Assembly: GCA_044222185.1 (NCBI GenBank)
Contig: JBGANV010000003.1
Span: forward strand, 576,001 to 640,000
Direction of reading: 5' to 3'
DNA length: 64,000 bases
From: Planctomycetota bacterium
GTDB lineage: Bacteria; Planctomycetota; GCA-002687715; CAIWVZ01
The notes under the pieces: model-generated
Told to the model about the DNA's origin: nothing
The model's database searches: none
What the model saw: the letters and a program-made list of their open reading frames with translations, nothing else
Translations under genes and position numbers: made by a program
Part shown: positions 1 to 64,000 of the stretch, piece after piece
Layout: each line of letters starts with the position of its first letter
How positions within the stretch are numbered: position 1 is the first letter of the stretch

Positions 1-5
1 TGCCC

Positions 6-1550
6 GTGATCGGGGACTCGTTCCCAACCGGTGTCGGCGGCGGTGGATTCGAGCGGGCGTTCCTCCCCCACCGCGACACTCCGGAATGGCTCCTGTCGGG
101 CATCGACACGCGCGTCGACAACCCACACCAGGAGTTCCTGTGGATCACGGCCGAGGCGGGCCTGCTCGGACTCGCGGCGCTCCTCTGGCTCGCGGCACTC
201 GCCCTGCGGCGTGCACGCACACCCGCCATCGGAGAGCCCGAGCTGCGCCGCGCGCTGCTGCTCGGGGGCATCGCGTTCGGGGTGGTCGCCTGCGTGCGGT
301 CGCCGCTCCATCACGCCGGTGGAGCCCTCGCGGTCGCGGCGCTGATAGGAGCCGTGGGACCCCGCGGCCCCGGGCGCGGAGGGCTCCGCGTCGTCGACGG
401 GCTCGCGTTGGCGCTGCTCGCGCTCGCGGCGGCGATCGCTCTCCTGAACGCGCGCGAAGATCGTGCCCTGGGGAGCGCCGTCGACGCTCTCAACACGGCC
501 AAGGGAGCGCTCCACGCGGCCCGGACCGAGCTTGCGCGCGACTCGATTCTCGAGGCGGGCCGTGGCATCCGCGGCATGCGTCAGGCGGTCGTGAAGGACT
601 TCGCCCGCTCGTTCCGCGCCTCGCTCGCGGCCGGCGAACTGGCGGAGGCTCGCACGGCGATGGCCGCGGCCGGCATCCCGCAGGAGACGTTCGCCGACCT
701 CCCGACGCTGGACGATGCACGGGCGTTGCTCGAAGAGACGCTGGCACTTTGTCCGAACCACCCAGGGGCGACGAATCAGCTCGCGCGGCTCTGGCTCAGT
801 CAGGGGTCGACGGCTCAGGCCGTCTCGATCCTGCGTGACGCCATCGAACATCTCCCGAATGCGCCCCGCTTCCGTCACAACCTCGCAGCGATCTACGGGA
901 TGGCCGATCTGCAATCGGACGCCTTCGACTGGATGCAGCAGGAGCTGAATCTCCAAGGCGCCCACCCCGTCGAAGACCGGCTCGCCCTGTGGAGCTTCGC
1001 GCTCGCGCTGGGCAGCGAACCGCGACACTTCGGCAGGTACCTCGTGCCCATCGAATCCGTGAGCACGACGGACGACGTGCTGGATGCCGCCGCTGGCGCC
1101 GTGAGCGCCGGTCAGACGACGGACGCACGCGCACGGCTCCTCGAACACGTCTATCTGCACCCCGGTGACGGTCGCGTTCTCGCACGGCTCGCCGAGGTCG
1201 ATTTCGCGGCCGGGCAGAGGCAGTCGGACACCGCCATCCTCACGGAAGCGAACCGGGCTTTTGCGCGCTCGCGCGTCCGTTTTGCGGTTCAGGCGGAAGC
1301 CGACGGCGATCACGAGCAGGCCGAGGTGTATTTGAAGCTCGCGCTGCAGAAGGATGCGAACCTCCTCGATGCGCTGTTTCTCCGTGCGCGCGTGCTCACC
1401 CGCCTCGACCGCATGGACGATGCCATGACTTCGTTGAAGCGCATGCTCGACCGAGGCGTGGCACCCGCCGACCTGCGCACGCTCATCATCAACGACGCGG
1501 TGTTGAACCCTCGCTACGCCGACAAGCGATTCTCCGCTCTCGGCATCTGA
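6..1550 (+). CDS. O-antigen ligase (Wzy_C-like) membrane protein with C-terminal TPR repeats; 5'-truncated at window edge
   Basis: GVGGGGF...HQEFLWITAEAGLLG resembles the O-antigen ligase periplasmic-loop/His motif. Hydrophobic TM stretches are followed by helical TPR-like repeats (LARLWLSQG...A...L..A). The frame is open to the window start. Confidence 0.7.
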   Translation: MIGDSFPTGVGGGGFERAFLPHRDTPEWLLSGIDTRVDNPHQEFLWITAEAGLLGLAALLWLAALALRRARTPAIGEPELRRALLLGGIAFGVVACVRSPLHHAGGALAVAALIGAVGPRGPGRGGLRVVDGLALALLALAAAIALLNAREDRALGSAVDALNTAKGALHAARTELARDSILEAGRGIRGMRQAVVKDFARSFRASLAAGELAEARTAMAAAGIPQETFADLPTLDDARALLEETLALCPNHPGATNQLARLWLSQGSTAQAVSILRDAIEHLPNAPRFRHNLAAIYGMADLQSDAFDWMQQELNLQGAHPVEDRLALWSFALALGSEPRHFGRYLVPIESVSTTDDVLDAAAGAVSAGQTTDARARLLEHVYLHPGDGRVLARLAEVDFAAGQRQSDTAILTEANRAFARSRVRFAVQAEADGDHEQAEVYLKLALQKDANLLDALFLRARVLTRLDRMDDAMTSLKRMLDRGVAPADLRTLIINDAVLNPRYADKRFSALGI

Positions 1551-1803
1551 AGAGCCGCGGAGCTCGCGATGCCCGCTCCCGCGTGAGCGCTCGACCGGTC
1601 GACGGCGATTCGCTCCGTCGGGGCGCGTGCCGGTGGGCACGAATGCGCGTTCCCGCTCGGCAGCCCCGTTCGGATTTCATGTCAGACGGACTCAGGTCGC
1701 GCCAATAGAAGGACGGCGGGGCGCAATTGGCTCTCCGCCACGGCGGTTTTCGTCCGCGACTCGACTGGCGGCCGGCAAAGCCGCCCGAGGTACACTCCCG
1801 TGA

Positions 1804-2391
1804 ATGCAGCCGCAGGTCTCGACACACGCGAGCCTCCTGATCCGACTCAGGGAAGGCCACGATTCCGTCGCCTGGGGCGAGTTCCACCGCCGCTACTCCG
1901 AGCTGCTCATCGCCTTCGCGAAGAGGCGCGGCCTGCAGGCGGCAGACGCGGAAGACGTGGCACAGGAGACCCTTCACGCCATCGCGCGCGGGATCCCGGA
2001 GTTCGCCTACGACCCTGGAAGGGGGCGATTCCGCAACTACCTGAAGACGGTGGCGATCCGAGCCATCTGGCGCCGCATGCGGGACAACGCCGCCGCACCC
2101 CAGCCGCTCGACGACGGGAATCCGACCGCGCTGGATTCGGACGCGGCCGTCGAGAACGAGTGGGAAGCGGAGTGGCGCCAACATCACCTACGACTCGCGA
2201 TGACCCGCGTCCGGCAGGAGTTCAACCGCACGGATCTGGAGGCGTTCGAAGCCGTGGCGGGCACGGGGCGGGAAGCCGCCTCGGTCGCGGCCGAACTCGG
2301 ACTGAGCGTCGACCAGGTCTACAAGGCGAAGTCGCGGATCATCCAGCGGCTGAAGGCCCTCGTCGCCGAGCAGACGAACGAGGAAGGCTGA
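1804..2391 (+). CDS. ECF-subfamily sigma-70 factor (planctomycete type, kinase-associated)
   Basis: THASLLIRL N-terminus, AWGEF..RY, region-2 DAEDVAQE, GRFRNYL, and region-4 HTH (VAAELGLSVDQVYKAKSR). 195 aa. Confidence 0.9.
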   Translation: MQPQVSTHASLLIRLREGHDSVAWGEFHRRYSELLIAFAKRRGLQAADAEDVAQETLHAIARGIPEFAYDPGRGRFRNYLKTVAIRAIWRRMRDNAAAPQPLDDGNPTALDSDAAVENEWEAEWRQHHLRLAMTRVRQEFNRTDLEAFEAVAGTGREAASVAAELGLSVDQVYKAKSRIIQRLKALVAEQTNEEG

Positions 2392-2413
2392 CCCCAGCCG
2401 AGGTGGCCGCGCC

Positions 2414-4960
2414 ATGGAGGTGAGCTCAACGTTCGGATGGTTCGAAGACGAGACCGTCTTGACGAACGAGCTTCGGACACACTTCGCGAACCGCGAAGCC
2501 GCGCCCGACGTCGCGGGCTACGAGAACCTCCGAGAGATCGGTCGCGGCGGCCAGGGAATCGTCTACGCGGGAATCCAGGTTTCCACGCGCCGGCTGGTTG
2601 CCGTGAAGGTCCTGCGCGACCCCGCAACGGGATCCGCCGCGGCCCGACGCCGGTTCGAGCGCGAGATCGACGTGGTCGGCTCGCTGCATCATCCGGGGAT
2701 CGTGAGCATCCACGATGGCGGCATCACCTCGGACGGGCGACCGTTCGTCGTGATGGAGCTGATCGACGGCGACCCCATCGATCAGTGCGGCCCGGTGCTC
2801 GCCCTGCGCGCGCACCCCGATCGGGACGGCCTCGTCGCCGTCATCACGCTGTTCGCCGAGGTCTGCGACGCGGTTCAGTACGCGCACCAGCACGGCGTGA
2901 TCCACCGGGATCTGAAACCCGGCAACCTGCGCGTCGATCGCGACGGTCGGGCGTGCGTGCTCGACTTCGGCCTCGCGAAGGCGCCCAACGCGGGCCCCGG
3001 CGTCACGGCGACGGGCACGGGACGTTTCGTCGGATCGCTCCCCTGGGCCAGTCCCGAACAGGCCGCGGGCGACCCCGATGCGATCGACGTGCGCACCGAC
3101 GTGTACGGGCTCGGCATGGTCCTCTACAACCTCCTCACCGGTGGGCTGCCCTTCGACGCATCCGGTTCGACGCGCGACGTCCTCGAGAAGATCGCGCTCG
3201 CGCCGCCCAACGCACCGAGCCGCCTCTGCCCGGTCATCGATCACGATCTCGAAACGGTCATGCTGCGCGCCATCGCCAAGGAGGCAGCGCGCCGGTACGC
3301 CTCGGCCGGGGCCTTCGTGGAGGATCTCCGCCGCTGGATCCGGCGGGAGCCCGTCGAGGCGCGGCGCGATTCGGCGCTCTACATGATCCGTGCGACGGCG
3401 CGGCGTCATCGGGCTGCCGTGGCGTCCGCCGCCGTGATCTTCATCGCCACGGTCGCCGCGCTCGTGGTCTCGCTCTCCGCGTTGACCACGGCGCGAGAGG
3501 AGCGGACACGCGCGACCGAGGAAGCAAAGGCCGCCGAGAGCGCGTTCGAGTTCCTCGTGAAGACGCTGGGCGTGGCCGATCCCGATCAGGTCGGCCGCGA
3601 AGCGAAGATCGTCGACGCCGTCGACCGCGCCGCAGCGACCGTGGAAGAGCGGTTTGCCGATCAACCGGCGCTGCGGATCCGCATGCACGCCGCGCTCTGC
3701 GACCTCTACTCGCGACTTGGCCGGCTGGCGGATGCCGAACGCGAGTCGCGACTCGCCGTCGACCAGATGGCCACTTCTGCCCCCGAGGACGCCCCCGAGC
3801 GGCTCGCACTCGAAAGCGAGCACGCGCTCGCCATGCACCGCATCGGGCAGACTGCGGAGGCGGCCCCGATCCTCCGTCGCGTCCTGAAGCTGCAGGAACG
3901 AGGCGGGCCCGCGCTCGAGGCCGCTGCGCTGAAGACCGCCGACCACCTCGCCAACGTGCTCGTCGCACTCGACCGATACGACGAGGCGTTGACCCTCGTC
4001 ACGGACGTCGGCGAACGAGCGAGTCATCAGCTGGCTCCCGGCGACGAAGTCCGACTGGGCCTCGAAGAGAGCCGCGCGGTCGCGCTCCGACGAACGGGGC
4101 GGCTCGAAGAGGCCGAGCACGCCTACCGCGAAGTGTGCGCGCATCGCGAGCAGTATCTCGGCGCGGACCACACGGAGACGCTCACCTGCTGGGGCAACCT
4201 GGCCGTGCTCTTGATGGACCGCGGCAGGCATCGAGACGCCGAGGCGATCCAGCGCCAAACCCTCGCCGTCTGCCGGACGAAGTACGGTCCCGAGCACGAC
4301 ATGACTCTCACCGCCGCCGCCAACCTCGCGACGACGTTGAACGCGCTCCACGAGCTGAGCGAAGCCCACGAACTCATGGTGGAGACTCTCGCCATACGGG
4401 AGCGCGTGCTCGGGGCTGAGCATCCCAACACGGTGACGCTGATGTCGAATCTCGCCTCGCTCGAGCTCGACCTCGGCAACTCGGACGCGGCGGAGAAGCT
4501 CCAGCTGCGCATCCTGGAGATCCGCAAGCGCCGCCTGGCCCCCGATCACACGGACACGCTGATCACGTTGAACAACATCGCCGGGCTGTACGGCAAGCTC
4601 GGCCGCCACGAGGAAGCCGCGGTCTACTACGAGGCGGCAGTGGAGGGCGCGAATCGCGCGCTCCGGCCCGACCACTGGATCTCCGCTCTCTTCAGCGCGA
4701 ACTTCGCGCGCACACTCGCGAAGCTCGAGAAGTTCGCCGAGAGCGAGACGAGACAGCTCGCCGCGCGGCAGGTGCTCGTCGCCAAGCTCGGCCCGCAGCA
4801 CGCCTACTCCGAGGTGTCGCGCAAGTACCTCATCGAGCTGTATGACCTCTGGAAGAAGCCCGCGGAGGCGGCGCGCTGGCGCGATCCTGCCGCATCGCGA
4901 CCTGCGACGGATTCGTCGCCGGCATCCGAGAGCCGCCCTTCCACGCGCCCCGGCGGCTGA
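2414..4960 (+). CDS. Hanks-type Ser/Thr protein kinase with TM helix and TPR (TPR_12-like) repeats
   Basis: GRGGQGIVY, VAVKVL, HRDLKPGN, DFG, SPEQ and DVYGLG motifs; TM segment AAVIFIATVAALVVSL; repeated LGxxHxxTL...NLA units. Confidence 0.92.
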   Translation: MEVSSTFGWFEDETVLTNELRTHFANREAAPDVAGYENLREIGRGGQGIVYAGIQVSTRRLVAVKVLRDPATGSAAARRRFEREIDVVGSLHHPGIVSIHDGGITSDGRPFVVMELIDGDPIDQCGPVLALRAHPDRDGLVAVITLFAEVCDAVQYAHQHGVIHRDLKPGNLRVDRDGRACVLDFGLAKAPNAGPGVTATGTGRFVGSLPWASPEQAAGDPDAIDVRTDVYGLGMVLYNLLTGGLPFDASGSTRDVLEKIALAPPNAPSRLCPVIDHDLETVMLRAIAKEAARRYASAGAFVEDLRRWIRREPVEARRDSALYMIRATARRHRAAVASAAVIFIATVAALVVSLSALTTAREERTRATEEAKAAESAFEFLVKTLGVADPDQVGREAKIVDAVDRAAATVEERFADQPALRIRMHAALCDLYSRLGRLADAERESRLAVDQMATSAPEDAPERLALESEHALAMHRIGQTAEAAPILRRVLKLQERGGPALEAAALKTADHLANVLVALDRYDEALTLVTDVGERASHQLAPGDEVRLGLEESRAVALRRTGRLEEAEHAYREVCAHREQYLGADHTETLTCWGNLAVLLMDRGRHRDAEAIQRQTLAVCRTKYGPEHDMTLTAAANLATTLNALHELSEAHELMVETLAIRERVLGAEHPNTVTLMSNLASLELDLGNSDAAEKLQLRILEIRKRRLAPDHTDTLITLNNIAGLYGKLGRHEEAAVYYEAAVEGANRALRPDHWISALFSANFARTLAKLEKFAESETRQLAARQVLVAKLGPQHAYSEVSRKYLIELYDLWKKPAEAARWRDPAASRPATDSSPASESRPSTRPGG

Positions 4961-5140
4961 TCGCGTTGCCGTCGCAGGTGCCGTCGTCTGCGACCGAGAT
5001 GCGCTCTCCCTCGCAGGCCTCGCCGTGCATCGAACGGCCGGGTCAGCTCTTGTTCGTAAACCATCTCCCTCGCGTTGACTTCGTTTCGCGCGTCGGCCAT
5101 GACGCACCGGCGATCCCCGATCCCTGCGAAAGGAGTCCCC

Positions 5141-6202
5141 GTGCGCATCCACGCGTTCGAAATGCGTGCCGTCGGCGAGCCGCTCGTGCGAACGGTCCGA
5201 GAGCTTCGAGACCCGGGCCCGGATGAAGTCGTCGTCGAGGTGAAGGCCTGCGGGGTCTGCCACACGGATCTCGGCTTCCTGCATGACGGTGTTCCCACGC
5301 GACATGCCCTTCCACTCGTGCTCGGTCACGAAGTCGCGGGAGTGGTGACGGCGTGTGGTGCCAATCAGGCAGCGCTCGCAGGCAAGCGCGTCATCGTTCC
5401 TGCCGTGATTCCCTGCGGATCTTGCGATCTCTGCCGCCGCGGTCGCGGTGACATCTGCAAGGCGCAGATCTTCCCGGGCAACGACGATCACGGAGGCTTC
5501 GCGTCTCACCTCGTCGTCCCGGGACGAGGCCTCTGCGTGGTTCCGGGCGCGGGCGATCGGGACGCATTCGCAAGGCTCTCCGTCTGCGCAGATGCCGTGT
5601 CGACGGCCTATGAAGCCGTACGCAAGTCCGGAGTCGCCACGGGCGATTTCGCGATCTTCGTGGGCGTGGGCGGAGTCGGCGGATTCGGGGCGCAGATCGC
5701 GCACGCTCGGGGCGCGCACGTGCTGGCGTTGGACGTCGACGACGATCGGCTCGAGACCATCAAGGGACGCGGCATCCGGTGGGTCCGGAACGTCCGCACG
5801 CTTTCCGCGAAGGATCTCAAGAAGGAAGTGCGCGATCTCGCGAAGTCGGCCGGGCTCTCGCCGACCGAGTGGAGGATCTTCGAGACGTCGGGCACCAAGC
5901 CGGGCCAGGAAACGGCGTTCAACCTCCTCACCCACGGCGCGTACCTGGGAGTCGTCGGGTACTACCCGGGCGACGTCACCGTCCGCCTGTCGAACCTCAT
6001 GGCGTTCGCCGCGCGCGCGGAGGGCACGTGGGGTTGCCCGCCCGAGCAGTTCCCAGAGGTCTTGGACCTCGTCCAGAGCGGCAAGGTCGCGCTCGAGCCG
6101 TTCGTCGAGCTGCACCCCATGACGTCCATCAACACGGTCTTCGACCGGCTCAAGAAGCACGAACTTCGCAAGCGGCCCGTACTCGTGCCGGACTTCGCGT
6201 GA
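5141..6202 (+). CDS. had: 6-hydroxycyclohex-1-ene-1-carbonyl-CoA dehydrogenase (Zn-dependent ADH family)
   Basis: GVCHTD, GHE and CGSCDLC Zn motifs, GVGGVGG NAD motif, RLSNLMAF and WGCPP segments; directly upstream of oah/dch/bcr. Start placed at GTG 5141 after AAGGAG. Confidence 0.88.
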   Translation: MRIHAFEMRAVGEPLVRTVRELRDPGPDEVVVEVKACGVCHTDLGFLHDGVPTRHALPLVLGHEVAGVVTACGANQAALAGKRVIVPAVIPCGSCDLCRRGRGDICKAQIFPGNDDHGGFASHLVVPGRGLCVVPGAGDRDAFARLSVCADAVSTAYEAVRKSGVATGDFAIFVGVGGVGGFGAQIAHARGAHVLALDVDDDRLETIKGRGIRWVRNVRTLSAKDLKKEVRDLAKSAGLSPTEWRIFETSGTKPGQETAFNLLTHGAYLGVVGYYPGDVTVRLSNLMAFAARAEGTWGCPPEQFPEVLDLVQSGKVALEPFVELHPMTSINTVFDRLKKHELRKRPVLVPDFA

Positions 6203-6216
6203 CGCAGGAGGCAGAA

Positions 6217-7323
6217 ATGGATTGGAAGAACCACGATCTATCCCCGCAGCTGAACAGCGGGATGGTGCGCTACGAGCACAAGGCCGTTCACACCAAGGAC
6301 GGTGGCTTCGCCACGGGCCTGCACGCCATCTGGATCACGCTCGACAACCCCGAGCAACTCAACTCCTACACCACCGAGATGGTGAAGGACGTGATCCTGG
6401 GATTCCGGCGCGCGTCGAACGATCGCGCCGCCGTGGCCGTCGTTTTCACCGGCGCGGGAACCCGTGCATTCTGCACCGGGGGGAACACCGCGGAATACGC
6501 CGAGTACTACGCGGGACGGCCCGGCGAGTACGCCCAGTACATGCGGCTGTTCAACGACATGGTCACGTCCATCCTCCTTTGTGACCTGCCCGTCATCTGC
6601 CGGGTCAACGGCATGCGAATCGCCGGTGGCCAGGAGATCGGAATGGCTTGCGACGTCACGATCGCGAGCGACCTCGCGACGTTCGGGCAAGCCGGGCCCA
6701 AGCACGGATCCGCGCCGGACGGCGGCGCGACCGACTTCCTGCCGCTCTTCGTGGGGATCGAACGCGCCATGGTGAATTGCGCGCTCTGCGAGCCGTGGAC
6801 GGCGTATCAGGCCGTTCGTTACGGGCTGATCACGGAAGCAGTGCCGGTGCTGGAGGTCGCAGGGCACACGGTGCCGAATCCGCTGGTCTGCCTGTCGAAC
6901 GCCACGGACGCGCGCGGTCAGATCCACTTCGGCGAGCCGCTCACGGGTGAGGACTACGACCGCGGCAAGGCGACGCTTCAATCGGGCCGGGTGAACCTCG
7001 ACCCGCTCGACCGGGCCGTCAACACCCTCGTCACCAAGTGCCTCTACACGTTCCCGGGCTGCGTATCGAAGACGATCCAGTCGGTGCGCAAGCAGAAGCT
7101 ATTCCACTGGGACCGCAACAAGGAGACGAACCGCGCGTGGCTCGGGTTGAACATGATGACGGAAGCGAAAGCCGGCTTCCGCGCGTTCAACGAAGGTCAG
7201 GGGCGCGACCGCGAGATCGACTTCATCGCGCTACGCCAGAAACTCGCTGCAGGGGAAGTGTGGAGCGACGACCTCATCGACTCCGTGATGCCGCGCTCCG
7301 CACACAAGGCCGGTGCCCGATGA
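6217..7323 (+). CDS. oah: 6-oxocyclohex-1-ene-1-carbonyl-CoA hydrolase (ring cleavage; Oah/BamA/BzdY)
   Basis: WITLDNPEQLNSYTTEMVK, FCTGGNTAEYAEYY, GQAGPKHGSAP and WLGLNMMTEA are characteristic of Oah. ATG 6217 follows AGGAGG. Confidence 0.95.
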   Translation: MDWKNHDLSPQLNSGMVRYEHKAVHTKDGGFATGLHAIWITLDNPEQLNSYTTEMVKDVILGFRRASNDRAAVAVVFTGAGTRAFCTGGNTAEYAEYYAGRPGEYAQYMRLFNDMVTSILLCDLPVICRVNGMRIAGGQEIGMACDVTIASDLATFGQAGPKHGSAPDGGATDFLPLFVGIERAMVNCALCEPWTAYQAVRYGLITEAVPVLEVAGHTVPNPLVCLSNATDARGQIHFGEPLTGEDYDRGKATLQSGRVNLDPLDRAVNTLVTKCLYTFPGCVSKTIQSVRKQKLFHWDRNKETNRAWLGLNMMTEAKAGFRAFNEGQGRDREIDFIALRQKLAAGEVWSDDLIDSVMPRSAHKAGAR

Positions 7324-7381
7324 CCGACCCGGTGGGATCCTGCCCACACGCCGCACGAACCACTGCCCCGGAGGGCTCATC

Positions 7382-8161
7382 ATGACGATGCCGACCGATC
7401 CGCGCGTCCGTGCCTCGTTCGACGAGAGCGGGCTGATCCATCACCTTCTCCTCGACCACCCGCGGGGGAACATCCTCGATCGCGCGATGATCGCGGCCCT
7501 GCGCGGCGCCATCGCCGACGGCCGCAAGAAACCCGAGCTACGCGCGCTGGTGATCGAGGGTTCCGGGAAGCACTTCTCCTTCGGCGCCTCCGTGGAAGAG
7601 CACCGCGCGCCGGTCGTCGGCGAGATGCTGCGCGAGTTTCACGGCCTCTTCCGGGATCTGGCCGACTGCGGCAGGTACCTCATCGCCATCGTGCGCGGTC
7701 AGTGCCTGGGCGGTGGACTCGAACTCGCCGGGTTCTGCCATCGAGTGATCGCGTCGCCCGACGCGCGGCTGGGGAACCCGGAGATCAAGCTGGGCGTGTT
7801 CGCGCCCGTCGCGTCACTCGTCGTCCCCGCCCGCGCAGGGCAGGCATGCGCAGACGACCTTCTGATCACGGGCCGGACGGTCGTCGCCGACGAGGCGCTG
7901 CGGATGGGGCTCATCGACGCGATCACGGACGATCCCAGCGCGGCCGCGTCGGCGTGGGTGAAAGAGCACCTCGCGCCGATCTCATCGATCGCCCTGACGC
8001 ATGCCCTCCGCGCCTCGCGCCACGCCTTCTACGGCACGTTCTTCCCAGCTCTCCGCGCGCTCGAGGATCAGTACCTGAGCCAGCTCATGGCGACGGCGGA
8101 CGCCAACGAGGGAATCGCCGCATTCATCGAGAAGAGGAGCCCGTCATGGAAGCACCGGTAA
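7382..8161 (+). CDS. dch: cyclohexa-1,5-diene-1-carbonyl-CoA hydratase (crotonase family)
   Basis: HFSFGASVEEH, GQCLGGGLEL and PEIKLGVFAP motifs; lies between oah and bcrC. Confidence 0.9.
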   Translation: MTMPTDPRVRASFDESGLIHHLLLDHPRGNILDRAMIAALRGAIADGRKKPELRALVIEGSGKHFSFGASVEEHRAPVVGEMLREFHGLFRDLADCGRYLIAIVRGQCLGGGLELAGFCHRVIASPDARLGNPEIKLGVFAPVASLVVPARAGQACADDLLITGRTVVADEALRMGLIDAITDDPSAAASAWVKEHLAPISSIALTHALRASRHAFYGTFFPALRALEDQYLSQLMATADANEGIAAFIEKRSPSWKHR

Positions 8162-9333
8162 AGGACTCACCGGCGGAACGTGCGCGGGCGGCGATCATCG
8201 CGCGCGCCGAGGACCTCTACCGCGACGTTGAGCTGAAGAGCGTCCGCGCCTGGAAGGAACGGAATCCGGGGCGAAAGGCCATCGGGTATCTCCCGACGTT
8301 CATCCCGCGGGAGATCGTCCACGCTGCGGGCATGCTGCCCGTGGGAATCGTCGGCGGCGGGGAGATCGAGGTCGTTCGCGGCGACGCGTGCTTCCAGAGC
8401 TACATCTGTCACCTCCCCCGAAGCACCATCGAACTCGGACTGAACGGCAGTTTCGATTGCCTCGACGGCGTCGTGTTCCCGAGCATCTGCGACGTGATCC
8501 GGAACCTGTCGGGCATGTGGCAGATCATGTTTCCCGGGAAGTACGTGCACTACTTCGACATGCCGCAGAACTTCGACCCGGCGATCGGCGGGGCCTTCTA
8601 CGAGCGTGAGCTGCGCCACTTCGCCGCGGACCTCGCGAAGCTCGGTGGAAGGCCGGTGACGGACGCTGCACTCCGGAAGTCCGTCGAGATCTTCAACGAG
8701 AACCGTCGCCTCCTCGCCCGCATCTACGATCTCCGGTCCGCCGAGCCGTGGCGGGTGCCCGCGTCGGAGATCTTCCTCCTCATGCGCGCCGGAATGCTGC
8801 TCCCCGTGGAGGAGCACACGGAGATGCTCGCGGCATACCTGGATGCCGTCCGCGCCGTCGACCGCCGCCCGCTCGACATGGCGCGGATCTCGATCCGCGG
8901 CTGCTTCTGTGAGCAACCACCGCTGGACCTGGTGCGCACGCTCGAGCGCTCCGGGTGTTTCATCGTCGACGACGACTGGATGCTCGTGCTGCGGTGGATC
9001 CGGGGCGACATCGAGACGGACGGCGACCCCTACCGGAACATGGCCCTTGCGTTCGTCCAGCGCAGCGCCGCGTCACCGTCGCTCTACGTGGCCGAAGCGG
9101 GACGCAAGGGCGAGCAGCTCGTCGCCGACGCACGATCGAGCAAGGCCGAGGGAGTGATCTTCGCGGCACCGAGTTTCTGCGACCCCGCGCTGCTCGATCA
9201 GCCCATGACCATGGCCGCCGTGAAGGAAGCCAAGATCCCGTGCACGGCCTTCCAGTACGCGGAGAACACGGGGCAGTTCCAGGTAATCCGGGAGCAGGCG
9301 GGCACGTTCGCCGACTCCATCAGGCTCGCATGA
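8146..9333 (+). CDS. bcrC: benzoyl-CoA reductase subunit C (class I)
   Basis: FQSYICHLPRSTIEL, FPSICDVIRNLSGMW, FCEQPP, SFCDPALL and FQVIREQAGTFADSI. ATG 8146 follows GAGGAG. Confidence 0.93.
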   Translation: MEAPVKDSPAERARAAIIARAEDLYRDVELKSVRAWKERNPGRKAIGYLPTFIPREIVHAAGMLPVGIVGGGEIEVVRGDACFQSYICHLPRSTIELGLNGSFDCLDGVVFPSICDVIRNLSGMWQIMFPGKYVHYFDMPQNFDPAIGGAFYERELRHFAADLAKLGGRPVTDAALRKSVEIFNENRRLLARIYDLRSAEPWRVPASEIFLLMRAGMLLPVEEHTEMLAAYLDAVRAVDRRPLDMARISIRGCFCEQPPLDLVRTLERSGCFIVDDDWMLVLRWIRGDIETDGDPYRNMALAFVQRSAASPSLYVAEAGRKGEQLVADARSSKAEGVIFAAPSFCDPALLDQPMTMAAVKEAKIPCTAFQYAENTGQFQVIREQAGTFADSIRLA

Positions 9334-9346
9334 TCGGAGACGCTCG

Positions 9347-10624
9347 ATGACGACGGTTCAGAAGGACAGGAGTCAGGAACGGCAGAAGGAAATGATCGCC
9401 CGGCACTTTCACCGCCTGGCGCTCGCCCCACATACCGGTGAGAAGTCGGTCTACACCTTCGTGCCTGGGAATCTGACGGAGTTGCTCCTGGCGTTCGATC
9501 TCCTGCCCGTGTTGCCCGAGATCAACGCGCTCCAGGCCGGCATGCGTGGACAGAGCGGTGACCAGGTCATGAAGGCCGAGAAGCTGGGCCACTCGGAAGA
9601 CGTCTGCGCGTACGTGAAGGCGAGCATCGGCGCGCTTCACAGCGGCAACCTCGGCCCCACGGGCGAACGTCTCCCGAACCCGGACCTGTTGCTCCTCTCC
9701 TACACGGGCTGCTTCACGTTCATGAAGTGGTTCGAGATCCTGCGCGAGGAGACGAAGGCGCCGACCGTCATGCTCCACGTGCCTTACCAGGGCGACGGCA
9801 AGGTCACGCAGGAGATGCGCGACTACATCGTCAAGCAGCTGAAGGAGGTCATCATCCCGGCGCTCGAGCGCGTTTCCGGTCGAAAGTACGACGAGGACAA
9901 ACTGCGGGAGTGTCTGCGGCGCTCCGCGCGCGCGGAGGACGATCTGGTCGCCGTCCTCGAGTCGGCCAAGCACAAACCATCCCCCATCGATGGCTACTTC
10001 GGGGCCGTCTACTACGTGGGGCCGATCTTCTCGTCGTTCCGTGGAACGGAAGATGCCGTGCTCTACTACGAGGAGCTTCGTGCCGAGGTCGAGGAGCGGA
10101 TGAAGCTCGGACTGGGCCCCGTGACGCCGGACGGCCCCATGGCGAAGGAGAAGTACCGCCTCGTCGTCGAAGGCCCTCCGAACTGGACGCACTTCCGGGA
10201 GTTCTGGCGCATGTTCCACGCCGAGGGCGCGGTCATCGTCGCGTCGACCTACTCGAAGGTGGGCGGTGTGTACGACGACGGATTCCGTCACGACCCCGAC
10301 CGGCCGCTCGAGACGCTCGCCGACTACTGCCTCGGATGCTACACGAACCGGAACCTCTCGAGCCGCATCGACATGATCGTCCGCTACATGAACGACTACA
10401 GCGCGGACGGCCTGATGATCAACTCGATCAAGTCGTGTGACTCGTTCTCCGCCGGACAGCTGCTCATCCTCCGAGAGGTCGAGAAGCGCACCGGCAAGCC
10501 CGGCGGGTTCTTCGAGAGCGATCTGGTCGATCCTCGCTACTTCTCGGCGGCCAACATCAAGAACCGCATCGAGTCCTACCTGCAGATGATCGAGCAGCGC
10601 CGTGCGGGAAGGAGCGTCGCATGA
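9347..10624 (+). CDS. bcrB: benzoyl-CoA reductase subunit B (class I)
   Basis: TFVPGNLTEL, GHSEDVCAYVK, YTGCFTFMKWFE, NSIKSCDSFSAGQ and ESDLVDPRYFSAAN. Confidence 0.93.
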   Translation: MTTVQKDRSQERQKEMIARHFHRLALAPHTGEKSVYTFVPGNLTELLLAFDLLPVLPEINALQAGMRGQSGDQVMKAEKLGHSEDVCAYVKASIGALHSGNLGPTGERLPNPDLLLLSYTGCFTFMKWFEILREETKAPTVMLHVPYQGDGKVTQEMRDYIVKQLKEVIIPALERVSGRKYDEDKLRECLRRSARAEDDLVAVLESAKHKPSPIDGYFGAVYYVGPIFSSFRGTEDAVLYYEELRAEVEERMKLGLGPVTPDGPMAKEKYRLVVEGPPNWTHFREFWRMFHAEGAVIVASTYSKVGGVYDDGFRHDPDRPLETLADYCLGCYTNRNLSSRIDMIVRYMNDYSADGLMINSIKSCDSFSAGQLLILREVEKRTGKPGGFFESDLVDPRYFSAANIKNRIESYLQMIEQRRAGRSVA

Positions 10625-11946
10625 AGTGCTTCGTCGGAATCGACCTGGGATCCACCACGACGAAGGCGGTCGTCTTGGACGAGGACCAGAACGTTCTCGG
10701 CCGCGGCATCACGAACAGTCGCAGCAACTATGAAGTGGCCTGCAACATCGCGCGGGCGGAGGCGTTCGCCAGCGTGCGGTTCACGCTGTGCGCGCGCGCC
10801 CTTCCAGAATCGCTCCTCGCGAGCGAGGCCCGCGACCTGTTCCTCGACGCGCTCGAGCGTGCGTTCCGCCTCGGCCAGCATCACGAACAACTGAAGGGAC
10901 TCGGCGATCAGATGATCGAGGACGTGCCCGCCGTCGAGAAGTTCTTCCCCGGCGTGTCGCTCGAGGCTCCGCTGACGGACGTCCTGCAGTCGATGAAGGC
11001 CGAGGCCGAGGCACTGTTCGCACCGGGCGCCGCGCGGCGCTCCGACTTCTTCCGCGACACGGCGACGAGCCAGTACCACCGACTCGCCCAGGCGCGCGCG
11101 CAGGGACACAAGCAGACGTTCGAAGCTCTCCTCGGGGTGTTCGACAAGTCGATCCTGAAGGCCGAGAACCGCGAAGTGAACATCCCGTTCGAGACGGGAG
11201 CCGGCTGGGCCATCGATCGGGCGCTCGGGGTGATCGGCCTGCTCGGGACGAAGGAGGCGTCGACGATCCGCGCGGCGCTCGCGCGAACGTTCTCGATGCC
11301 GCTCGAGGTGATTGCGAGCGTCGGGACGGGTTACGGGCGCGCCACGCTGCCCTTCCCGCGCGAACAGATCCGGTCGGAGATCCTCTGCCACGGTCTGGGC
11401 GCCCATCGCATGTTCCCAGGCACCGCGACCGTCCTCGACATCGGCGGGCAGGACACGAAGGCGATTCAGCTCGACCCCACGGGGATCGTGACCAGCTTCC
11501 AGATGAACGATCGATGCGCCGCAGGCTGCGGTCGCTACCTGGGCTACATCGCGGACGAGATGAACATCGGCCTTCACGAGCTGGGCCCGCTCGCCCAGCA
11601 GGCAACCCGCCCCGTGAAGATCAACTCGACGTGCACGGTCTTCGCCGGTGCGGAGATCCGCGACCGCCTCACGCTCGGTCAGCGCAAGGAGGACGTCCTG
11701 GCCGGACTCCACCGCGCCGTGATCCTGCGCGCGATGTCGCTTCTCGCTCGCTCCGGCGGGGTGAAGAACGAGTTCACCTTCACGGGCGGCGTCGCGAAGA
11801 ACGTCACGGCGGTCCGAGTCCTCAAGGACCTCATCGCGCAGAACTACGGAACGGTGACGACGAACATCTCGGCCGAGTCCATCTACACCGGCGCTCTCGG
11901 CGCCGCCTTGTTCGCCTGGCGCGGCGCGGCCGTGCCTGCGGCATAG
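10621..11946 (+). CDS. bcrA: benzoyl-CoA reductase subunit A (ATP-binding activator, long Thauera-type form)
   Basis: GIDLGSTTTKAV, GITNSRSNY, GTGYGR, DIGGQDTK, MNDRCAAGCGRYL and INSTCTVFA. 441 aa with a large internal insertion. Confidence 0.93.
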   Translation: MKCFVGIDLGSTTTKAVVLDEDQNVLGRGITNSRSNYEVACNIARAEAFASVRFTLCARALPESLLASEARDLFLDALERAFRLGQHHEQLKGLGDQMIEDVPAVEKFFPGVSLEAPLTDVLQSMKAEAEALFAPGAARRSDFFRDTATSQYHRLAQARAQGHKQTFEALLGVFDKSILKAENREVNIPFETGAGWAIDRALGVIGLLGTKEASTIRAALARTFSMPLEVIASVGTGYGRATLPFPREQIRSEILCHGLGAHRMFPGTATVLDIGGQDTKAIQLDPTGIVTSFQMNDRCAAGCGRYLGYIADEMNIGLHELGPLAQQATRPVKINSTCTVFAGAEIRDRLTLGQRKEDVLAGLHRAVILRAMSLLARSGGVKNEFTFTGGVAKNVTAVRVLKDLIAQNYGTVTTNISAESIYTGALGAALFAWRGAAVPAA

Positions 11947-11956
11947 GAGCCGCGAC

Positions 11957-12802
11957 ATGAACTACACCGCAGGCATCGACGTCGGGTCCAGTGCGATCAA
12001 GACGGTGATCATGCGACACGATGGGCCCGTGCCCGCCGTGGTCTCACGGCGGTGCGACCGCCTTCGTCACCGCAACGTGGTCACCGTCGCGGACGAAGCA
12101 TTCGCCGGCGTGCTGACTGAGGCGGGACTCTCGCGGGGAGACATCGCCTACATCGCCACGACCGGCGAGGGCGAGCTGATCGAGTTCCGAACGGGCCATT
12201 TCTACGGCATGACGGCCCACGCGCGCGGCGCCGTGTTCCTGATCCCAAGGGCGCGGTCAGCCTTGGACATCGGCGCCCTGCACGCGCGCGCGATCGTCCT
12301 GGACTCCGGCGGACGCGTCGAGCGCTACCGGATGACGAGCCAGTGCGCGTCCGGGTCGGGGCAGTTCATGGAGAACATCGGGCGCTACCTGGGCGTCGCC
12401 GTCGAAGAGGTGGGGACGCTCTCCCTCGAGGCCGACAAGCCCGAGAAGTGCTCGAGCATCTGCGCGGTGCTCGCCGAGACGGACGTGATCAACATGGTTT
12501 CGCGCGGCATCCGCACCCCGAACATCCTGAAGGGCATCCACCTCTCGATGGCAGGACGCTTCGTCAAGCTTCTCGAGGCCGCGGACGCCGGGCCCGTCGT
12601 CGCCCTCACGGGCGGACTCGCGACGGACATCGGACTCCTGGCGGCACTGAAGGAGGAAGCGGCCAGGTCGCAGGCCGAGCTCGAGTTCATCGCTCACCCT
12701 GACGCGATTTACGCCGGAGCGATCGGTGCCGCGCTCTGGGCGCGTTTCCGTCTCGCGAAGCTCGAGGCACTCGGTGCCAGGCTCGCTGCGGGCCCCGCAT
12801 GA
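11957..12802 (+). CDS. bcrD: benzoyl-CoA reductase subunit D
   Basis: GIDVGS, ATTGEGE, GHFYGMTAHARGA, MTSQCASGSGQF and SSICAVLAETDVINMVSRG. Confidence 0.93.
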   Translation: MNYTAGIDVGSSAIKTVIMRHDGPVPAVVSRRCDRLRHRNVVTVADEAFAGVLTEAGLSRGDIAYIATTGEGELIEFRTGHFYGMTAHARGAVFLIPRARSALDIGALHARAIVLDSGGRVERYRMTSQCASGSGQFMENIGRYLGVAVEEVGTLSLEADKPEKCSSICAVLAETDVINMVSRGIRTPNILKGIHLSMAGRFVKLLEAADAGPVVALTGGLATDIGLLAALKEEAARSQAELEFIAHPDAIYAGAIGAALWARFRLAKLEALGARLAAGPA

Positions 12803-13512
12803 GCGACCTCGCATTCACTGGGCGCACGGTGATCGTCACCGGCGGCGCGTCGGGGATCGGTGCCGCCACGGCGGCCGCGTTCGCCACACGCGGTGCGACC
12901 GTGTATTCCCTCGACCGCGCGGAGGCCGCCGCCCCGATCCGATCGATCATCGCCGACGTGCGTGACCGCGGCGCCGTCGACGGGGCCGTCGGTCGCGTGG
13001 TGACGGATACCGGCCGCCTCGATGCCGTCGTCTGCTGCGCGGGAGTGACACGCGATGCCGTCGTCTGGAAGCTCACCGACGACGACTGGGACACCGTACT
13101 CGACGTGAATCTGAGCGGGGCGTTCCGGGTCGTTCGCGCCGCCGCGCCGCACCTGCGTGCGATGGGCCGGGGCGCCGTCGTCCTCGTGGCATCGATCAAC
13201 GGTGAGCGGGGCAAGCTCGGTCAATCGAATTACGCAGCCAGCAAGGCCGGGCTCATCGCCATGGCGAAATCGGTCGCGCGCGAGCTGGGCCGGTTCGGGA
13301 CACGGGTGAACGTCGTGTCTCCTGGAATGATCCAAACGCCCATGACTCGGTCGTTGCCGGAGGAGTTCATGAAGAAGGCGGTCGACGAGTCCGCGCTGGG
13401 ACGCCCGGGAGATCCCGCGGACGTGGCGAACGCCATCCTCTTCCTCTGCTCGGATCTCGCCCGGCACGTGACCGGGCAGGTCCTGCGCGTGGACGGGGGG
13501 CAGTACATGTGA
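12799..13512 (+). CDS. short-chain dehydrogenase/reductase (FabG-like; possible 3-hydroxyacyl-CoA step of the benzoyl-CoA pathway)
   Basis: TGGASGIG, YAASK and VTGQVLRVDGG motifs; ATGA overlap with the bcrD stop. Confidence 0.85.
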   Translation: MSDLAFTGRTVIVTGGASGIGAATAAAFATRGATVYSLDRAEAAAPIRSIIADVRDRGAVDGAVGRVVTDTGRLDAVVCCAGVTRDAVVWKLTDDDWDTVLDVNLSGAFRVVRAAAPHLRAMGRGAVVLVASINGERGKLGQSNYAASKAGLIAMAKSVARELGRFGTRVNVVSPGMIQTPMTRSLPEEFMKKAVDESALGRPGDPADVANAILFLCSDLARHVTGQVLRVDGGQYM

Positions 13513-13566
13513 GCGCCTGACGGGTTGCCACATGGCGACCCGGATCCGGCGCGGAGGGTCGACGTC

Positions 13567-14064
13567 GTGAAGACGAAGAATGACGATCTGGATCGAGAGG
13601 CCGGCGAAACGGGACTCGAGCACGTCTTGGTGAGAGACCTCCGGCCGACGGACCTGGACGCGATCGTGAAGATCGACGCCGAGTACTCAGGTCGCACGCG
13701 GCGCGAGTACTACCAGCGGAAGCTTGCCGAGGCGACGAAGGAGACGGGCCTGAAGATCTCCCTCGCCGCCGAGGTGTCGGGCGTGTTCGCCGGGTTCCTT
13801 CTCGGTCGCCTGTACTTCGGCGAGTTCGGGCTTCCTGAACCCACCGCCATCGTCGACTCCATCGGCGTGCGGGGCGACTTCCGCGGACGACACGTGGGTG
13901 CGGCGCTGTTCGCGCAGCTCGAAACGAACGTGCGCGCCGTCGGGATCGAGGTGCTCGAGACGCAGGTCGACTGGGATCGATTCCAGCTTCTGGGGTTCCT
14001 CGCGGGCCACGGCTTCAAGCCCGCCCCGATCCTGACCCTCCAAAAGCGGCTCGGCCGGCGCTGA
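13567..14064 (+). CDS. GNAT family N-acetyltransferase
   Basis: VRDLRPTDLDAIVKID and SIGVRGDFRGRHVGAAL (acetyl-CoA motif A), FLAGHGF. Probable start GTG 13567 after GGAGGG; the ORF track starts it at 13525. Confidence 0.8.
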   Translation: MKTKNDDLDREAGETGLEHVLVRDLRPTDLDAIVKIDAEYSGRTRREYYQRKLAEATKETGLKISLAAEVSGVFAGFLLGRLYFGEFGLPEPTAIVDSIGVRGDFRGRHVGAALFAQLETNVRAVGIEVLETQVDWDRFQLLGFLAGHGFKPAPILTLQKRLGRR

Positions 14065-14887
14065 CCGCGCCCCTCGATGAGGGCGGGGGCTGGCGAGCCT
14101 CGACGCCCCCCGGCCGGTCGCAGCCGCCCGTGGCTCGGATAGCCCGTTCGGGCGGGCTTGCTTCGGCGATGACACGACCGCTGCGCGGCCGGGAGCGGGC
14201 GGCCAGGCACACGGTCGGAAGCCCGGTTGGGCCCCCATGAACCCTGGCGATGAGCGCGGGCCTGCGTTGCACCCTCGGAACGCCCACCTGGCGGCGGGAC
14301 GGCATCACCCGGGCCCGTCGCTGACTCGCGGAGGTTGGTCTTGCGGCACCCCGCAGACCTGGGCGTCGCTCGACCTCACCGAGGACCGGTGGGGCGGGTC
14401 TGGTGTGCCTTGGATCGGAGCCCGCCCGGCATCGATACGGCCCACCGACGTCGCCCCAACCCTGAGAACGGGTCCCGGCAACCTCCCAGTGATCTGGATC
14501 CGGCCGCCATCCCAGGTTCGACCCGATCGGATCGGGAGCGGCGATCCGCCTCGGGCGCATCGACCGCTCGGCGGCCTCCATGGCGCCCTCACCCAAGAGC
14601 GAATCAACAGGTCTTCCACAATCGACTCCACTCCCTCGAGGCGACGGGCCTGACGGGTTCGCGCGATGACGACACGGACGGTCGAGACCGATCGGGTGGA
14701 CCGGTTCGACCCCGGCTGCGCGAAGGGCGATCCGAGCTGCGTTCCCTGCTCGACGGAGGTCGCTCGGCCCGGGCCGATTTTTTTTTCTGGCACCGCCATG
14801 GTGGGTGCCGCGGACTCAGCGTCGTGCCATCGAACAGGTGCAACACATCGCGCGCGAGCGAGCCCGATCACACGTTTCCGTGTGGGC

Positions 14888-14925
14888 AAAAAAAAGAGGC
14901 CGCACCGATCACCGGCGCGGCCTTC
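14888..14925 (-). terminator. Rho-independent terminator downstream of the Lys-rich peptide gene
   Basis: On the minus strand a GC stem-loop (gaaggccgcgccg / cggtgcggcctc) is followed by 8 T (plus-strand A-run 14888-14895). Confidence 0.85.
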
Positions 14926-14958
14926 ATCGATTGCGTTTTCAGCAACCGAAGGGAGTGC

Positions 14959-15045
14959 TCACTTGGCTTTCTTAGCCTTCTTCGCACCCTTCTTCGCTGC
15001 CTTCTTGGCGCCTTTTTTCGCGCCCTTCTTCATTGCCTTGGCCAA
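14959..15045 (-). CDS. 28-aa Lys/Ala/Gly-rich basic peptide MAKAMKKGAKKGAKKAAKKGAKKAKKAK (histone H1-tail-like)
   Basis: TTG start 6 nt after GGAGGT; repetitive AAG-AAG-GGC/GCG codons; TGA stop followed by an intrinsic terminator. Below the ORF-track length cutoff. Confidence 0.8.
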   Translation of the reverse strand: MAKAMKKGAKKGAKKAAKKGAKKAKKAK

Positions 15046-15050
15046 GGTCC

Positions 15051-15227
15051 TACCTCCAGAAATGGAAGGTACTCGATAGTTGAAAAGGTCCCGTAACCTT
15101 TTTGTGCTCACAGTGAGCACGCCCAGAAGTTAATTCGACGCATCAAAAGATGCAACAGGCATCAGAGATGCGCTCTTGATTTTTTTCGAACGCACGAGTC
15201 ACCGCACTGAAGAAGTTTTTCTTCAGT
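15051..15227. promoter_or_regulatory. AT-rich upstream region of the peptide gene with a series of inverted repeats
   Basis: GTGCTCAC-A-GTGAGCAC (15104-15120), AAAAGGT..ACCTTTT (15083-15102), GCATC-N4-GATGC (15140-15153), GCATC-N3-GATGC (15159-15171), ACTGAAGAA-N4-TTCTTCAGT (15206-15227), plus an anti-SD arm at 15063-15071. Confidence 0.55.
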
Positions 15228-15281
15228 CACGCCGACTCGAGAGCGTCGCGAGCACCATCGCTGCGTCGCGCGACGACGCAT

Positions 15282-15749
15282 TCAACGCGCGGCGCGATCG
15301 CGCCAACGCTCGTTCGGAGTGATTCGACGACTGAGGTTCTGAAGGAAGATCGACGCGAGCGCGCCGTTGTTCTTCACAGCCGACCAATCGGCATCGTCGC
15401 GCTTCAGCGGTTGCTCTTCGTTGGTGTTCTCCTCGGTCTCCTGACTGCACTTCGGCTTCCACCCGTCGTCGTCCGTTCCCTCGTAGGTCACCTTCAGGCG
15501 CGCGCGACGGCCCGTGTGCGAGATCGGCGAGAGGTTGACGTTCCACTCCGTCTCGATGGTCTTCGTGGTCCGGTCCTGGGTCGCAAGCTGCCACCCGCCG
15601 TCCTTCAGCTCATCGATGGACGACTGCCAGATGAAGTCGAACGGGACCTTGAACGCGTCCGGGCTCGCCTTCTCCTCGGGTTCGGGAGTGTTGCAACCAA
15701 GCCCGAGGACGAGGAAAAGGAACAGGGGAGCTGTGCGGGAGATCGGCAT
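15282..15749 (-). CDS. lipoprotein, possibly BamC/NlpB-like
   Basis: MPISRTAPLFLFLVLGLG-C lipobox. The IW...L...GW.....D.....IETEW pattern is reminiscent of BamC-type domains. Directly downstream of der. Confidence 0.6.
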   Translation of the reverse strand: MPISRTAPLFLFLVLGLGCNTPEPEEKASPDAFKVPFDFIWQSSIDELKDGGWQLATQDRTTKTIETEWNVNLSPISHTGRRARLKVTYEGTDDDGWKPKCSQETEENTNEEQPLKRDDADWSAVKNNGALASIFLQNLSRRITPNERWRDRAAR

Positions 15750-15811
15750 GTGTGGTTCTCCGACCCGGTGGATGGGCGAACCAATTGGTCCGGCCCAGGG
15801 CTCCGGGGACG

Positions 15812-17143
15812 TCAGGTGTCTTCGAACATCGACTCGCGCTTGCGGAACGAGATCCGCAGGGGGATCTCGTGGAAGCCGAAGGCCTCCCGGAACCGGTTCT
15901 CGAGGAACCGCCGGAAGTCGTCCTTGAAGGCCTCGGGCTCGTTCACGAAGAGGACGAACCACGGCGGGAAGACCCCAACCTGGGTTCCATAGAAGATCTT
16001 GGGGTACTTGCCTCGTGAGAGGCGCGGACCGCGGACCTCTGCGGCCTTCTTGATGACCTTGTTGACGTCGGGGGTCGGCACGCGGGTACCAGCCTGCTGG
16101 TAGAGGTCGAACGCGACGTCGATGAGCTCGTCCACCCGCTCACGCTCCTTGGCCGAGATGAACACCACTGGCGCGTAGTGGAGCAGCGGCAGCCGCGTGA
16201 CGAGATACTTCATGTACTTCTCGGTGTCGATCTCGTGGGCGAGATCCCACTTGTTGATCGCGATCACGCACGGCTTGCGGTTGCTCAGGATCCAGTCGGC
16301 GACCATCTTGTCGACCTGGGAGACCTCCTTCGTCGCGTCGATGAGCATGATCACGACGTCGGCGCGCTCGACGGCCTCGTGGCTGCGAACCTGGCTGTAG
16401 AACTCGATCGAGTCCGCCAGCTTGTTCTCCTTGCGCGCCCCGGCGGTGTCGATGGCGATGAACGTCCTCTTCCCCATCGTCACGCGAACGTCGACCGAGT
16501 CCCGCGTCGTCCCGGGGATCTCGCTGACGATCACGCGCTCCTCGCCGAGGATCGCGTTCATCAGGGTGCTCTTCCCCGAGTTGCGCTGCCCGACCATGGC
16601 GAGCTTGAGCTCCTCGCTCGGTTCCTCGTCCTCGCCGTCCATCCGCGGGGGCAGGATCGACAGGATCGCGTCCTTCAACGCCTCGATGCCGACGCCGAAG
16701 CGCGCGGCGATGTGGAGTGGCGTCCCGAGGCCGAGTTGGCAGAAGTCGTTCGCGTCGCCCTCGAATCTCTCGTGATCCACCTTGTTCGCCACGAGGAGGA
16801 TCGGCTTGCCGGCCTTGCGGAGGAACGACGCGGCCTTGCGATCGAGCTCCGTCAGCCCCTCCTGTGCGTCCAGGAGAAAGATCACCACCTGGCACGCGAA
16901 GACCGCGGCGTTGATCTGTTGTTCGACGTGAGCTTCGAGGTCGGCACGGTCGACGATCCCGATCCCGCCAGTGTCGATGATGTCGAAGGACCGCCCCTCG
17001 TGCGCGACGGTGGCAGCTACACGATCGCGCGTGACGCCCGGGGTCGGGTCCACGATCGAAATGCGCTTGCCGACGAGGGCATTCAGGAGAGAGGACTTGC
17101 CGACGTTGGGACGGCCCACGATGGCGACGGAAGGGCGGTTCAT
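15812..17143 (-). CDS. der: ribosome biogenesis GTPase Der (EngA)
   Basis: Two GTPase domains (GRPNVGKS/DTGG/NKVD and GQRNSGKS/DTAG/NKWD) plus a C-terminal KH-like domain. Confidence 0.97.
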   Translation of the reverse strand: MNRPSVAIVGRPNVGKSSLLNALVGKRISIVDPTPGVTRDRVAATVAHEGRSFDIIDTGGIGIVDRADLEAHVEQQINAAVFACQVVIFLLDAQEGLTELDRKAASFLRKAGKPILLVANKVDHERFEGDANDFCQLGLGTPLHIAARFGVGIEALKDAILSILPPRMDGEDEEPSEELKLAMVGQRNSGKSTLMNAILGEERVIVSEIPGTTRDSVDVRVTMGKRTFIAIDTAGARKENKLADSIEFYSQVRSHEAVERADVVIMLIDATKEVSQVDKMVADWILSNRKPCVIAINKWDLAHEIDTEKYMKYLVTRLPLLHYAPVVFISAKERERVDELIDVAFDLYQQAGTRVPTPDVNKVIKKAAEVRGPRLSRGKYPKIFYGTQVGVFPPWFVLFVNEPEAFKDDFRRFLENRFREAFGFHEIPLRISFRKRESMFEDT

Positions 17144-17931
17144 AGCTGTCCCATGAGCCTGTGCACCTGCGGCACGACGCGCACGTGGCGATGAACTTTC
17201 AACGCCGCGGCCTGGAGCGTGAGCGCCTTCTGCGCAGATGGGCTACGTCGCACGCTACCGAACGGCGACACCGGTTGCAGGATGAGCGGAACGTCCGGAC
17301 GCAGTTCGGCGACGGCCCTCGCCGCCTCCAGGACCTCGTCGATGGACGTCTCCTCGACGTATACCGCCTTCACGTAGCATTCGATCCCGCCAGAGGCGCC
17401 GAGGATCGCGCGGTGCGCATCGGCAAGGCACGGCTCACCGGTCGCCGAGGCCAGTTTCCAGTCCATGCTGAGCACGTCGACGACGTCCCGGACGCATTCG
17501 AAGGCCGCAGGGAGATTCGCATCGGTCTCGAGCAGGACGGCGACGCCGCGGCGGTGGATCTCCGGGACCGTGGCGAGGATCGCTTCCGGCTGAAGCAGGG
17601 GTTCACCCCCCGTGAAGGACACGGCGGAGTGAGGCACGCCCGCGTCGAGCCGCTCGCCGATCAACGCGGAGAGATCGGAGAACGCGACAGGGTTCGCACG
17701 CCGTTCGAATCTCCGCTCTCCCGGCGCGAGTTCGAGCCGGAACTCGGGCAGCTCGACGTGGCACGACGGTGTGTCGCAGTAGACGCATCGCATGTCGCAA
17801 TGCATGAACCGGACGAAGAGGTGACGCTCCCCGACGCGCGTACCCTCGCCCTGGATGGCCGAGAACATCTCGACCAGATCGGCGGCGCCAGCAGAGGCCG
17901 CCCGCGCCAGTCTTTCCGGAAACCACGTCAT
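17140..17931 (-). CDS. queE: 7-carboxy-7-deazaguanine synthase (radical SAM)
   Basis: EMFSAIQGEG, CDMRCVYCDT (CxxxCxxC), SFTGGEPLLQ and VRVVPQVH. Confidence 0.88.
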   Translation of the reverse strand: MTWFPERLARAASAGAADLVEMFSAIQGEGTRVGERHLFVRFMHCDMRCVYCDTPSCHVELPEFRLELAPGERRFERRANPVAFSDLSALIGERLDAGVPHSAVSFTGGEPLLQPEAILATVPEIHRRGVAVLLETDANLPAAFECVRDVVDVLSMDWKLASATGEPCLADAHRAILGASGGIECYVKAVYVEETSIDEVLEAARAVAELRPDVPLILQPVSPFGSVRRSPSAQKALTLQAAALKVHRHVRVVPQVHRLMGQL

Positions 17932-18046
17932 GGGCGGAGCGCCGGGCCGGGAATGCCGGTGGCTTGGCCACCGGACCCGAAGGAGTTGGATGCGCGCCGG
18001 ATGGCGGAGGCGGCGTCAGCGCCGCTCCGAGGCGACCCGCACGCGA

Positions 18047-18358
18047 TCACTTCTTGGCCGGAGCGGCCTTCTTGTCGGCAGCCGGTGCCGCAGCCTTCGC
18101 TGCCGGGGCCGCTGCGCCCTTCGCGGCGGCCGCACCTGCAGCCGCCGGTGCCGCTGCCGCGCCTTCCTCGGCCTTCTTCTCCTTGACCTTCACCCGCTTC
18201 ATCGTCTTCTCGACGCGGGTCTTCGGGAGGCCGAGAACGCTGCCATCGCTGCGCAGGCGCCCTTCGCGCTTGAGGATCTCGAGACGCTCCGTCCGGGTGT
18301 AGACGTTGCGGGACCGGGACATCGCCAGCTTGGAAACGAGGCTCTTGTCGACGCTCAT
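18047..18358 (-). CDS. PVC-superphylum 'small basic protein' (signature protein) with Ala/Lys-rich tail
   Basis: MSVDKSL....RSRNVYTRTERLEILKREG....SVLGLPK matches the Planctomycetes/Verrucomicrobia/Chlamydiae signature protein as I recall it; tail is AAAKGAAAPAAK. Confidence 0.88.
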   Translation of the reverse strand: MSVDKSLVSKLAMSRSRNVYTRTERLEILKREGRLRSDGSVLGLPKTRVEKTMKRVKVKEKKAEEGAAAAPAAAGAAAAKGAAAPAAKAAAPAADKKAAPAKK

Positions 18359-18384
18359 GTCAATCAGCTCCAGGCGTGCCGCCG

Positions 18385-18984
18385 TCAGCGTTTCTCGGGC
18401 TTCGTGGGGTACGCGCTCTTGAAGGGTTTCGAATTGCGCGGGTACTCGACCTTGACCAGCTTCTCCCGAAGCGGTTCCAGGTCCTTGCGGTTCCGCGCGG
18501 CCCCGACGTACACGCACCACTTCCCTGCGACCTCGTTCGGCTTTCGGTCCTCTTTCAGAACCTTCACGGCGAACGGGTCACGGAAATCGGGGTCGGGAAG
18601 GCTATCAAGGAAACCGAGGATATCTTCCGCCTGCTCCCGGGCCTTCTTGAGGGATCGTTCGTTGGTGAACGCGAAGCTGCACGCGAGGAGCGCGTAATCG
18701 CCGTTGTTGGCCGCGGGCTCCTGCTGCGCTCCGCCGTCCGCGCCGACGGCGTTGGTCTGAAGAAGAGGGGCCGAGCCGCCGTCGTTCTTCTGGCCCCGTC
18801 CGGAGAATTTCCAGTACATCGCCCCGGCGAAGATCACGCCGACGACGAGGATCACCGCCACGAGACCGGCGGCGTTGTCGCGGATGGACGACAGCCCGTC
18901 CAACGGACGGGCCGCGGAACGGCGCGCGGCCGAGCCGCGCTCACCGAGCACTTCGAAGAGAATCGGACGTCGGTTGGTGGTCAT
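18385..18984 (-). CDS. membrane-anchored protein with SPOR-like C-terminal domain
   Basis: Single TM helix (AGLVAVILVVGVIFAGAMYW); C-terminal YALLACSF...A...WCVYVG...FKSAY pattern. Confidence 0.5.
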   Translation of the reverse strand: MTTNRRPILFEVLGERGSAARRSAARPLDGLSSIRDNAAGLVAVILVVGVIFAGAMYWKFSGRGQKNDGGSAPLLQTNAVGADGGAQQEPAANNGDYALLACSFAFTNERSLKKAREQAEDILGFLDSLPDPDFRDPFAVKVLKEDRKPNEVAGKWCVYVGAARNRKDLEPLREKLVKVEYPRNSKPFKSAYPTKPEKR

Positions 18985-19204
18985 GGGGGCAGTTCCCTCC
19001 CCGAGGAACGGCCGGCTTCCTCGCTCGTGAACCGACCGGCCGGGCACCCGCCCACACCGACCTGCGCACCCGCTGAGGAGCGTGCACGTTATCTCGGGTC
19101 TCCCGGAGGCGTCAACGGGCACCCGTGCGCGCGCGCGATCTCCTGGGAATGTCGGCCGTTTGGCGACGCCGGATGCAGAAAACGGCGGGACGGCCCGCGC
19201 CAGG

Positions 19205-20188
19205 TCAGCCCGATCGGGCCCGTTTCCGCAACATGGTGAGCGCCAGGTCGAGCGCGGCCACCATGGATCGGGGGTCGGCGACGCCTCGTCCGGCGATGTC
19301 GAACGCGGTCCCGTGATCGACGGAGGTCCGCACGATCGGCAGGCCGAGGGTGACGTTCACGGCGTCGTGGAACGCGAGGAGCTTGACCGGGATCAACCCC
19401 TGATCGTGGTGCATCGCCACGATGACGTCGCTTCGACCTTGGAAACCGGAACGGAAATACGAGTCAGCCGGGAACGGGCCCTCGATCGCAGTGCCCTCGC
19501 CGGCGAGCTTCCGGATCACGGGGATCAGGACATCGACCTCCTCCCGGCCGATGTGCCCGTCCTCCCCTGCATGCGGGTTGACGCCGAGGACGTGGATGCG
19601 GGGTCGTCGCAGGCCGAACCAGCGTTCGAGATCGCTCGCGACGACGCGGATCGTCGCCGCCAGCGACTCCTCGCAGATCAGGGTCGCGACGTCCTTCAGC
19701 GGCGTGTGGACCGTCGCGAGGGCGACCCGGAAATCCGGAGCCACGAAGAGCATGACCGGGTCCGCGACTCCGCACGCCCGGGCCACGTACCCCGTGTGGC
19801 CGTCGAACGCGACGCCGGAGGCGACCACGGCAGCCTTGCTGACGGGCGCCGTCACGAGAGCACGTTGCATCGGGTTCGCGCGGACGCGGGACAGCGCTCC
19901 ATCGATCGCCGCGAGCGCCGCGGCACCCCCGTAGGCCGACGGTGGCGGACCTGGCGTGAGTCGCGGCGTGGCCGTCGGAAGCACCCAGAGGCCGGGAGCG
20001 GCCGTCGCGGGATCAGCCGCGACGACTGGCAGCGCCGCCAGTGCTGGATCGGCGGGATCGCCGCAAAGGACGCACGCGACCTTCGGATCGCGCGCCACGA
20101 GATGGCGCGCCGCGGCGATGCTGACCTCCGGGCCGATGCCTTGCGGGTCCCCCGTCGACACGACCAGTTCGAGGACCACCGACGTCAA
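19205..20188 (-). CDS. pdxA: 4-hydroxythreonine-4-phosphate dehydrogenase
   Basis: GDPQGIGPE, TAPVSK, GHT, NPHAGE, GPFPAD, MHHDQG and RTSVDHGTAFDIAG. Probable TTG start overlapping the upstream stop. Confidence 0.95.
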   Translation of the reverse strand: MTSVVLELVVSTGDPQGIGPEVSIAAARHLVARDPKVACVLCGDPADPALAALPVVAADPATAAPGLWVLPTATPRLTPGPPPSAYGGAAALAAIDGALSRVRANPMQRALVTAPVSKAAVVASGVAFDGHTGYVARACGVADPVMLFVAPDFRVALATVHTPLKDVATLICEESLAATIRVVASDLERWFGLRRPRIHVLGVNPHAGEDGHIGREEVDVLIPVIRKLAGEGTAIEGPFPADSYFRSGFQGRSDVIVAMHHDQGLIPVKLLAFHDAVNVTLGLPIVRTSVDHGTAFDIAGRGVADPRSMVAALDLALTMLRKRARSG

Positions 20189-22908
20189 CGCGTCTCTCCC
20201 CGCCACAGTCGCTTCAGGACGACGTCGAGCACGAACAACGCGGGCAGTGCCACGAGCCATCCGAATCCCACGGGCTCACGGGTCTCCCGGGTCTCGCGAG
20301 CCACGTCGAACGTGTCGGGAGTGACCGGGACGAACGTGCCGCCGATCCTCGCCGCGAGGGTCTTCAGGCCGTCCAGCCGCAGCCCTCGCTCGGCGATCTC
20401 CGGCGCGGGCGCGACCGCGGCGCCGCCGGCGCCGTCGCCCGGCTCGCCGCGGACGCTCACCCGAGCCTCGAGCCATGCGATGGGTTCCTGTGGCGGGAGC
20501 GCCACCTGGATGCGGCCGGGAGAGAGAGTCTCGATCGGCATGGTGAGCACGCGCCCGCGCTGGTCACGAAGCTCGTAGTCGAGCGCAGGCCACACCGCGC
20601 CGTTGGACTCCACGTCGGTCACCTCGACGGTCACGAGCCGCCCGTGAGCCGTCGCGGTCACGAGCAAGCGCTGTGGACGCCTGGAAGGCATGAGGAACCG
20701 CGCGATCTGGCCCACCAGATTCGCGTAGTCGTCCCACTGCAGGAACGGCCCGGAGGCCACTCCTTCGAACGGCACCGTCGTAGCGACGATGCGGCCAAAG
20801 CCCAGGTAGGTGTGCACGACGAGGGGGTCGCCACCGTCGGTCGCGAGCGAAATCCACGCGGACGGCGTCGCGTCCGCACGCTGCCAATCGAGCACGCCCT
20901 GACAGTTCTCGGGGTGGACACCCTTCAGATAGGCAGCAGGCCATCGGGCCATGACGGGCGTCGTCTTGCGCGGCGCCTCTTCCGCCGGGTCCGGCTTGTG
21001 CGGCGGATCCTTCGTCTGCGGATTGGGCGGCTGCGGCCCCGGCTTCTCGTCCTTGGTCGTGTCGTCGCGAACCTCGATGCGGCGACGCGCACCGTACTGA
21101 GTCACCACGCGCTCCGCTTCCACGGTGATCACCTGTGGAATCTCCTCGGCCGAATAGGCCGGCTGGTACTTCCCCCGCCCGCGCGCCGCGAGTTCGGAGA
21201 GGACGTCGAAGCGGGCTTCGGTGCCGATCCCGACGGTGGAGAGCGTCACTCCCTCCCGCACGAGTGCATCCACGCGATCGAAGAGTTTCCCCGGACGGCT
21301 CTCACCGTCCGAAAGCAGCACGCAGTGTTTGATCTTGAGCTTCATCGCTCCGAAGATCCCGCGCGCCTCGTCGAGCGCTGGGCCGAAGTCGGTGCCGCCG
21401 CCAGCCTGGATGCGACCGATGCGGTCGACGACCTCGGCACGATCGCCTGCCGGGCACATGGGCAGGACTTCGATCGGCGTGTCGTTGAAGGCCACGACGC
21501 CGATCTTGTCCTCGGGGTGGAGGACTTCCGCTGCCGCGACGGCCGCCTGCTTGGCGAGGCGCAGCTTCTGGCCCTTCATGCTCCCACTGCAGTCGATGAG
21601 GAGCAGCAGCCCCAGCGTCGGCGCTTCACGCTTCTCCGTCTTCTTCTTGTCCGGCTCGGGCGGCTTCACGCCTTCGCCATCCGGCGGCAGTTGCGGCGGA
21701 GGCTCCTCCGGTTTCTCGGGCGCCAGCGGCCTGCCGATCAGCGGGAGGAGCCCGAGAAACGCACGCCCCTCGGCAGCGACGAGTTCGCCGCGGCGCTCGC
21801 TCGGCAGGTACATGAGCCCGCCGCCGCGCTGCACGAAGTTCGAGATGCGGGACATGACGGCGGCGGACGAGAGATCGTCGACCGGAACGCGATCGACGAC
21901 CAGCACGCCTGCACGATCCACGATCTCCGGGTGCGTGATCAATTCACTGGACCTGACGACCTCGACCGGAAGTTCCTGCGCATGAAGCGCGGAGGCGAGC
22001 AACGACCGGCCATCCGGCGCGGCGACGACGATGCCCGGCCTCTCTGGCACGTCGACAACGACACCGCCGTGATCGTCCAGCGGCTCGTCGTCGCCCGAGT
22101 CCAGCCACACTCCCACGACGTGCCGCCCTGGCGTGGCCAACGGGAGCGGTGCCACCAGTTCGAACTCCCCCGCGGAGACGTTCACGGGGAGCGCTCGCGC
22201 CTCGATCCCGTCGACGATCACGTGCAGCGTGCCGGCCGACGTCTCGCTCGACGCACCGCGGACGACGATCGACCAGGCATCCGACTCGCCGCCCTCGGAC
22301 TTCGCGAGGGTTTCGAGGACCCTCGCGTTCCGACCGCCGTTCGCTTCCATCGACAGGACGACGGGTTTCGCGTGCGGCCAGAAGTCCAGGCCCTCCGCCG
22401 GATCGACGACCGCCCCATCCGTGAAGACGACGATGCGGTCACGTGCCGAGCGGGCGCCGAGCACGCGCGCGAGATCGAGCGCTGGCGAGGGATCGGAGGA
22501 CAGGTCACCACCGCGTCCGGAAGGGCGCGACGCGGGCGCGTCCGGATGCCAGTCCGCGACGATCCGCGCTCGCTCCCCGAACGCGATCACGCGAGCCGGT
22601 GAGCCCGCGGCGCGGGCCCATGACTCGACGCGGTCGAGCGCCGCATCGCGAGCTCGATCCGGGACGCTGCGGGACCAATCGACGACCGCCAGGATCCCGC
22701 CCGTCAGCGTCTCCCGCTTGGAATGGACGGGCTCCGCAAGTGCGACGACGATGAGCGAGAGCATCGCGCTCCGCACGATCAATGAGGCGATGCTTGCGGG
22801 CCAGGGCCTTCGCCGCGCACGTAACGCGAGCGCCGCGCCGAGGATCACGGGGATCGCCGCGATCCACCACAATCGCTCCGGTCGCGCGAACTCGATCCCC
22901 AGGATCAC
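20185..22908 (-). CDS. membrane VWA-domain protein (BatA-like N-terminus, VWA/MIDAS, GATase-like domain)
   Basis: N-terminal F.RP..LW TM hairpin, DWSRS and DCSGSM MIDAS motifs, LLSDG, C-terminal TM helix. Confidence 0.8.
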   Translation of the reverse strand: MILGIEFARPERLWWIAAIPVILGAALALRARRRPWPASIASLIVRSAMLSLIVVALAEPVHSKRETLTGGILAVVDWSRSVPDRARDAALDRVESWARAAGSPARVIAFGERARIVADWHPDAPASRPSGRGGDLSSDPSPALDLARVLGARSARDRIVVFTDGAVVDPAEGLDFWPHAKPVVLSMEANGGRNARVLETLAKSEGGESDAWSIVVRGASSETSAGTLHVIVDGIEARALPVNVSAGEFELVAPLPLATPGRHVVGVWLDSGDDEPLDDHGGVVVDVPERPGIVVAAPDGRSLLASALHAQELPVEVVRSSELITHPEIVDRAGVLVVDRVPVDDLSSAAVMSRISNFVQRGGGLMYLPSERRGELVAAEGRAFLGLLPLIGRPLAPEKPEEPPPQLPPDGEGVKPPEPDKKKTEKREAPTLGLLLLIDCSGSMKGQKLRLAKQAAVAAAEVLHPEDKIGVVAFNDTPIEVLPMCPAGDRAEVVDRIGRIQAGGGTDFGPALDEARGIFGAMKLKIKHCVLLSDGESRPGKLFDRVDALVREGVTLSTVGIGTEARFDVLSELAARGRGKYQPAYSAEEIPQVITVEAERVVTQYGARRRIEVRDDTTKDEKPGPQPPNPQTKDPPHKPDPAEEAPRKTTPVMARWPAAYLKGVHPENCQGVLDWQRADATPSAWISLATDGGDPLVVHTYLGFGRIVATTVPFEGVASGPFLQWDDYANLVGQIARFLMPSRRPQRLLVTATAHGRLVTVEVTDVESNGAVWPALDYELRDQRGRVLTMPIETLSPGRIQVALPPQEPIAWLEARVSVRGEPGDGAGGAAVAPAPEIAERGLRLDGLKTLAARIGGTFVPVTPDTFDVARETRETREPVGFGWLVALPALFVLDVVLKRLWRGETR

Positions 22909-24101
22909 TTCAAGACCATCGCACCGCCGACCACGGCGCGGGCGCCGGCGTCGAACGAGTCGCCGAAATCGGCGACGATCGCCAACTCCTTCGCACCTTG
23001 CAGACCATCGAGGTCGACCAGGACCGGATCCTGCCCCGCGCGCAGAACCTCGCTGGCGAAGCGTGGCTTGCCGTCCACGAGCACGGAGATCCGCACCGAG
23101 CCGGGCAGTTCGCGCGCCGTCGTCGCCGGATCCACCCCCACGCGCGCCGAGAAGCGCGTCATCGCGGGCGGCACGGCGTACGTGACCTTCGTCTTCGCAA
23201 AGAGCAGCAGCCCCTTCATGAACGTCTGGCGGCCGATGCGCAGAGGGTCGCCGGGCATGAGCCCGCCGTCGCGGCGCATCCCGTGTCGCGCCGACCCGGG
23301 CAGCAATGGCGTCTCCTCGATGGAGGCGGGTTCCAGGTCGGAGAGGTAGCGGAAGCCATCTCCCGCGAACGTGATCGTCTTCACCGCGGCCCAGTCGAGG
23401 CCGATCTCCTGGCCGAGGGTCATCTTGAGCTTCACTCGAGCGGCGTCGCCTCCGCGAATGACGCCCGTGATCCTCCCCGAGTCACGCAGCGCCACCGTCG
23501 CGGTGGTCCCCGCGGCCGCCTTCGGAGCCCCCGTCCTCGGGAGGCGAAGCCCGACGATCCGGTCGCGACCGAAGTCGAATCGCCGGTTGTCGCCGGCCGC
23601 GCTCGAGAACACCACGTCGTTCGCACCGATCCGCTCCAGAGTTCCCGGGATCGAATCGATCCAGCCCTGGCGGTCGACGTACAGCGTCTCCTTCTCGGTC
23701 TTGATGGCGGGCGGTTCGGCCCCGCCCTTCACGAAGTCCACGTTCCAGATCGCCACGAGGTCGTCCAGCGAGAACGTGGCCTCGCCGTAGGCCGAGCTGC
23801 GCAGGCGAACGTCGTCGGCCGTTCCCCCCGTGCACGTGCCGATGATCCGGTCGCCCGAGCGCGTCTCGAGTCGCAGGCTGCCCGGCGGCGGCGGGGCGTC
23901 GGCGCCTGAGCCTTCGAGGGAGACGATCTGGTCGAGAGGAATCCGGGCCGGCCCCGCTGCGGCGTTCCAGCTCAGGCGGCCATCGGAGATGCCCGCCGGG
24001 GTTCCATGGGCAACCATGCGATCCGACGTCGTCAGGGTGAACTGGCCGAGACATTGGACGGTGAGGAGCACCCCGACGAGGATCCAAGCGCGCGTGTGCA
24101 T
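22905..24101 (-). CDS. secreted NPCBM/NEW2-domain protein
   Basis: Signal peptide; C-terminal YLSDL..., FSARVGVD, GSVRISVLVDGK and GAKELAIVADFG pattern typical of NPCBM. Confidence 0.8.
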   Translation of the reverse strand: MHTRAWILVGVLLTVQCLGQFTLTTSDRMVAHGTPAGISDGRLSWNAAAGPARIPLDQIVSLEGSGADAPPPPGSLRLETRSGDRIIGTCTGGTADDVRLRSSAYGEATFSLDDLVAIWNVDFVKGGAEPPAIKTEKETLYVDRQGWIDSIPGTLERIGANDVVFSSAAGDNRRFDFGRDRIVGLRLPRTGAPKAAAGTTATVALRDSGRITGVIRGGDAARVKLKMTLGQEIGLDWAAVKTITFAGDGFRYLSDLEPASIEETPLLPGSARHGMRRDGGLMPGDPLRIGRQTFMKGLLLFAKTKVTYAVPPAMTRFSARVGVDPATTARELPGSVRISVLVDGKPRFASEVLRAGQDPVLVDLDGLQGAKELAIVADFGDSFDAGARAVVGGAMVLK

Positions 24102-24168
24102 CAGTTCATCCCATTGCGGCCCGCGGGTACCGGAAGGGCCCCCATATAACAGCGACGGAGTCCACCGC

Positions 24169-24224
24169 CTGCCATCCTGTCAGCGGCCAGGGCGAACCTC
24201 GCGGGCCTCCTGCCAACGTGGCAG
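24169..24224. promoter_or_regulatory. twin palindromic sites CTGCCA-N3-TG(T/G)CAG upstream of the chaperone operon
   Basis: CTGCCA-tcc-TGTCAG at 24169-24183 and CTGCCA-acg-TGGCAG at 24210-24224, 41 bp apart. Confidence 0.55.
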
Positions 24225-24311
24225 CAGCCCTCGGTCCGGCGGGGCAACCTGCCCGCCCGCAACCCGCGATGATTCGGCCCCCTCCCCGATCGCCGGCCAA
24301 ACGCCTCCAAC

Positions 24312-24327
24312 TGGTCCCTGAATTGCT
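24312..24327 (+). promoter_or_regulatory. candidate sigma54 (-24/-12) promoter of the groEL operon
   Basis: TGGTCCCTGAATTGCT gives GG(24313-14)-N10-GC(24325-26) with a TTGC -12 box, about 100 bp before the groEL ATG. Confidence 0.55.
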
Positions 24328-24425
24328 TGGGACGCGCGTCGGTCGCGCCGTCGCCGTGCCTTGGCGGGCGACGACCATCCAAGTCACAGCCTCGTTTGAC
24401 GCGAGGATCCGGAGAGAAACGAACC

Positions 24426-26063
24426 ATGGCCAAACAGCTCTGCTTCGACGCCGACGCGCGAGAAGCGCTCAAGAACGGCGTTCAGAAACTGGCGCGAGCC
24501 GTCAAGAGCACCCTCGGCCCCCGCGGGCGGTGCGCCGTCATCGACAAGGGTTACGGGGGTCCGACGATCACGAAGGACGGCTACACCGTCGCCGACGAGA
24601 TCGACCTCAAGGACAAGTACGAGAACCTGGGCGCCCAGCTCCTCAAGGAAGCGGCCAGCAAGACGAACGACGTCGCCGGTGACGGCACGACGACCGCAAC
24701 CGTGCTCGGCGAGGCCATCTACGTGGCCGGCCACAAGCACCTGACGGCCGGTGCCAACGCCGTCCAGCTCATCCGCGGGATCCGCGAGGCCACGGATGCG
24801 GTCCTCGCCAACCTCGCCAAGAAGGCCCAGAAGGTCACGCTGACCGACCAGGCCCGCATCCAGCAGATCGCCGCCATCGCCGCCAACGGTGACAAGGAGA
24901 TCGGCGACACGCTCTTCAAGGCCTTCAAGGACGTCGGGCAGAACGGCGTCATCAACATCGAAGAAGGCAAGAGCATGGAGACGGAGGTCAAGGTCGTCGA
25001 CGGCATGCAGTTCGACCGCGGCTACCTCTCGCCCCATTTCGCGACCGACCAGAAGACGCTCGAGGCGGAGCTGAAGGACTGCCTGATCCTCATCCACGAG
25101 GACAAGATCTCGAACATCAAGAAGCTCATCCCCCTCCTCGAGGCGGTGAGCAAGTCCAACCGCCCGCTCCTCATCATCGCCGAGGACGTGGAAGGCGAAG
25201 CGCTCGCGACGCTCGTCGTCAACAAGCTCCGCGGCATCGTCAACTGCTGCGCGGTGAAGGCGCCGGGATACGGTGACCGCCGCAAGGCCATGCTCGAGGA
25301 CCTGGGGATCCTCACGGGCGCCGACCCGGTCTTCAAAGACCTCGGCACGGACCTGGAGAAGGTCGGCATCAAGCAGCTCGGCCGCGCGAAGCGCGTGGTC
25401 GTGACGTCCGAGACGACCACGATCGTCGAGGGCGCCGGTTCACCACAGAAGCTCAAGGCGCGCGTCGCCCAGATCCAGAAGGAGATGGAGACGACCGACA
25501 GCAACTACGACAAGGAGAAGCTGCAGGAGCGTCTCGCGAAGCTCTCGGGCGGCGTGGCGCAGATCAACGTCGGCGCGGCCACCGAGACCGAGATGAAGGA
25601 GAAGAAGGCTCGCATCAAGGATGCCCACAGCGCCGTGAAGGCCGCCCTCGAAGAAGGCATCGTGCCCGGCGGGGGCGTGGCTCTCGCCCGCATCGCCGAG
25701 ACGATCAAGGCCCAGGCGAGCGAAGAGACGGACGTGGGCCTCGGCTACGCCGTCGTGCGTCACGCGCTCTCGGCACCGCTCCGCCAGATCGCGGACAACG
25801 CCGGCGGGCAGGGCACCGTCGTCCTCAAGCGCATCCTCGAGGACTCCAAGTTCAGCATGGGGTTCAACGCGGACACCGGCGAAACCGTCGACATGGTCGA
25901 AGCCGGCATCATCGACCCGCTCAAGGTCACTCGTTCGGCCCTGCAGAACGCCGCGTCGGTCGCGGCCCTGCTCCTCTCGACGAACTGCCTCGTCACGGAA
26001 GCGCCCAAGAAGAAGGGCGACGATGACGGCGAGGGCGGCGGCGAAGAGATGGACGAGATGTGA
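24426..26063 (+). CDS. groL: chaperonin GroEL (paralog 1)
   Basis: [39 protein letters not shown] and GIVPGGG. Confidence 0.97.
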
Positions 26064-26101
26064 AACAGGCCCGACCAGACAAATTCCACGGAGACACGAA
26101 C

Positions 26102-26395
26102 ATGGCACTGAAGATCCGTCCCCTCGATGACCGCATCATCGTCGAAGGCCTCGCCGCGGAGGAGAAGACCGCCGGAGGCATCGTCCTGCCGGAGGCCGCC
26201 AAGGAAAAACCCCAGCAGGGCAAGGTGATCGCCGTCGGCCCGGGCAAGGTCGGCAAGGACGGTGAGCGCATCCCGCTCAACGTGAAGAAGGGCGACACCA
26301 TCGTCTACGGCAAGTACTCGGGCACCGACATCAAGGTCGAGGGCACGGAGTACAAGATCATGCGCGAGAGCGAAGTTCTCGCGAAGTGGGCGTGA
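26102..26395 (+). CDS. groS: co-chaperonin GroES
   Basis: [24 protein letters not shown] and YGKYSGT. Confidence 0.97.
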
Positions 26396-26411
26396 GGGAG
26401 ACTGAACCAAC

Positions 26412-28031
26412 ATGGCGAAACAACTGATGTTCGATGACGAGACGCGCCGGAAGATCTCCGACGGCGTTTCGAAACTCGCCCGCGCGGTGAAAGTCACGCT
26501 CGGCCCCAGCGGTCGGAACGTGATCTTCCAGAAGTCCATGAGCGGGCCGACCGTCACGAAGGACGGCGTGACCGTGTCGAAGGAAGTGGAGCTCTCCGAC
26601 CCCTTCGAGAACATGGGCGCCAAGCTCGTGAACGAAGTGGCGAGCAAGATGGGCGACAAGGCGGGCGACGGCACGACGACGGCCATCGTCCTCGCGGAGT
26701 CCATCTACTCCGCGGGACTCCGCTACGTCACGTCCGGGGTCTCTCCGACCGCGTTGAAGCGCGGCCTCGAGAAGAGCGTCGAAGCCGTGAGTGAGACGCT
26801 GAAGGGTCTCGCCAAGCCCGTGAAGGGTCTGGACGACCTCGTCAAAGTCGCCACGATCTCGGCCAACAACGACCCGACCATCGGCGCGCAGATCGCGAAG
26901 GCGCTCGAAGAAGTCGGCAAGGACGGCGTGGTCACCATCGAGGAGGCCAAGAGCATCGACACGACGTACGAAGTCGTGAAGGGCATGTCCTTCGACAAGG
27001 GCTACATCTCGCCTTACTTCATCACGAACACGGCGAAGATGACGGCCGAGCTCGAGAGCGCACTCATCCTCATCTACGAGAAGAAGATCTCGAACGTCCG
27101 TGACCTCGTTCCCCTGCTCGAGCGCGTCGCCCAGAAGGCGGAGCCGCTCGTGATCATCGCGGAAGAGGTCGACGGCGAAGCGCTCTCGGCGCTCGTCATC
27201 AACAAGCTGCGCGGCGTGTTGAACGTCGTCGCGGTGAAGGCGCCGGGATTCGGCGACCGCCGAAAGGCGATGCTCGAGGATCTGGCCGTCCTCACCGGCG
27301 GAACGTTCATCGCCGAGGAGACGGGTCGCACGCTCGAGTCCGTCACGCTGGCCGACCTGGGCCGCGCGAAGAAGGTCATCGTCAAGAAGGACGAGACCCT
27401 CGTCATCGACGGCGAAGGCAAGCCGAAGTCGATCCAGGAGCGCATCGACCAGGTTCGCTCCAAGCTCGCCGTGACGACGAGCGACTACGACCGGGAGAAG
27501 CTCCAGGAACGCCTGGCGAAGCTCACGGGCGGAGTGGCCGTCATCCGCGTCGGCGCCGCGACCGAGAAGGAAATGCAGGAGCGCAAGTACCGCGTCGAGG
27601 ACGCCATGCACGCCACGCGCGCCGCGCGCGAGGAGGGCATCGTCCCGGGCGGTGGAACGGCCTACCTGCGCTGCGTCGCCGCAGTCGAAGAGGCGCGCAA
27701 GAAGCTGAAGGGTGACGAGCGCTTCGGCGCCGACATCATCCTCACGGCCCTGCGCGCGCCCTGCCGCCAGATCGCGGAGAACGCCGGCTTCGACGGCGAC
27801 GTCATCACCGACGCCGTGCTGAACCAGCCGCAAACGAAGTCCAACTGGGGCTGCGATGCCCGGTCGGGCGAGATCGTGGACCTCGTGAAGGCAGGCATCG
27901 TCGATCCCGTGAAGGTGACGCGCCTCGCTCTCGAGTACTCCGCCTCCGTGTCCGGCCTCATGCTGATGACGAACACGACGATCACCTCGCTCAAGGACGA
28001 TCAGGCCGCCGTGGCCGGCGCCGTGTTCTAG
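26412..28031 (+). CDS. groL: chaperonin GroEL (paralog 2)
   Basis: [35 protein letters not shown] and GIVDPVKV. Confidence 0.97.
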
Positions 28032-28044
28032 GACACCCCGCTCT

Positions 28045-28088
28045 CGACGGAGGTGGCGCAGGCGCGCCCACCTCCGTCGCTTCATTTT
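28045..28088 (+). terminator. 12-bp stem-loop between groEL2 and dnaJ (terminator or mRNA-stabilising hairpin)
   Basis: CGACGGAGGTGG (28045-28056) and CCACCTCCGTCG (28068-28079) are perfect arms, followed by CTTCATTTT. Confidence 0.6.
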
Positions 28089-28112
28089 CGCCTTCATCCG
28101 ATGGCACCGCAG

Positions 28113-29222
28113 ATGTCACAGAAACGCGACTACTACGAAGTGCTCGGCGTGCCGCGCGAGTCGTCCGAGGACGACATCAAGAAGGCGTATCGCAAGATCG
28201 CATTCAAATTCCACCCCGATCGCAACCCGGGTGACAAGGACGCGGAGGCCAAGTTCAAGGAAGCCTCCGAGGCCGCGCAGGTCCTCACCGATCAGCAGAA
28301 GCGAGCCCGCTACGACCAGTTCGGTCACGCCGGCATGGAAGGCGGCGGATTCCAGAGCGGCGGCTTCCGCGACATCAACGACATCTTCGCCGCGTTCTCC
28401 GACATCTTCGGCGGTGGCGGATTCGGCGGCCGCGAGCAGAGCGGCCCCGAGGCCGGCAACAGCCTGCAGATCAAGCTCGAACTCACGCTCGAAGAGGTGC
28501 GCACCGGCGCCAAGCGAGTCGTCACGCTGAAGCGCGGCGAGCTCTGCAACGCGTGCCACGGAACGGGCGCAGCATCCGGCTCCAAACCCGAGACGTGCTC
28601 CATGTGCCGCGGCCACGGCGAGGTCATCCAGTCCCAGGGCTTCTTCAGCATCCGCCGGCCGTGTCCGCAATGCGGCGGCGAGGGCACGCAGATCAAGAAC
28701 CCATGCCGTACGTGCAGTGGGCGTCGCCTCGTGCAGAAGCAGGTCGAAATCACCGTGAACGTGCCCGCCGGCGTCGAGGATGGCACGCAGCTCCGCGTCG
28801 CGAATGAAGGCGAACCGAGCCCCGATGGCGGCCGTCGAGGTCACCTCTACTGCCACATCTCGGTCAAGGATCACAAAGTCTTCACTCGCCGCGGACGCGA
28901 ACTCCTCTGTGAGTGCCGGATCAGCTACACGCAAGCGGCCTTGGGGACGACGATCGACGTCCCGACCCTCGAAGGCACCGTCGAAATGAAGGTGCCCAAG
29001 GGAACGCAACCGAACGACGTGCTCAGGCTGCGCGGCCTGGGACTTCCCGATGTCCATGGACATTCGGCGGGTGACATCCTCGTCCGTCTCCAGGTCGAGA
29101 TCCCGCGCCGGCTCAACGACCGTGAGGAAGCGCTGCTCAAGGAGCTGGCGACCGCGCGGGGCGAGTCGACGCGTGAGAGTCCGAAGGGCATCTTCACCAA
29201 GATCAAGCAGTGGTTCGACTGA
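28113..29222 (+). CDS. dnaJ: molecular chaperone DnaJ
   Basis: [13 protein letters not shown] motif, G/F-rich region and four CxxCxGx(G) zinc repeats. Start at 28101 or 28113. Confidence 0.97.
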
Positions 29223-29224
29223 CC

Positions 29225-29836
29225 ATGGATCCCAACAAGAAGTCACAAGATGGAGCGCCGGACGCCGGCCCGACCACGCCGACGGGCAAGGCCAGGGATG
29301 AGTCCAGACCCCTCGATGCCGCTGCCAACGCGGCGCCGAGCGACGAACTCGCCGCACGCACCAAGGAGCGCGACGAGATTCGCGATCACCTGCAGCGCAC
29401 GGCGGCCGAGTTCCAGAACTTCAAGGCACGCACGGCGCGCGAGAAGACCGAGGCTCGCCGGTTCGCGATCGCCGATGCCGTTCGCAGCGTCCTCCCCGCG
29501 CTCGACAACCTGGAACGCGCGACCGCCGCCGCCGACGCGACCAATCCTGCGGCACTGGTGATGGGCGTCCGCATGGTCGTCGAGCAGTTCCGCCGCGGGC
29601 TGGAGGAACTCGGCGTCAAGCCCGTGCAAACCGATGGCGCCCTGCTCGATCCCACCTGCATGGAAGCCATTTCGCGCGTGGAGACCACGGAGGTTCGAGA
29701 GAACCAGATCGTCGAAGTCTTCGAGAAGGGCTACAAGCTCGCGGACCTCGTCATACGACCCGCTCGCGTGACCGTCGCCGCAACACCGCGCCCGCGGACG
29801 GCCTCGGCGGGTCCGGACGAGCCGTCGGACGCCTGA
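29225..29836 (+). CDS. grpE: nucleotide exchange factor GrpE
   Basis: LQRTAAEFQNFKAR, LPALDNLERA and KGYKLADLVIRPARVTV. Confidence 0.93.
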   Translation: MDPNKKSQDGAPDAGPTTPTGKARDESRPLDAAANAAPSDELAARTKERDEIRDHLQRTAAEFQNFKARTAREKTEARRFAIADAVRSVLPALDNLERATAAADATNPAALVMGVRMVVEQFRRGLEELGVKPVQTDGALLDPTCMEAISRVETTEVRENQIVEVFEKGYKLADLVIRPARVTVAATPRPRTASAGPDEPSDA

Positions 29837-29857
29837 TCATCCAAGGAATCCCCGAAC

Positions 29858-30166
29858 ATGCCGACCTACGACTACGCCTGTGAGAAGTGCGGCCACCAGT
29901 TCGAGACCTTCCAGAGCATGAAGGACGAGCCGCTCCGCGCGTGCCCGAAATGCAAGGCCAAGGCATTGAAGCGACTCATCGGCGCCGGCGCTGGCGTCAT
30001 CTTCAAGGGTTCGGGCTTCTACCAGACGGACTACCGCAGCACGTCCTACCAGTCGGGAAAGACGGCCGACGCACCGAAATCCGAGCCTGCGAAGACTGAC
30101 TCATCGAAACCATCGTCCGGGGGCGGCTGCGGGAAGCCTGCGTGCGGCTCCGGCGGCTGTCACTGA
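29858..30166 (+). CDS. FmdB-family zinc-ribbon protein
   Basis: [16 protein letters not shown]...CPKC...[12 protein letters not shown]. Confidence 0.9.
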
Positions 30167-30176
30167 TCGCGGATCC

Positions 30177-30392
30177 GTGGCCCGCTCATCCGACAAGGCG
30201 TGCCCGATCTGCGGCACTGCCGTGACGCCACCTCCATCGAAACGCGCCGGGGCGGCCCAGCCGGCGGCGTCGCCCGGTTCGCCGCATTTCCCGTTCTGTT
30301 CCGAGCGCTGCAAGATGGTCGACCTGAATCGCTGGCTGACCGGCGCCTATGCGATTCCGGGAGAGCCGGTTCCTCCGCCCGAGGACGAGTGA
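30177..30392 (+). CDS. yacG: DNA gyrase inhibitor YacG-family protein
   Basis: CPICG ... [21 protein letters not shown]. Confidence 0.88.
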
Positions 30393-30482
30393 AGCGCCAG
30401 CGACCCCGACGACGGGGGCCGGGCCGTCCCGCGCGGCGACTCCTGCGACGACGCGTCCAACGGCACGGCCGGCGTTGCGGCA

Positions 30483-33400
30483 CTATCCTCGCAATCGAAG
30501 CCGCTCGCGGAATTGGCGAACGCGCGCCCACAGGCCCGCGACGTCGGCGGGAGCGCTCGCGGCGCGGCTGCTGGGCGCGGTGGCACGCGAGTCCGGGCTG
30601 GCCGGCCTGATGCCCGCGAACTCGGAGCAGTTCAGGATCTGCGCGACGCAGATCTGCGCGGCACGCACGTCCCGACTTCCGAGATCGTCGGCCATTCCGT
30701 CCCAGGCTTCGAGATCGTCCCGAACCCAACCGATGGCCTTCGTCCGGAGTGCCGTGCGCGACTCTGCATCGATGGTCATCCAGTCGGCTCCCATCCGCGC
30801 AGCCGCAGCGGCGGCCGCCCGCGCCGCGTGAAGGCGATCAGCCGCGCGCGGGTGCGGTGCGACGCCGCCATTGAGCTCCATCGCCTTCTCGAACAGCCGG
30901 ACCGCCATGACGAAGCGCTTTCGGCCGAACGCGACTCGTGAGAGCCGCAGAGACTCGGCGAAGTCCTGCGGTTCCGCCGCACCGCCAGCGACCGCGTCGA
31001 AGCGCGTCTCGACCGGGGCCAGGGCTTCGAGGTTCGCGACCCAGGCATCGGATCGGTACTTCCAGCCCGGCGTCCTGCTACCGACCTCATGCCCGCGCCG
31101 CATGGCATCCAGGGCTTCCAGGTAGCGGCCCATCTCGCGCAGCGTATGGCCCAGGTTGCAGAGAGCGTCACCCGCACCGGGGTTCGCCGCGACGACGGCG
31201 CGGTAGTCCTCCACGGCCTCGTCCTCGCGTCCCGAGTCCCGGAGGATCGCCGCGCGGTTGTATCTCGCCTCGAGCAGGTTCGGATCGATTGCGAGGGCGC
31301 GATCGAGCGTGACCACGGCCGAGTCCTGGTCCCCCGACGCGACCTCCGCTTGTGCGAGATTCACGAGCACGCGCGCGTCGTTCGGCCGAAGCTCCGCCGC
31401 CCTGCGCTGAGCCGCGAGAGCGCCGGCGAGGTCGCGATTCAACTGGCGCGCGATGCCAGCCTGGGTCCACGCCGTTCCGTTCTTCGGGTCGACGGTGATC
31501 GCCTTCTCCGCGAGCGCCGGCCACTCGTCGTTCTTGCCGGCGAGCTGGAGGAGCGTCACGAGACGAGACTGATAAATGCTCCGGAATGGCGCGAGGCGCA
31601 CGGCTTCCCGCTGATGCTGCTCGGCCTGGACGAGGTCGTGTTGAACACGATGGATCTCGGAGAGGGCGTCGTGGATTCGTGCATCGTCCAGACCCTCCGC
31701 AAGCAGCGACTGGAGCTCGGCAGCGGCGCTCGCGTGTTTCCCCTGCTCCTCGTGGACCATGGCGACGGCGAACCGTGCCGAGGCGAGTTTCGGGGCGCGG
31801 GCAAGCGCTTCCGCGTACGCCGCAAGGGCCGCGTCGGGGTCCACGGGCGCGAGCGCGAACCCGACCCAATACGCCGCGTAGCCATCGTCGGGCCACATGT
31901 TGCGGATGCTCGCGGCCACCCACCGAGAGAGGTCGGCTTCCCGCACGTGCCCCGCGGCATGCGCCAGCCCGAAGTGGAACATCGCTCGCGCTCGCGGCGA
32001 CCCGATCACGGCTCGGAGGTGGTCATCGCGCGCGCGGGCAAACGCGCTGTCGTCGCCGGCGTGCCCCTGAGTGAGCTCCATGACGCCACGAATGAAGTGA
32101 GCGATCGGGGACTCACCTGGCCGGGATCGCTTCACCAACGCGACGGCCTCCTCGCGGCGCCCCTGCACGACGAGCGCATCGGCGATGAGTGGGTCGAGCG
32201 CGGATTCTCCCAGTCTCGCCCAGTTGCGTCGCTCGACCTCGGCGAGGAACGCGTTGTCGCCGCGGCTGACCCTTGCCGTCATCAGGGCCCCGGCAAGCGC
32301 CTCCACGTTCTGGGGATCGAGAGCGAGCGCATGCTCGAACGCCGGCGCCGCATCGGCGGCATTCCCTTCCTGGATGTGGAAATAGCCTTCGACCAGCGCG
32401 GTCTCGACCGCCTCGCGCCGCCGCGACTCCTCGGCGAGCTGGATGTCGGCGCGGGTGGCGATCGAGTAGGTCACGAGCGACGCGAGTGCGGGCACGGCGA
32501 CCAGCAGCGTCCCCGCGAGCGCGGCCTTGACGGGTTCGCGCCGAACCCAGCGCATCAATCGGCCTATCGTCGAGACGGGTCGTACCGAGATGGGACGGTT
32601 CTCGAGCACGGCCGCCAGGTCGTTCGCGAAGGCCGCCGCGGTCTGGTATCGACGGATCGGCTCCTTCTCGAGCGCGGCCTGGAGGACGACGGACAAGTCG
32701 GCGGATGCACTCATGCACCGCTTGCGGATGTCCGGCGGGTCCGACCTCGTGACGGACTGGAAGAGCATCTCGCGTGTCGCGCCTTCGAAGGGACGCACCC
32801 CGGTCAGGCACTCGTACAGAGTGACGCCCAGCGACCAGACGTCCGTGCGTCCGTCGACGCTTCCCGTTTGGCCCTGCATCTGCTCCGGTGACATGTAGGC
32901 GGGGGTGCCGAACACGTCGCCGGTCTGGGTCAATGCATCGATCTCCGAGTCGCAGTCGCGCGCAAGCCCGAAGTCGAGGATCACGGGCTCGTCGTTCGCC
33001 GTGATCATGATGTTGCCGGGCTTGACGTCGCGGTGGATGATCCCGTGCTCGTGCGCGGCGTGGAGCGCGCGCGCCGCGCGCTCGATGATCCTCGTGATCC
33101 GACGGATGCGGTCCCCACTCGATGGCCGCCCCTCCGGACGTGGAGGCGCGGCGGCCGTGCTGGGATCTCCGGACGGCGGCATGAGCTCCGTGCGGGCGTC
33201 GTCGTCCTTCGCCGCGAGGCCCGGTTCATAGGCCGTCGAGACGCCCTCGCCGGTCGCGCCCAGGTCACGCACCAGTCTCAGGAGCGTGGATCCCTCCACG
33301 TACCGCATGGCGATGTAGGGCACCCCGTCCGCGGTCCCCGTGTCGTACACGGTGCAGATGCCGGGGTGATCGAGTTTCGACGCGGCGATGGCCTCGCGCT

Positions 33401-33611
33401 GAAATCGCTGAAGCACGGCGGGCGAGACCGCGCCGAGGCCCGTGAGGATCTTCAACGCGACGAGGCGGTGCAAACGCGTGTCCTGGGCGAGGAAGACGAT
33501 GCCCTGCCCTCCGCGCCCGATCTCGCGGAGGATCGCGTACGCGCCGATCTGTTTCGGTGTCCGGTCAGACTCGCCCAAGGCATCCCCGATCGTGTGGTCG
33601 GTGGATAACAC
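30483..33611 (-). CDS. Ser/Thr protein kinase with TM helix and multiple TPR repeats
   Basis: GRGGQGIV, VALKIL, HRDVKPGN, DFGLA and GTPAYMSPEQ; TPR array; C-terminal GHEVGSRTPGWKY motif of the kind seen in planctomycete kinases. Confidence 0.92.
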   Translation of the reverse strand: MLSTDHTIGDALGESDRTPKQIGAYAILREIGRGGQGIVFLAQDTRLHRLVALKILTGLGAVSPAVLQRFQREAIAASKLDHPGICTVYDTGTADGVPYIAMRYVEGSTLLRLVRDLGATGEGVSTAYEPGLAAKDDDARTELMPPSGDPSTAAAPPRPEGRPSSGDRIRRITRIIERAARALHAAHEHGIIHRDVKPGNIMITANDEPVILDFGLARDCDSEIDALTQTGDVFGTPAYMSPEQMQGQTGSVDGRTDVWSLGVTLYECLTGVRPFEGATREMLFQSVTRSDPPDIRKRCMSASADLSVVLQAALEKEPIRRYQTAAAFANDLAAVLENRPISVRPVSTIGRLMRWVRREPVKAALAGTLLVAVPALASLVTYSIATRADIQLAEESRRREAVETALVEGYFHIQEGNAADAAPAFEHALALDPQNVEALAGALMTARVSRGDNAFLAEVERRNWARLGESALDPLIADALVVQGRREEAVALVKRSRPGESPIAHFIRGVMELTQGHAGDDSAFARARDDHLRAVIGSPRARAMFHFGLAHAAGHVREADLSRWVAASIRNMWPDDGYAAYWVGFALAPVDPDAALAAYAEALARAPKLASARFAVAMVHEEQGKHASAAAELQSLLAEGLDDARIHDALSEIHRVQHDLVQAEQHQREAVRLAPFRSIYQSRLVTLLQLAGKNDEWPALAEKAITVDPKNGTAWTQAGIARQLNRDLAGALAAQRRAAELRPNDARVLVNLAQAEVASGDQDSAVVTLDRALAIDPNLLEARYNRAAILRDSGREDEAVEDYRAVVAANPGAGDALCNLGHTLREMGRYLEALDAMRRGHEVGSRTPGWKYRSDAWVANLEALAPVETRFDAVAGGAAEPQDFAESLRLSRVAFGRKRFVMAVRLFEKAMELNGGVAPHPRAADRLHAARAAAAAAARMGADWMTIDAESRTALRTKAIGWVRDDLEAWDGMADDLGSRDVRAAQICVAQILNCSEFAGIRPASPDSRATAPSSRAASAPADVAGLWARVRQFRERLRLRG

Positions 33612-33707
33612 ATCCCGGAGCGGCGCGCCCGGACGACGCGCCGCGGGGGTTCGTCACGGCGAGCCGTGCACGTCGCGGGCCGTCGTGCGCCCGCGACGCG
33701 GACCGGG

Positions 33708-36700
33708 TCAGAGGCTCGTGTTCACGAACGCCCAGGTGTTGCGGAACCCAACCGGGCTCGACGGATCCAGGTATGACGCCTGGAGAGTGAAGTGGAGTCC
33801 CAGCGGCGGATTCGGATTCGTGAGCCCGGTCAGCACGAACTTGCCGCCAGGCGCCGTGTTCCCCGGCTGGTTCGGCGACGTGACGATGCCGGGCTGCGCC
33901 GGGCCGTAGACGCCGATGCCGTCGAGTACCGGGAAGAGCCCCGGGCTCCCGACCGACAGGACGAGATTCGCCGCCGCGGTCGGCCAGTTGCCGATGGGCG
34001 CCGGCATGCCGGTGTCACCCGACAGGACGAACGCCGCGTTCGGGGCGCAACCCTCCATGTTGAACGAGTACACCACGCCCGGGGGAACGGGGTCCGCCAG
34101 CGGCACGTGGCCGATCGTCCCGTGGTTCGCGCCCGTACCCACGATCACTTCGGAGAAGTTCGACGCCACCGTCGGGAAGTTCTGGACCGAGATCCAGATG
34201 CCGCCGATCGACTGGGTCTGCTGTACCGAGGCTGGCAGGCTCGCCGTCAGAGTGGTTGCATTCACGAACGTGGTCGTCAGCTGGACTCCGTTGGCGAACA
34301 CCTTCGACGTCGCGAGATAGCCGCTGCCGCTCACCGTGAGGGTCGTCGGCGGCGAGGCCAACGTCTTCACGGCGATGGCGACGGGCGTGATCGACGTGAT
34401 GGCCGGCCCGATGATGCCGAGGGGCAACGAAACGGAATTGCCGCCAGCCGGACCCGGGTTGCGCACGAGGATCTGCGCCGTCCCCGCCGTCGCGATGAGC
34501 GAGGCCGGGATCGACGCCGACAACTGCGTCGAGCTGATGAACGTTGTGGTCTGCGGATTGCCATCCCACCGGATCTGGCTCTGCGAGTTGTAGTTGGTCC
34601 CGGTGACGGTGAGGGTGAACGCTGCCGAGCCGGCCGCGACCGACGACGGGCTGATCGACGACAGGGTCGCCGGCGGGTTGTTGATCGTGAACGTGAGCGG
34701 CGCGGACGTGCCGCCGCCCGGAGCCGGATTGAAGATCCGGATGCCTGGCAGCCCGCCGGCCGTGATGTTGCCCGCGGGGACCGTCGCCTGGAGCTGGGTC
34801 GAGCTCACGAACGTCGTCGCGAGGTTCGTCCCGTTCCACGTCACGATGCTCTGCGCGTTGCAGTTCGTGCCGGTCACCGTCAACGTGAACGCCGCGCTGC
34901 CCGCCAGGATCGACGAGGGGCTGAGCCCCGTCAGGGTCGGCACCGGGTTGTTGATGGTGAACGTCAGGTTGGCCGTCGTACCACCGCCTGGTGCCGGGTT
35001 GTTCACCCGCACCGTGGCCGACCCGGCCGTCGCGATGTTCCCAGCCGGAACCGTCGCGGTGAGCTGCGTCGCGCTGACGAACGTCGTCGTCAGGTTGGCG
35101 CCGTTCCACTGCACCCGGCTCTGCGTGTTGAAGTTCGACCCGTTTGCGGTGATCACGAACGCCCCACCTCCGGCGGTCGCCGAAGCCGGGCTGATGCTCG
35201 AGATCGAGGGCGCCGGATTCGTCACGGTGAACGTGAGTCCGGAAGTCGTCCCGCCGCCAGGAGCCGGAGTCGACACGGTCACCGTGTGGGTGCCAGCCGC
35301 CGCCACGAGTGCCGCGGGAATCGACGCCGTCAGCGAGGTCGCGTTCACGAACGTCGTCGCCTGCGCGACGCCGTCCCATTGCACGACGCTCGAAGCCACG
35401 AAGTTCGTCCCCGTGCACGTGAGCGTGAACGCCCCGGATCCCGCGACCGCCGTCGTCGGCGAGATCGTCGACAACGTCGGCACGGGATTGGGCGTCGGTT
35501 CGATGTCGACGGTGAACGAGCCCGAGAGCCCGACGCCGCCGCTGCGCGACACGATGATCGCGTGGGCGCCGGTTCCGAGCGTCCGCGTGGTCGTGGCAGC
35601 ACCGACGACAGACGCGACGTTTGCATTCGCTCGGACGCGCCACGCCGAGTCCGTGCCCGGCTCGAAGAGGAACCAGTCGAGGCCGGCAACGCCCGTGAGC
35701 GTGATGTCGTAGCTGCCTGCCGTCGCGACGTTGAACTGGAAGATCCGGATCGCTTGCCCACTACCCCAGGCCGCGCCGTATGGAGTGCCGATCGTCGGGG
35801 TCACCAACGTCGCCTGATTCAGACTCGCGTTGGCGGTACCGAAGAACCGACTGACCATGCCCAAGGTCGGAGAAACGGCGCCGAGCGTCCCGTTGGCGAC
35901 GACGAAGTCACAAATCGACGAGCCGAATTGGGACTCTGCCGTGGCGATGACCACGTCCCAGTCGCTCGTCGACGTGACGCCGACTGCATTCCACTGGCCC
36001 GAGGTCGGCGCGATCGTGAACGGCTGACACGGGTTCGTGAGCGTCGTCGCGACGGTCGACGGCGAGAGGTTCACGATCGCGGCCGTCGCGCAAAGGTGCA
36101 CGGTATACGGGAGCGTCGTGGCCGCGGGTCCGCCGTCATGGGTGACGACGACGGCGTGCCATCCGGCCCCCAGGCTCACCGTGTTGACGTTCCCGACGAT
36201 CCCTGCCGTGATCGCGCCGGTGCGGTCGTTCCACGGTGCTTGCGATCCCATGAGGACGAAGCCGAGGCTCGTGTCGCCGCTCAACGAGACGTCGTAGGAC
36301 CCGGCGCTCGGAACGTTGAACTGGACGACGTCGACGATCGAGCCGGATGCGAGCGCCGTGTCGAACGGGGTTCCGACCGTCCCCGTCGCCGCGGTGGCGT
36401 GTTCTGCCGTTGCGTTGGACGAGCCCAAGAAGCGGACGATCGCGCCCGACGATGGCGAGATCGCTCCGGCGTGGCCGTCGGCGATGCAGAAGTCGGTCGT
36501 CGACCCGCCGAACCGGGAGTAGCCGGCCCCGATCGCGATGTCCCAGTCCGAAGCGCCGGTGACGGCGACGACGTTGAAGATTCCCGCCGTGGGCGTCAGG
36601 CTGAACCCCTGGCACGCGTTCGTGATGGTCTGCGCGACATTCGCCGCCAAGGCCACCGGCGCCACCGATTGGCACACGCTGAACGTGAATCCGCCCGACG

Positions 36701-38375
36701 TGGCCGCAGGTCCGCCGTTGCGCGTCACGACGAGGCAGTGCCAGCCGGTGCCCAACGTCAGTCCGAGCGTCGGCGCGCCGCCGACTGTGCCGCTCGCGAT
36801 CTGTCCCGCGCTCGACCGCGCTCGCCAGCCATTGTTGGCGCCCGGTGCGTGGAACTGCCATGTCAGGCTCGTATCGCCGTCGAGCGCGATGTCGTAGGCA
36901 CCAGCCGACGTGATGTTGAACTGGTAGACCTCGATGATTTCCGTGCTCCCGAAGAAGCCGACGTTCTGCACGCCAGTCGACGAGGTCGTCGCGACCTGGA
37001 ACTCGGCCGTGGCGTTGGGGCCACCGGAGAACAGGTACACCTCGCCACCCGTCGGCGCGACCGACCCGAGGTTGCCGTTCGCGAGCACGTAGTCGCAGGC
37101 GGTCCCGCCGAACGTCGAGAAGACCGATTCCACGTGCAGGTCCCAGTCCGAAGCGGAGGACGCCGCGAGGACCACCCAATCGCTCGACGCGGTCGTCGTG
37201 TTGACGTATCGCGGCGAGCACGTGATCGTCGCCGGCGAGCCGTTCGAGAGCGACGTGCTTCCGCAGACGCCTGTGTTGGTGATGGCGTTCTGCAACCCGC
37301 CGTTCAGGATGCTCGTGCCGGAATTGCTTCCGCTCGACGAGCCGCAGCCGGCGTTCGTGTGAATCCCGATGGCGAGGCCGTTCGAGTCGTCGATGACCGG
37401 CGCGCCGGAGTCACCGCCCTCGGTGTCGACCTGGTACGTCAGCATGGTGCCGCTGGCGCCGGTGTATGGCCCCACGGCAGTCTGTTGAACGAAGTTGCGG
37501 ATGCCCGAATCCGCCCCGCAGCCGGTCACGCGGAGCGTGGGAATGATGAACGGCGGCAGGTAGAGGGGAAGGCTCCCGGCGAGGCTGAAGCTCGCGCCAC
37601 CCATGTGCTGGAGCGCCGTTTGACCCGTCGAGTTCGGGTGCAAGCGCATGGCAGCGTAATCGTCGCCGATGGCGTTCTGAACGGCGATGATCGACTGCTG
37701 ATCCACCGGGAACTGGTCGGCGACCGGCGGGTTGATGATCGATCCACCCGTAGTCGAGAGAGGCACGTTGAACTGCGCGGTGATCAGCGCGGACGTGTTG
37801 GCCGGAATGCCGCAGTGGCCGGCACTCAGCAGCATGTTCTGGCCGTTGATGAGCCAGCCGGTGCAGACGAATCCGTTGCCGAGGAGCCGGCAAACCCTCG
37901 AATCGGACGAGAGCACGCGATCGTCCGTCGTGCCGCACTGGGAGTCGACGCCGACCGGCGGCGCGATCGTCGTTTGATAGATGAACGCGGAGCCGACGGT
38001 CACCTGCCCGGAGGACTTGGGCGAGAGCCTCAGCTCGATGAGGACCGCGCTGCCGTTGAACCAGGCCGAGTGGTTGCGCCAGTGCTTCATCACCACCGGG
38101 TTCAGCACCTGCACCTGGTTGTCCGTGAGGCTCGTGACGACGACGGCGTCATCCTCGCGAGCGAGGTCCGCCACGTCGAACACGAGCTGCATGCAGCCCG
38201 CCGTGGGAATCGTCAGTACCTGGCTCCAGACGATCTGGGGCTGAGTCGTGGGGTTAGACGCGATGCCGCTGGCCAGCTCGGCCGACACCTGCGTCATGAT
38301 CTGTGGATTGACTTGAGCTGCGCTCACGACGGAAAGCGTGAGTGCCACGGCCACGACGGCGAGGCTCCTGGACAT
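33708..38375 (-). CDS. large secreted trypsin-like (S1) serine protease with 3 internal repeats, 5 IPT/TIG domains and a C-terminal domain (paralog A)
   Basis: Signal peptide MSRSLAVVAVAL; triad LSAGHC / DDYAAM / GGDSGAP; five NP.PTL..ISP...FTLTVTG.NF IPT/TIG repeats. Start set at ATG 38375 after AAGGAG. Confidence 0.85.
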   Translation of the reverse strand: MSRSLAVVAVALTLSVVSAAQVNPQIMTQVSAELASGIASNPTTQPQIVWSQVLTIPTAGCMQLVFDVADLAREDDAVVVTSLTDNQVQVLNPVVMKHWRNHSAWFNGSAVLIELRLSPKSSGQVTVGSAFIYQTTIAPPVGVDSQCGTTDDRVLSSDSRVCRLLGNGFVCTGWLINGQNMLLSAGHCGIPANTSALITAQFNVPLSTTGGSIINPPVADQFPVDQQSIIAVQNAIGDDYAAMRLHPNSTGQTALQHMGGASFSLAGSLPLYLPPFIIPTLRVTGCGADSGIRNFVQQTAVGPYTGASGTMLTYQVDTEGGDSGAPVIDDSNGLAIGIHTNAGCGSSSGSNSGTSILNGGLQNAITNTGVCGSTSLSNGSPATITCSPRYVNTTTASSDWVVLAASSASDWDLHVESVFSTFGGTACDYVLANGNLGSVAPTGGEVYLFSGGPNATAEFQVATTSSTGVQNVGFFGSTEIIEVYQFNITSAGAYDIALDGDTSLTWQFHAPGANNGWRARSSAGQIASGTVGGAPTLGLTLGTGWHCLVVTRNGGPAATSGGFTFSVCQSVAPVALAANVAQTITNACQGFSLTPTAGIFNVVAVTGASDWDIAIGAGYSRFGGSTTDFCIADGHAGAISPSSGAIVRFLGSSNATAEHATAATGTVGTPFDTALASGSIVDVVQFNVPSAGSYDVSLSGDTSLGFVLMGSQAPWNDRTGAITAGIVGNVNTVSLGAGWHAVVVTHDGGPAATTLPYTVHLCATAAIVNLSPSTVATTLTNPCQPFTIAPTSGQWNAVGVTSTSDWDVVIATAESQFGSSICDFVVANGTLGAVSPTLGMVSRFFGTANASLNQATLVTPTIGTPYGAAWGSGQAIRIFQFNVATAGSYDITLTGVAGLDWFLFEPGTDSAWRVRANANVASVVGAATTTRTLGTGAHAIIVSRSGGVGLSGSFTVDIEPTPNPVPTLSTISPTTAVAGSGAFTLTCTGTNFVASSVVQWDGVAQATTFVNATSLTASIPAALVAAAGTHTVTVSTPAPGGGTTSGLTFTVTNPAPSISSISPASATAGGGAFVITANGSNFNTQSRVQWNGANLTTTFVSATQLTATVPAGNIATAGSATVRVNNPAPGGGTTANLTFTINNPVPTLTGLSPSSILAGSAAFTLTVTGTNCNAQSIVTWNGTNLATTFVSSTQLQATVPAGNITAGGLPGIRIFNPAPGGGTSAPLTFTINNPPATLSSISPSSVAAGSAAFTLTVTGTNYNSQSQIRWDGNPQTTTFISSTQLSASIPASLIATAGTAQILVRNPGPAGGNSVSLPLGIIGPAITSITPVAIAVKTLASPPTTLTVSGSGYLATSKVFANGVQLTTTFVNATTLTASLPASVQQTQSIGGIWISVQNFPTVASNFSEVIVGTGANHGTIGHVPLADPVPPGVVYSFNMEGCAPNAAFVLSGDTGMPAPIGNWPTAAANLVLSVGSPGLFPVLDGIGVYGPAQPGIVTSPNQPGNTAPGGKFVLTGLTNPNPPLGLHFTLQASYLDPSSPVGFRNTWAFVNTSL

Positions 38376-38822
38376 GCGATCACTCCTTGAAACGGTTGCG
38401 GTGACGGCGGGCGGCTCGAGGGGGAGCCCGCACGGGTATCGAAGACTCTCGATGCGAGTGCCGAGGATCCGGCAGCGCACGGCGACGGTTGGCACGCCGA
38501 AGTGCCCCGCATCGAAGGCCAGGAGCGTACCGCTGATGCGGCCGGGCGTGAATGGGGGCGAAGAAACCTGACGGGATCGTGGCGCCGAGGGCCACATCCC
38601 GGTCTGATCACCGTCAGCACGTGCTTGCTCAGGCACGAACGAGCGCGGCGCGGACGGCGTGCGAGGGATCGCCTCGGTCGATCGCGGAGACCGTCAATTT
38701 CAGAAAAGACGACGGGGCCGAGCCGCGGTCCGGCCCGACCCCGTTTCACGCGAACGCGCGCGCTCTCGCACGCACCCCACCGCGCCGCACCGTCAGCACG
38801 GCGCGGCGCATCACACGGAGCC

Positions 38823-41800
38823 TCAGATGCTCGTGTTCACGAAAGCCCAGGTGTTGCGGAACCCGACCGGGCTCGCGGGATCGAGGTAGGACGCCTGGAG
38901 CGTGAAATGGAGTCCGAGAGGCGGGTTTGGATTCGTGATCCCTGGCAGGACGAACCGCCCGCCCGGCGCCGTGTTGCCCGGCTGCGCGGGGCCGATCACG
39001 ATCCCCGGCTGCGCCGGGCCATAGACTCCGATGCCGTCCAGAACCGGGAACAACCCAGGGCTGCCGACCGAGAGCACCATGTCGGCCGCTGGAGTGGGCC
39101 ATGCACCGATGGGCGCCGGCATTCCCGTGTCGCCGGAGAGCACGAACGGCGCGTTCGGAACGCAGCCCTCGATGTTCAGCGAATAGACGACGCCGGGCGC
39201 GACCGGGTCCGGAAGCGGCACGTGACCGATCGTCCCGTGGTTCGCTCCGCTCCCCACGATCACCTCGCCGAAGTTCGACGCGACGGTCGTGGCGTTGCGG
39301 ACCGAGATCCAGATCCCGCCGAGCGACCGCGTCTGCTGAACCGTCGCCGGAAGCGAGGCCGTCAGCAGCGTGCTGCTCAGGAAGGTCGTCGTGAGTGCGA
39401 CGCCATTCCCGAACACCGTCGAGGTCGGCAGGAAGTTGCTCCCGTTCACCGTCAAGGTGGACGCCGGGGACGCGAGCGTCTTGATCGCGATCACCGCGGG
39501 CGTGACCGACGTGATCGCAGGCCCGACCATGCTGAAGGTCAGGGTCGCGGAATTCCCGCCGCCGGGGGTGGGATTGCGCACCTGGACGCTGGCCGTTCCG
39601 ACCGCCGAGATCAGCGCCGCGCTGATGGACGCGGTGAGCTGCGTCGCCGACACGAACGTCGTCGCCTGCGGCGCACCGTTCCAGCGCACTTCGCTCTGGG
39701 CGTTGAAGCTCGATCCCGTCACGGTGAGCGTGAACGCCCCCGTGCCGGCAAGCGCCGACGCCGGATTCATGGAGCCCAGCACCGGGACGGGGTTGTTGAC
39801 CGTGAAGGTCAACGCAGCCGTGGTGCCGCCACCCGGTGTGGGATTGACGACTCGCACGGATGCCGATCCGCCGGCGACGATGTTCGCCGCGGGGACGGTC
39901 GCCTGGAGCTGCGTCGCACTCACGAACGCGGTCCCAAGGCTCGCCCCGTTCCACGTCACCGCGCTCTGCGCGTTGAAGTTCGTGCCGTTCACCGTGAGCG
40001 TGAACGATGCGCCTCCCGCGATCACGGATGAGGGGCTCAGCGAGGTCGCCGTGGGCACCGGGTTGTTGATCGTGAACGTCAAGTTCCCCGTGGTGCCACC
40101 ACCCGGTGCAGGGTTGTTCACCGAGATCGTCGCGGTTCCCGCGGCGACGATGTTGACCGCCGGGACGCTCGCCGTGAGCTGGCCCGCGTTCACCAACGTC
40201 GTCGTCAGGTTCACCCCGTTCCAGCGCACGCGGCTCTGGGAATTGAAGTTCGACCCGTTGACCGTCAGCACGAAGGCCGCGCCACCCGCAGTCGCGGTCG
40301 CAGGCGCCATGGACGCGATCGTCGGCGCCGGGTTCGTCACCGTGAACGTCACGCCGCCCGACGTTCCGCCACCGGGCGCCGGTGTGAACACGGTCACGGT
40401 GTGGGTGCCCGCTGCGGCGACGAGCGCCGCCGGGATCGACGCCGTCAGCGACGTCGAGCTGCCGAACGTCGTCGACTGCGCGACGCCGTCCCATTGCACG
40501 ACGCTCGCGGCGAACCCGTTCGACACGAAGTTCGTGCCCGTGCACGTCAGGGTGACGGCTCCCCCACCCGCCACGACCGTCGTCGGGCTGATGGATGCGA
40601 GCGTGGGGACCGGGCTCGGGGTCTGGCTCACGAGCACCGAGTACGCGCCGCTGATGCCGACGCCGCCGCTACGGGCGACGACGATCGCGTGCCATCCGAG
40701 CCCCAGGTTGCGCGTCAGCACGCCGCCACCCGTCGCCGACGCGAGGTTGGAGTTGGCGCGCGTTCGCCACGCGGACGAAGCGCCCGGCTCGAAGAGATCC
40801 CAATCGAGGCCCGCGAGGCCGGTCAGCGTGAAGTCGTAATCACCCGCCGTCGTGACGTTGAACTCGAAGATGCGGAGGACCTGGCTCGCCCCCCACGAAG
40901 TCGCGAACGTGGAACCGATCGACAAGGTCGACGTCGTGGCCTGGTTGACCGTCGCGCCGGTCACGCCGTTGAATCTCACGATCGTGCCGGCCGTGGGCGA
41001 GATCACACCCAGGTGACCATTCGCGAGGACGTAGTCGGCGGTGGTACCACCGAACTGGGACTCGGCCGTACCGACGAGGACGTCCCAGTCGGATCCCGCG
41101 GATGAGATCCCGACCGCGTTCCATGTCGATGCCTGGGGCGCGAGCGTGAACGGCACGCAGGCATTCGTCACAGCCGTCCCGGTGCTCGATGGAGTCAGCG
41201 CGATGACCGACGCCGTGGGGCACAGGTTCACGGTGAAGTTCAGGAGGGTCGTGGCGGGACCACCAGAGTGGATGATCACCATGAGCCAGATCCCGGCCGA
41301 CAGGGTCACCGTCTGCGTCGAGCCGAAGCCCACCGTCCCGGTGGCGGCGTAGTTCGCCAGCGGAATCCAATCGGCCGTCGTGCCGGGAGCCATCAACATC
41401 CACTGCAGCTCCGTCGGGCCGGTGACGTTCACGTCGTACTGGCCGCTCGACGGGACGTTGTACTCGATGGCTCGGACGACCTGGTTCGCACCAAACGTCG
41501 TATCGAACGTGGCGCCCACGGTCCCGGTCGACGTCGCGGCGACGTGCTCACCGGACGCGGTGCCGGACGCGGAATAGCGCATGAACGTTCCCTGGGTCGG
41601 CGTGATGGCGCCGTTGTGGCCGTTCGAGGCGCAGAAGTCGACGGTCCCGCCGGAGAACGCGAGCCCCGACCCCAAGAAGACGTCCCAGTCGCTATTGCCG
41701 CTGACGGCCACGACATTCCACAGGCCGGCAGTCGGCGTCGTCGAGAACGTCGCACACGCTGCAGGGATCGACTGGGTCACACCGGGTGTGAGCGCGATCG

Positions 41801-43514
41801 TCGGCACGGCGTTGCAGATGCTGGCCGAGAACGTCGCACCTGAGCCGGGTCCGCCGTTGCGGAACACGACGAGGCAGTGCCATCCCGCACTCAGAAAAAC
41901 GTTGGTGAACGGCGCCGCGTTGGCGACGCCGGACGCGACGAATGACGTGCCGCCGCGGGCGAACCAGGCGTTGCTCGCAGCCGGTCCGTAGAGGTGCCAG
42001 GTGAGCGTCGAGGGTCCGTTGACGGCGACGTCGTAGTTCCCCGCCGAGGGGACGTTGAACTCTAGGAGCGAGATGACGTTCGAGCCCGGGATGAATCCGA
42101 GCGTCTCGACGTTCACCGCCGCAGTGCTTGCGACGGCGTACTGAACGGTCGCGTTGGGCCCGCCAGAGAAGAGCTGAATCTCGGCGCTGACGGGGTTGAC
42201 GGCAGCTGCGTGCCCGTTCGCCAGCACGAAGTCACACGCACTCCCGCCGAGGAAGGATCCGATCGTGTTGACCTGGATGTCCCAATCGAACGGTGATGAG
42301 ACGGCGATGCCCGTCCAGCCGAAGGTCTGCTGGGTCGTGCTCACGTAATGCGGAGAGCACGAGATCGTCGCGGGGAAACCCGGGCTCAGGACCGTCGAAC
42401 CGCAGTTGCCCGTGTTCGCGATCGCGCCCTGGAGGCCGGCATTCAGGATGCTCGTCCCCGAGTTGCTGCCGAAGACGGCACCGCAACCGCCGTTGGTGTG
42501 GATGCCGATGGCGAGGCCCGTGGCCTCGTCGATCACCGGCGAGCCGGAGTTCCCGCCCTCCGTATCGACCTGGTAATTGATGACGTCACCGCCGGCGCCC
42601 GAATAGGGGCCGGTCGCCGTTTGCTGGACGAAATTCGCCGTGCCCGTGTCGGCGCCGCAACCCGTGACGCGGATCGTCGGGACGGAGAACGGAGGGAAGT
42701 AGAACGGAAGGCTCGACGCGAGGCTGAAGCTCGCTCCACCCTGATGCGAGAGTGCCGTCTGCCCCGTCACGTTCGGGTGCAGGCGCATCACGCTGAAGTC
42801 GTTGCCGATGGCAGTCTGCACCGCGACGATCGTCCCCTGGTCGACCGGGAACTGGTTGTGCGCGGGAGGGTTGATGATCTGACCGCCGGCCGTCGACAAC
42901 GGCACGTTGAACTCGGCGGTGATCAATGCCGACGTGGACGCGGGAATGCCGCAGTGACCGGCCGAAAGGATCATGTTCTGGCCGTTGATGAGCCACCCCG
43001 TGCAAACGAATCCGTTGCCGAGGAGGCGGCAGACACGCGCGTCGCCGCTGAAGGTGCGATCGTCGGTCGCTCCGCACTGCGTATCGATCCCCGCGGGCGT
43101 CGTCATGGAGGCACCGAAGAGGAACGCCGAGCCGACCATGACCTCGCCGTGCGAGCCGGGCATGAGCCGCAGTTCGAGCGCCAGGGCTCCGCCGTTGAAC
43201 CACGCCGTGTGGTTGCGCCACTGCTTCAGGCTCATCTGCGTGAAGACCTGCGAGTCGTTGTCCGCGAGGCTCGTCACCGTGAGCGAGTCGCCCTCGCGCT
43301 CGAGGTCCGCGACCGTGAACGCGAGTTGCAGCGATCCCGCCGTCGGAATCTGGACGACCTGCGTCCACACGACTTGCGGGCTCGCGGTGGCGTTCGTGAG
43401 CCGGCCGCTTCCCACTTCGACCGGAACCTCGGTCATCAGTTGGAGGTTGCCTTGCGCGCCAGCCAGGCACGCGAGCCACAACGAGCATGCGATCGTCAGC
43501 GTCGAACTCTTCAT
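38823..43514 (-). CDS. large secreted trypsin-like (S1) serine protease, paralog B (same architecture)
   Basis: Signal peptide MKSSTLTIACSLWLACLAGA; LSAGHC / NDFSVM / GGNSGSP; same repeats as paralog A and a near-identical C-terminus (...FRNTWAFVNTSI). Confidence 0.85.
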   Translation of the reverse strand: MKSSTLTIACSLWLACLAGAQGNLQLMTEVPVEVGSGRLTNATASPQVVWTQVVQIPTAGSLQLAFTVADLEREGDSLTVTSLADNDSQVFTQMSLKQWRNHTAWFNGGALALELRLMPGSHGEVMVGSAFLFGASMTTPAGIDTQCGATDDRTFSGDARVCRLLGNGFVCTGWLINGQNMILSAGHCGIPASTSALITAEFNVPLSTAGGQIINPPAHNQFPVDQGTIVAVQTAIGNDFSVMRLHPNVTGQTALSHQGGASFSLASSLPFYFPPFSVPTIRVTGCGADTGTANFVQQTATGPYSGAGGDVINYQVDTEGGNSGSPVIDEATGLAIGIHTNGGCGAVFGSNSGTSILNAGLQGAIANTGNCGSTVLSPGFPATISCSPHYVSTTQQTFGWTGIAVSSPFDWDIQVNTIGSFLGGSACDFVLANGHAAAVNPVSAEIQLFSGGPNATVQYAVASTAAVNVETLGFIPGSNVISLLEFNVPSAGNYDVAVNGPSTLTWHLYGPAASNAWFARGGTSFVASGVANAAPFTNVFLSAGWHCLVVFRNGGPGSGATFSASICNAVPTIALTPGVTQSIPAACATFSTTPTAGLWNVVAVSGNSDWDVFLGSGLAFSGGTVDFCASNGHNGAITPTQGTFMRYSASGTASGEHVAATSTGTVGATFDTTFGANQVVRAIEYNVPSSGQYDVNVTGPTELQWMLMAPGTTADWIPLANYAATGTVGFGSTQTVTLSAGIWLMVIIHSGGPATTLLNFTVNLCPTASVIALTPSSTGTAVTNACVPFTLAPQASTWNAVGISSAGSDWDVLVGTAESQFGGTTADYVLANGHLGVISPTAGTIVRFNGVTGATVNQATTSTLSIGSTFATSWGASQVLRIFEFNVTTAGDYDFTLTGLAGLDWDLFEPGASSAWRTRANSNLASATGGGVLTRNLGLGWHAIVVARSGGVGISGAYSVLVSQTPSPVPTLASISPTTVVAGGGAVTLTCTGTNFVSNGFAASVVQWDGVAQSTTFGSSTSLTASIPAALVAAAGTHTVTVFTPAPGGGTSGGVTFTVTNPAPTIASMAPATATAGGAAFVLTVNGSNFNSQSRVRWNGVNLTTTLVNAGQLTASVPAVNIVAAGTATISVNNPAPGGGTTGNLTFTINNPVPTATSLSPSSVIAGGASFTLTVNGTNFNAQSAVTWNGASLGTAFVSATQLQATVPAANIVAGGSASVRVVNPTPGGGTTAALTFTVNNPVPVLGSMNPASALAGTGAFTLTVTGSSFNAQSEVRWNGAPQATTFVSATQLTASISAALISAVGTASVQVRNPTPGGGNSATLTFSMVGPAITSVTPAVIAIKTLASPASTLTVNGSNFLPTSTVFGNGVALTTTFLSSTLLTASLPATVQQTRSLGGIWISVRNATTVASNFGEVIVGSGANHGTIGHVPLPDPVAPGVVYSLNIEGCVPNAPFVLSGDTGMPAPIGAWPTPAADMVLSVGSPGLFPVLDGIGVYGPAQPGIVIGPAQPGNTAPGGRFVLPGITNPNPPLGLHFTLQASYLDPASPVGFRNTWAFVNTSI

Positions 43515-44185
43515 CGAGAATCTCCGTGAGATTGAAAGGCGCGCCGCCGGGAGCGAGATCCAACACGTCGCTCGCCGAAGGCCGCCGCGAACCGACCGGT
43601 CACGCAGACCGATGAGCCCGAAGCGGCATCGGGCGGCGGAAAGTGACAGGCGCGTCGGAGAAAAATCACCGAGCACGCAAACGTCGATCTTCAATAGGTT
43701 TACGGCACGTCATGGATCATGGACGGACGTGACGAACGGCCCTTCCCATGTCCCGCGCCGTCACAGCAAGCGTGGACCCGATCGGGGGATCGACACGCGA
43801 CTGATAGCCACACGGCGTTTGCTTCACGGCGACGGCACCGGCTCGATGACCGGTGGCGCTGGACGTGCAGCGCATGTGTGCCGGCCCGCCGCGACGCGGC
43901 GCGACCCCTCACCGCTTCGAAGCGATCGTCGTGGTCGCGACGCGCCTCGCCGACACGAACGCGGCGAACTGTGCGGGTTCGTCACGTCCACGGACACCGC
44001 CCCACACGGCGCCGCCGACCGGACGCCGCGAAACACACGAGCCGGGGAAGCGACGTCCGCCCCGCGTGAGATCGCGTCGCAGCAGGCGCCAGATGCACGC
44101 ATCGCGCCGCTCGAAGTAGCATCCCCCTGCCGATCGACCGGGTTGTCGCGAGCGCGCAACGATCGGATTGCGGGAAAGGACTCTC

Positions 44186-45691
44186 ATGGCGAGCGTCGCG
44201 AAACAGGTGTTCATCTCGTACGCGAGGGAGGACAAGGAGAGAGTCCGGCGCCTCTACCGACGACTGAAGAAGGACGGCATCGACTCGTGGTGGGACGAGG
44301 AAGACCTGGACCCCGGCGTCGCGTGGCCGGATCGGATCTCGACCGCGATCAAGAACTGCACGATCTTCCTCGCCTGCCTCTCGACGACGGCCGTTCGCAA
44401 GCGAGGTCATGTCCAGGTCGAGATGCAGCAGGCGCTGGAGGTGCTCAAGACGCTCCCGGCCGGCGACGTCTACGTGATCCCACTCTGCCTCGAGACGTGT
44501 GCCGTTCCAGAGCCGATCGCCGATCGGCAGAAGCTCGACCTCTTCGCGCCGAAGGGGTACGAGAGGCTCCTCACGGCCCTACGGGAACGCCTCTCCCACC
44601 CACCCACCTGCGGTACCGAACCTCGCCCGAACCCGCCGACCGCGCCGCGACCGTTTCTGATCGGGATCGATGTCGGGACGACCAAGATCGCAGGGGCAAT
44701 CGTCAGTGTCCCAGACGGGCAGGCGCCGACGGTCGTGTTGGAGCAGCGGATCAACCACGCCGAGATTGGCAGAGAGACCGGCATCCTCGACAAGGTCGAA
44801 TCCGTCGTCCGGCGCCTGATCGCCGATCATGGGCTGAAGCCCGGCGATATCGCTGCCGTTGGAATCGGGCTTCCCGGGCAAGTGGACTCGGAAGACGGAG
44901 TCCTGAAGTTCGCCCCGGGGCTCGCCCTGCATGAGATCGCGGTTGCTGGTGAATTGACGAGACGTCTGGGAATCGCGACCTATGCGGACAACGACGTGAA
45001 GTGCGCGACCTTGGCCGAACTACGCCACGGGTGGGGCCGGACAAACAAGGACCTCGTGTGCGTCTTCGTCGGCACGGGGATCGGGGGTGGCATCGTGGTC
45101 GACGGCCGACTATTGCGCGGTTCAGCGTGGTGCGCCGGCGAGGTCGGCCACATGAAGATCGCAATCGGCGCCACGGCGGAGGCCTGCACGTGCGGGGGTC
45201 TCGGTTGCTTCGAAGCGTATGCGTCGTCACGAGCCCTCATCCGAATGGCGCGCGCGGCGATCGACGACGCAAAGAAGAACGGAGTTACGACGAAACTCGC
45301 CGCCGTCGATCAGGCCACGGTCCGGCCCGAGGTGATCGTCGCAGCCGCCAAGGCCGGAGACGACGTCGCATGCGCCGTGATCACGGAGTTCGGCAGGGTC
45401 CTGGCGGTCGGCCTGGCGAACATCGCGAACGTCCTGAACCCGGACGTCATCGTGCTCGGGGGCGGTCTCGTGAAGGGTCTGGCAACCGTCGACGGTTTCA
45501 ACAAAGGGCGCGATCAGTCGTTCCGGGCCCATGCATTTCGGGGTTGTGCGGATTCGAAGATTCGAGACCCCGAATTGGGCGACCACGCGCCGATCATCGG
45601 GGCCTGCCTGCTCGCGCTCGAACGAAGCCGACGCCGATCGAGAGTGTCAAAACCTGCCGCCGCTCCCGCGTCTCAAGCGAACGCCACCTGA
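44186..45691 (+). CDS. TIR-domain / ROK-family sugar kinase fusion protein
   Basis: N-terminal TIR_2 (VFISYARED...WWDEEDL.PG..W..I..AI...GHVQVE...VIP), Pro-rich linker, and ROK domain (IGIDVGTTK, NDV, GTGIGGG, GEVGH, CTCGGLGCFEAYAS). Confidence 0.88.
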   Translation: MASVAKQVFISYAREDKERVRRLYRRLKKDGIDSWWDEEDLDPGVAWPDRISTAIKNCTIFLACLSTTAVRKRGHVQVEMQQALEVLKTLPAGDVYVIPLCLETCAVPEPIADRQKLDLFAPKGYERLLTALRERLSHPPTCGTEPRPNPPTAPRPFLIGIDVGTTKIAGAIVSVPDGQAPTVVLEQRINHAEIGRETGILDKVESVVRRLIADHGLKPGDIAAVGIGLPGQVDSEDGVLKFAPGLALHEIAVAGELTRRLGIATYADNDVKCATLAELRHGWGRTNKDLVCVFVGTGIGGGIVVDGRLLRGSAWCAGEVGHMKIAIGATAEACTCGGLGCFEAYASSRALIRMARAAIDDAKKNGVTTKLAAVDQATVRPEVIVAAAKAGDDVACAVITEFGRVLAVGLANIANVLNPDVIVLGGGLVKGLATVDGFNKGRDQSFRAHAFRGCADSKIRDPELGDHAPIIGACLLALERSRRRSRVSKPAAAPASQANAT

Positions 45692-45815
45692 CCGGCCGCA
45701 GGCGACGTCGCAGCGACCGCAACCGCGACCGCCACATCCACCTGAAAACGCCCGCGGACGGCGCGCCTGCAGGCTGAGGAAACCCGCGCAGCCGCGCGGC
45801 ATCCAACCGCGCGTC

Positions 45816-47393
45816 ATGCACTACGACGTCATCATCATCGGGACCGGCGCCGGCGGTGGAACTCTGCTCCACCGACTTGCGCCGTCTGGGAAGTCGATCC
45901 TCGTCCTCGAGCGCGGCGGGTTCCTTCCGCGCGAGAAGGACAACTGGAGCCCCCACGCGGTCCTGACCGAATCCAAGTACAAGGCGCAGGAGACCTGGTT
46001 CGACGCGGAGGGCAAGGCGTTCCACCCCGGGATCCACTACTACGTGGGCGGGCAGACGAAGTTCTACGGCGCCGCGCTGCTCCGCATGCGCGAGCGCGAC
46101 TTCGAGGAAGTCCGACACGCCGATGGGATCTCCCCCGCATGGCCCGTGGGCTACGCGGAGTTGGAGCCGTACTACACTGAGGCCGAGAGGCTCTACCGCG
46201 TTCACGGTGAGCGCGGATCCGACCCGACGGAACCCTGGGCCAGCGCGCCGTACTCGCACCCCGCCGTCAGTCACGAGCCGCGCATCCAGCGGCTCCATGA
46301 CGATCTGGTCCGCATCGGACGCAAGCCGTTCCCGCTGCCCATGGGTGTGCTCCTCGACGAACGCCGACCCGAGCGCAGCCCCTGCATCCGCTGTGAGACG
46401 TGCGACGGATTCCCCTGCCTCGTGAACGCCAAGTCGGACGCGCACGTCATCTGCGTGAACCCGGCGCTGAAGCACCAGAACGTCACCCTGCTCACGAACG
46501 CACTCGTGACGCGGCTCGAGGTCGATGGAACGGGGCGCGACGTGCGACGCGTGCACGTGGACCGCGACGGCGCGAAGGAAACCTACTCGGCCGATCTCGT
46601 CGTCGTCGCCTGCGGCGCCGTGAACTCCGCGGCCCTCCTCCTCCGGTCGGCCTGCGACCTCCACCCGCGCGGACTCGCCAACCGGTCGGGTGTCGTCGGT
46701 CGCCACTACATGTGCCACAACAACTCGGCGCTGATCGCGCTGTCGAAGGACCCCAATCCGACACGCTTCCAGAAGACGCTCGGACTGAACGACTTCTATT
46801 TCGGCGACGACCACTACCCGTTCCCCATGGGCCACATCGCCATGTTGGGCAAGCAGGACATGGAATCGCTTCGCGGCGGTGCACCGGCGTTCGCGCCCGG
46901 AATCGTGCTGGACGCCATCGGGAAACACACGCTCGACTTCTGGCTGACGACCGAAGACCTGCCGGATCCGCAGAACCGGGTCGTCCTGCGCGACGACGGC
47001 GCGATCGAACTCCGCTACCGAGAGAACAACGTGGAGCCGCATCGCCGGTTGACGCAGAAGCTGAAGGAGATGCTCGAGGCGATCGGCTGTGACCACCGCC
47101 ACCTGATCCCCCACGCCCTCTACCTGGGCAAGAAGATCCCCATCGCCGGGGTCGCGCACCAATGCGGAACGATCCGGTTCGGAGAGGACGCCGAACGCTC
47201 GGCGCTCGACCGGAATGGCCAGGCCCACGACGTGGAGAATCTCTTCGTGGCGGATGCGAGCGTCTTCCCGTCGAGCTCCGCCGTGAATCCCGCGCTCACG
47301 ATCATGGCGCATGCACTCCGCCTCGGAGATCACATCCTCCACCGACTCGGCGTCTCGGCGAGCTCGGCGAGCTCGGCGGAGGTCGCACGATGA
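45816..47393 (+). CDS. GMC family flavin oxidoreductase
   Basis: YDVIIIGTGAGG FAD motif, LERG, VGGQTKFYGA, CIRCETCDGFPC, AHQCGT and NPALTIMA. Confidence 0.9.
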   Translation: MHYDVIIIGTGAGGGTLLHRLAPSGKSILVLERGGFLPREKDNWSPHAVLTESKYKAQETWFDAEGKAFHPGIHYYVGGQTKFYGAALLRMRERDFEEVRHADGISPAWPVGYAELEPYYTEAERLYRVHGERGSDPTEPWASAPYSHPAVSHEPRIQRLHDDLVRIGRKPFPLPMGVLLDERRPERSPCIRCETCDGFPCLVNAKSDAHVICVNPALKHQNVTLLTNALVTRLEVDGTGRDVRRVHVDRDGAKETYSADLVVVACGAVNSAALLLRSACDLHPRGLANRSGVVGRHYMCHNNSALIALSKDPNPTRFQKTLGLNDFYFGDDHYPFPMGHIAMLGKQDMESLRGGAPAFAPGIVLDAIGKHTLDFWLTTEDLPDPQNRVVLRDDGAIELRYRENNVEPHRRLTQKLKEMLEAIGCDHRHLIPHALYLGKKIPIAGVAHQCGTIRFGEDAERSALDRNGQAHDVENLFVADASVFPSSSAVNPALTIMAHALRLGDHILHRLGVSASSASSAEVAR

Positions 47394-48457
47394 GCAGAAC
47401 CATGCCTTTCCTGCGCCAGTCGTGTCGTGCCGTCGCCATCTTGGTGGCGATCCTTGCGGTCGCCCGACTCCCAGCCCACGCCCAAGCGGACAGTCGTCCG
47501 GCGAGCCGGGCCGTCGCCGTCGCAGAGGTCTCCATGACCGTCGCCGACCTCGACCGCGCGGTGGAGTTCTACACGCGCGTGCTCGGCTTCACGAAGCGAG
47601 CCGAGGCCGAGACGGAAGGGGAACGCCCGGAGGCGATTCTCGGTGTCTTCCCCGCTCACACACGAGCCGCCAGGCTCACGCTCGGGGATGAGTCCATCGA
47701 ACTCGTGCAGTTCCTGACGCCCCAGGGCCGCCCGTATCCCCGCGATGCGCGAAGTCACGACCGCAGTTTCCAGCACGTGGCCATCATCGTGCGCGACATG
47801 GCCAAGGCGTACGCGGTCCTCCGCCAGAACGAGGTGGCGCACATCTCACCGTCGCCGCAGCGCCTCCCGGATTGGAATCCGAACGCGGGCGGAATCGAGG
47901 CCTTCTACTTCCGTGACCCGGACGGGCATCCCCTCGAGATCCTGCACTTCCCCGCCGGCAAGGGCGCACCAAAGTGGCACCTGCCGTCGGAGCGGGTCTT
48001 CCTGGGCATCGACCATTCGGCGATCACCGTGCGCAGCACCAGCGACGCCCTCGCCTTCTACCGCGACGTTCTTGGCATGACCGTCGTGGGGACGAGCGAG
48101 AACTCCGGGATCGAACAGGAGCGCCTCAACGCCGTTCGCGGTGCGCGCCTTCGGATCACGACCCTGCGAGCCGAGCGCGGTCCGGGCGTCGAGCTCCTCG
48201 AATACGTCGCGCCGGACGGTGGCAGTCCGATGCCCGCCGACGTGCGAACGAGCGACGTCCTCCATCGGCACACGACGATCGAGGTCGACGATGCGCGCGC
48301 CGCGGCGCGGGCGATGCGAGAGAAGGCGCTACCGTTCGTTTCATCCCGGGTCGTCGAGGAGGATCCTGCGGCGGCGTCGGGAACGTGTTTCATCGTTCGA
48401 GACCCCGACGGTCACGCCGTGAAGATCACCGAACGCCAGAAGGGGCGGAAGCCATGA
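47390..48457 (+). CDS. secreted two-domain VOC/glyoxalase family protein
   Basis: Signal peptide ending AHA-Q; [36 protein letters not shown] and RDPDGH. ATGA overlap with the GMC stop. Confidence 0.85.
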
Positions 48458-51195
48458 CGAACCACGAGGCACGCCGATTGGAGGACGCACGCACGCAGGC
48501 AGCCGCGTGGCGGAGGTGGGGTCCCTACGTCTCCGATCGCCAATGGGGAACGGTCCGTGAGGACTACAGCGCCGACGGCAACGCCTGGAACTACTTCCCC
48601 TACGACCACGCGCGCAGCCGCGCCTATCGATGGGGCGAAGACGCAATCGGTGGAATCTGCGACGACAAGCAGAACCTCTGCTTCGGTCTCGCGCTGTGGA
48701 ACGGGCGCGACCCGCACTTGAAGGAGCGCTTGTTCGGGCTGGGCGGACCCGAAGGCAATCACGGCGAAGACGTCAAGGAGCTCTACTACTACCTGGACTC
48801 GACGCCGACGCACTCCTACATGCGGATGCTCTACAAGTACCCGCACGCCGAGTTCCCCTACGAGGCGCTCCGGCGCGAGAACAAGAACCGCGGTCGCACC
48901 GCGCCGGAGTACGAGATCCTCGACACGGGCGTGTTCGACGACGACCGGTACTTCGACGTCTTCATCGAGTACGCGAAGGCGGACGTGGAGGACATCCTCG
49001 CGCGGGTCACGATCCACAATCGGGGACGCGACGCCGCGGCGGTTCACGTCCTCCCCCAGCTGTGGTTCCGCAACACGTGGTCCTGGGTGAGCGGCCGCCC
49101 GCGGCCGACGCTCGCCTGCCCACGAAGCGGTGTCGTCACCGCCGACTGCGCGGCCCTCGGCAAGCGCTGGTTGTTCGTCGACCGGCCTGCCGACTTGCTC
49201 TTCTGCGACAACGACACGAACGCACAGCGTCTGTTCGATGCCTACCCATCGCCGGGATACTTCAAGGATGGCATCGACGACGCAATCGTGAATGGACGCG
49301 CCGATGCCGTGAACCCGGACAAGACGGGGACGAAGGCCGCGGTCCACTTCTTCGCAGAGATCGAAGGCGGCGGCTCCGTCTCATTCCGGCTGCGCCTCGC
49401 GCCCACCGACCTCCCGGCGCCGTTCGCCGACTTCGACCGCACGTTCGCGGCGAGACTCGGCGAGGCAGACGAGTTCTACGCCGACCTCCAGCGAGACCAG
49501 CCCGATGCGGACGCGCGCCTGGTGCAGCGGCAGGCCCTCGCCGGCCTGCTCTGGACCAAGCAGTTCTTCTACTACGACGTCCCCGAGTGGTTGAACGGTG
49601 ATCCGGCGCAACCGCCTCCACCCAATGCGCGACGCCGGGGCCGCAACCACGAGTGGACGCACCTGAACAACGCCGACGTCATCTCCATGCCCGACAAGTG
49701 GGAGTACCCGTGGTACGCCGCGTGGGATCTTGCGTTTCACTGCGTCGCGCTCACCCTCGTCGACACGGAGTTCGCCAAGGATCAGCTGATCCTGCTCACG
49801 CGCGAGTGGTACATGCACCCCAACGGGCAGATGCCTGCCTACGAATGGGCGTTCGGCGACGTCAACCCTCCGGTGCACGCCTGGGCCGCGTGGCGCGTCT
49901 ACAAGATCGACAAGAAGCGGACGGGTCGAGCCGACACGGACTTCCTCGAGCGCGTGTTCCACAAGCTCCTGCTGAACTTCACCTGGTGGGTGAATCGCAA
50001 GGACGCCGAGGGCCGCAACGTCTTCCAAGGCGGCTTCCTCGGCCTCGACAACATCGGCGTCTTCGACCGCAGTGCGCCGCTTCCAACCGGCGGGTTCATC
50101 GAACAGGCCGACGGCACGAGCTGGATGGCGATGTATGCGCTGAACCTCATGCGGATCTCGCTCGAGCTCGCGCAGACGAAGCCCATCTACCAGGACATGG
50201 CGACGAAGTTCCTGGAGCACTTCCTCTACATCGCCGGCGCCATGGCGAACATCGGAGGCGACGACGCGAGCCTGTGGGACGAGGCCGACGGGTTCATCTA
50301 CGACGTGCTGCATCTGCCCGACGACGGGCACGTGACGTTCCGCATCCGGTCCATGGTCGGGCTCGTGCCGCTGTTCGCCGTCGAAGTCCTGGACCCCGAC
50401 GTGCTCGATCGCGTCCCCGAGTTCAAGCAGCGGCTCGAGTGGTTCCTCGCCTATCGGCCGGACCTCGCGAACCTCGTGTCGCGGTGGCAGGTGGCCGGAA
50501 AGGGTGAGCGACGTCTGCTCTCGCTGTTGCGCGGTCACCGCATGAAGTGCCTCCTGAAGCGCATGCTGGACGAGACGGAGTTCTTGTCGGAGTACGGGGT
50601 GCGGGCCCTCTCGCGGGCGCACAAGGACCAGCCCTACGTCCTCCAGGCCGACGGCAAGACGTTCACCGTCGGCTACCAGCCCGGCGAGTCCGAGTCGGGC
50701 CTCTTCGGAGGCAACTCGAACTGGCGTGGCCCGGTCTGGTTCCCGATGAACTACCTGATCGTGGAATCGCTCCAGCGATTCCACCACTACTACGGCGACG
50801 AGTTCAGGGTCGAGTGCCCGACGGGCTCCGGAAAGTTCCTGACGCTGCTCGAGGTCGCCTCCGAGATCGCGCGGCGCCTTGCGTTCATCTTCCTGCGCGA
50901 TGCCCGCGGCCGCCGCGCCGTCTTCGGGAAGGACGAGCGGTTGCAGAACGACCCGCACTTCCGCGACTACCTGACGTTCCACGAGTACTTCCACGGGGAC
51001 GACGGGAGAGGACTCGGCGCATCGCATCAGACGGGCTGGACGGCGCTCGTCGCGAAGCTGCTGCAACCGCGGGACGCCGCCGCGCCGGCCAAGGCGACCG
51101 CCCGCGACCTCGGCGAAACCCGCGACTCGCGCGCACCGCGTGACGGCCAGGCCGTGGCGGCCGGTCCCGCGCGTCGCAGGAGTCGGGTCTCGTGA
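48454..51195 (+). CDS. GH63-like (MGH1-like) alpha-glucosidase
   Basis: [48 protein letters not shown] and [21 protein letters not shown]. Confidence 0.9.
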
Positions 51196-53198
51196 CACGG
51201 AACGGAAAGCAACTCGAGATCGGACCCGATCGACTGCGCGATCTGCCGCAGGCGACGCGTCAGGAATGGCTCGAGACGAACGGCCTGGGTAGCTACGCCT
51301 CCTCGACCGTGTGCGGGATGAACACGCGCCGCTACCACGGGCTCCTGGTTGCGGCGGCGCGCCCCCCCGTGGGCCGCTGCGTCCTGCTCGCGAAGGTCGA
51401 AGAGACGCTCTTCGTCGGCGATCGAACGGTGCCGTTGTCGGTGAACCGCTACGAGGGCACGACGCATCCCGACGGCCACCTCCGCCTCGTTCACTTCACG
51501 GACGACCCGTTCCCGACGACGCGATGGCGCGTCGACGACGTCACGATCGAGCGCACGATCTTCATGCCTCGGGGACGTCACGCGGCCGTGATCACCTACC
51601 GGAGGGTCGGCGGAGGTGACACCGGACCGATCCACCTCGAAGTCCGACCGCAGGTGGCGTTCCGCGACTACCACTCGCTCGGCCGCGAGGCACCGTCCCG
51701 TGAAGCGCGCTGCGCGCGCAGCGCCGAGGCGCGCGTCATTTCGGGCGACCCGGCACTTCCTCGGCTCCACCTCACGTTCAGCGACGCCACGGTCGATGAG
51801 CGCCGCTGGTGGTACCGCGGACTCAGGTACGACGCGGAGGCGGCGCGCGGATTCGACTTCATCGAGGACCTCCACAGTCCATGCGGGATCCGCTTCGCGC
51901 TTCGCCCCGGGACGGATGCCGTCCTGATCGCCGCAACGGAACCGATCCCGGCCGCGGCCGCAGCGGCGTTGCGAGCGGCCGAATTGCGCCGACGGCGCGC
52001 GCTCGTCCCGAAGTCCGCGACCGAGCCACGACCGATCCGTGCGCTTCGCCGTGCAGCCGACGCGTTCCTCGTCCACCGCGGCGAGCACCGTTCGATCCTC
52101 GCTGGATTCCCGTGGTTCTCGGACTGGGGTCGCGACGCCATGATCGCGCTGCCGGGCCTCCTCGTCGCGACGAACCGGCTGGCAGAAGCCCGCGCCGTGC
52201 TGCTCGCATTCGCCGACGCCGTGAGCGAAGGAATGCTCCCGAACCGCTTCCCCGACTCGGGTGAAGCGCCCGAGTACAACACCGTCGACGCCACGCTCTG
52301 GTTCTTCGAGGCGATCCGCGCCTGGCACGCCGCGTCACGAGACGACGTGACTCTCCGCGCGCGCCTCCTCCCGGTCCTCGATTCCATCGTCGACTGGCAC
52401 GTCCGCGGGACGCGCCACGGAATCCGCGTGGATGACGACGGGCTCCTGCGGGCCGGAGAGCCCGGCGTGCAACTGACGTGGATGGATGCGAAGGTCGGGA
52501 ACCGGGTCATCACTCCGCGAACGGGAAAGGCCGTAGAGGTCCAGGCGCTGTGGTTCAACGCCACATGCAGCCTGCGCGATCTCGCCCGCCGTCTGGGTTG
52601 CCGCGCCATGGCCGCCCGCGCCGCGACGCTGGCGGATCGCGCTCGACGGGCCTTCGGTCCCGCGTTCTGGAACCCTGGGACGGGCTGCCTGTTCGACGTC
52701 GTCGGCGACGGCGCACCGGACCCGGCGATCCGTCCCAATCAGCTCCTCGCGGTCAGCCTCAGGCATGCGCTCGTCCGCGGACCGCGCGCGAAGAGCATCG
52801 TCGCCGTCGTCGAGCGCGAGCTTCGAACACCGTATGGGCTGAGGACGCTGTCTCCGGCCGATGCACGCTACGTGGGACGCTACGAGGGCGGCCCCGAGCA
52901 ACGGGACTCGGCCTATCACCAAGGAACCGTCTGGCCGTGGCTCATGGGCCCTTTCGTCGACGCGTATCTCGCAGCCCACGGCCGCACGCGCACGACGGTC
53001 GCCCGAGCCATGCGCTGGCTCGAACCGCTCCTCGCGTTCGCAGCCGGCGAGGGCCTCTCGTTCCTGCCCGAGGTCTTCGACGGCGACGCGCCGCAACGCG
53101 CCGGCGGATGTTTCGCACAGGCTTGGAGCGTGGGCGAAGTCCTGCGCGTGGCGCTGTCGCTGAGGAGTCGCCGGCGGACGAATCCGTCACGACGGTGA
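51192..53198 (+). CDS. amylo-alpha-1,6-glucosidase / glycogen debranching enzyme (GH133-like)
   Basis: [51 protein letters not shown] and QAWSVGE. Confidence 0.92.
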
Positions 53199-53226
53199 CC
53201 TGACGACCGGGACGCGGCGTCGGGTT

Positions 53227-55341
53227 ATGATCCGCGCCACGATGACGTCGTCGCCCCGCTCGAACCCGCGTTTCCCCGGCGGCCTGGTGCCGCTGGCCCT
53301 GATGTTCGCCGTGGCCCTGTCGACGGGCGCGCTCGCGCACGCCCAGTCGGACGTCATCAAGCTCCAGCAGGGGAACCCACTCCGGGCCCGCGTCTGGGAT
53401 CGGACCGGCGACTCCGTGACGTTCAACACGTTCTTCACGGGCATCCGCAAGGTGACGTTCGGGACGGAGAAGCTCCCGGCGAAGGGCGTGAAGGAGATCG
53501 TCGACGATCCCGATCCGCACCGCGCGTTCTGGCGGCGGGCCGCGGCGCTCTCCGCGGGCACCGCCGACGAGTGGGTGAAGCTCGGAGCGGACGCCGAGCA
53601 CTCGAAGCTTCGGGGACTGGCCCGCCATGCCTACACGGAGGCACTCGTCCGCGACCGCGCGAACGCCGCCGCGCTGAAGGCGCTCGATTCCAAGGCCAAG
53701 GAGATCCTGGCGTCGGATCCTCGACTCGACGACGCGCTTCGCGCGAAACTCGCGGCCTACCTCGCGCTGGAGGATCCGGGCGGTCGCGACGCCGCGTTCC
53801 GTGAGATTCAGCAGCTCGGTTGCACATTGCCCCAGACCTACCTCGATCGCGCGTGGCGATCGTCGCGTCGCAAGCCAGGACGGACGGATGAGAATCTCCT
53901 CACGCTGCGGTCGCAGGAACACAAGGGAACCTACTGCCTGTTCGTGCCGCAGTCCTATGACCCGCTCCGGCCGACGCCGCTCGTGGTCGGGCTTCACGGA
54001 GGCGGCCGTGGCGGAAAGGACGGCAAGGCCGTCGTCGGTTCCGGCGAATCGGCCATGGCGTTCTATCGGTCCGGCGCCGAACGGCTCGGCTGGATCGTCG
54101 TTTGCCCCACGGCGATCGCCGCGCCCTGGTCGGAGCAGGTGAACGACGGGTTCCTCCTCACCGTCGTCGACGAGATCTGCGCGCTCTACAACGTCGACCG
54201 CAACCGCATCTACCTGACGGGCCATTCCATGGGCGGCTACGGCACGTGGCATTACGGCCCGCTCTACGCGCACCTTTGGGCTGCGATCGCGCCCATGGCC
54301 GGCGGGGGTCGGCCCGATCTGAAGCGCCTCACCGACACACTGACGGGTGTCTACATCTATCACGGGGCCGATGACCCGGTCGTCGGCGTGGGGTCCGACC
54401 GCGAAGTGGCGCAGGCGATGAAGAAGGCCGGAATGGATTTCGCGTACGCCGAGATCCCCGACTCGGGGCATGGATTCCCTCCCGAGGTCGAGAGCGAGAT
54501 GTGGGAGTTCTTCATTCCCCGCCGACTCGCCGTCACCCCCGACCGGAGTCCCAAGGGCAAGTTCACGACGACCCAGGAGCCCGAAAGCTCATTCCTCACG
54601 AAGCCCACGGCGGACGAACTGAAGGCGTTCGGCCCCCTCGGCAAACCCGCCGCTGCCGACGGCGACGCACGCGAGGTCACCACACTCCTCGCTGACCTGC
54701 GCGCGGGCGGAGGCCTGGCCGAGAAGGCTGCCGCCAGGCTCGCGACCTTCAAGGACGCGGTGACGGCCGAGCGCATCGTGAAGGTCGTGATCGATCCCGC
54801 CTCGGCGCCAGATACGAAGCGGTTCGCCGCGGTGGCGCTCGGCACCATGGGTCAGCCCTCGGCCATCAAGCCGTTGGCAAAACTCCTCGCCGACGATTCG
54901 TTGAGCGTGGTCTCGGCCGCAGCGATCGCGCTCGGTCAGATCGGCGGCGCCGACTCCGCCAAGGCACTCACGAAGGGGCTCGAGGCCCTGAAGATCCGCT
55001 TCGAGAAGAAGGTCTCCGGGCAGCGCATCGACTTCTCGGACTTCGAGGCGCACCTCGCGACGGCGGCCGCCTTCGCCGACGGGGTGAAGCTTGCCAAGGA
55101 CGGCGCTCCGGCGGCCGCGCTTCACGCGACGTGTTCGGCGCTGCTCTCCGACAAGATCGACGTCGACTTCACCGCGCGGGCGGGGCAGAACCCGGCGACG
55201 CCCCGCCGGGCACTTGCGAAGGCGCTGATCGACGCGTGCGCCGCGCTCCCAGGGCCAGCCGTGAAACCCACCCTGGACCTGCTCGCATCCCGACCCGACC
55301 TGGGTGTCGCCGAGCGAGCGAAGGAGCTCCTGCCGAGATGA
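53227..55341 (+). CDS. secreted alpha/beta-hydrolase (esterase/PHB-depolymerase-like) with C-terminal HEAT repeats
   Basis: Signal peptide; LHGGG oxyanion motif, GHSMGG nucleophile, HGADD and GHGF; HEAT-like AAVALG..G / AAIALGQIG. Confidence 0.8.
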   Translation: MIRATMTSSPRSNPRFPGGLVPLALMFAVALSTGALAHAQSDVIKLQQGNPLRARVWDRTGDSVTFNTFFTGIRKVTFGTEKLPAKGVKEIVDDPDPHRAFWRRAAALSAGTADEWVKLGADAEHSKLRGLARHAYTEALVRDRANAAALKALDSKAKEILASDPRLDDALRAKLAAYLALEDPGGRDAAFREIQQLGCTLPQTYLDRAWRSSRRKPGRTDENLLTLRSQEHKGTYCLFVPQSYDPLRPTPLVVGLHGGGRGGKDGKAVVGSGESAMAFYRSGAERLGWIVVCPTAIAAPWSEQVNDGFLLTVVDEICALYNVDRNRIYLTGHSMGGYGTWHYGPLYAHLWAAIAPMAGGGRPDLKRLTDTLTGVYIYHGADDPVVGVGSDREVAQAMKKAGMDFAYAEIPDSGHGFPPEVESEMWEFFIPRRLAVTPDRSPKGKFTTTQEPESSFLTKPTADELKAFGPLGKPAAADGDAREVTTLLADLRAGGGLAEKAAARLATFKDAVTAERIVKVVIDPASAPDTKRFAAVALGTMGQPSAIKPLAKLLADDSLSVVSAAAIALGQIGGADSAKALTKGLEALKIRFEKKVSGQRIDFSDFEAHLATAAAFADGVKLAKDGAPAAALHATCSALLSDKIDVDFTARAGQNPATPRRALAKALIDACAALPGPAVKPTLDLLASRPDLGVAERAKELLPR

Positions 55342-55442
55342 CCGGTGGCGTCGGCCGCGCCGCGTAACCGCGCCGCGGCGGAAGCATCGAAGGGCAACGA
55401 AGCGTCGCCGGATTCCCTCGGCGACGCCGCCTGGAGTCCCCG

Positions 55443-56975
55443 ATGCCGACGAAGTCCGCAGTGGCCGGCGTGCACACGCACCGCACCGCCTGGCAGGTCT
55501 GCTCATCACCGCGCCCCCCCATGCGACGTGCTCCCGCCCACGAGGCCGACGATCACTCGCATGGACAGAACCGCTTCGCAGTCATTCCGACCATCGAGCG
55601 GCTACGTGCATCCTCGGAGCTGACGGGGCGCGGAATCACCATGGCGTTCCTCGACTCGGGGTTTGCCCCGCACCCGGACATCACGCAGCCCGCGAGCCGT
55701 GTCGTCGCCTACAAGGACGTGGCCAATCCTCGCGCGCGCCTCCGCGCGGACGTCGCGCCTGACGCGATGGCGTGGCATGGAACGCAAACGGTCGTGTCGG
55801 CGGCAGGCAACGGATACCTGGCGGACGGCGTGTATCGCGGGCTCGCCAGCGAGGCGCGGTTGGTCCTCGTGCGCGCGTCGCAGAACGGCAGGATCCCCGA
55901 AGACAACATCGTCCGCGGGATCCAGTGGGTCGTCCGCAACCGCAAGAGGTACGACATCAGGATCCTCAGCATCTCGCTGGGCGGTGAGCGCGCGGACACG
56001 GATACGGGACGGGCGATCGAGAGAGCGGCCGAAGAGGCCGTGGCTGCCGGCATCGTCGTCGTCGCGGCAGCCGGAAACTCGGGATGCACGTCGTCCTGGC
56101 GCGTGCTGCCGCCGGCGACGGCCGCGTCGGTGATCACGGTCGGTGGGTTCAGTGACGAGAACGACCCGGACGCGCCCCAGCTCGCCCTCTACTGCTCGAG
56201 CTTCGGCGAGAGCGCGCGCGGCGATCAGAAGCCCGAGATCGTGGCTCCCGCCGCCTGGGTCGCCGCACCGATCCTGCCGGGAACGGAGCTGTACCGAACG
56301 GCCGTCGCGTTGTCGCGCTTGGACGCGGCACCCCAGTACCGCCTGGCTGCATTGGCGGCGAAGCTCGAGGCCGAGTCGGGACTGGGTGAGGTGTCACGGT
56401 CCGGCGATGCGCCGGCGATCCGTGCCGCGATCGACACGGCGTTGAAAGATCGCAAGATCATCTCGACGCACTATCAGCACGTCGATGGCACCTCGTTCGC
56501 CGCGCCCATCGTCGCCTCCGTCGTCGCCCAGATGCTCGAAGCCGCACCCAAACTCACGCCCGCGGAGGTGAAGACGATTCTGGTCGAGACCGCCCAGCCG
56601 CTTCCAGGAGCTCCGCGCGAGCGTCAGGGCGCCGGCGCACTGGATGCGGCGGCGGCCGTCGCGCGAGCGCGCGAATCGGTGGACGGCGGCGGTCCCCGCG
56701 TGGCACGCCGTACGCGAGAGGCGACGTTCCGCATCGCCGCCCCGGATGCGGCGTCGGTTCACGTCGCAGGCACGTTCAACGCCTGGCACGAGACGGACAC
56801 CCCGCTGCGCCGCGCCGCCGATGGGTCGTGGTCGGCACGTGTGCGTATGCCAGGACCCGGTCGGTACGCGTTCAAGTTCATCGTCGATGGTTCGCAGTGG
56901 CTGGAGGATCCGTCGGCCGTCGAATCCGACGATGACGGGCACGGCGGCCGAAACTCCATCGTCGTCATCGCCTGA
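55443..56975 (+). CDS. S8 (AprX-like) serine protease fused to C-terminal CBM48/AMPK-beta glycogen-binding domain
   Basis: FLDSG, WHGT, AAGN and GTSFAAP triad motifs; C-terminal FRIAAPDAASVHVAGTFNAW...YAFKFIVDG..W..DP...NS. No clear signal peptide; start uncertain (55443 or 55521). Confidence 0.85.
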   Translation: MPTKSAVAGVHTHRTAWQVCSSPRPPMRRAPAHEADDHSHGQNRFAVIPTIERLRASSELTGRGITMAFLDSGFAPHPDITQPASRVVAYKDVANPRARLRADVAPDAMAWHGTQTVVSAAGNGYLADGVYRGLASEARLVLVRASQNGRIPEDNIVRGIQWVVRNRKRYDIRILSISLGGERADTDTGRAIERAAEEAVAAGIVVVAAAGNSGCTSSWRVLPPATAASVITVGGFSDENDPDAPQLALYCSSFGESARGDQKPEIVAPAAWVAAPILPGTELYRTAVALSRLDAAPQYRLAALAAKLEAESGLGEVSRSGDAPAIRAAIDTALKDRKIISTHYQHVDGTSFAAPIVASVVAQMLEAAPKLTPAEVKTILVETAQPLPGAPRERQGAGALDAAAAVARARESVDGGGPRVARRTREATFRIAAPDAASVHVAGTFNAWHETDTPLRRAADGSWSARVRMPGPGRYAFKFIVDGSQWLEDPSAVESDDDGHGGRNSIVVIA

Positions 56976-56976
56976 C

Positions 56977-57867
56977 ATGCGAACCGGACGGGACTCGACC
57001 TCCACCGTGCATCGATCGCGCTGCAACCTCGTCGAGTACGCACTCGACGGAGCGCTGCTCGGGATCTTCATGATCGCCGCCTGCGCGTTCTGTGTGATCC
57101 TCGAGCACGCCGGATCGCCGGTGCGCGTCGCGATCGAGAGTGCGTTCCTACGCCGCGCCCTGATGGGCCTGGCGATGGGGCTGACGGCCGTCGCGTTGAT
57201 CGAGTCCGCCTGGGGACGCCGCTCGGGCGCGCACATGAATCCGGCCGTGACCCTCGCCTTCCTGCGGCTGGGGAAAGTGCGAGGCGTCGACGCGACCGGC
57301 CTGGTCATCGCTCAGTTCGTCGGAGCGTCCCTCGGCGTCGCGGTGGCGCGGCTTGCGCTCGGATCGACGATCGCCGCGGCCGAGGTGTCGTTCGTCGTCA
57401 CACGTCCGGGCAGCAGCATCGGCGCGGCCTTCGCGGGCGAAGTCGCGATCTCGTTCCTCATGATGAGTGCCGTGCTCGCCGCGTCGAGCTCGCCGCGACT
57501 CGCCCCGATGACGCCCTGGATCGCCGGCGCGCTCGTCGCCTGCTGGATCACCGTCGAGGCGCCGCTCTCCGGCATGAGCATGAACCCGGCCCGCACGTTC
57601 GGCTCGGCGCTCCATGCCGGCGTCTGGACGTCAGCGTGGATCTACTTCACTGCCCCGCCGCTGGGCATGCTGCTGGCGGCGGAACTGCGGGCTCGTTCGT
57701 CCGTACGAGCGCGCGCCGCCTGTGCCAAACTGCGACACTGCGCGCGGTCTCGATGCATCTTCTGTGGCCACGAGCCCGATCGCCGGCGCGCGGCACCGCC
57801 CGATCACGCCCTGAAACGAGCACGGGCCGGACGCGCAGTGCACGAGCACTGCCCGACCGACCCGTGA
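56977..57867 (+). CDS. MIP/aquaporin family channel with Cys/His-rich C-terminal tail
   Basis: SGAHMNPAVT and SMNPART NPA motifs, several hydrophobic helices, tail CAKLRHCARSRCIFCG. Confidence 0.9.
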   Translation: MRTGRDSTSTVHRSRCNLVEYALDGALLGIFMIAACAFCVILEHAGSPVRVAIESAFLRRALMGLAMGLTAVALIESAWGRRSGAHMNPAVTLAFLRLGKVRGVDATGLVIAQFVGASLGVAVARLALGSTIAAAEVSFVVTRPGSSIGAAFAGEVAISFLMMSAVLAASSSPRLAPMTPWIAGALVACWITVEAPLSGMSMNPARTFGSALHAGVWTSAWIYFTAPPLGMLLAAELRARSSVRARAACAKLRHCARSRCIFCGHEPDRRRAAPPDHALKRARAGRAVHEHCPTDP

Positions 57868-57888
57868 CGTCGATGGCTTCTCGTGAGA

Positions 57889-59328
57889 TCAGAAGCCGAT
57901 GGTGATGTAGAGGCCGTTCGTCAACTGGATGCCGTTCGTCGAGCCGATGAAGGCCTGGAGGCCGACCGGGAGGCAGTCGAGGGCCGGATCAGCGGGGAGC
58001 GGCAGGGTGATGCTGAACGCGCCGGCCGCGTCCGTCGGGAACGGGAACAGCGCGTTGAGACCCGTGTTGCTGAGGTACAGGTTGCACGACCCACCGAGCG
58101 GGGTCGGCGATCCGGTCTGGGCGCCGTAGAAGAGCACGCCACTCGAGCTCGGCGTCGCACCCGTCACGCTGATGACGTAGTTCGTGCCGAGGCGCGGCAG
58201 GTTGCTGTCCAGCACCGGAGCGGGAGCGCCGCAGCCGGAACCGACGATCTGCTTCGACGCGTCCGTCGCGGCGAGCGTGATCGAGAAGTTGTTGCCGGCG
58301 ATCGTGTTGAAGGAGCCGATCGAGATGAGGTAGGTGGCGTTCGCCGGGATCGTGAACACGACGTGCGAGCGAAGACCGGTGACGGTCGACCCGCAGAACG
58401 AGTCGTCGTTGCCGGTCACGCATGTCAAGCCACCGGCGCACGTCCCACTCCACACCTTCAAGGTGGTGTCGTTGAGGGTCGGGGTCGGCTCGCCCGCGAG
58501 CGGGCAGGTGTTGATGTCGACGGTCTGCGGGCAGTTGTGCGGGTTCGTGTACGTGAACCACACGTCGCGCGAGGTCGTGGCGTTGCAGATGTTGGTGCTC
58601 GCCGTCGGCGTGGCGCCCGAGTTCGTGAAGAACCGCGAGCCGATACCGAGCGGGATTGCGCGGCTGCAATCGTCAGCCATCACGATGAACTGGACGTTAT
58701 CGATGACGGCCGAGCTGTCGAACGCGTTGTCGGTGGCATTCCAGCACGCGACGCTCAGGTACGCGCCCGCGGGGCGCGGATAGACGAGTTCCTTGTCGGC
58801 GTTCTGCGGGCCGGGATTCCCGACCTGCGTTCCACCGAAGCCAGTGCAGCCGCTCGTGTTCGCCGTGGCCGCGTCGCGATAGACGAGGTTTTGCAGCGAG
58901 TTGCCGGCCGCATCGCAGACGTCGATGCTCATGCCGTCGTTGTAGACTCCCGGGGTCGGTCCTTCGGCGTTGAAGAACTCCCAGTCGAACATCGCCCCCG
59001 TCGCATTCGCGGGAATCACGATGCGAAGTTCGGAGACGATGGCAGCGAGCGGGCGCGCGACCGGGCCGCCTGGGGCAACGGGGACGGGGCCGTTGGCGAC
59101 GATCTGGGCTTCCTGGGCACCGGACGTCGGGAACCCGCAACTGACGGTGTTCACGACGCCGCCGCCTGCCGGCAGGTTTGCGGTGCAGCCGGAGCAATCG
59201 GCCGCCGCGCCGATGAGCGGGAACCCGCCGACCGGGCCGCAGTCAAAGTGCGCAGAAGAAAGCACGGTTTGCCCCATGGACAGGCTCGCGGCCAGTCCAA
59301 TAGCGATCAACAGTCGATACGACTTCAT
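57889..59328 (-). CDS. secreted Cys-rich multi-domain protein
   Basis: Signal peptide MKSYRLLIAIGLAASLSMG; beta-sandwich N-domain; ADDC..A...DVWFTYT...DTTL.V...C...NDD module; C-terminal ~120-aa domain ending ITIGF. Confidence 0.75.
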   Translation of the reverse strand: MKSYRLLIAIGLAASLSMGQTVLSSAHFDCGPVGGFPLIGAAADCSGCTANLPAGGGVVNTVSCGFPTSGAQEAQIVANGPVPVAPGGPVARPLAAIVSELRIVIPANATGAMFDWEFFNAEGPTPGVYNDGMSIDVCDAAGNSLQNLVYRDAATANTSGCTGFGGTQVGNPGPQNADKELVYPRPAGAYLSVACWNATDNAFDSSAVIDNVQFIVMADDCSRAIPLGIGSRFFTNSGATPTASTNICNATTSRDVWFTYTNPHNCPQTVDINTCPLAGEPTPTLNDTTLKVWSGTCAGGLTCVTGNDDSFCGSTVTGLRSHVVFTIPANATYLISIGSFNTIAGNNFSITLAATDASKQIVGSGCGAPAPVLDSNLPRLGTNYVISVTGATPSSSGVLFYGAQTGSPTPLGGSCNLYLSNTGLNALFPFPTDAAGAFSITLPLPADPALDCLPVGLQAFIGSTNGIQLTNGLYITIGF

Positions 59329-59609
59329 GTGCACTCCAACTTTCAGGGAACAAAAGGGCCAGGAGGGGGTAGCACCCGGCAGCGGCAACGCTGCGCTCGG
59401 CCACACGGCCGGCGCGAAGGGCGGCAGACCAAGGCGGTCCCGCCGCGTGTGCAAGAACGCACGTCGCAAAAGCGACGATGGTGTGACGCTCGGGAGCCAG
59501 ACCATCAGAACGACGTCGCGGCCGAGTCCACGCGGATTCCGCTCCAAACCAAGAAACCCCGCGTCGGCGTCGCAAACACCGCGCGACAAACCTTCCCGTC
59601 ACCGTCGGT

Positions 59610-61229
59610 TCAGTCGCCCATGTCGGTGAGCGCCGCCAGGACGCGCTCTTCACGCCGCACCAGGAGCTGCCCTGCCCACGTCACACACCCAACTACGACG
59701 GCGGCGACGAGCACCACGCAAGCCGGAACCGTGAGCAGATACCACGCCGCCTGCAGCCGGAAGAGCCGAGGGATCACGGCGACGGCCCCGACGATCCCCG
59801 TCAGCACCAGCACCGGCGCGAGCGCGACCGTGCGCCCCATGGCGACGGCGCAACCGTCCTGACGGACTCGCAGGCCGCGGCCCTTCCCGGAGCGCAACAG
59901 CGATACGGGCGCGAGCACGGAGACCACCGCCCCGCACGACAAGAGCACGGAATCGGCCACGACCGTGAGCGCGTATGCCGCCGCCCAACGTGGGAGGGCA
60001 TCGGCAAGATCGTGACGCATGGCGCCGAGGATCCCGATGGTCACCAACGTCACGACGGCGTCGACGGCGAACAGGATCGCGGCGATCGCGACGAGCCGCC
60101 CGAGGATCAGCCGCGCGCGGCCGATCGGTGATTGAAGGGTCAACTTCAGCCCGCCCGCGTCGAACCCGAAGATGCTCAGCGCGAGCCACGCATGGGCAAA
60201 GACGATGACGACGGGGATGAGGAACCACACCGTACCGTCGCCGCGGCCATTCAGGAGGATTGGCGCGAGCAGGAATACGTGCTGCTGAAGCAGAAGCGCC
60301 TTCAACTGCGGCTCGCGCCAGATGAGGGATAGGCTCCGCCGCGCAATCTGCCCGATGTCCGCCGGCAACCGGTTGAAGAGACCCTCGCCCCGATCCTCGA
60401 TGGCGTCGCCGCGATCGCCGGTCTCCCCCGCAGCCGCATAGAGCCTGCCGAACGCGCGGGAGCCGAGCCACAGCGCGCCCAATACGGAGGTGGCCACGCC
60501 CGCCGCCATGAGCGCCGGCCGAACTCCCGCGAGGGTCGGGTTCATGAACACCTCGCCGAACCAACTGGTGGGAAACCAGGTGAGGTACCCCCACACCGGG
60601 TGCTTGAGGAGGGCCACGAGCGGTTCACCTTGTCGTTCCGCACCCCCGCGCACGACGAGGTAGGCCGCGAGGCCCGCCACGCTGCTGAGCAACGTGGCGG
60701 CATCGCGGAGACGGCGGCGGTTGTACAACGCCAGCAGCGCGAAGCTCGTCGCCATGGCGATCGCCTGCCCCAACGTCACCAAGAGCAGGACGATCGCGAC
60801 TCGCGCGACCACGGCCGGCGTCGGTCCCGACAACAGGGCGACGAAGCTCAACCCCGGTGCTGCGAACATCAGGGTCGCCGGGTGGAAGACGGTCGAGAAC
60901 AGCATGGCCGAGAAGATCTCGCCAGTCCCCACTGGCAGGTGCAGCAGCCGACTCGTGTCGAAGAAGTCGCCGGTCGCGACGAACACGACTCCAAAGGTCA
61001 CCTGCAGGACGAACACCGCGAGGAAGATCACGCGGACGCCGGTGAACCACTCATCCGGGTAGTCGGCGAACATGCGGTAGGTGACGAAACCGGACGACGC
61101 GCCCCAGCCCAAGAGCGCCAGGAACCCGACGACGGCGAACAGCACGCGCCCCGGTTTGCCGGCGAAGTTGTTGATGAGCAGGCGGTAGCGCAGGCCCAGC
61201 AGCAGGAAGAAGCGGCCGAGGGCACCCAT
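59610..61229 (-). CDS. ABC-2 type exporter permease
   Basis: Many TM helices, RLLHLPV motif; start overlaps the ATPase stop (TGATG). Confidence 0.75.
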   Translation of the reverse strand: MGALGRFFLLLGLRYRLLINNFAGKPGRVLFAVVGFLALLGWGASSGFVTYRMFADYPDEWFTGVRVIFLAVFVLQVTFGVVFVATGDFFDTSRLLHLPVGTGEIFSAMLFSTVFHPATLMFAAPGLSFVALLSGPTPAVVARVAIVLLLVTLGQAIAMATSFALLALYNRRRLRDAATLLSSVAGLAAYLVVRGGAERQGEPLVALLKHPVWGYLTWFPTSWFGEVFMNPTLAGVRPALMAAGVATSVLGALWLGSRAFGRLYAAAGETGDRGDAIEDRGEGLFNRLPADIGQIARRSLSLIWREPQLKALLLQQHVFLLAPILLNGRGDGTVWFLIPVVIVFAHAWLALSIFGFDAGGLKLTLQSPIGRARLILGRLVAIAAILFAVDAVVTLVTIGILGAMRHDLADALPRWAAAYALTVVADSVLLSCGAVVSVLAPVSLLRSGKGRGLRVRQDGCAVAMGRTVALAPVLVLTGIVGAVAVIPRLFRLQAAWYLLTVPACVVLVAAVVVGCVTWAGQLLVRREERVLAALTDMGD

Positions 61230-62056
61230 CAGCCGAGAAAGTCCAGGCTGCCCCGGACGACCTTCTCGCCGCCCACGGCCATCACGAAGACGTCCTCGAG
61301 ACTGGCGGACTCGGCGGCACCGACCTGCATCCGGACCTCCGCCAGCGTACCGAGCGCCCGCAGACGGCCGCGGTCGACGATTCCAATCCGCGAGCACAGA
61401 CGCTCGACCTGCTCGAGGATGTGGGAAGAGAAGAAGATCGTCATTCCGCGCGCGACGAGCGATTGGAACACCCGTTTGATCGCACGCGTCGTGACGGCGT
61501 CGATGCCGTTGAAGGGCTCGTCCAGGAACAGGAGGCGCGGGCCATGAAGGAGCGCGCAAGCGAGCGCGACCTTCTTCTTCATTCCCATGGAGAAGTCGCC
61601 CACCATGCGCCGCCGTTCGGCCTCCGCCAGTTCCAGCAACTCGAAGAGCTCGCCGGCTCGACGATCCGACTCCGCACGCGAAAGGCCGTAGAGGCTGCCG
61701 ACGAAGCGCACGGTTTCCACGGGTGAGAGGCGCTCGTACAGCTGGATGTCCTCGGGGAGCACACCGATGAGCCGTTTGACGGCGAGGGGGTCGGCAGCGA
61801 CGTCGATGCCCAGGATGCGCGCCGTTCCTGCGGACGGCTTGAGCATGCCCGCCATCATCTTGATCGTCGTCGACTTGCCCGCGCCGTTGGGCCCGAGGAA
61901 CGCGAAGAACTCGCCCGCTGCCACCGTGAGGTCCAGGTTCTCGACGGCGACCTTGGCGTCGAAGCGGCGCGAGAGGCCGCGAACCTCGACCACCGGCGCC
62001 GAGGGAGACGGGGCGACTTCCATGGTCGGGATCATGTAGTCCCGCGCAAGCGACAT
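61229..62056 (-). CDS. ABC transporter ATP-binding protein
   Basis: GPNGAGKS Walker A, FSMGMKKK signature, LFLDEP Walker B, SSH. Start at 62056 or 62023. Confidence 0.93.
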   Translation of the reverse strand: MSLARDYMIPTMEVAPSPSAPVVEVRGLSRRFDAKVAVENLDLTVAAGEFFAFLGPNGAGKSTTIKMMAGMLKPSAGTARILGIDVAADPLAVKRLIGVLPEDIQLYERLSPVETVRFVGSLYGLSRAESDRRAGELFELLELAEAERRRMVGDFSMGMKKKVALACALLHGPRLLFLDEPFNGIDAVTTRAIKRVFQSLVARGMTIFFSSHILEQVERLCSRIGIVDRGRLRALGTLAEVRMQVGAAESASLEDVFVMAVGGEKVVRGSLDFLG

Positions 62057-62847
62057 CAACCGGCGGGATGGCGAGTCGTGATTCGCCGGACGAATTCCAC
62101 CGGATAGAGCGGCGGCGGAATGGGGATCCCTCCGCTCACGCGCCGCCAGCGAGCGATGCGTACGACGGAGACGGCCCACTGGACCACGATGAGCAGGAAC
62201 AGCCCGATGCCGAGGTACATGACGCGTGCGGTCTCGCCTGCCTTGGCGGCGACGCCGATCCCGAGCGCAAGGAAGTCGTAGGCGCCGTGCCAGAGGGCCG
62301 GCTCGATCACGGCGAGCCGCATCTGCAGGCCTGAACCGTGGACGGGGCCGAAGGTCGCCCGGGCGAGGCGGTCACCCATCAGCGTGCCGTTGAGCGCATG
62401 CGCCGGAACCGCTGTGAGTGCCCGCAACACGCCCACCGAGATCCCGCCCTTCATCACGTAGAGGACGTTTTCGATCAAAGCGAAGCCCATGGCCGTGGCC
62501 ACGCTGTAGACGAGCCAGTCGAAGCCATTGCCGATTTCGCGATCGTTCCTGGCACAGACCTGAACGGCCAGGCGCTTGCCGATCTCCTCGATCGCCGCGA
62601 TGAAGACGAATGCGCCCAGCGCCACCGACCAGAGACTCTTCTCGGTGTCGTAGCCCGGCACGAATCTGGCCCCGGTCAGTAGCGCCGCCTCGATCAACGC
62701 GACCGGGATGACCACGAGCGCGCCAGCGAGGAAATAGCGCAGCACGTTGCGCAGGGGCTCGCGCTCCCGATCGACCGCATAGACGACGTGGAGGATCGCG
62801 AGGCACGGACCCACCGCGACCGCGACGAGGAGCCAGGGCCCACCCAT
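62056..62847 (-). CDS. prsW: PrsW-family intramembrane glutamic protease
   Basis: DREREP, AAIEEIGK, GFALIENVLY, RALTAVPAHA and WHGAYDF. Confidence 0.88.
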   Translation of the reverse strand: MGGPWLLVAVAVGPCLAILHVVYAVDREREPLRNVLRYFLAGALVVIPVALIEAALLTGARFVPGYDTEKSLWSVALGAFVFIAAIEEIGKRLAVQVCARNDREIGNGFDWLVYSVATAMGFALIENVLYVMKGGISVGVLRALTAVPAHALNGTLMGDRLARATFGPVHGSGLQMRLAVIEPALWHGAYDFLALGIGVAAKAGETARVMYLGIGLFLLIVVQWAVSVVRIARWRRVSGGIPIPPPLYPVEFVRRITTRHPAG

Positions 62848-63986
62848 CAGCGACGGCGATCCACGACGACCACGCCCCTCTTCACGACGAGCGACACGAA
62901 CGACTCACCGAAGTGATACGGGACGTAGCGGATGTTGGGGACGTCGAGCGCCACCAGATCCGCCTGGAAGCCCGGTGCGATCACGCCCAGATCCGCTCCA
63001 CGGCCGATGGCGTGCGCGGCGTTCACCGTCGCCGCGGTCAGCGCCTGCGCCGCCGTGAATCCGTAGCGCACGCAGGCGAACGTCATCACCAGCGGCATGG
63101 ATCGCGTGGGGGACGAACCCGGGTTGAAGTCCGTGGCGATGGCGAGCGCGAGCCCCGCTTCCAGCATGCGTCGTCCGGGCGCGTCCTGTTTCAGGTTCAG
63201 GAAGAACGACGTCGCCGGGAGGAGGATCGGAACGACGCCCGCGTCTCGCATCCGTGTCATGCCTTCGTCGCTCACGAACACGAGGTGGTCGGCGGAAAGC
63301 GCGCCCACGTCGGCCGCGAGCTCGGCGCCGCCCGTCGGACGGATCTCGTCGGCGTGCAGCTTGACCTTCAACCCCAGTTCCTTCGCCCGGTTCAGGATCC
63401 TGCGCGACTCGTCGACCGTGAAGACGTGTTCTTCGCAGAAGACGTCGCACGCCGTCGCGAGCTTCTCGTGGGCCACCTTCGGCAGCATCTCGTCGATGAT
63501 CAGGCGGACGTAGCCCGCGCGGTCGTTCCGCCACTCGTCGGGAAACTCGTGCGCGCCGAGGAACGTGGGCTCGAGCTCGAGGGCGTGATCGCGGCGCACG
63601 GCCGCGATGGCGCGGAGCGAGCGCAGCTCGTCGTCCGTCGAAAGCCCGTATCCGCTCTTCGCTTCGATCGTCGTCGTGCCCAACGCGAGGAACGCGTCCG
63701 CGACCGAGCGCACGTGCGCCAACAAGTCGTCGTCGCTCGCCGCGCGGAGCTGGCGGACGCTGCGTCGGATCCCGCCGCCCTCCTTCGCGATCTCCACGTA
63801 GCTGCGTCCTTGATTGCGCCACTCGAATTCGTCTTCGCGCGTCCCGAAGAAGACCGGATGCGTGTGCGGGTCGACGAAACCGGGAATCACCGTGCGCGCG
63901 CCCAGGTCGACCTCGCGGCAGCCTCGGTGACGGGCGCGCAACGCCGCCGGCTCGCCGGAATCGACGATGCGGCCGTTCTCCTCCAC
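62847..63986 (-). CDS. hutI: imidazolonepropionase; 5'-truncated at window edge
   Basis: PGFVDPHTH, GGGI, GTTTIEAKSGYGL, FLGAH, DVFCE, HADE and ATDFNPG. Confidence 0.95.
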   Translation of the reverse strand: MEENGRIVDSGEPAALRARHRGCREVDLGARTVIPGFVDPHTHPVFFGTREDEFEWRNQGRSYVEIAKEGGGIRRSVRQLRAASDDDLLAHVRSVADAFLALGTTTIEAKSGYGLSTDDELRSLRAIAAVRRDHALELEPTFLGAHEFPDEWRNDRAGYVRLIIDEMLPKVAHEKLATACDVFCEEHVFTVDESRRILNRAKELGLKVKLHADEIRPTGGAELAADVGALSADHLVFVSDEGMTRMRDAGVVPILLPATSFFLNLKQDAPGRRMLEAGLALAIATDFNPGSSPTRSMPLVMTFACVRYGFTAAQALTAATVNAAHAIGRGADLGVIAPGFQADLVALDVPNIRYVPYHFGESFVSLVVKRGVVVVDRRR

Positions 63987-64000
63987 GATCCCGAAGCCCT

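Follow-up and report, generated by a model that had tools for sequence, protein, structure and literature searches.

The TIR-ROK gene was located on the forward strand of the window, the whole stretch of 64,000 nucleotides that was analysed from a contig of a Planctomycetota bacterium. Its open reading frame (44186–45691) gave a stop-free translation in which a TIR_2 domain, a proline-rich linker and a ROK domain followed each other (Table 1). The Pfam matches to both domains agreed with the single-frame fusion described in an earlier sequence-only reading, and all motifs named there were present in the translation (GHVQVE, DVGTTK, ND, GTGIGGG, GEVGH, CTCGGLGCFE and the proline-rich linker). 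The ATG at 44186 was preceded by GGAAAGGA, and an alternative TTG start at 44168 gave the longest form.

Table 1. Features of the TIR-ROK gene and of the spacer upstream of it, in window coordinates. Conservation was counted over 40 full-length members; fragments and short forms (P0184, P0006, L013, P0210, P0198, P0212 and P0213) were left out.
Feature	Position	Strand	Basis or remark
Spacer between divergent secreted-protease gene and TIR-ROK; presumed promoter region	43514..44185	.	672 bp, non-coding
TIR-ROK gene	44186..45691	+	501 codons plus stop; contig pieces from public runs match without differences
TIR domain, aa 8-129	44207..44572	+	Pfam TIR_2 (PF13676), E 1.1e-26
Glu79 codon (GAG), position of the TIR catalytic Glu, in GHVQVE	44420..44422	+	Profile alignment
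Pro-rich flexible linker, aa ~137-157	44594..44656	+	Sequence; pLDDT below 50 at residues 140-153
ROK domain (ASKHA-fold sugar kinase-like), aa 159-479	44660..45622	+	Pfam ROK (PF00480), E 2.8e-52
Phosphate-1 ATP motif DVGTTK, aa 162-167	44669..44686	+	D162 in 36/40, G164 in 40/40
Asn269-Asp270, sugar-binding Asn and catalytic base of ROK kinases	44990..44995	+	Aligned to ND of 3vgk
Phosphate-2 motif GTGIGGG, aa 296-302	45071..45091	+	G296 and G298 in 40/40
GEVGH sugar-binding motif, aa 318-322	45137..45151	+	E319 and H322 in 40/40
Zinc motif CTCGGLGCFE, aa 334-343	45185..45214	+	C334, C336, C341 and E343 each in 40/40
C-terminal tail, aa 480-501	45623..45688	+	pLDDT about 50; alignment stops before the tail

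The continuity of the gene was assessed with contigs from public sequencing runs. These covered the gene in pieces, none of which spanned it entirely, and some bins were without cover. The end of the TIR domain, the linker and the start of the ROK domain were bridged by record 3 of run X2 (44472–44702) and by record 11 of run X4 (44582–44732), each with 0 differences. The two runs belonged to different studies. The check for continuity across the linker suggested with the original observation came out in favour of the fusion. A further 151-nt contig at 44160–44310 originated from one run that was guessed to be RNA and may be DNA. GC at third codon positions was 0.87 in the TIR part, 0.79 in the ROK part and 0.80 in the whole gene, compared with 0.81–0.92 in 14 neighbouring genes; total GC was 0.653, compared with 0.678 for the window. 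The earlier remark that the ROK half holds more A/T-ending codons was weakly true, but as a hint of foreign origin it was marginal in this genome. The fusion of TIR and ROK is a genuine single gene and no artefact, and by their conserved residues both halves of the protein look functional.

The non-coding gap of about 670 bp that had been noted upstream was found as a spacer in which GC stayed flat across the codon positions of each of the six frames. Its length in Table 1 holds if translation of the upstream gene on the minus strand begins at the ATG at 43513, where a signal-peptide-like N-terminus was recognised by eye. There was no Rfam match in the spacer and no sigma-70-like, promoter-like or terminator-like site in the scan. 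Repeats were limited to short imperfect direct or inverted matches of 14–36 nt with 64–93% identity. Upstream in the window, giant secreted protease/TIG proteins and a Ser/Thr kinase were encoded. Downstream, after 124 bp and on the same strand, genes for a GMC oxidoreductase, a GH63-like hydrolase, a glycogen debranching enzyme and a CBM48 subtilase followed. A comparison with defence islands had been proposed, and these proteases, kinase, oxidoreductase and glycoside hydrolases did not form one. The neighbourhood was one of carbohydrate genes and would fit a carbohydrate role as well. Elsewhere in the genome, a separate ordinary ROK protein was encoded on contig C4 and a protein combining TIR, Apaf-1-like and WD40 parts on contig C9.

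The TIR domain matched TIR_2 with 94.1 bits at a cut-off of 28, and all profile positions were covered (1–122 of 122). It was modelled as a flavodoxin-like TIR fold with a pLDDT of 78.5 and a pTM of 0.75. The model had 99 matches in the PDB at E <= 0.001; all those listed were TIR domains, and the best among them was the TIR of SPARTA with a TMq of 0.77. In the profile alignment, E79 was placed on the glutamate of the WCxxE motif of TLR TIRs, and the profile also matched TLR-type TIRs strongly. Glutamate occupied this column in all 24 TIR_2-type members examined. The domain was closest to the TIRs of SPARTA TIR-APAZ and of AbTir. Both are NADases activated by assembly, and by analogy the domain may cleave NAD+ as well. 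The linker was predicted to be disordered, which fits a control by proximity rather than a rigid coupling of the two domains.

The ROK domain scored 178.5 bits against a cut-off of 22.9 over profile positions 2–293 of 294. Top matches of the model in Foldseek were the glucokinases 2qm1 and 3vgk with a TMt of 0.82–0.87. The motifs for ATP, catalysis, sugar and zinc were all in place. Asn269 was found in 40 of 40 members, and Asp270 in 38, with Glu in the remaining two. The C-terminal tail had no counterpart in relatives and showed a GC3 of 0.55 over the last 21 codons. A homodimer was predicted with an ipSAE of 0.86, compared with 0.00 for the best control, with a contact agreement between runs of at least 98% and a partner pLDDT of at least 81. 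Its interface was confined to ROK residues 232–457. Of 30 proteins with solved structures that pair two copies of one chain, 20 reached this mark, as did 1 of 23 proteins solved as single chains, and the pass may reflect likeness to ROK dimers that have already been solved. The prediction supports homodimerisation through the ROK domain.

Relatives were collected with an exhaustive profile search over 1,835,955,588 representatives. About 40 full-length relatives carried a ROK domain that scored above ordinary ROK kinases, with 284–512 bits for this domain alone compared with 267 or less for ordinary ROK proteins of ~320 aa. Their N-termini were assigned to TIR (24), DUF4062 (3), caspase/CHAT (3), DUF4145-like (3), SEFIR and trypsin-like protease, and five had no assignment. 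Among the 45 top proteins, Pfam recognised TIR_2 in 19, DUF4062 in three and SEFIR, CHAT, Peptidase_C14, Trypsin_2 and DUF4145 in one each. Tandem ROK-ROK proteins of ~650 aa ranked high in the search because two domain scores add up; by their single-domain score they fell outside the clade, and they were left out of the tree. In the tree of ROK domains, the fused proteins were split from 29 generic ROK proteins with an SH-aLRT of 100, a split that is favoured by the choice of rows by their score to the clade profile. N-terminal types were interspersed within the clade, with CHAT inside TIR (99) and trypsin together with SEFIR (98), and at least five changes of the TIR label were forced. An invariant Cys273 was specific to the clade, and threonine replaced the second glycine of DxGGT. 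These proteins form a rare family, apparently not described before, whose members combine one type of ROK module with interchangeable cell-killing domains at the N-terminus.

The TIR-ROK architecture itself was present in at least six independent sequences with 28–58% identity, and named carriers were Accumulibacter, Planctomycetia and Vicinamibacterales. The possibility that the fusion is a one-off without homologues, raised at the outset, is contradicted by these homologous fusions in several phyla. L009, L010 ('Opitutaceae'), L090 and L092 were identical in sequence and entered the counts as a single member. The sources named the relatives 'glucokinase' or 'ROK family protein'. A full-length TIR-ROK match was found in none of the genomes of 40 relatives, and the viral contigs searched held no relative of the protein. 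None of 326 matching plasmid records covered at least 80% of the protein, nor did any of 28 phage records. In the ESM Atlas, the matches were confined to clusters of generic ROK proteins and reached 0.77, short of the lead level of 0.9.

Among the independent TIR-ROK loci compared, no flanking ORF was shared. Low-GC single-gene islands were seen at L009 (0.43 vs 0.63) and L034 (0.56 vs 0.65). At L034, an N6_N4 DNA methylase and a PvuII fragment, a restriction-modification pair, were encoded 1.3–3 kb downstream, and genes for a HerA/TraG-like ATPase, DUF4407 and OmpA were neighbours at L099. The Accumulibacter locus had ordinary flanks. In three relatives with an N-terminus other than TIR (L093, L094 and L013), a Glk-type glucokinase gene directly followed the fusion. 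An orthologue of the GMC oxidoreductase was found in one of 12 relatives, at a contig start, so that the upstream side of the insertion site could not be read there. Flanks were available for a handful of loci, too few to establish a statistical association with defence genes. The gene was patchily distributed across phyla and occurred singly, as a stand-alone and mobile-looking element.

A one-protein sensor-effector of a conflict system, acting in anti-phage abortive infection, regulated cell death or dormancy, is the explanation that accounts best for these observations and was given an even chance. What we infer are the NADase activity, the control of TIR by a ligand, the trigger and the biological role. 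The ROK part would form its usual homodimer with a working ATP site and a hexose-type sugar site, and would sense and switch as in NagC/Mlc. The TIR domain on its flexible proline-rich tether would be an NAD+-cleaving effector that is active only upon TIR-TIR assembly. Binding or turnover of a sugar-derived ligand, with ATP, may alter the closure or the higher-order assembly of ROK dimers, whereupon TIR domains would meet and NAD+ breakdown would begin. Switching of the TIR domain by a sugar ligand had been put forward from the single gene, and this idea gained strength from the other killing domains on the same ROK clade. Their interchange points to a switch that senses sugar or ATP and serves bacterial immunity or programmed death, and some of the neighbours at L034 and L099 are of conflict type and favour a conflict system. 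The strongest evidence against the model is the carbohydrate neighbourhood in the window, which is no defence island. The ordinary flanks of the Accumulibacter locus, the negative searches of viral contigs, phage records and plasmids and the restriction of PADLOC matches to the TIR part also count against it. The Glk genes beside three fusions point to sugar metabolism, an adjacency that the sensor-effector model does not explain.

This adjacency belongs to the evidence for a metabolic 'Rosetta-stone' enzyme, in which TIR would cleave NAD+ or another nucleotide as an N-glycosidase and ROK would phosphorylate a sugar of the same pathway, or in which the protein would be a true hexokinase that belongs with the glycan-degradation genes downstream and whose activity is tied to NAD+ status. 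The fully kept catalytic set of ROK, glucokinases as the closest solved relatives, the carbohydrate genes following on the same strand and the names given by the sources also speak for such an enzyme. It is nevertheless unlikely. The same ROK clade bears trypsin-like, caspase, CHAT and DUF4145-like domains in place of TIR, and no common two-step chemistry fits proteases or DUF4145-like domains. The genome already holds the ordinary ROK protein on contig C4, the score for the ROK glucokinase subfamily stayed below its cut-off, no carbohydrate neighbour was conserved among the TIR-ROK loci compared, and elsewhere the gene forms a low-GC island of its own. The protease and DUF4145 siblings also speak against a signal-making fusion, since they could not work in this manner. 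Here, TIR would yield an ADP-ribose-derived molecule and ROK would phosphorylate this molecule or a sugar precursor, giving a second messenger that acts, as in Thoeris, on an effector from another locus. TIR signal synthases are known from Thoeris (10.1101/2021.01.06.425286), and ThsB-type models matched the TIR domain weakly. However, no conserved partner gene lay beside TIR-ROK, and known ROK substrates, according to the molecule names of the matched structures, are free hexoses and N-acetylhexosamines and not ribosyl nucleotides, while the hexose-binding residues were all kept. The earlier suggestion that the kinase modifies a TIR product does not fit relatives with an N-terminal protease, and a signal-making role was rated as quite improbable.

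A non-catalytic TIR domain, serving as an assembly or adaptor part that only controls the activity or the location of a normal sugar kinase and has no killing function, would agree with the strong profile matches to TLR-type TIRs. Against it stand the glutamate at the catalytic position in every TIR_2-type member examined, the bacterial NADases among the nearest solved structures and the exchange of the domain for proteases and DUF4062 rather than for regulatory domains, which leave this role only a slim chance. An assembly artefact or a decaying fusion of two neighbouring genes might be suspected from the 16-contig assembly, from matching runs that are bioreactor and sludge metagenomes and from a frameshift in the homologue L034. 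It was refuted, as far as the data reach, by the junction bridged in two studies, by the independent homologues of the same architecture and by conservation acting on both domains, and its probability is close to nil.

Known switches of bacterial TIR effectors are nucleic acids, cyclic nucleotides and phage proteins. A TIR domain or protease wired to an apparently working sugar kinase would, if true, represent a new type of input, the direct sensing of a metabolite or sugar coupled to cell killing. The automatic names 'glucokinase' and 'ROK family protein' conceal these effector fusions. The family is small, its proteins are short (about 500 aa), it is encoded by a single gene and allows clear point mutants in each half, which makes the sensor-effector hypothesis directly testable.

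No described system with the TIR-ROK architecture was found in the literature searched, in line with what the sequence-only reading had stated. All 11 matches in PADLOC-DB 2.0.0 fell on the TIR part (residues 3–148) and none covered the whole protein. The closest solved match is the N-terminal TIR of SPARTA TIR-APAZ, which is of the same subtype (8qlp, 8u72 and 8i87; TMq 0.75–0.78, 26–31% identity), was also among the phmmer hits and is likewise joined to a C-terminal non-TIR module. According to the PDB entry titles and to PMC10474274, the SPARTA NADase is turned on by oligomerisation. Unlike SPARTA, TIR-ROK lacks APAZ and no Argonaute-like neighbour was found in the window; at its C-terminus stands a sugar kinase of the ASKHA fold, and the trigger therefore cannot be a guide-target nucleic acid. 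Thoeris ThsB, TIR-SAVED, TIR-STING, the TIR effectors of Pycsar and CBASS and retron-TIR share a TIR_2- or ThsB_TIR-type domain with the catalytic glutamate and a ligand- or sensor-coupled logic; their models matched TIR-ROK weakly. No ThsA, cyclase, SAVED, STING or reverse transcriptase was found in or beside TIR-ROK. For Thoeris in particular, no ThsA effector (SIR2/SLOG or other) occurred within about 10 kb, and ThsB models reached only E 1e-4.

The glucokinases of Enterococcus faecalis (2qm1) and Streptomyces griseus (GlkA, 3vgk) share 32% and about 30% identity with the ROK part. Their ATP, catalytic, sugar and zinc motifs all align with it, and the predicted TIR-ROK dimer uses the C-terminal lobe of ROK as they do. 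In contrast to them, TIR-ROK scored 172.3 for the glucokinase subfamily TIGR00744, with a cut-off of 260.35. Its clade is separate, has additional N-terminal domains in the full-length members and differs in the invariant Cys273 and the altered DxGGT. In NagC and Mlc, a sugar-sensing ROK domain governs an N-terminal output domain, and TIR-ROK matched Mlc, NagC-like regulators and Lmo0178 in sequence or fold. As had been pointed out earlier, TIR occupies the N-terminal place of the wHTH. TIR-ROK differs from these regulators in that no HTH family was detected and the equivalog scores stayed far under their cut-offs (134.2 vs 650 and 125.8 vs 530). ROK regulators of this kind are described as having lost the phosphate-1 motif for ATP, which TIR-ROK has kept.

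NLR-like STAND proteins differ in their chassis, which is a P-loop STAND NTPase and not an ASKHA-fold ROK, and the TIR-ROK family has no repeat-type sensor domain and a protein length of only about 500 aa. They resemble it in that the same repertoire of effectors (TIR, caspase and trypsin) is swapped on a conserved nucleotide-binding chassis. Tentatively, the ROK (ASKHA) fold may represent a previously unrecognised class of ligand- and ATP-dependent switch in prokaryotic immunity and programmed death, taking the role that the STAND NTPase has in NLR-like proteins. A metabolite of hexose type, such as a breakdown product of cell wall or glycans arising from infection or damage, would then be sensed directly and lead to NAD+ destruction (TIR, SEFIR and DUF4062) or proteolysis (caspase, CHAT and trypsin).

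The two halves of the TIR-ROK gene met at a proline-rich stretch. All motifs named in the sequence-only reading (GHVQVE, DVGTTK, ND, GTGIGGG, GEVGH and CTCGGLGCFE) were found in the translation. In the AlphaFold model (overall pLDDT 81.8) the linker was the sole long low-confidence segment, with residues 140-153 below 50. An assembly artefact, raised earlier as a check, was excluded because contig pieces from two runs of different studies bridged the junction (44472-44702 and 44582-44732) with 0 differences. The gap reported upstream held up as 672 bp without coding signal, and no RNA family or notable repeats were found in it. The reported oddity in codon usage was present but slight, with a GC3 of 0.79 in the ROK half versus 0.81-0.92 in neighbouring genes.

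Features of the TIR-ROK locus and of two related contigs
Feature	Position	Strand	Details
TIR-ROK gene	44186-45691	+	stop-free translation, 501 residues
TIR_2 domain	residues 8-129	+	Pfam E 1.1e-26, far over cut-off
Glu79 codon, within GHVQVE	44420-44422	+	read from translation
ROK domain	residues 159-479	+	Pfam E 2.8e-52, far over cut-off
Cys273 codon	45002-45004	+	within NDVKC
Adjacent paralogous ORFs	33708-38636, 38823-43513	-	~1600 aa each, IPT/TIG repeats
Four-gene run	45816-47393, 47974-51195, 51192-53198, 55368-56975	+	GMC oxidoreductase; GH63/MGH1-like hydrolase; glycogen debranching enzyme; subtilase with CBM48 glycogen-binding module (in order)
L034 (Planctomycetia contig)	10001-11546, 12875-14839		TIR-ROK, then N6_N4 DNA methylase and PvuII endonuclease fragment downstream
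L013 (contig of a non-TIR member)	1161-1751, 1840-2901, 4244-4690		toxin-antitoxin pair and glucokinase copies

The closest solved proteins to the ROK half were the ROK glucokinases 2qm1 of E. faecalis (E 7e-43) and 3vgk, GlkA of S. griseus (E 3e-35). Foldseek gave TMt values of 0.82-0.87 against glucokinases, and the ATP, catalytic, sugar and zinc residues all aligned in register with both structures. The TIR-ROK score fell short of the curated cut-off for the ROK-glucokinase subfamily and far short of those for NagC/Mlc, and a Pfam search of the protein found no HTH. The TIR domain, modelled alone with a pLDDT of 78.5, was nearest to the TIR of SPARTA TIR-APAZ (TMq 0.75-0.78), from a short prokaryotic Argonaute system, and to AbTir/BtTir.

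Modelling two copies of residues 1-485 together gave support for a homodimer formed through the ROK domain, with a score of 0.86 versus 0.00 for the best control; the calibration mark was reached by 20/30 solved same-chain pairs and 1/23 solved single chains. Three runs shared at least 98% of contacts, with a partner pLDDT of at least 81. The predicted interface lay wholly in ROK residues 232-457 and the TIR domains were left unplaced by the model. Since ROK dimers have already been solved, this pass may merely mirror likeness to those structures.

The fusion was not a one-off, an outcome for which the sequence-only reading had allowed. Five further TIR+ROK proteins, 29-35% identical across 91-95% of the query, came up in a word-indexed search, as did three nearer ROK relatives (43-45% identity) with a different helical N-terminus of ~150 aa, in one of them a weak DUF4145 match. 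Genome and metagenome contigs, when scanned, contributed more TIR-ROK genes, on L009, L034, L089, L091, L095 and L099, a Trypsin_2-ROK gene (L093) and a caspase-like-ROK gene (L094). When 1.84 billion representatives were searched exhaustively with a profile, a graded set of proteins emerged. Among the 45 top proteins, Pfam assigned ROK to 45, TIR_2 to 19, DUF4062 to 3, and SEFIR, CHAT, Peptidase_C14, Trypsin_2 and DUF4145 to 1 each. In databases, proteins of this family go under the names 'glucokinase' or 'ROK family protein'.

Scored alone against the clade profile, clade ROK domains reached 284-512 bits, versus at most 267 for ordinary ROKs of ~320 aa. By this single-domain score, 8/45 top proteins fell outside the effector-ROK clade; these were tandem ROK-ROK proteins of ~650 aa (P0190, P0191, P0202, P0204, P0207, P0209, P0215 and P0224). 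A maximum-likelihood tree of ROK domains split 47 clade rows from 29 generic rows, including the ordinary ROK of the window's own genome (SH-aLRT 100); rows were chosen by clade-profile score, so this basal split is partly built in, a limitation that does not extend to the branching order inside the clade. There the N-terminal types were intermixed, with CHAT inside a TIR group (99), Trypsin grouped with SEFIR (98) and DUF4062 proteins among TIR. N269, E319, H322, E343 and the three zinc cysteines were invariant in 40/40 full-length members, D270 was kept in 38/40 (Glu in the other 2) and D162 in 36/40. Cys273, just past the catalytic ND, was likewise invariant (40/40 fused-clade members).

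The check for a defence island came out negative in the window, where the gene was flanked by two opposite-strand giant trypsin/TIG proteins and a same-strand, carbohydrate-type four-gene run. The giant proteins look secreted. The ORF next to TIR-ROK had a signal-peptide-like N-terminus, judged by eye, and a trypsin-like peptidase domain at 27.3 bits, slightly under the Pfam cut-off of 27.6. The run, whose GMC oxidoreductase truly starts 124 bp downstream of TIR-ROK, may be an alpha-glucan processing cluster. Elsewhere in the window, a tandem pair of Cpn60/GroEL paralogues preceded DnaJ (24273-26063, 26406-28031 and 28032-29222, + strand).

No conserved neighbour of TIR-ROK was found among the loci compared. 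On an Accumulibacter contig the gene formed an island by itself, at 43% GC against 63% in the surrounding DNA, with ordinary flanks. On L034 (56% versus 65% GC) it lay 1.3 kb from the methylase and PvuII fragment and had a frameshift near its 3' end, which may be a sequencing error. On L099, HerA/TraG-like ATPase, DUF4407 and OmpA genes preceded it. Full-length matches occurred in 0/40 relatives of the window's genome, and searches of viral contigs, phage records and plasmids turned up no relatives. The same genome encodes a predicted NLR-like conflict protein on another contig, C9 (L170:3640-7455), a 1272-aa open frame with N-terminal TIR, Apaf-1-like NB-ARC and WD40 repeats. The Opitutaceae UBA6669 contig L010 matched L009:6184-11900 of an Accumulibacter MAG over ~4.8 kb, flanks included, mostly at 94-100% protein identity (66-85% in a few ORFs at the ends); a contig is probably misassigned in one or other of these bins.

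The architecture had been put forward as undescribed, and no account of it was found; PADLOC models match the TIR part alone. Full-text literature, with subscription journals outside coverage, yielded no paper treating ROK with TIR, defence or conflict systems. The word ROK is absent from the accessible text of PMC13069673 and 10.64898/2026.06.25.731849. In that of PMC7824862, jumbo-phage PfkB-family sugar kinases are the only such mention, and that of PMC13118837 has only a ROK-family transcriptional regulator, 'TIR' denoting terminal inverted repeats.

TIR-superfamily, caspase/CHAT, trypsin-like protease and DUF4145 domains swapped on one conserved nucleotide-binding chassis, the lone gene, patchy phyletic distribution and foreign composition in other hosts jointly make up a conflict-system signature. 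Together with the intact ROK chassis, these features favour a one-protein sensor-effector, a reading we rate at about an even chance. ATP and sugar binding to the ROK dimer would control an assembly-dependent TIR NADase.

In the non-TIR members L093, L094 and L013, a Glk-type glucokinase gene follows the ROK gene (E 1e-82 to 1e-95), a conserved link that the sensor-effector model leaves unexplained; a metabolic fusion is, in our estimate, unlikely. On L013, a BrnT-like/CopG-like toxin-antitoxin pair (both under Pfam cut-offs) lay between the two genes, and a second, partial glucokinase copy 1.3 kb beyond the first. A signal synthase composed of TIR plus kinase is somewhat less probable again. 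Least credible of these three is a non-catalytic TIR; the TIR glutamate was present in 24/24 TIR_2-type members.

The unusual element is the chassis, a ROK sugar-kinase domain with its sites intact. ROK regulators of the NagC/Mlc type carry a DNA-binding domain where TIR-ROK has its TIR.
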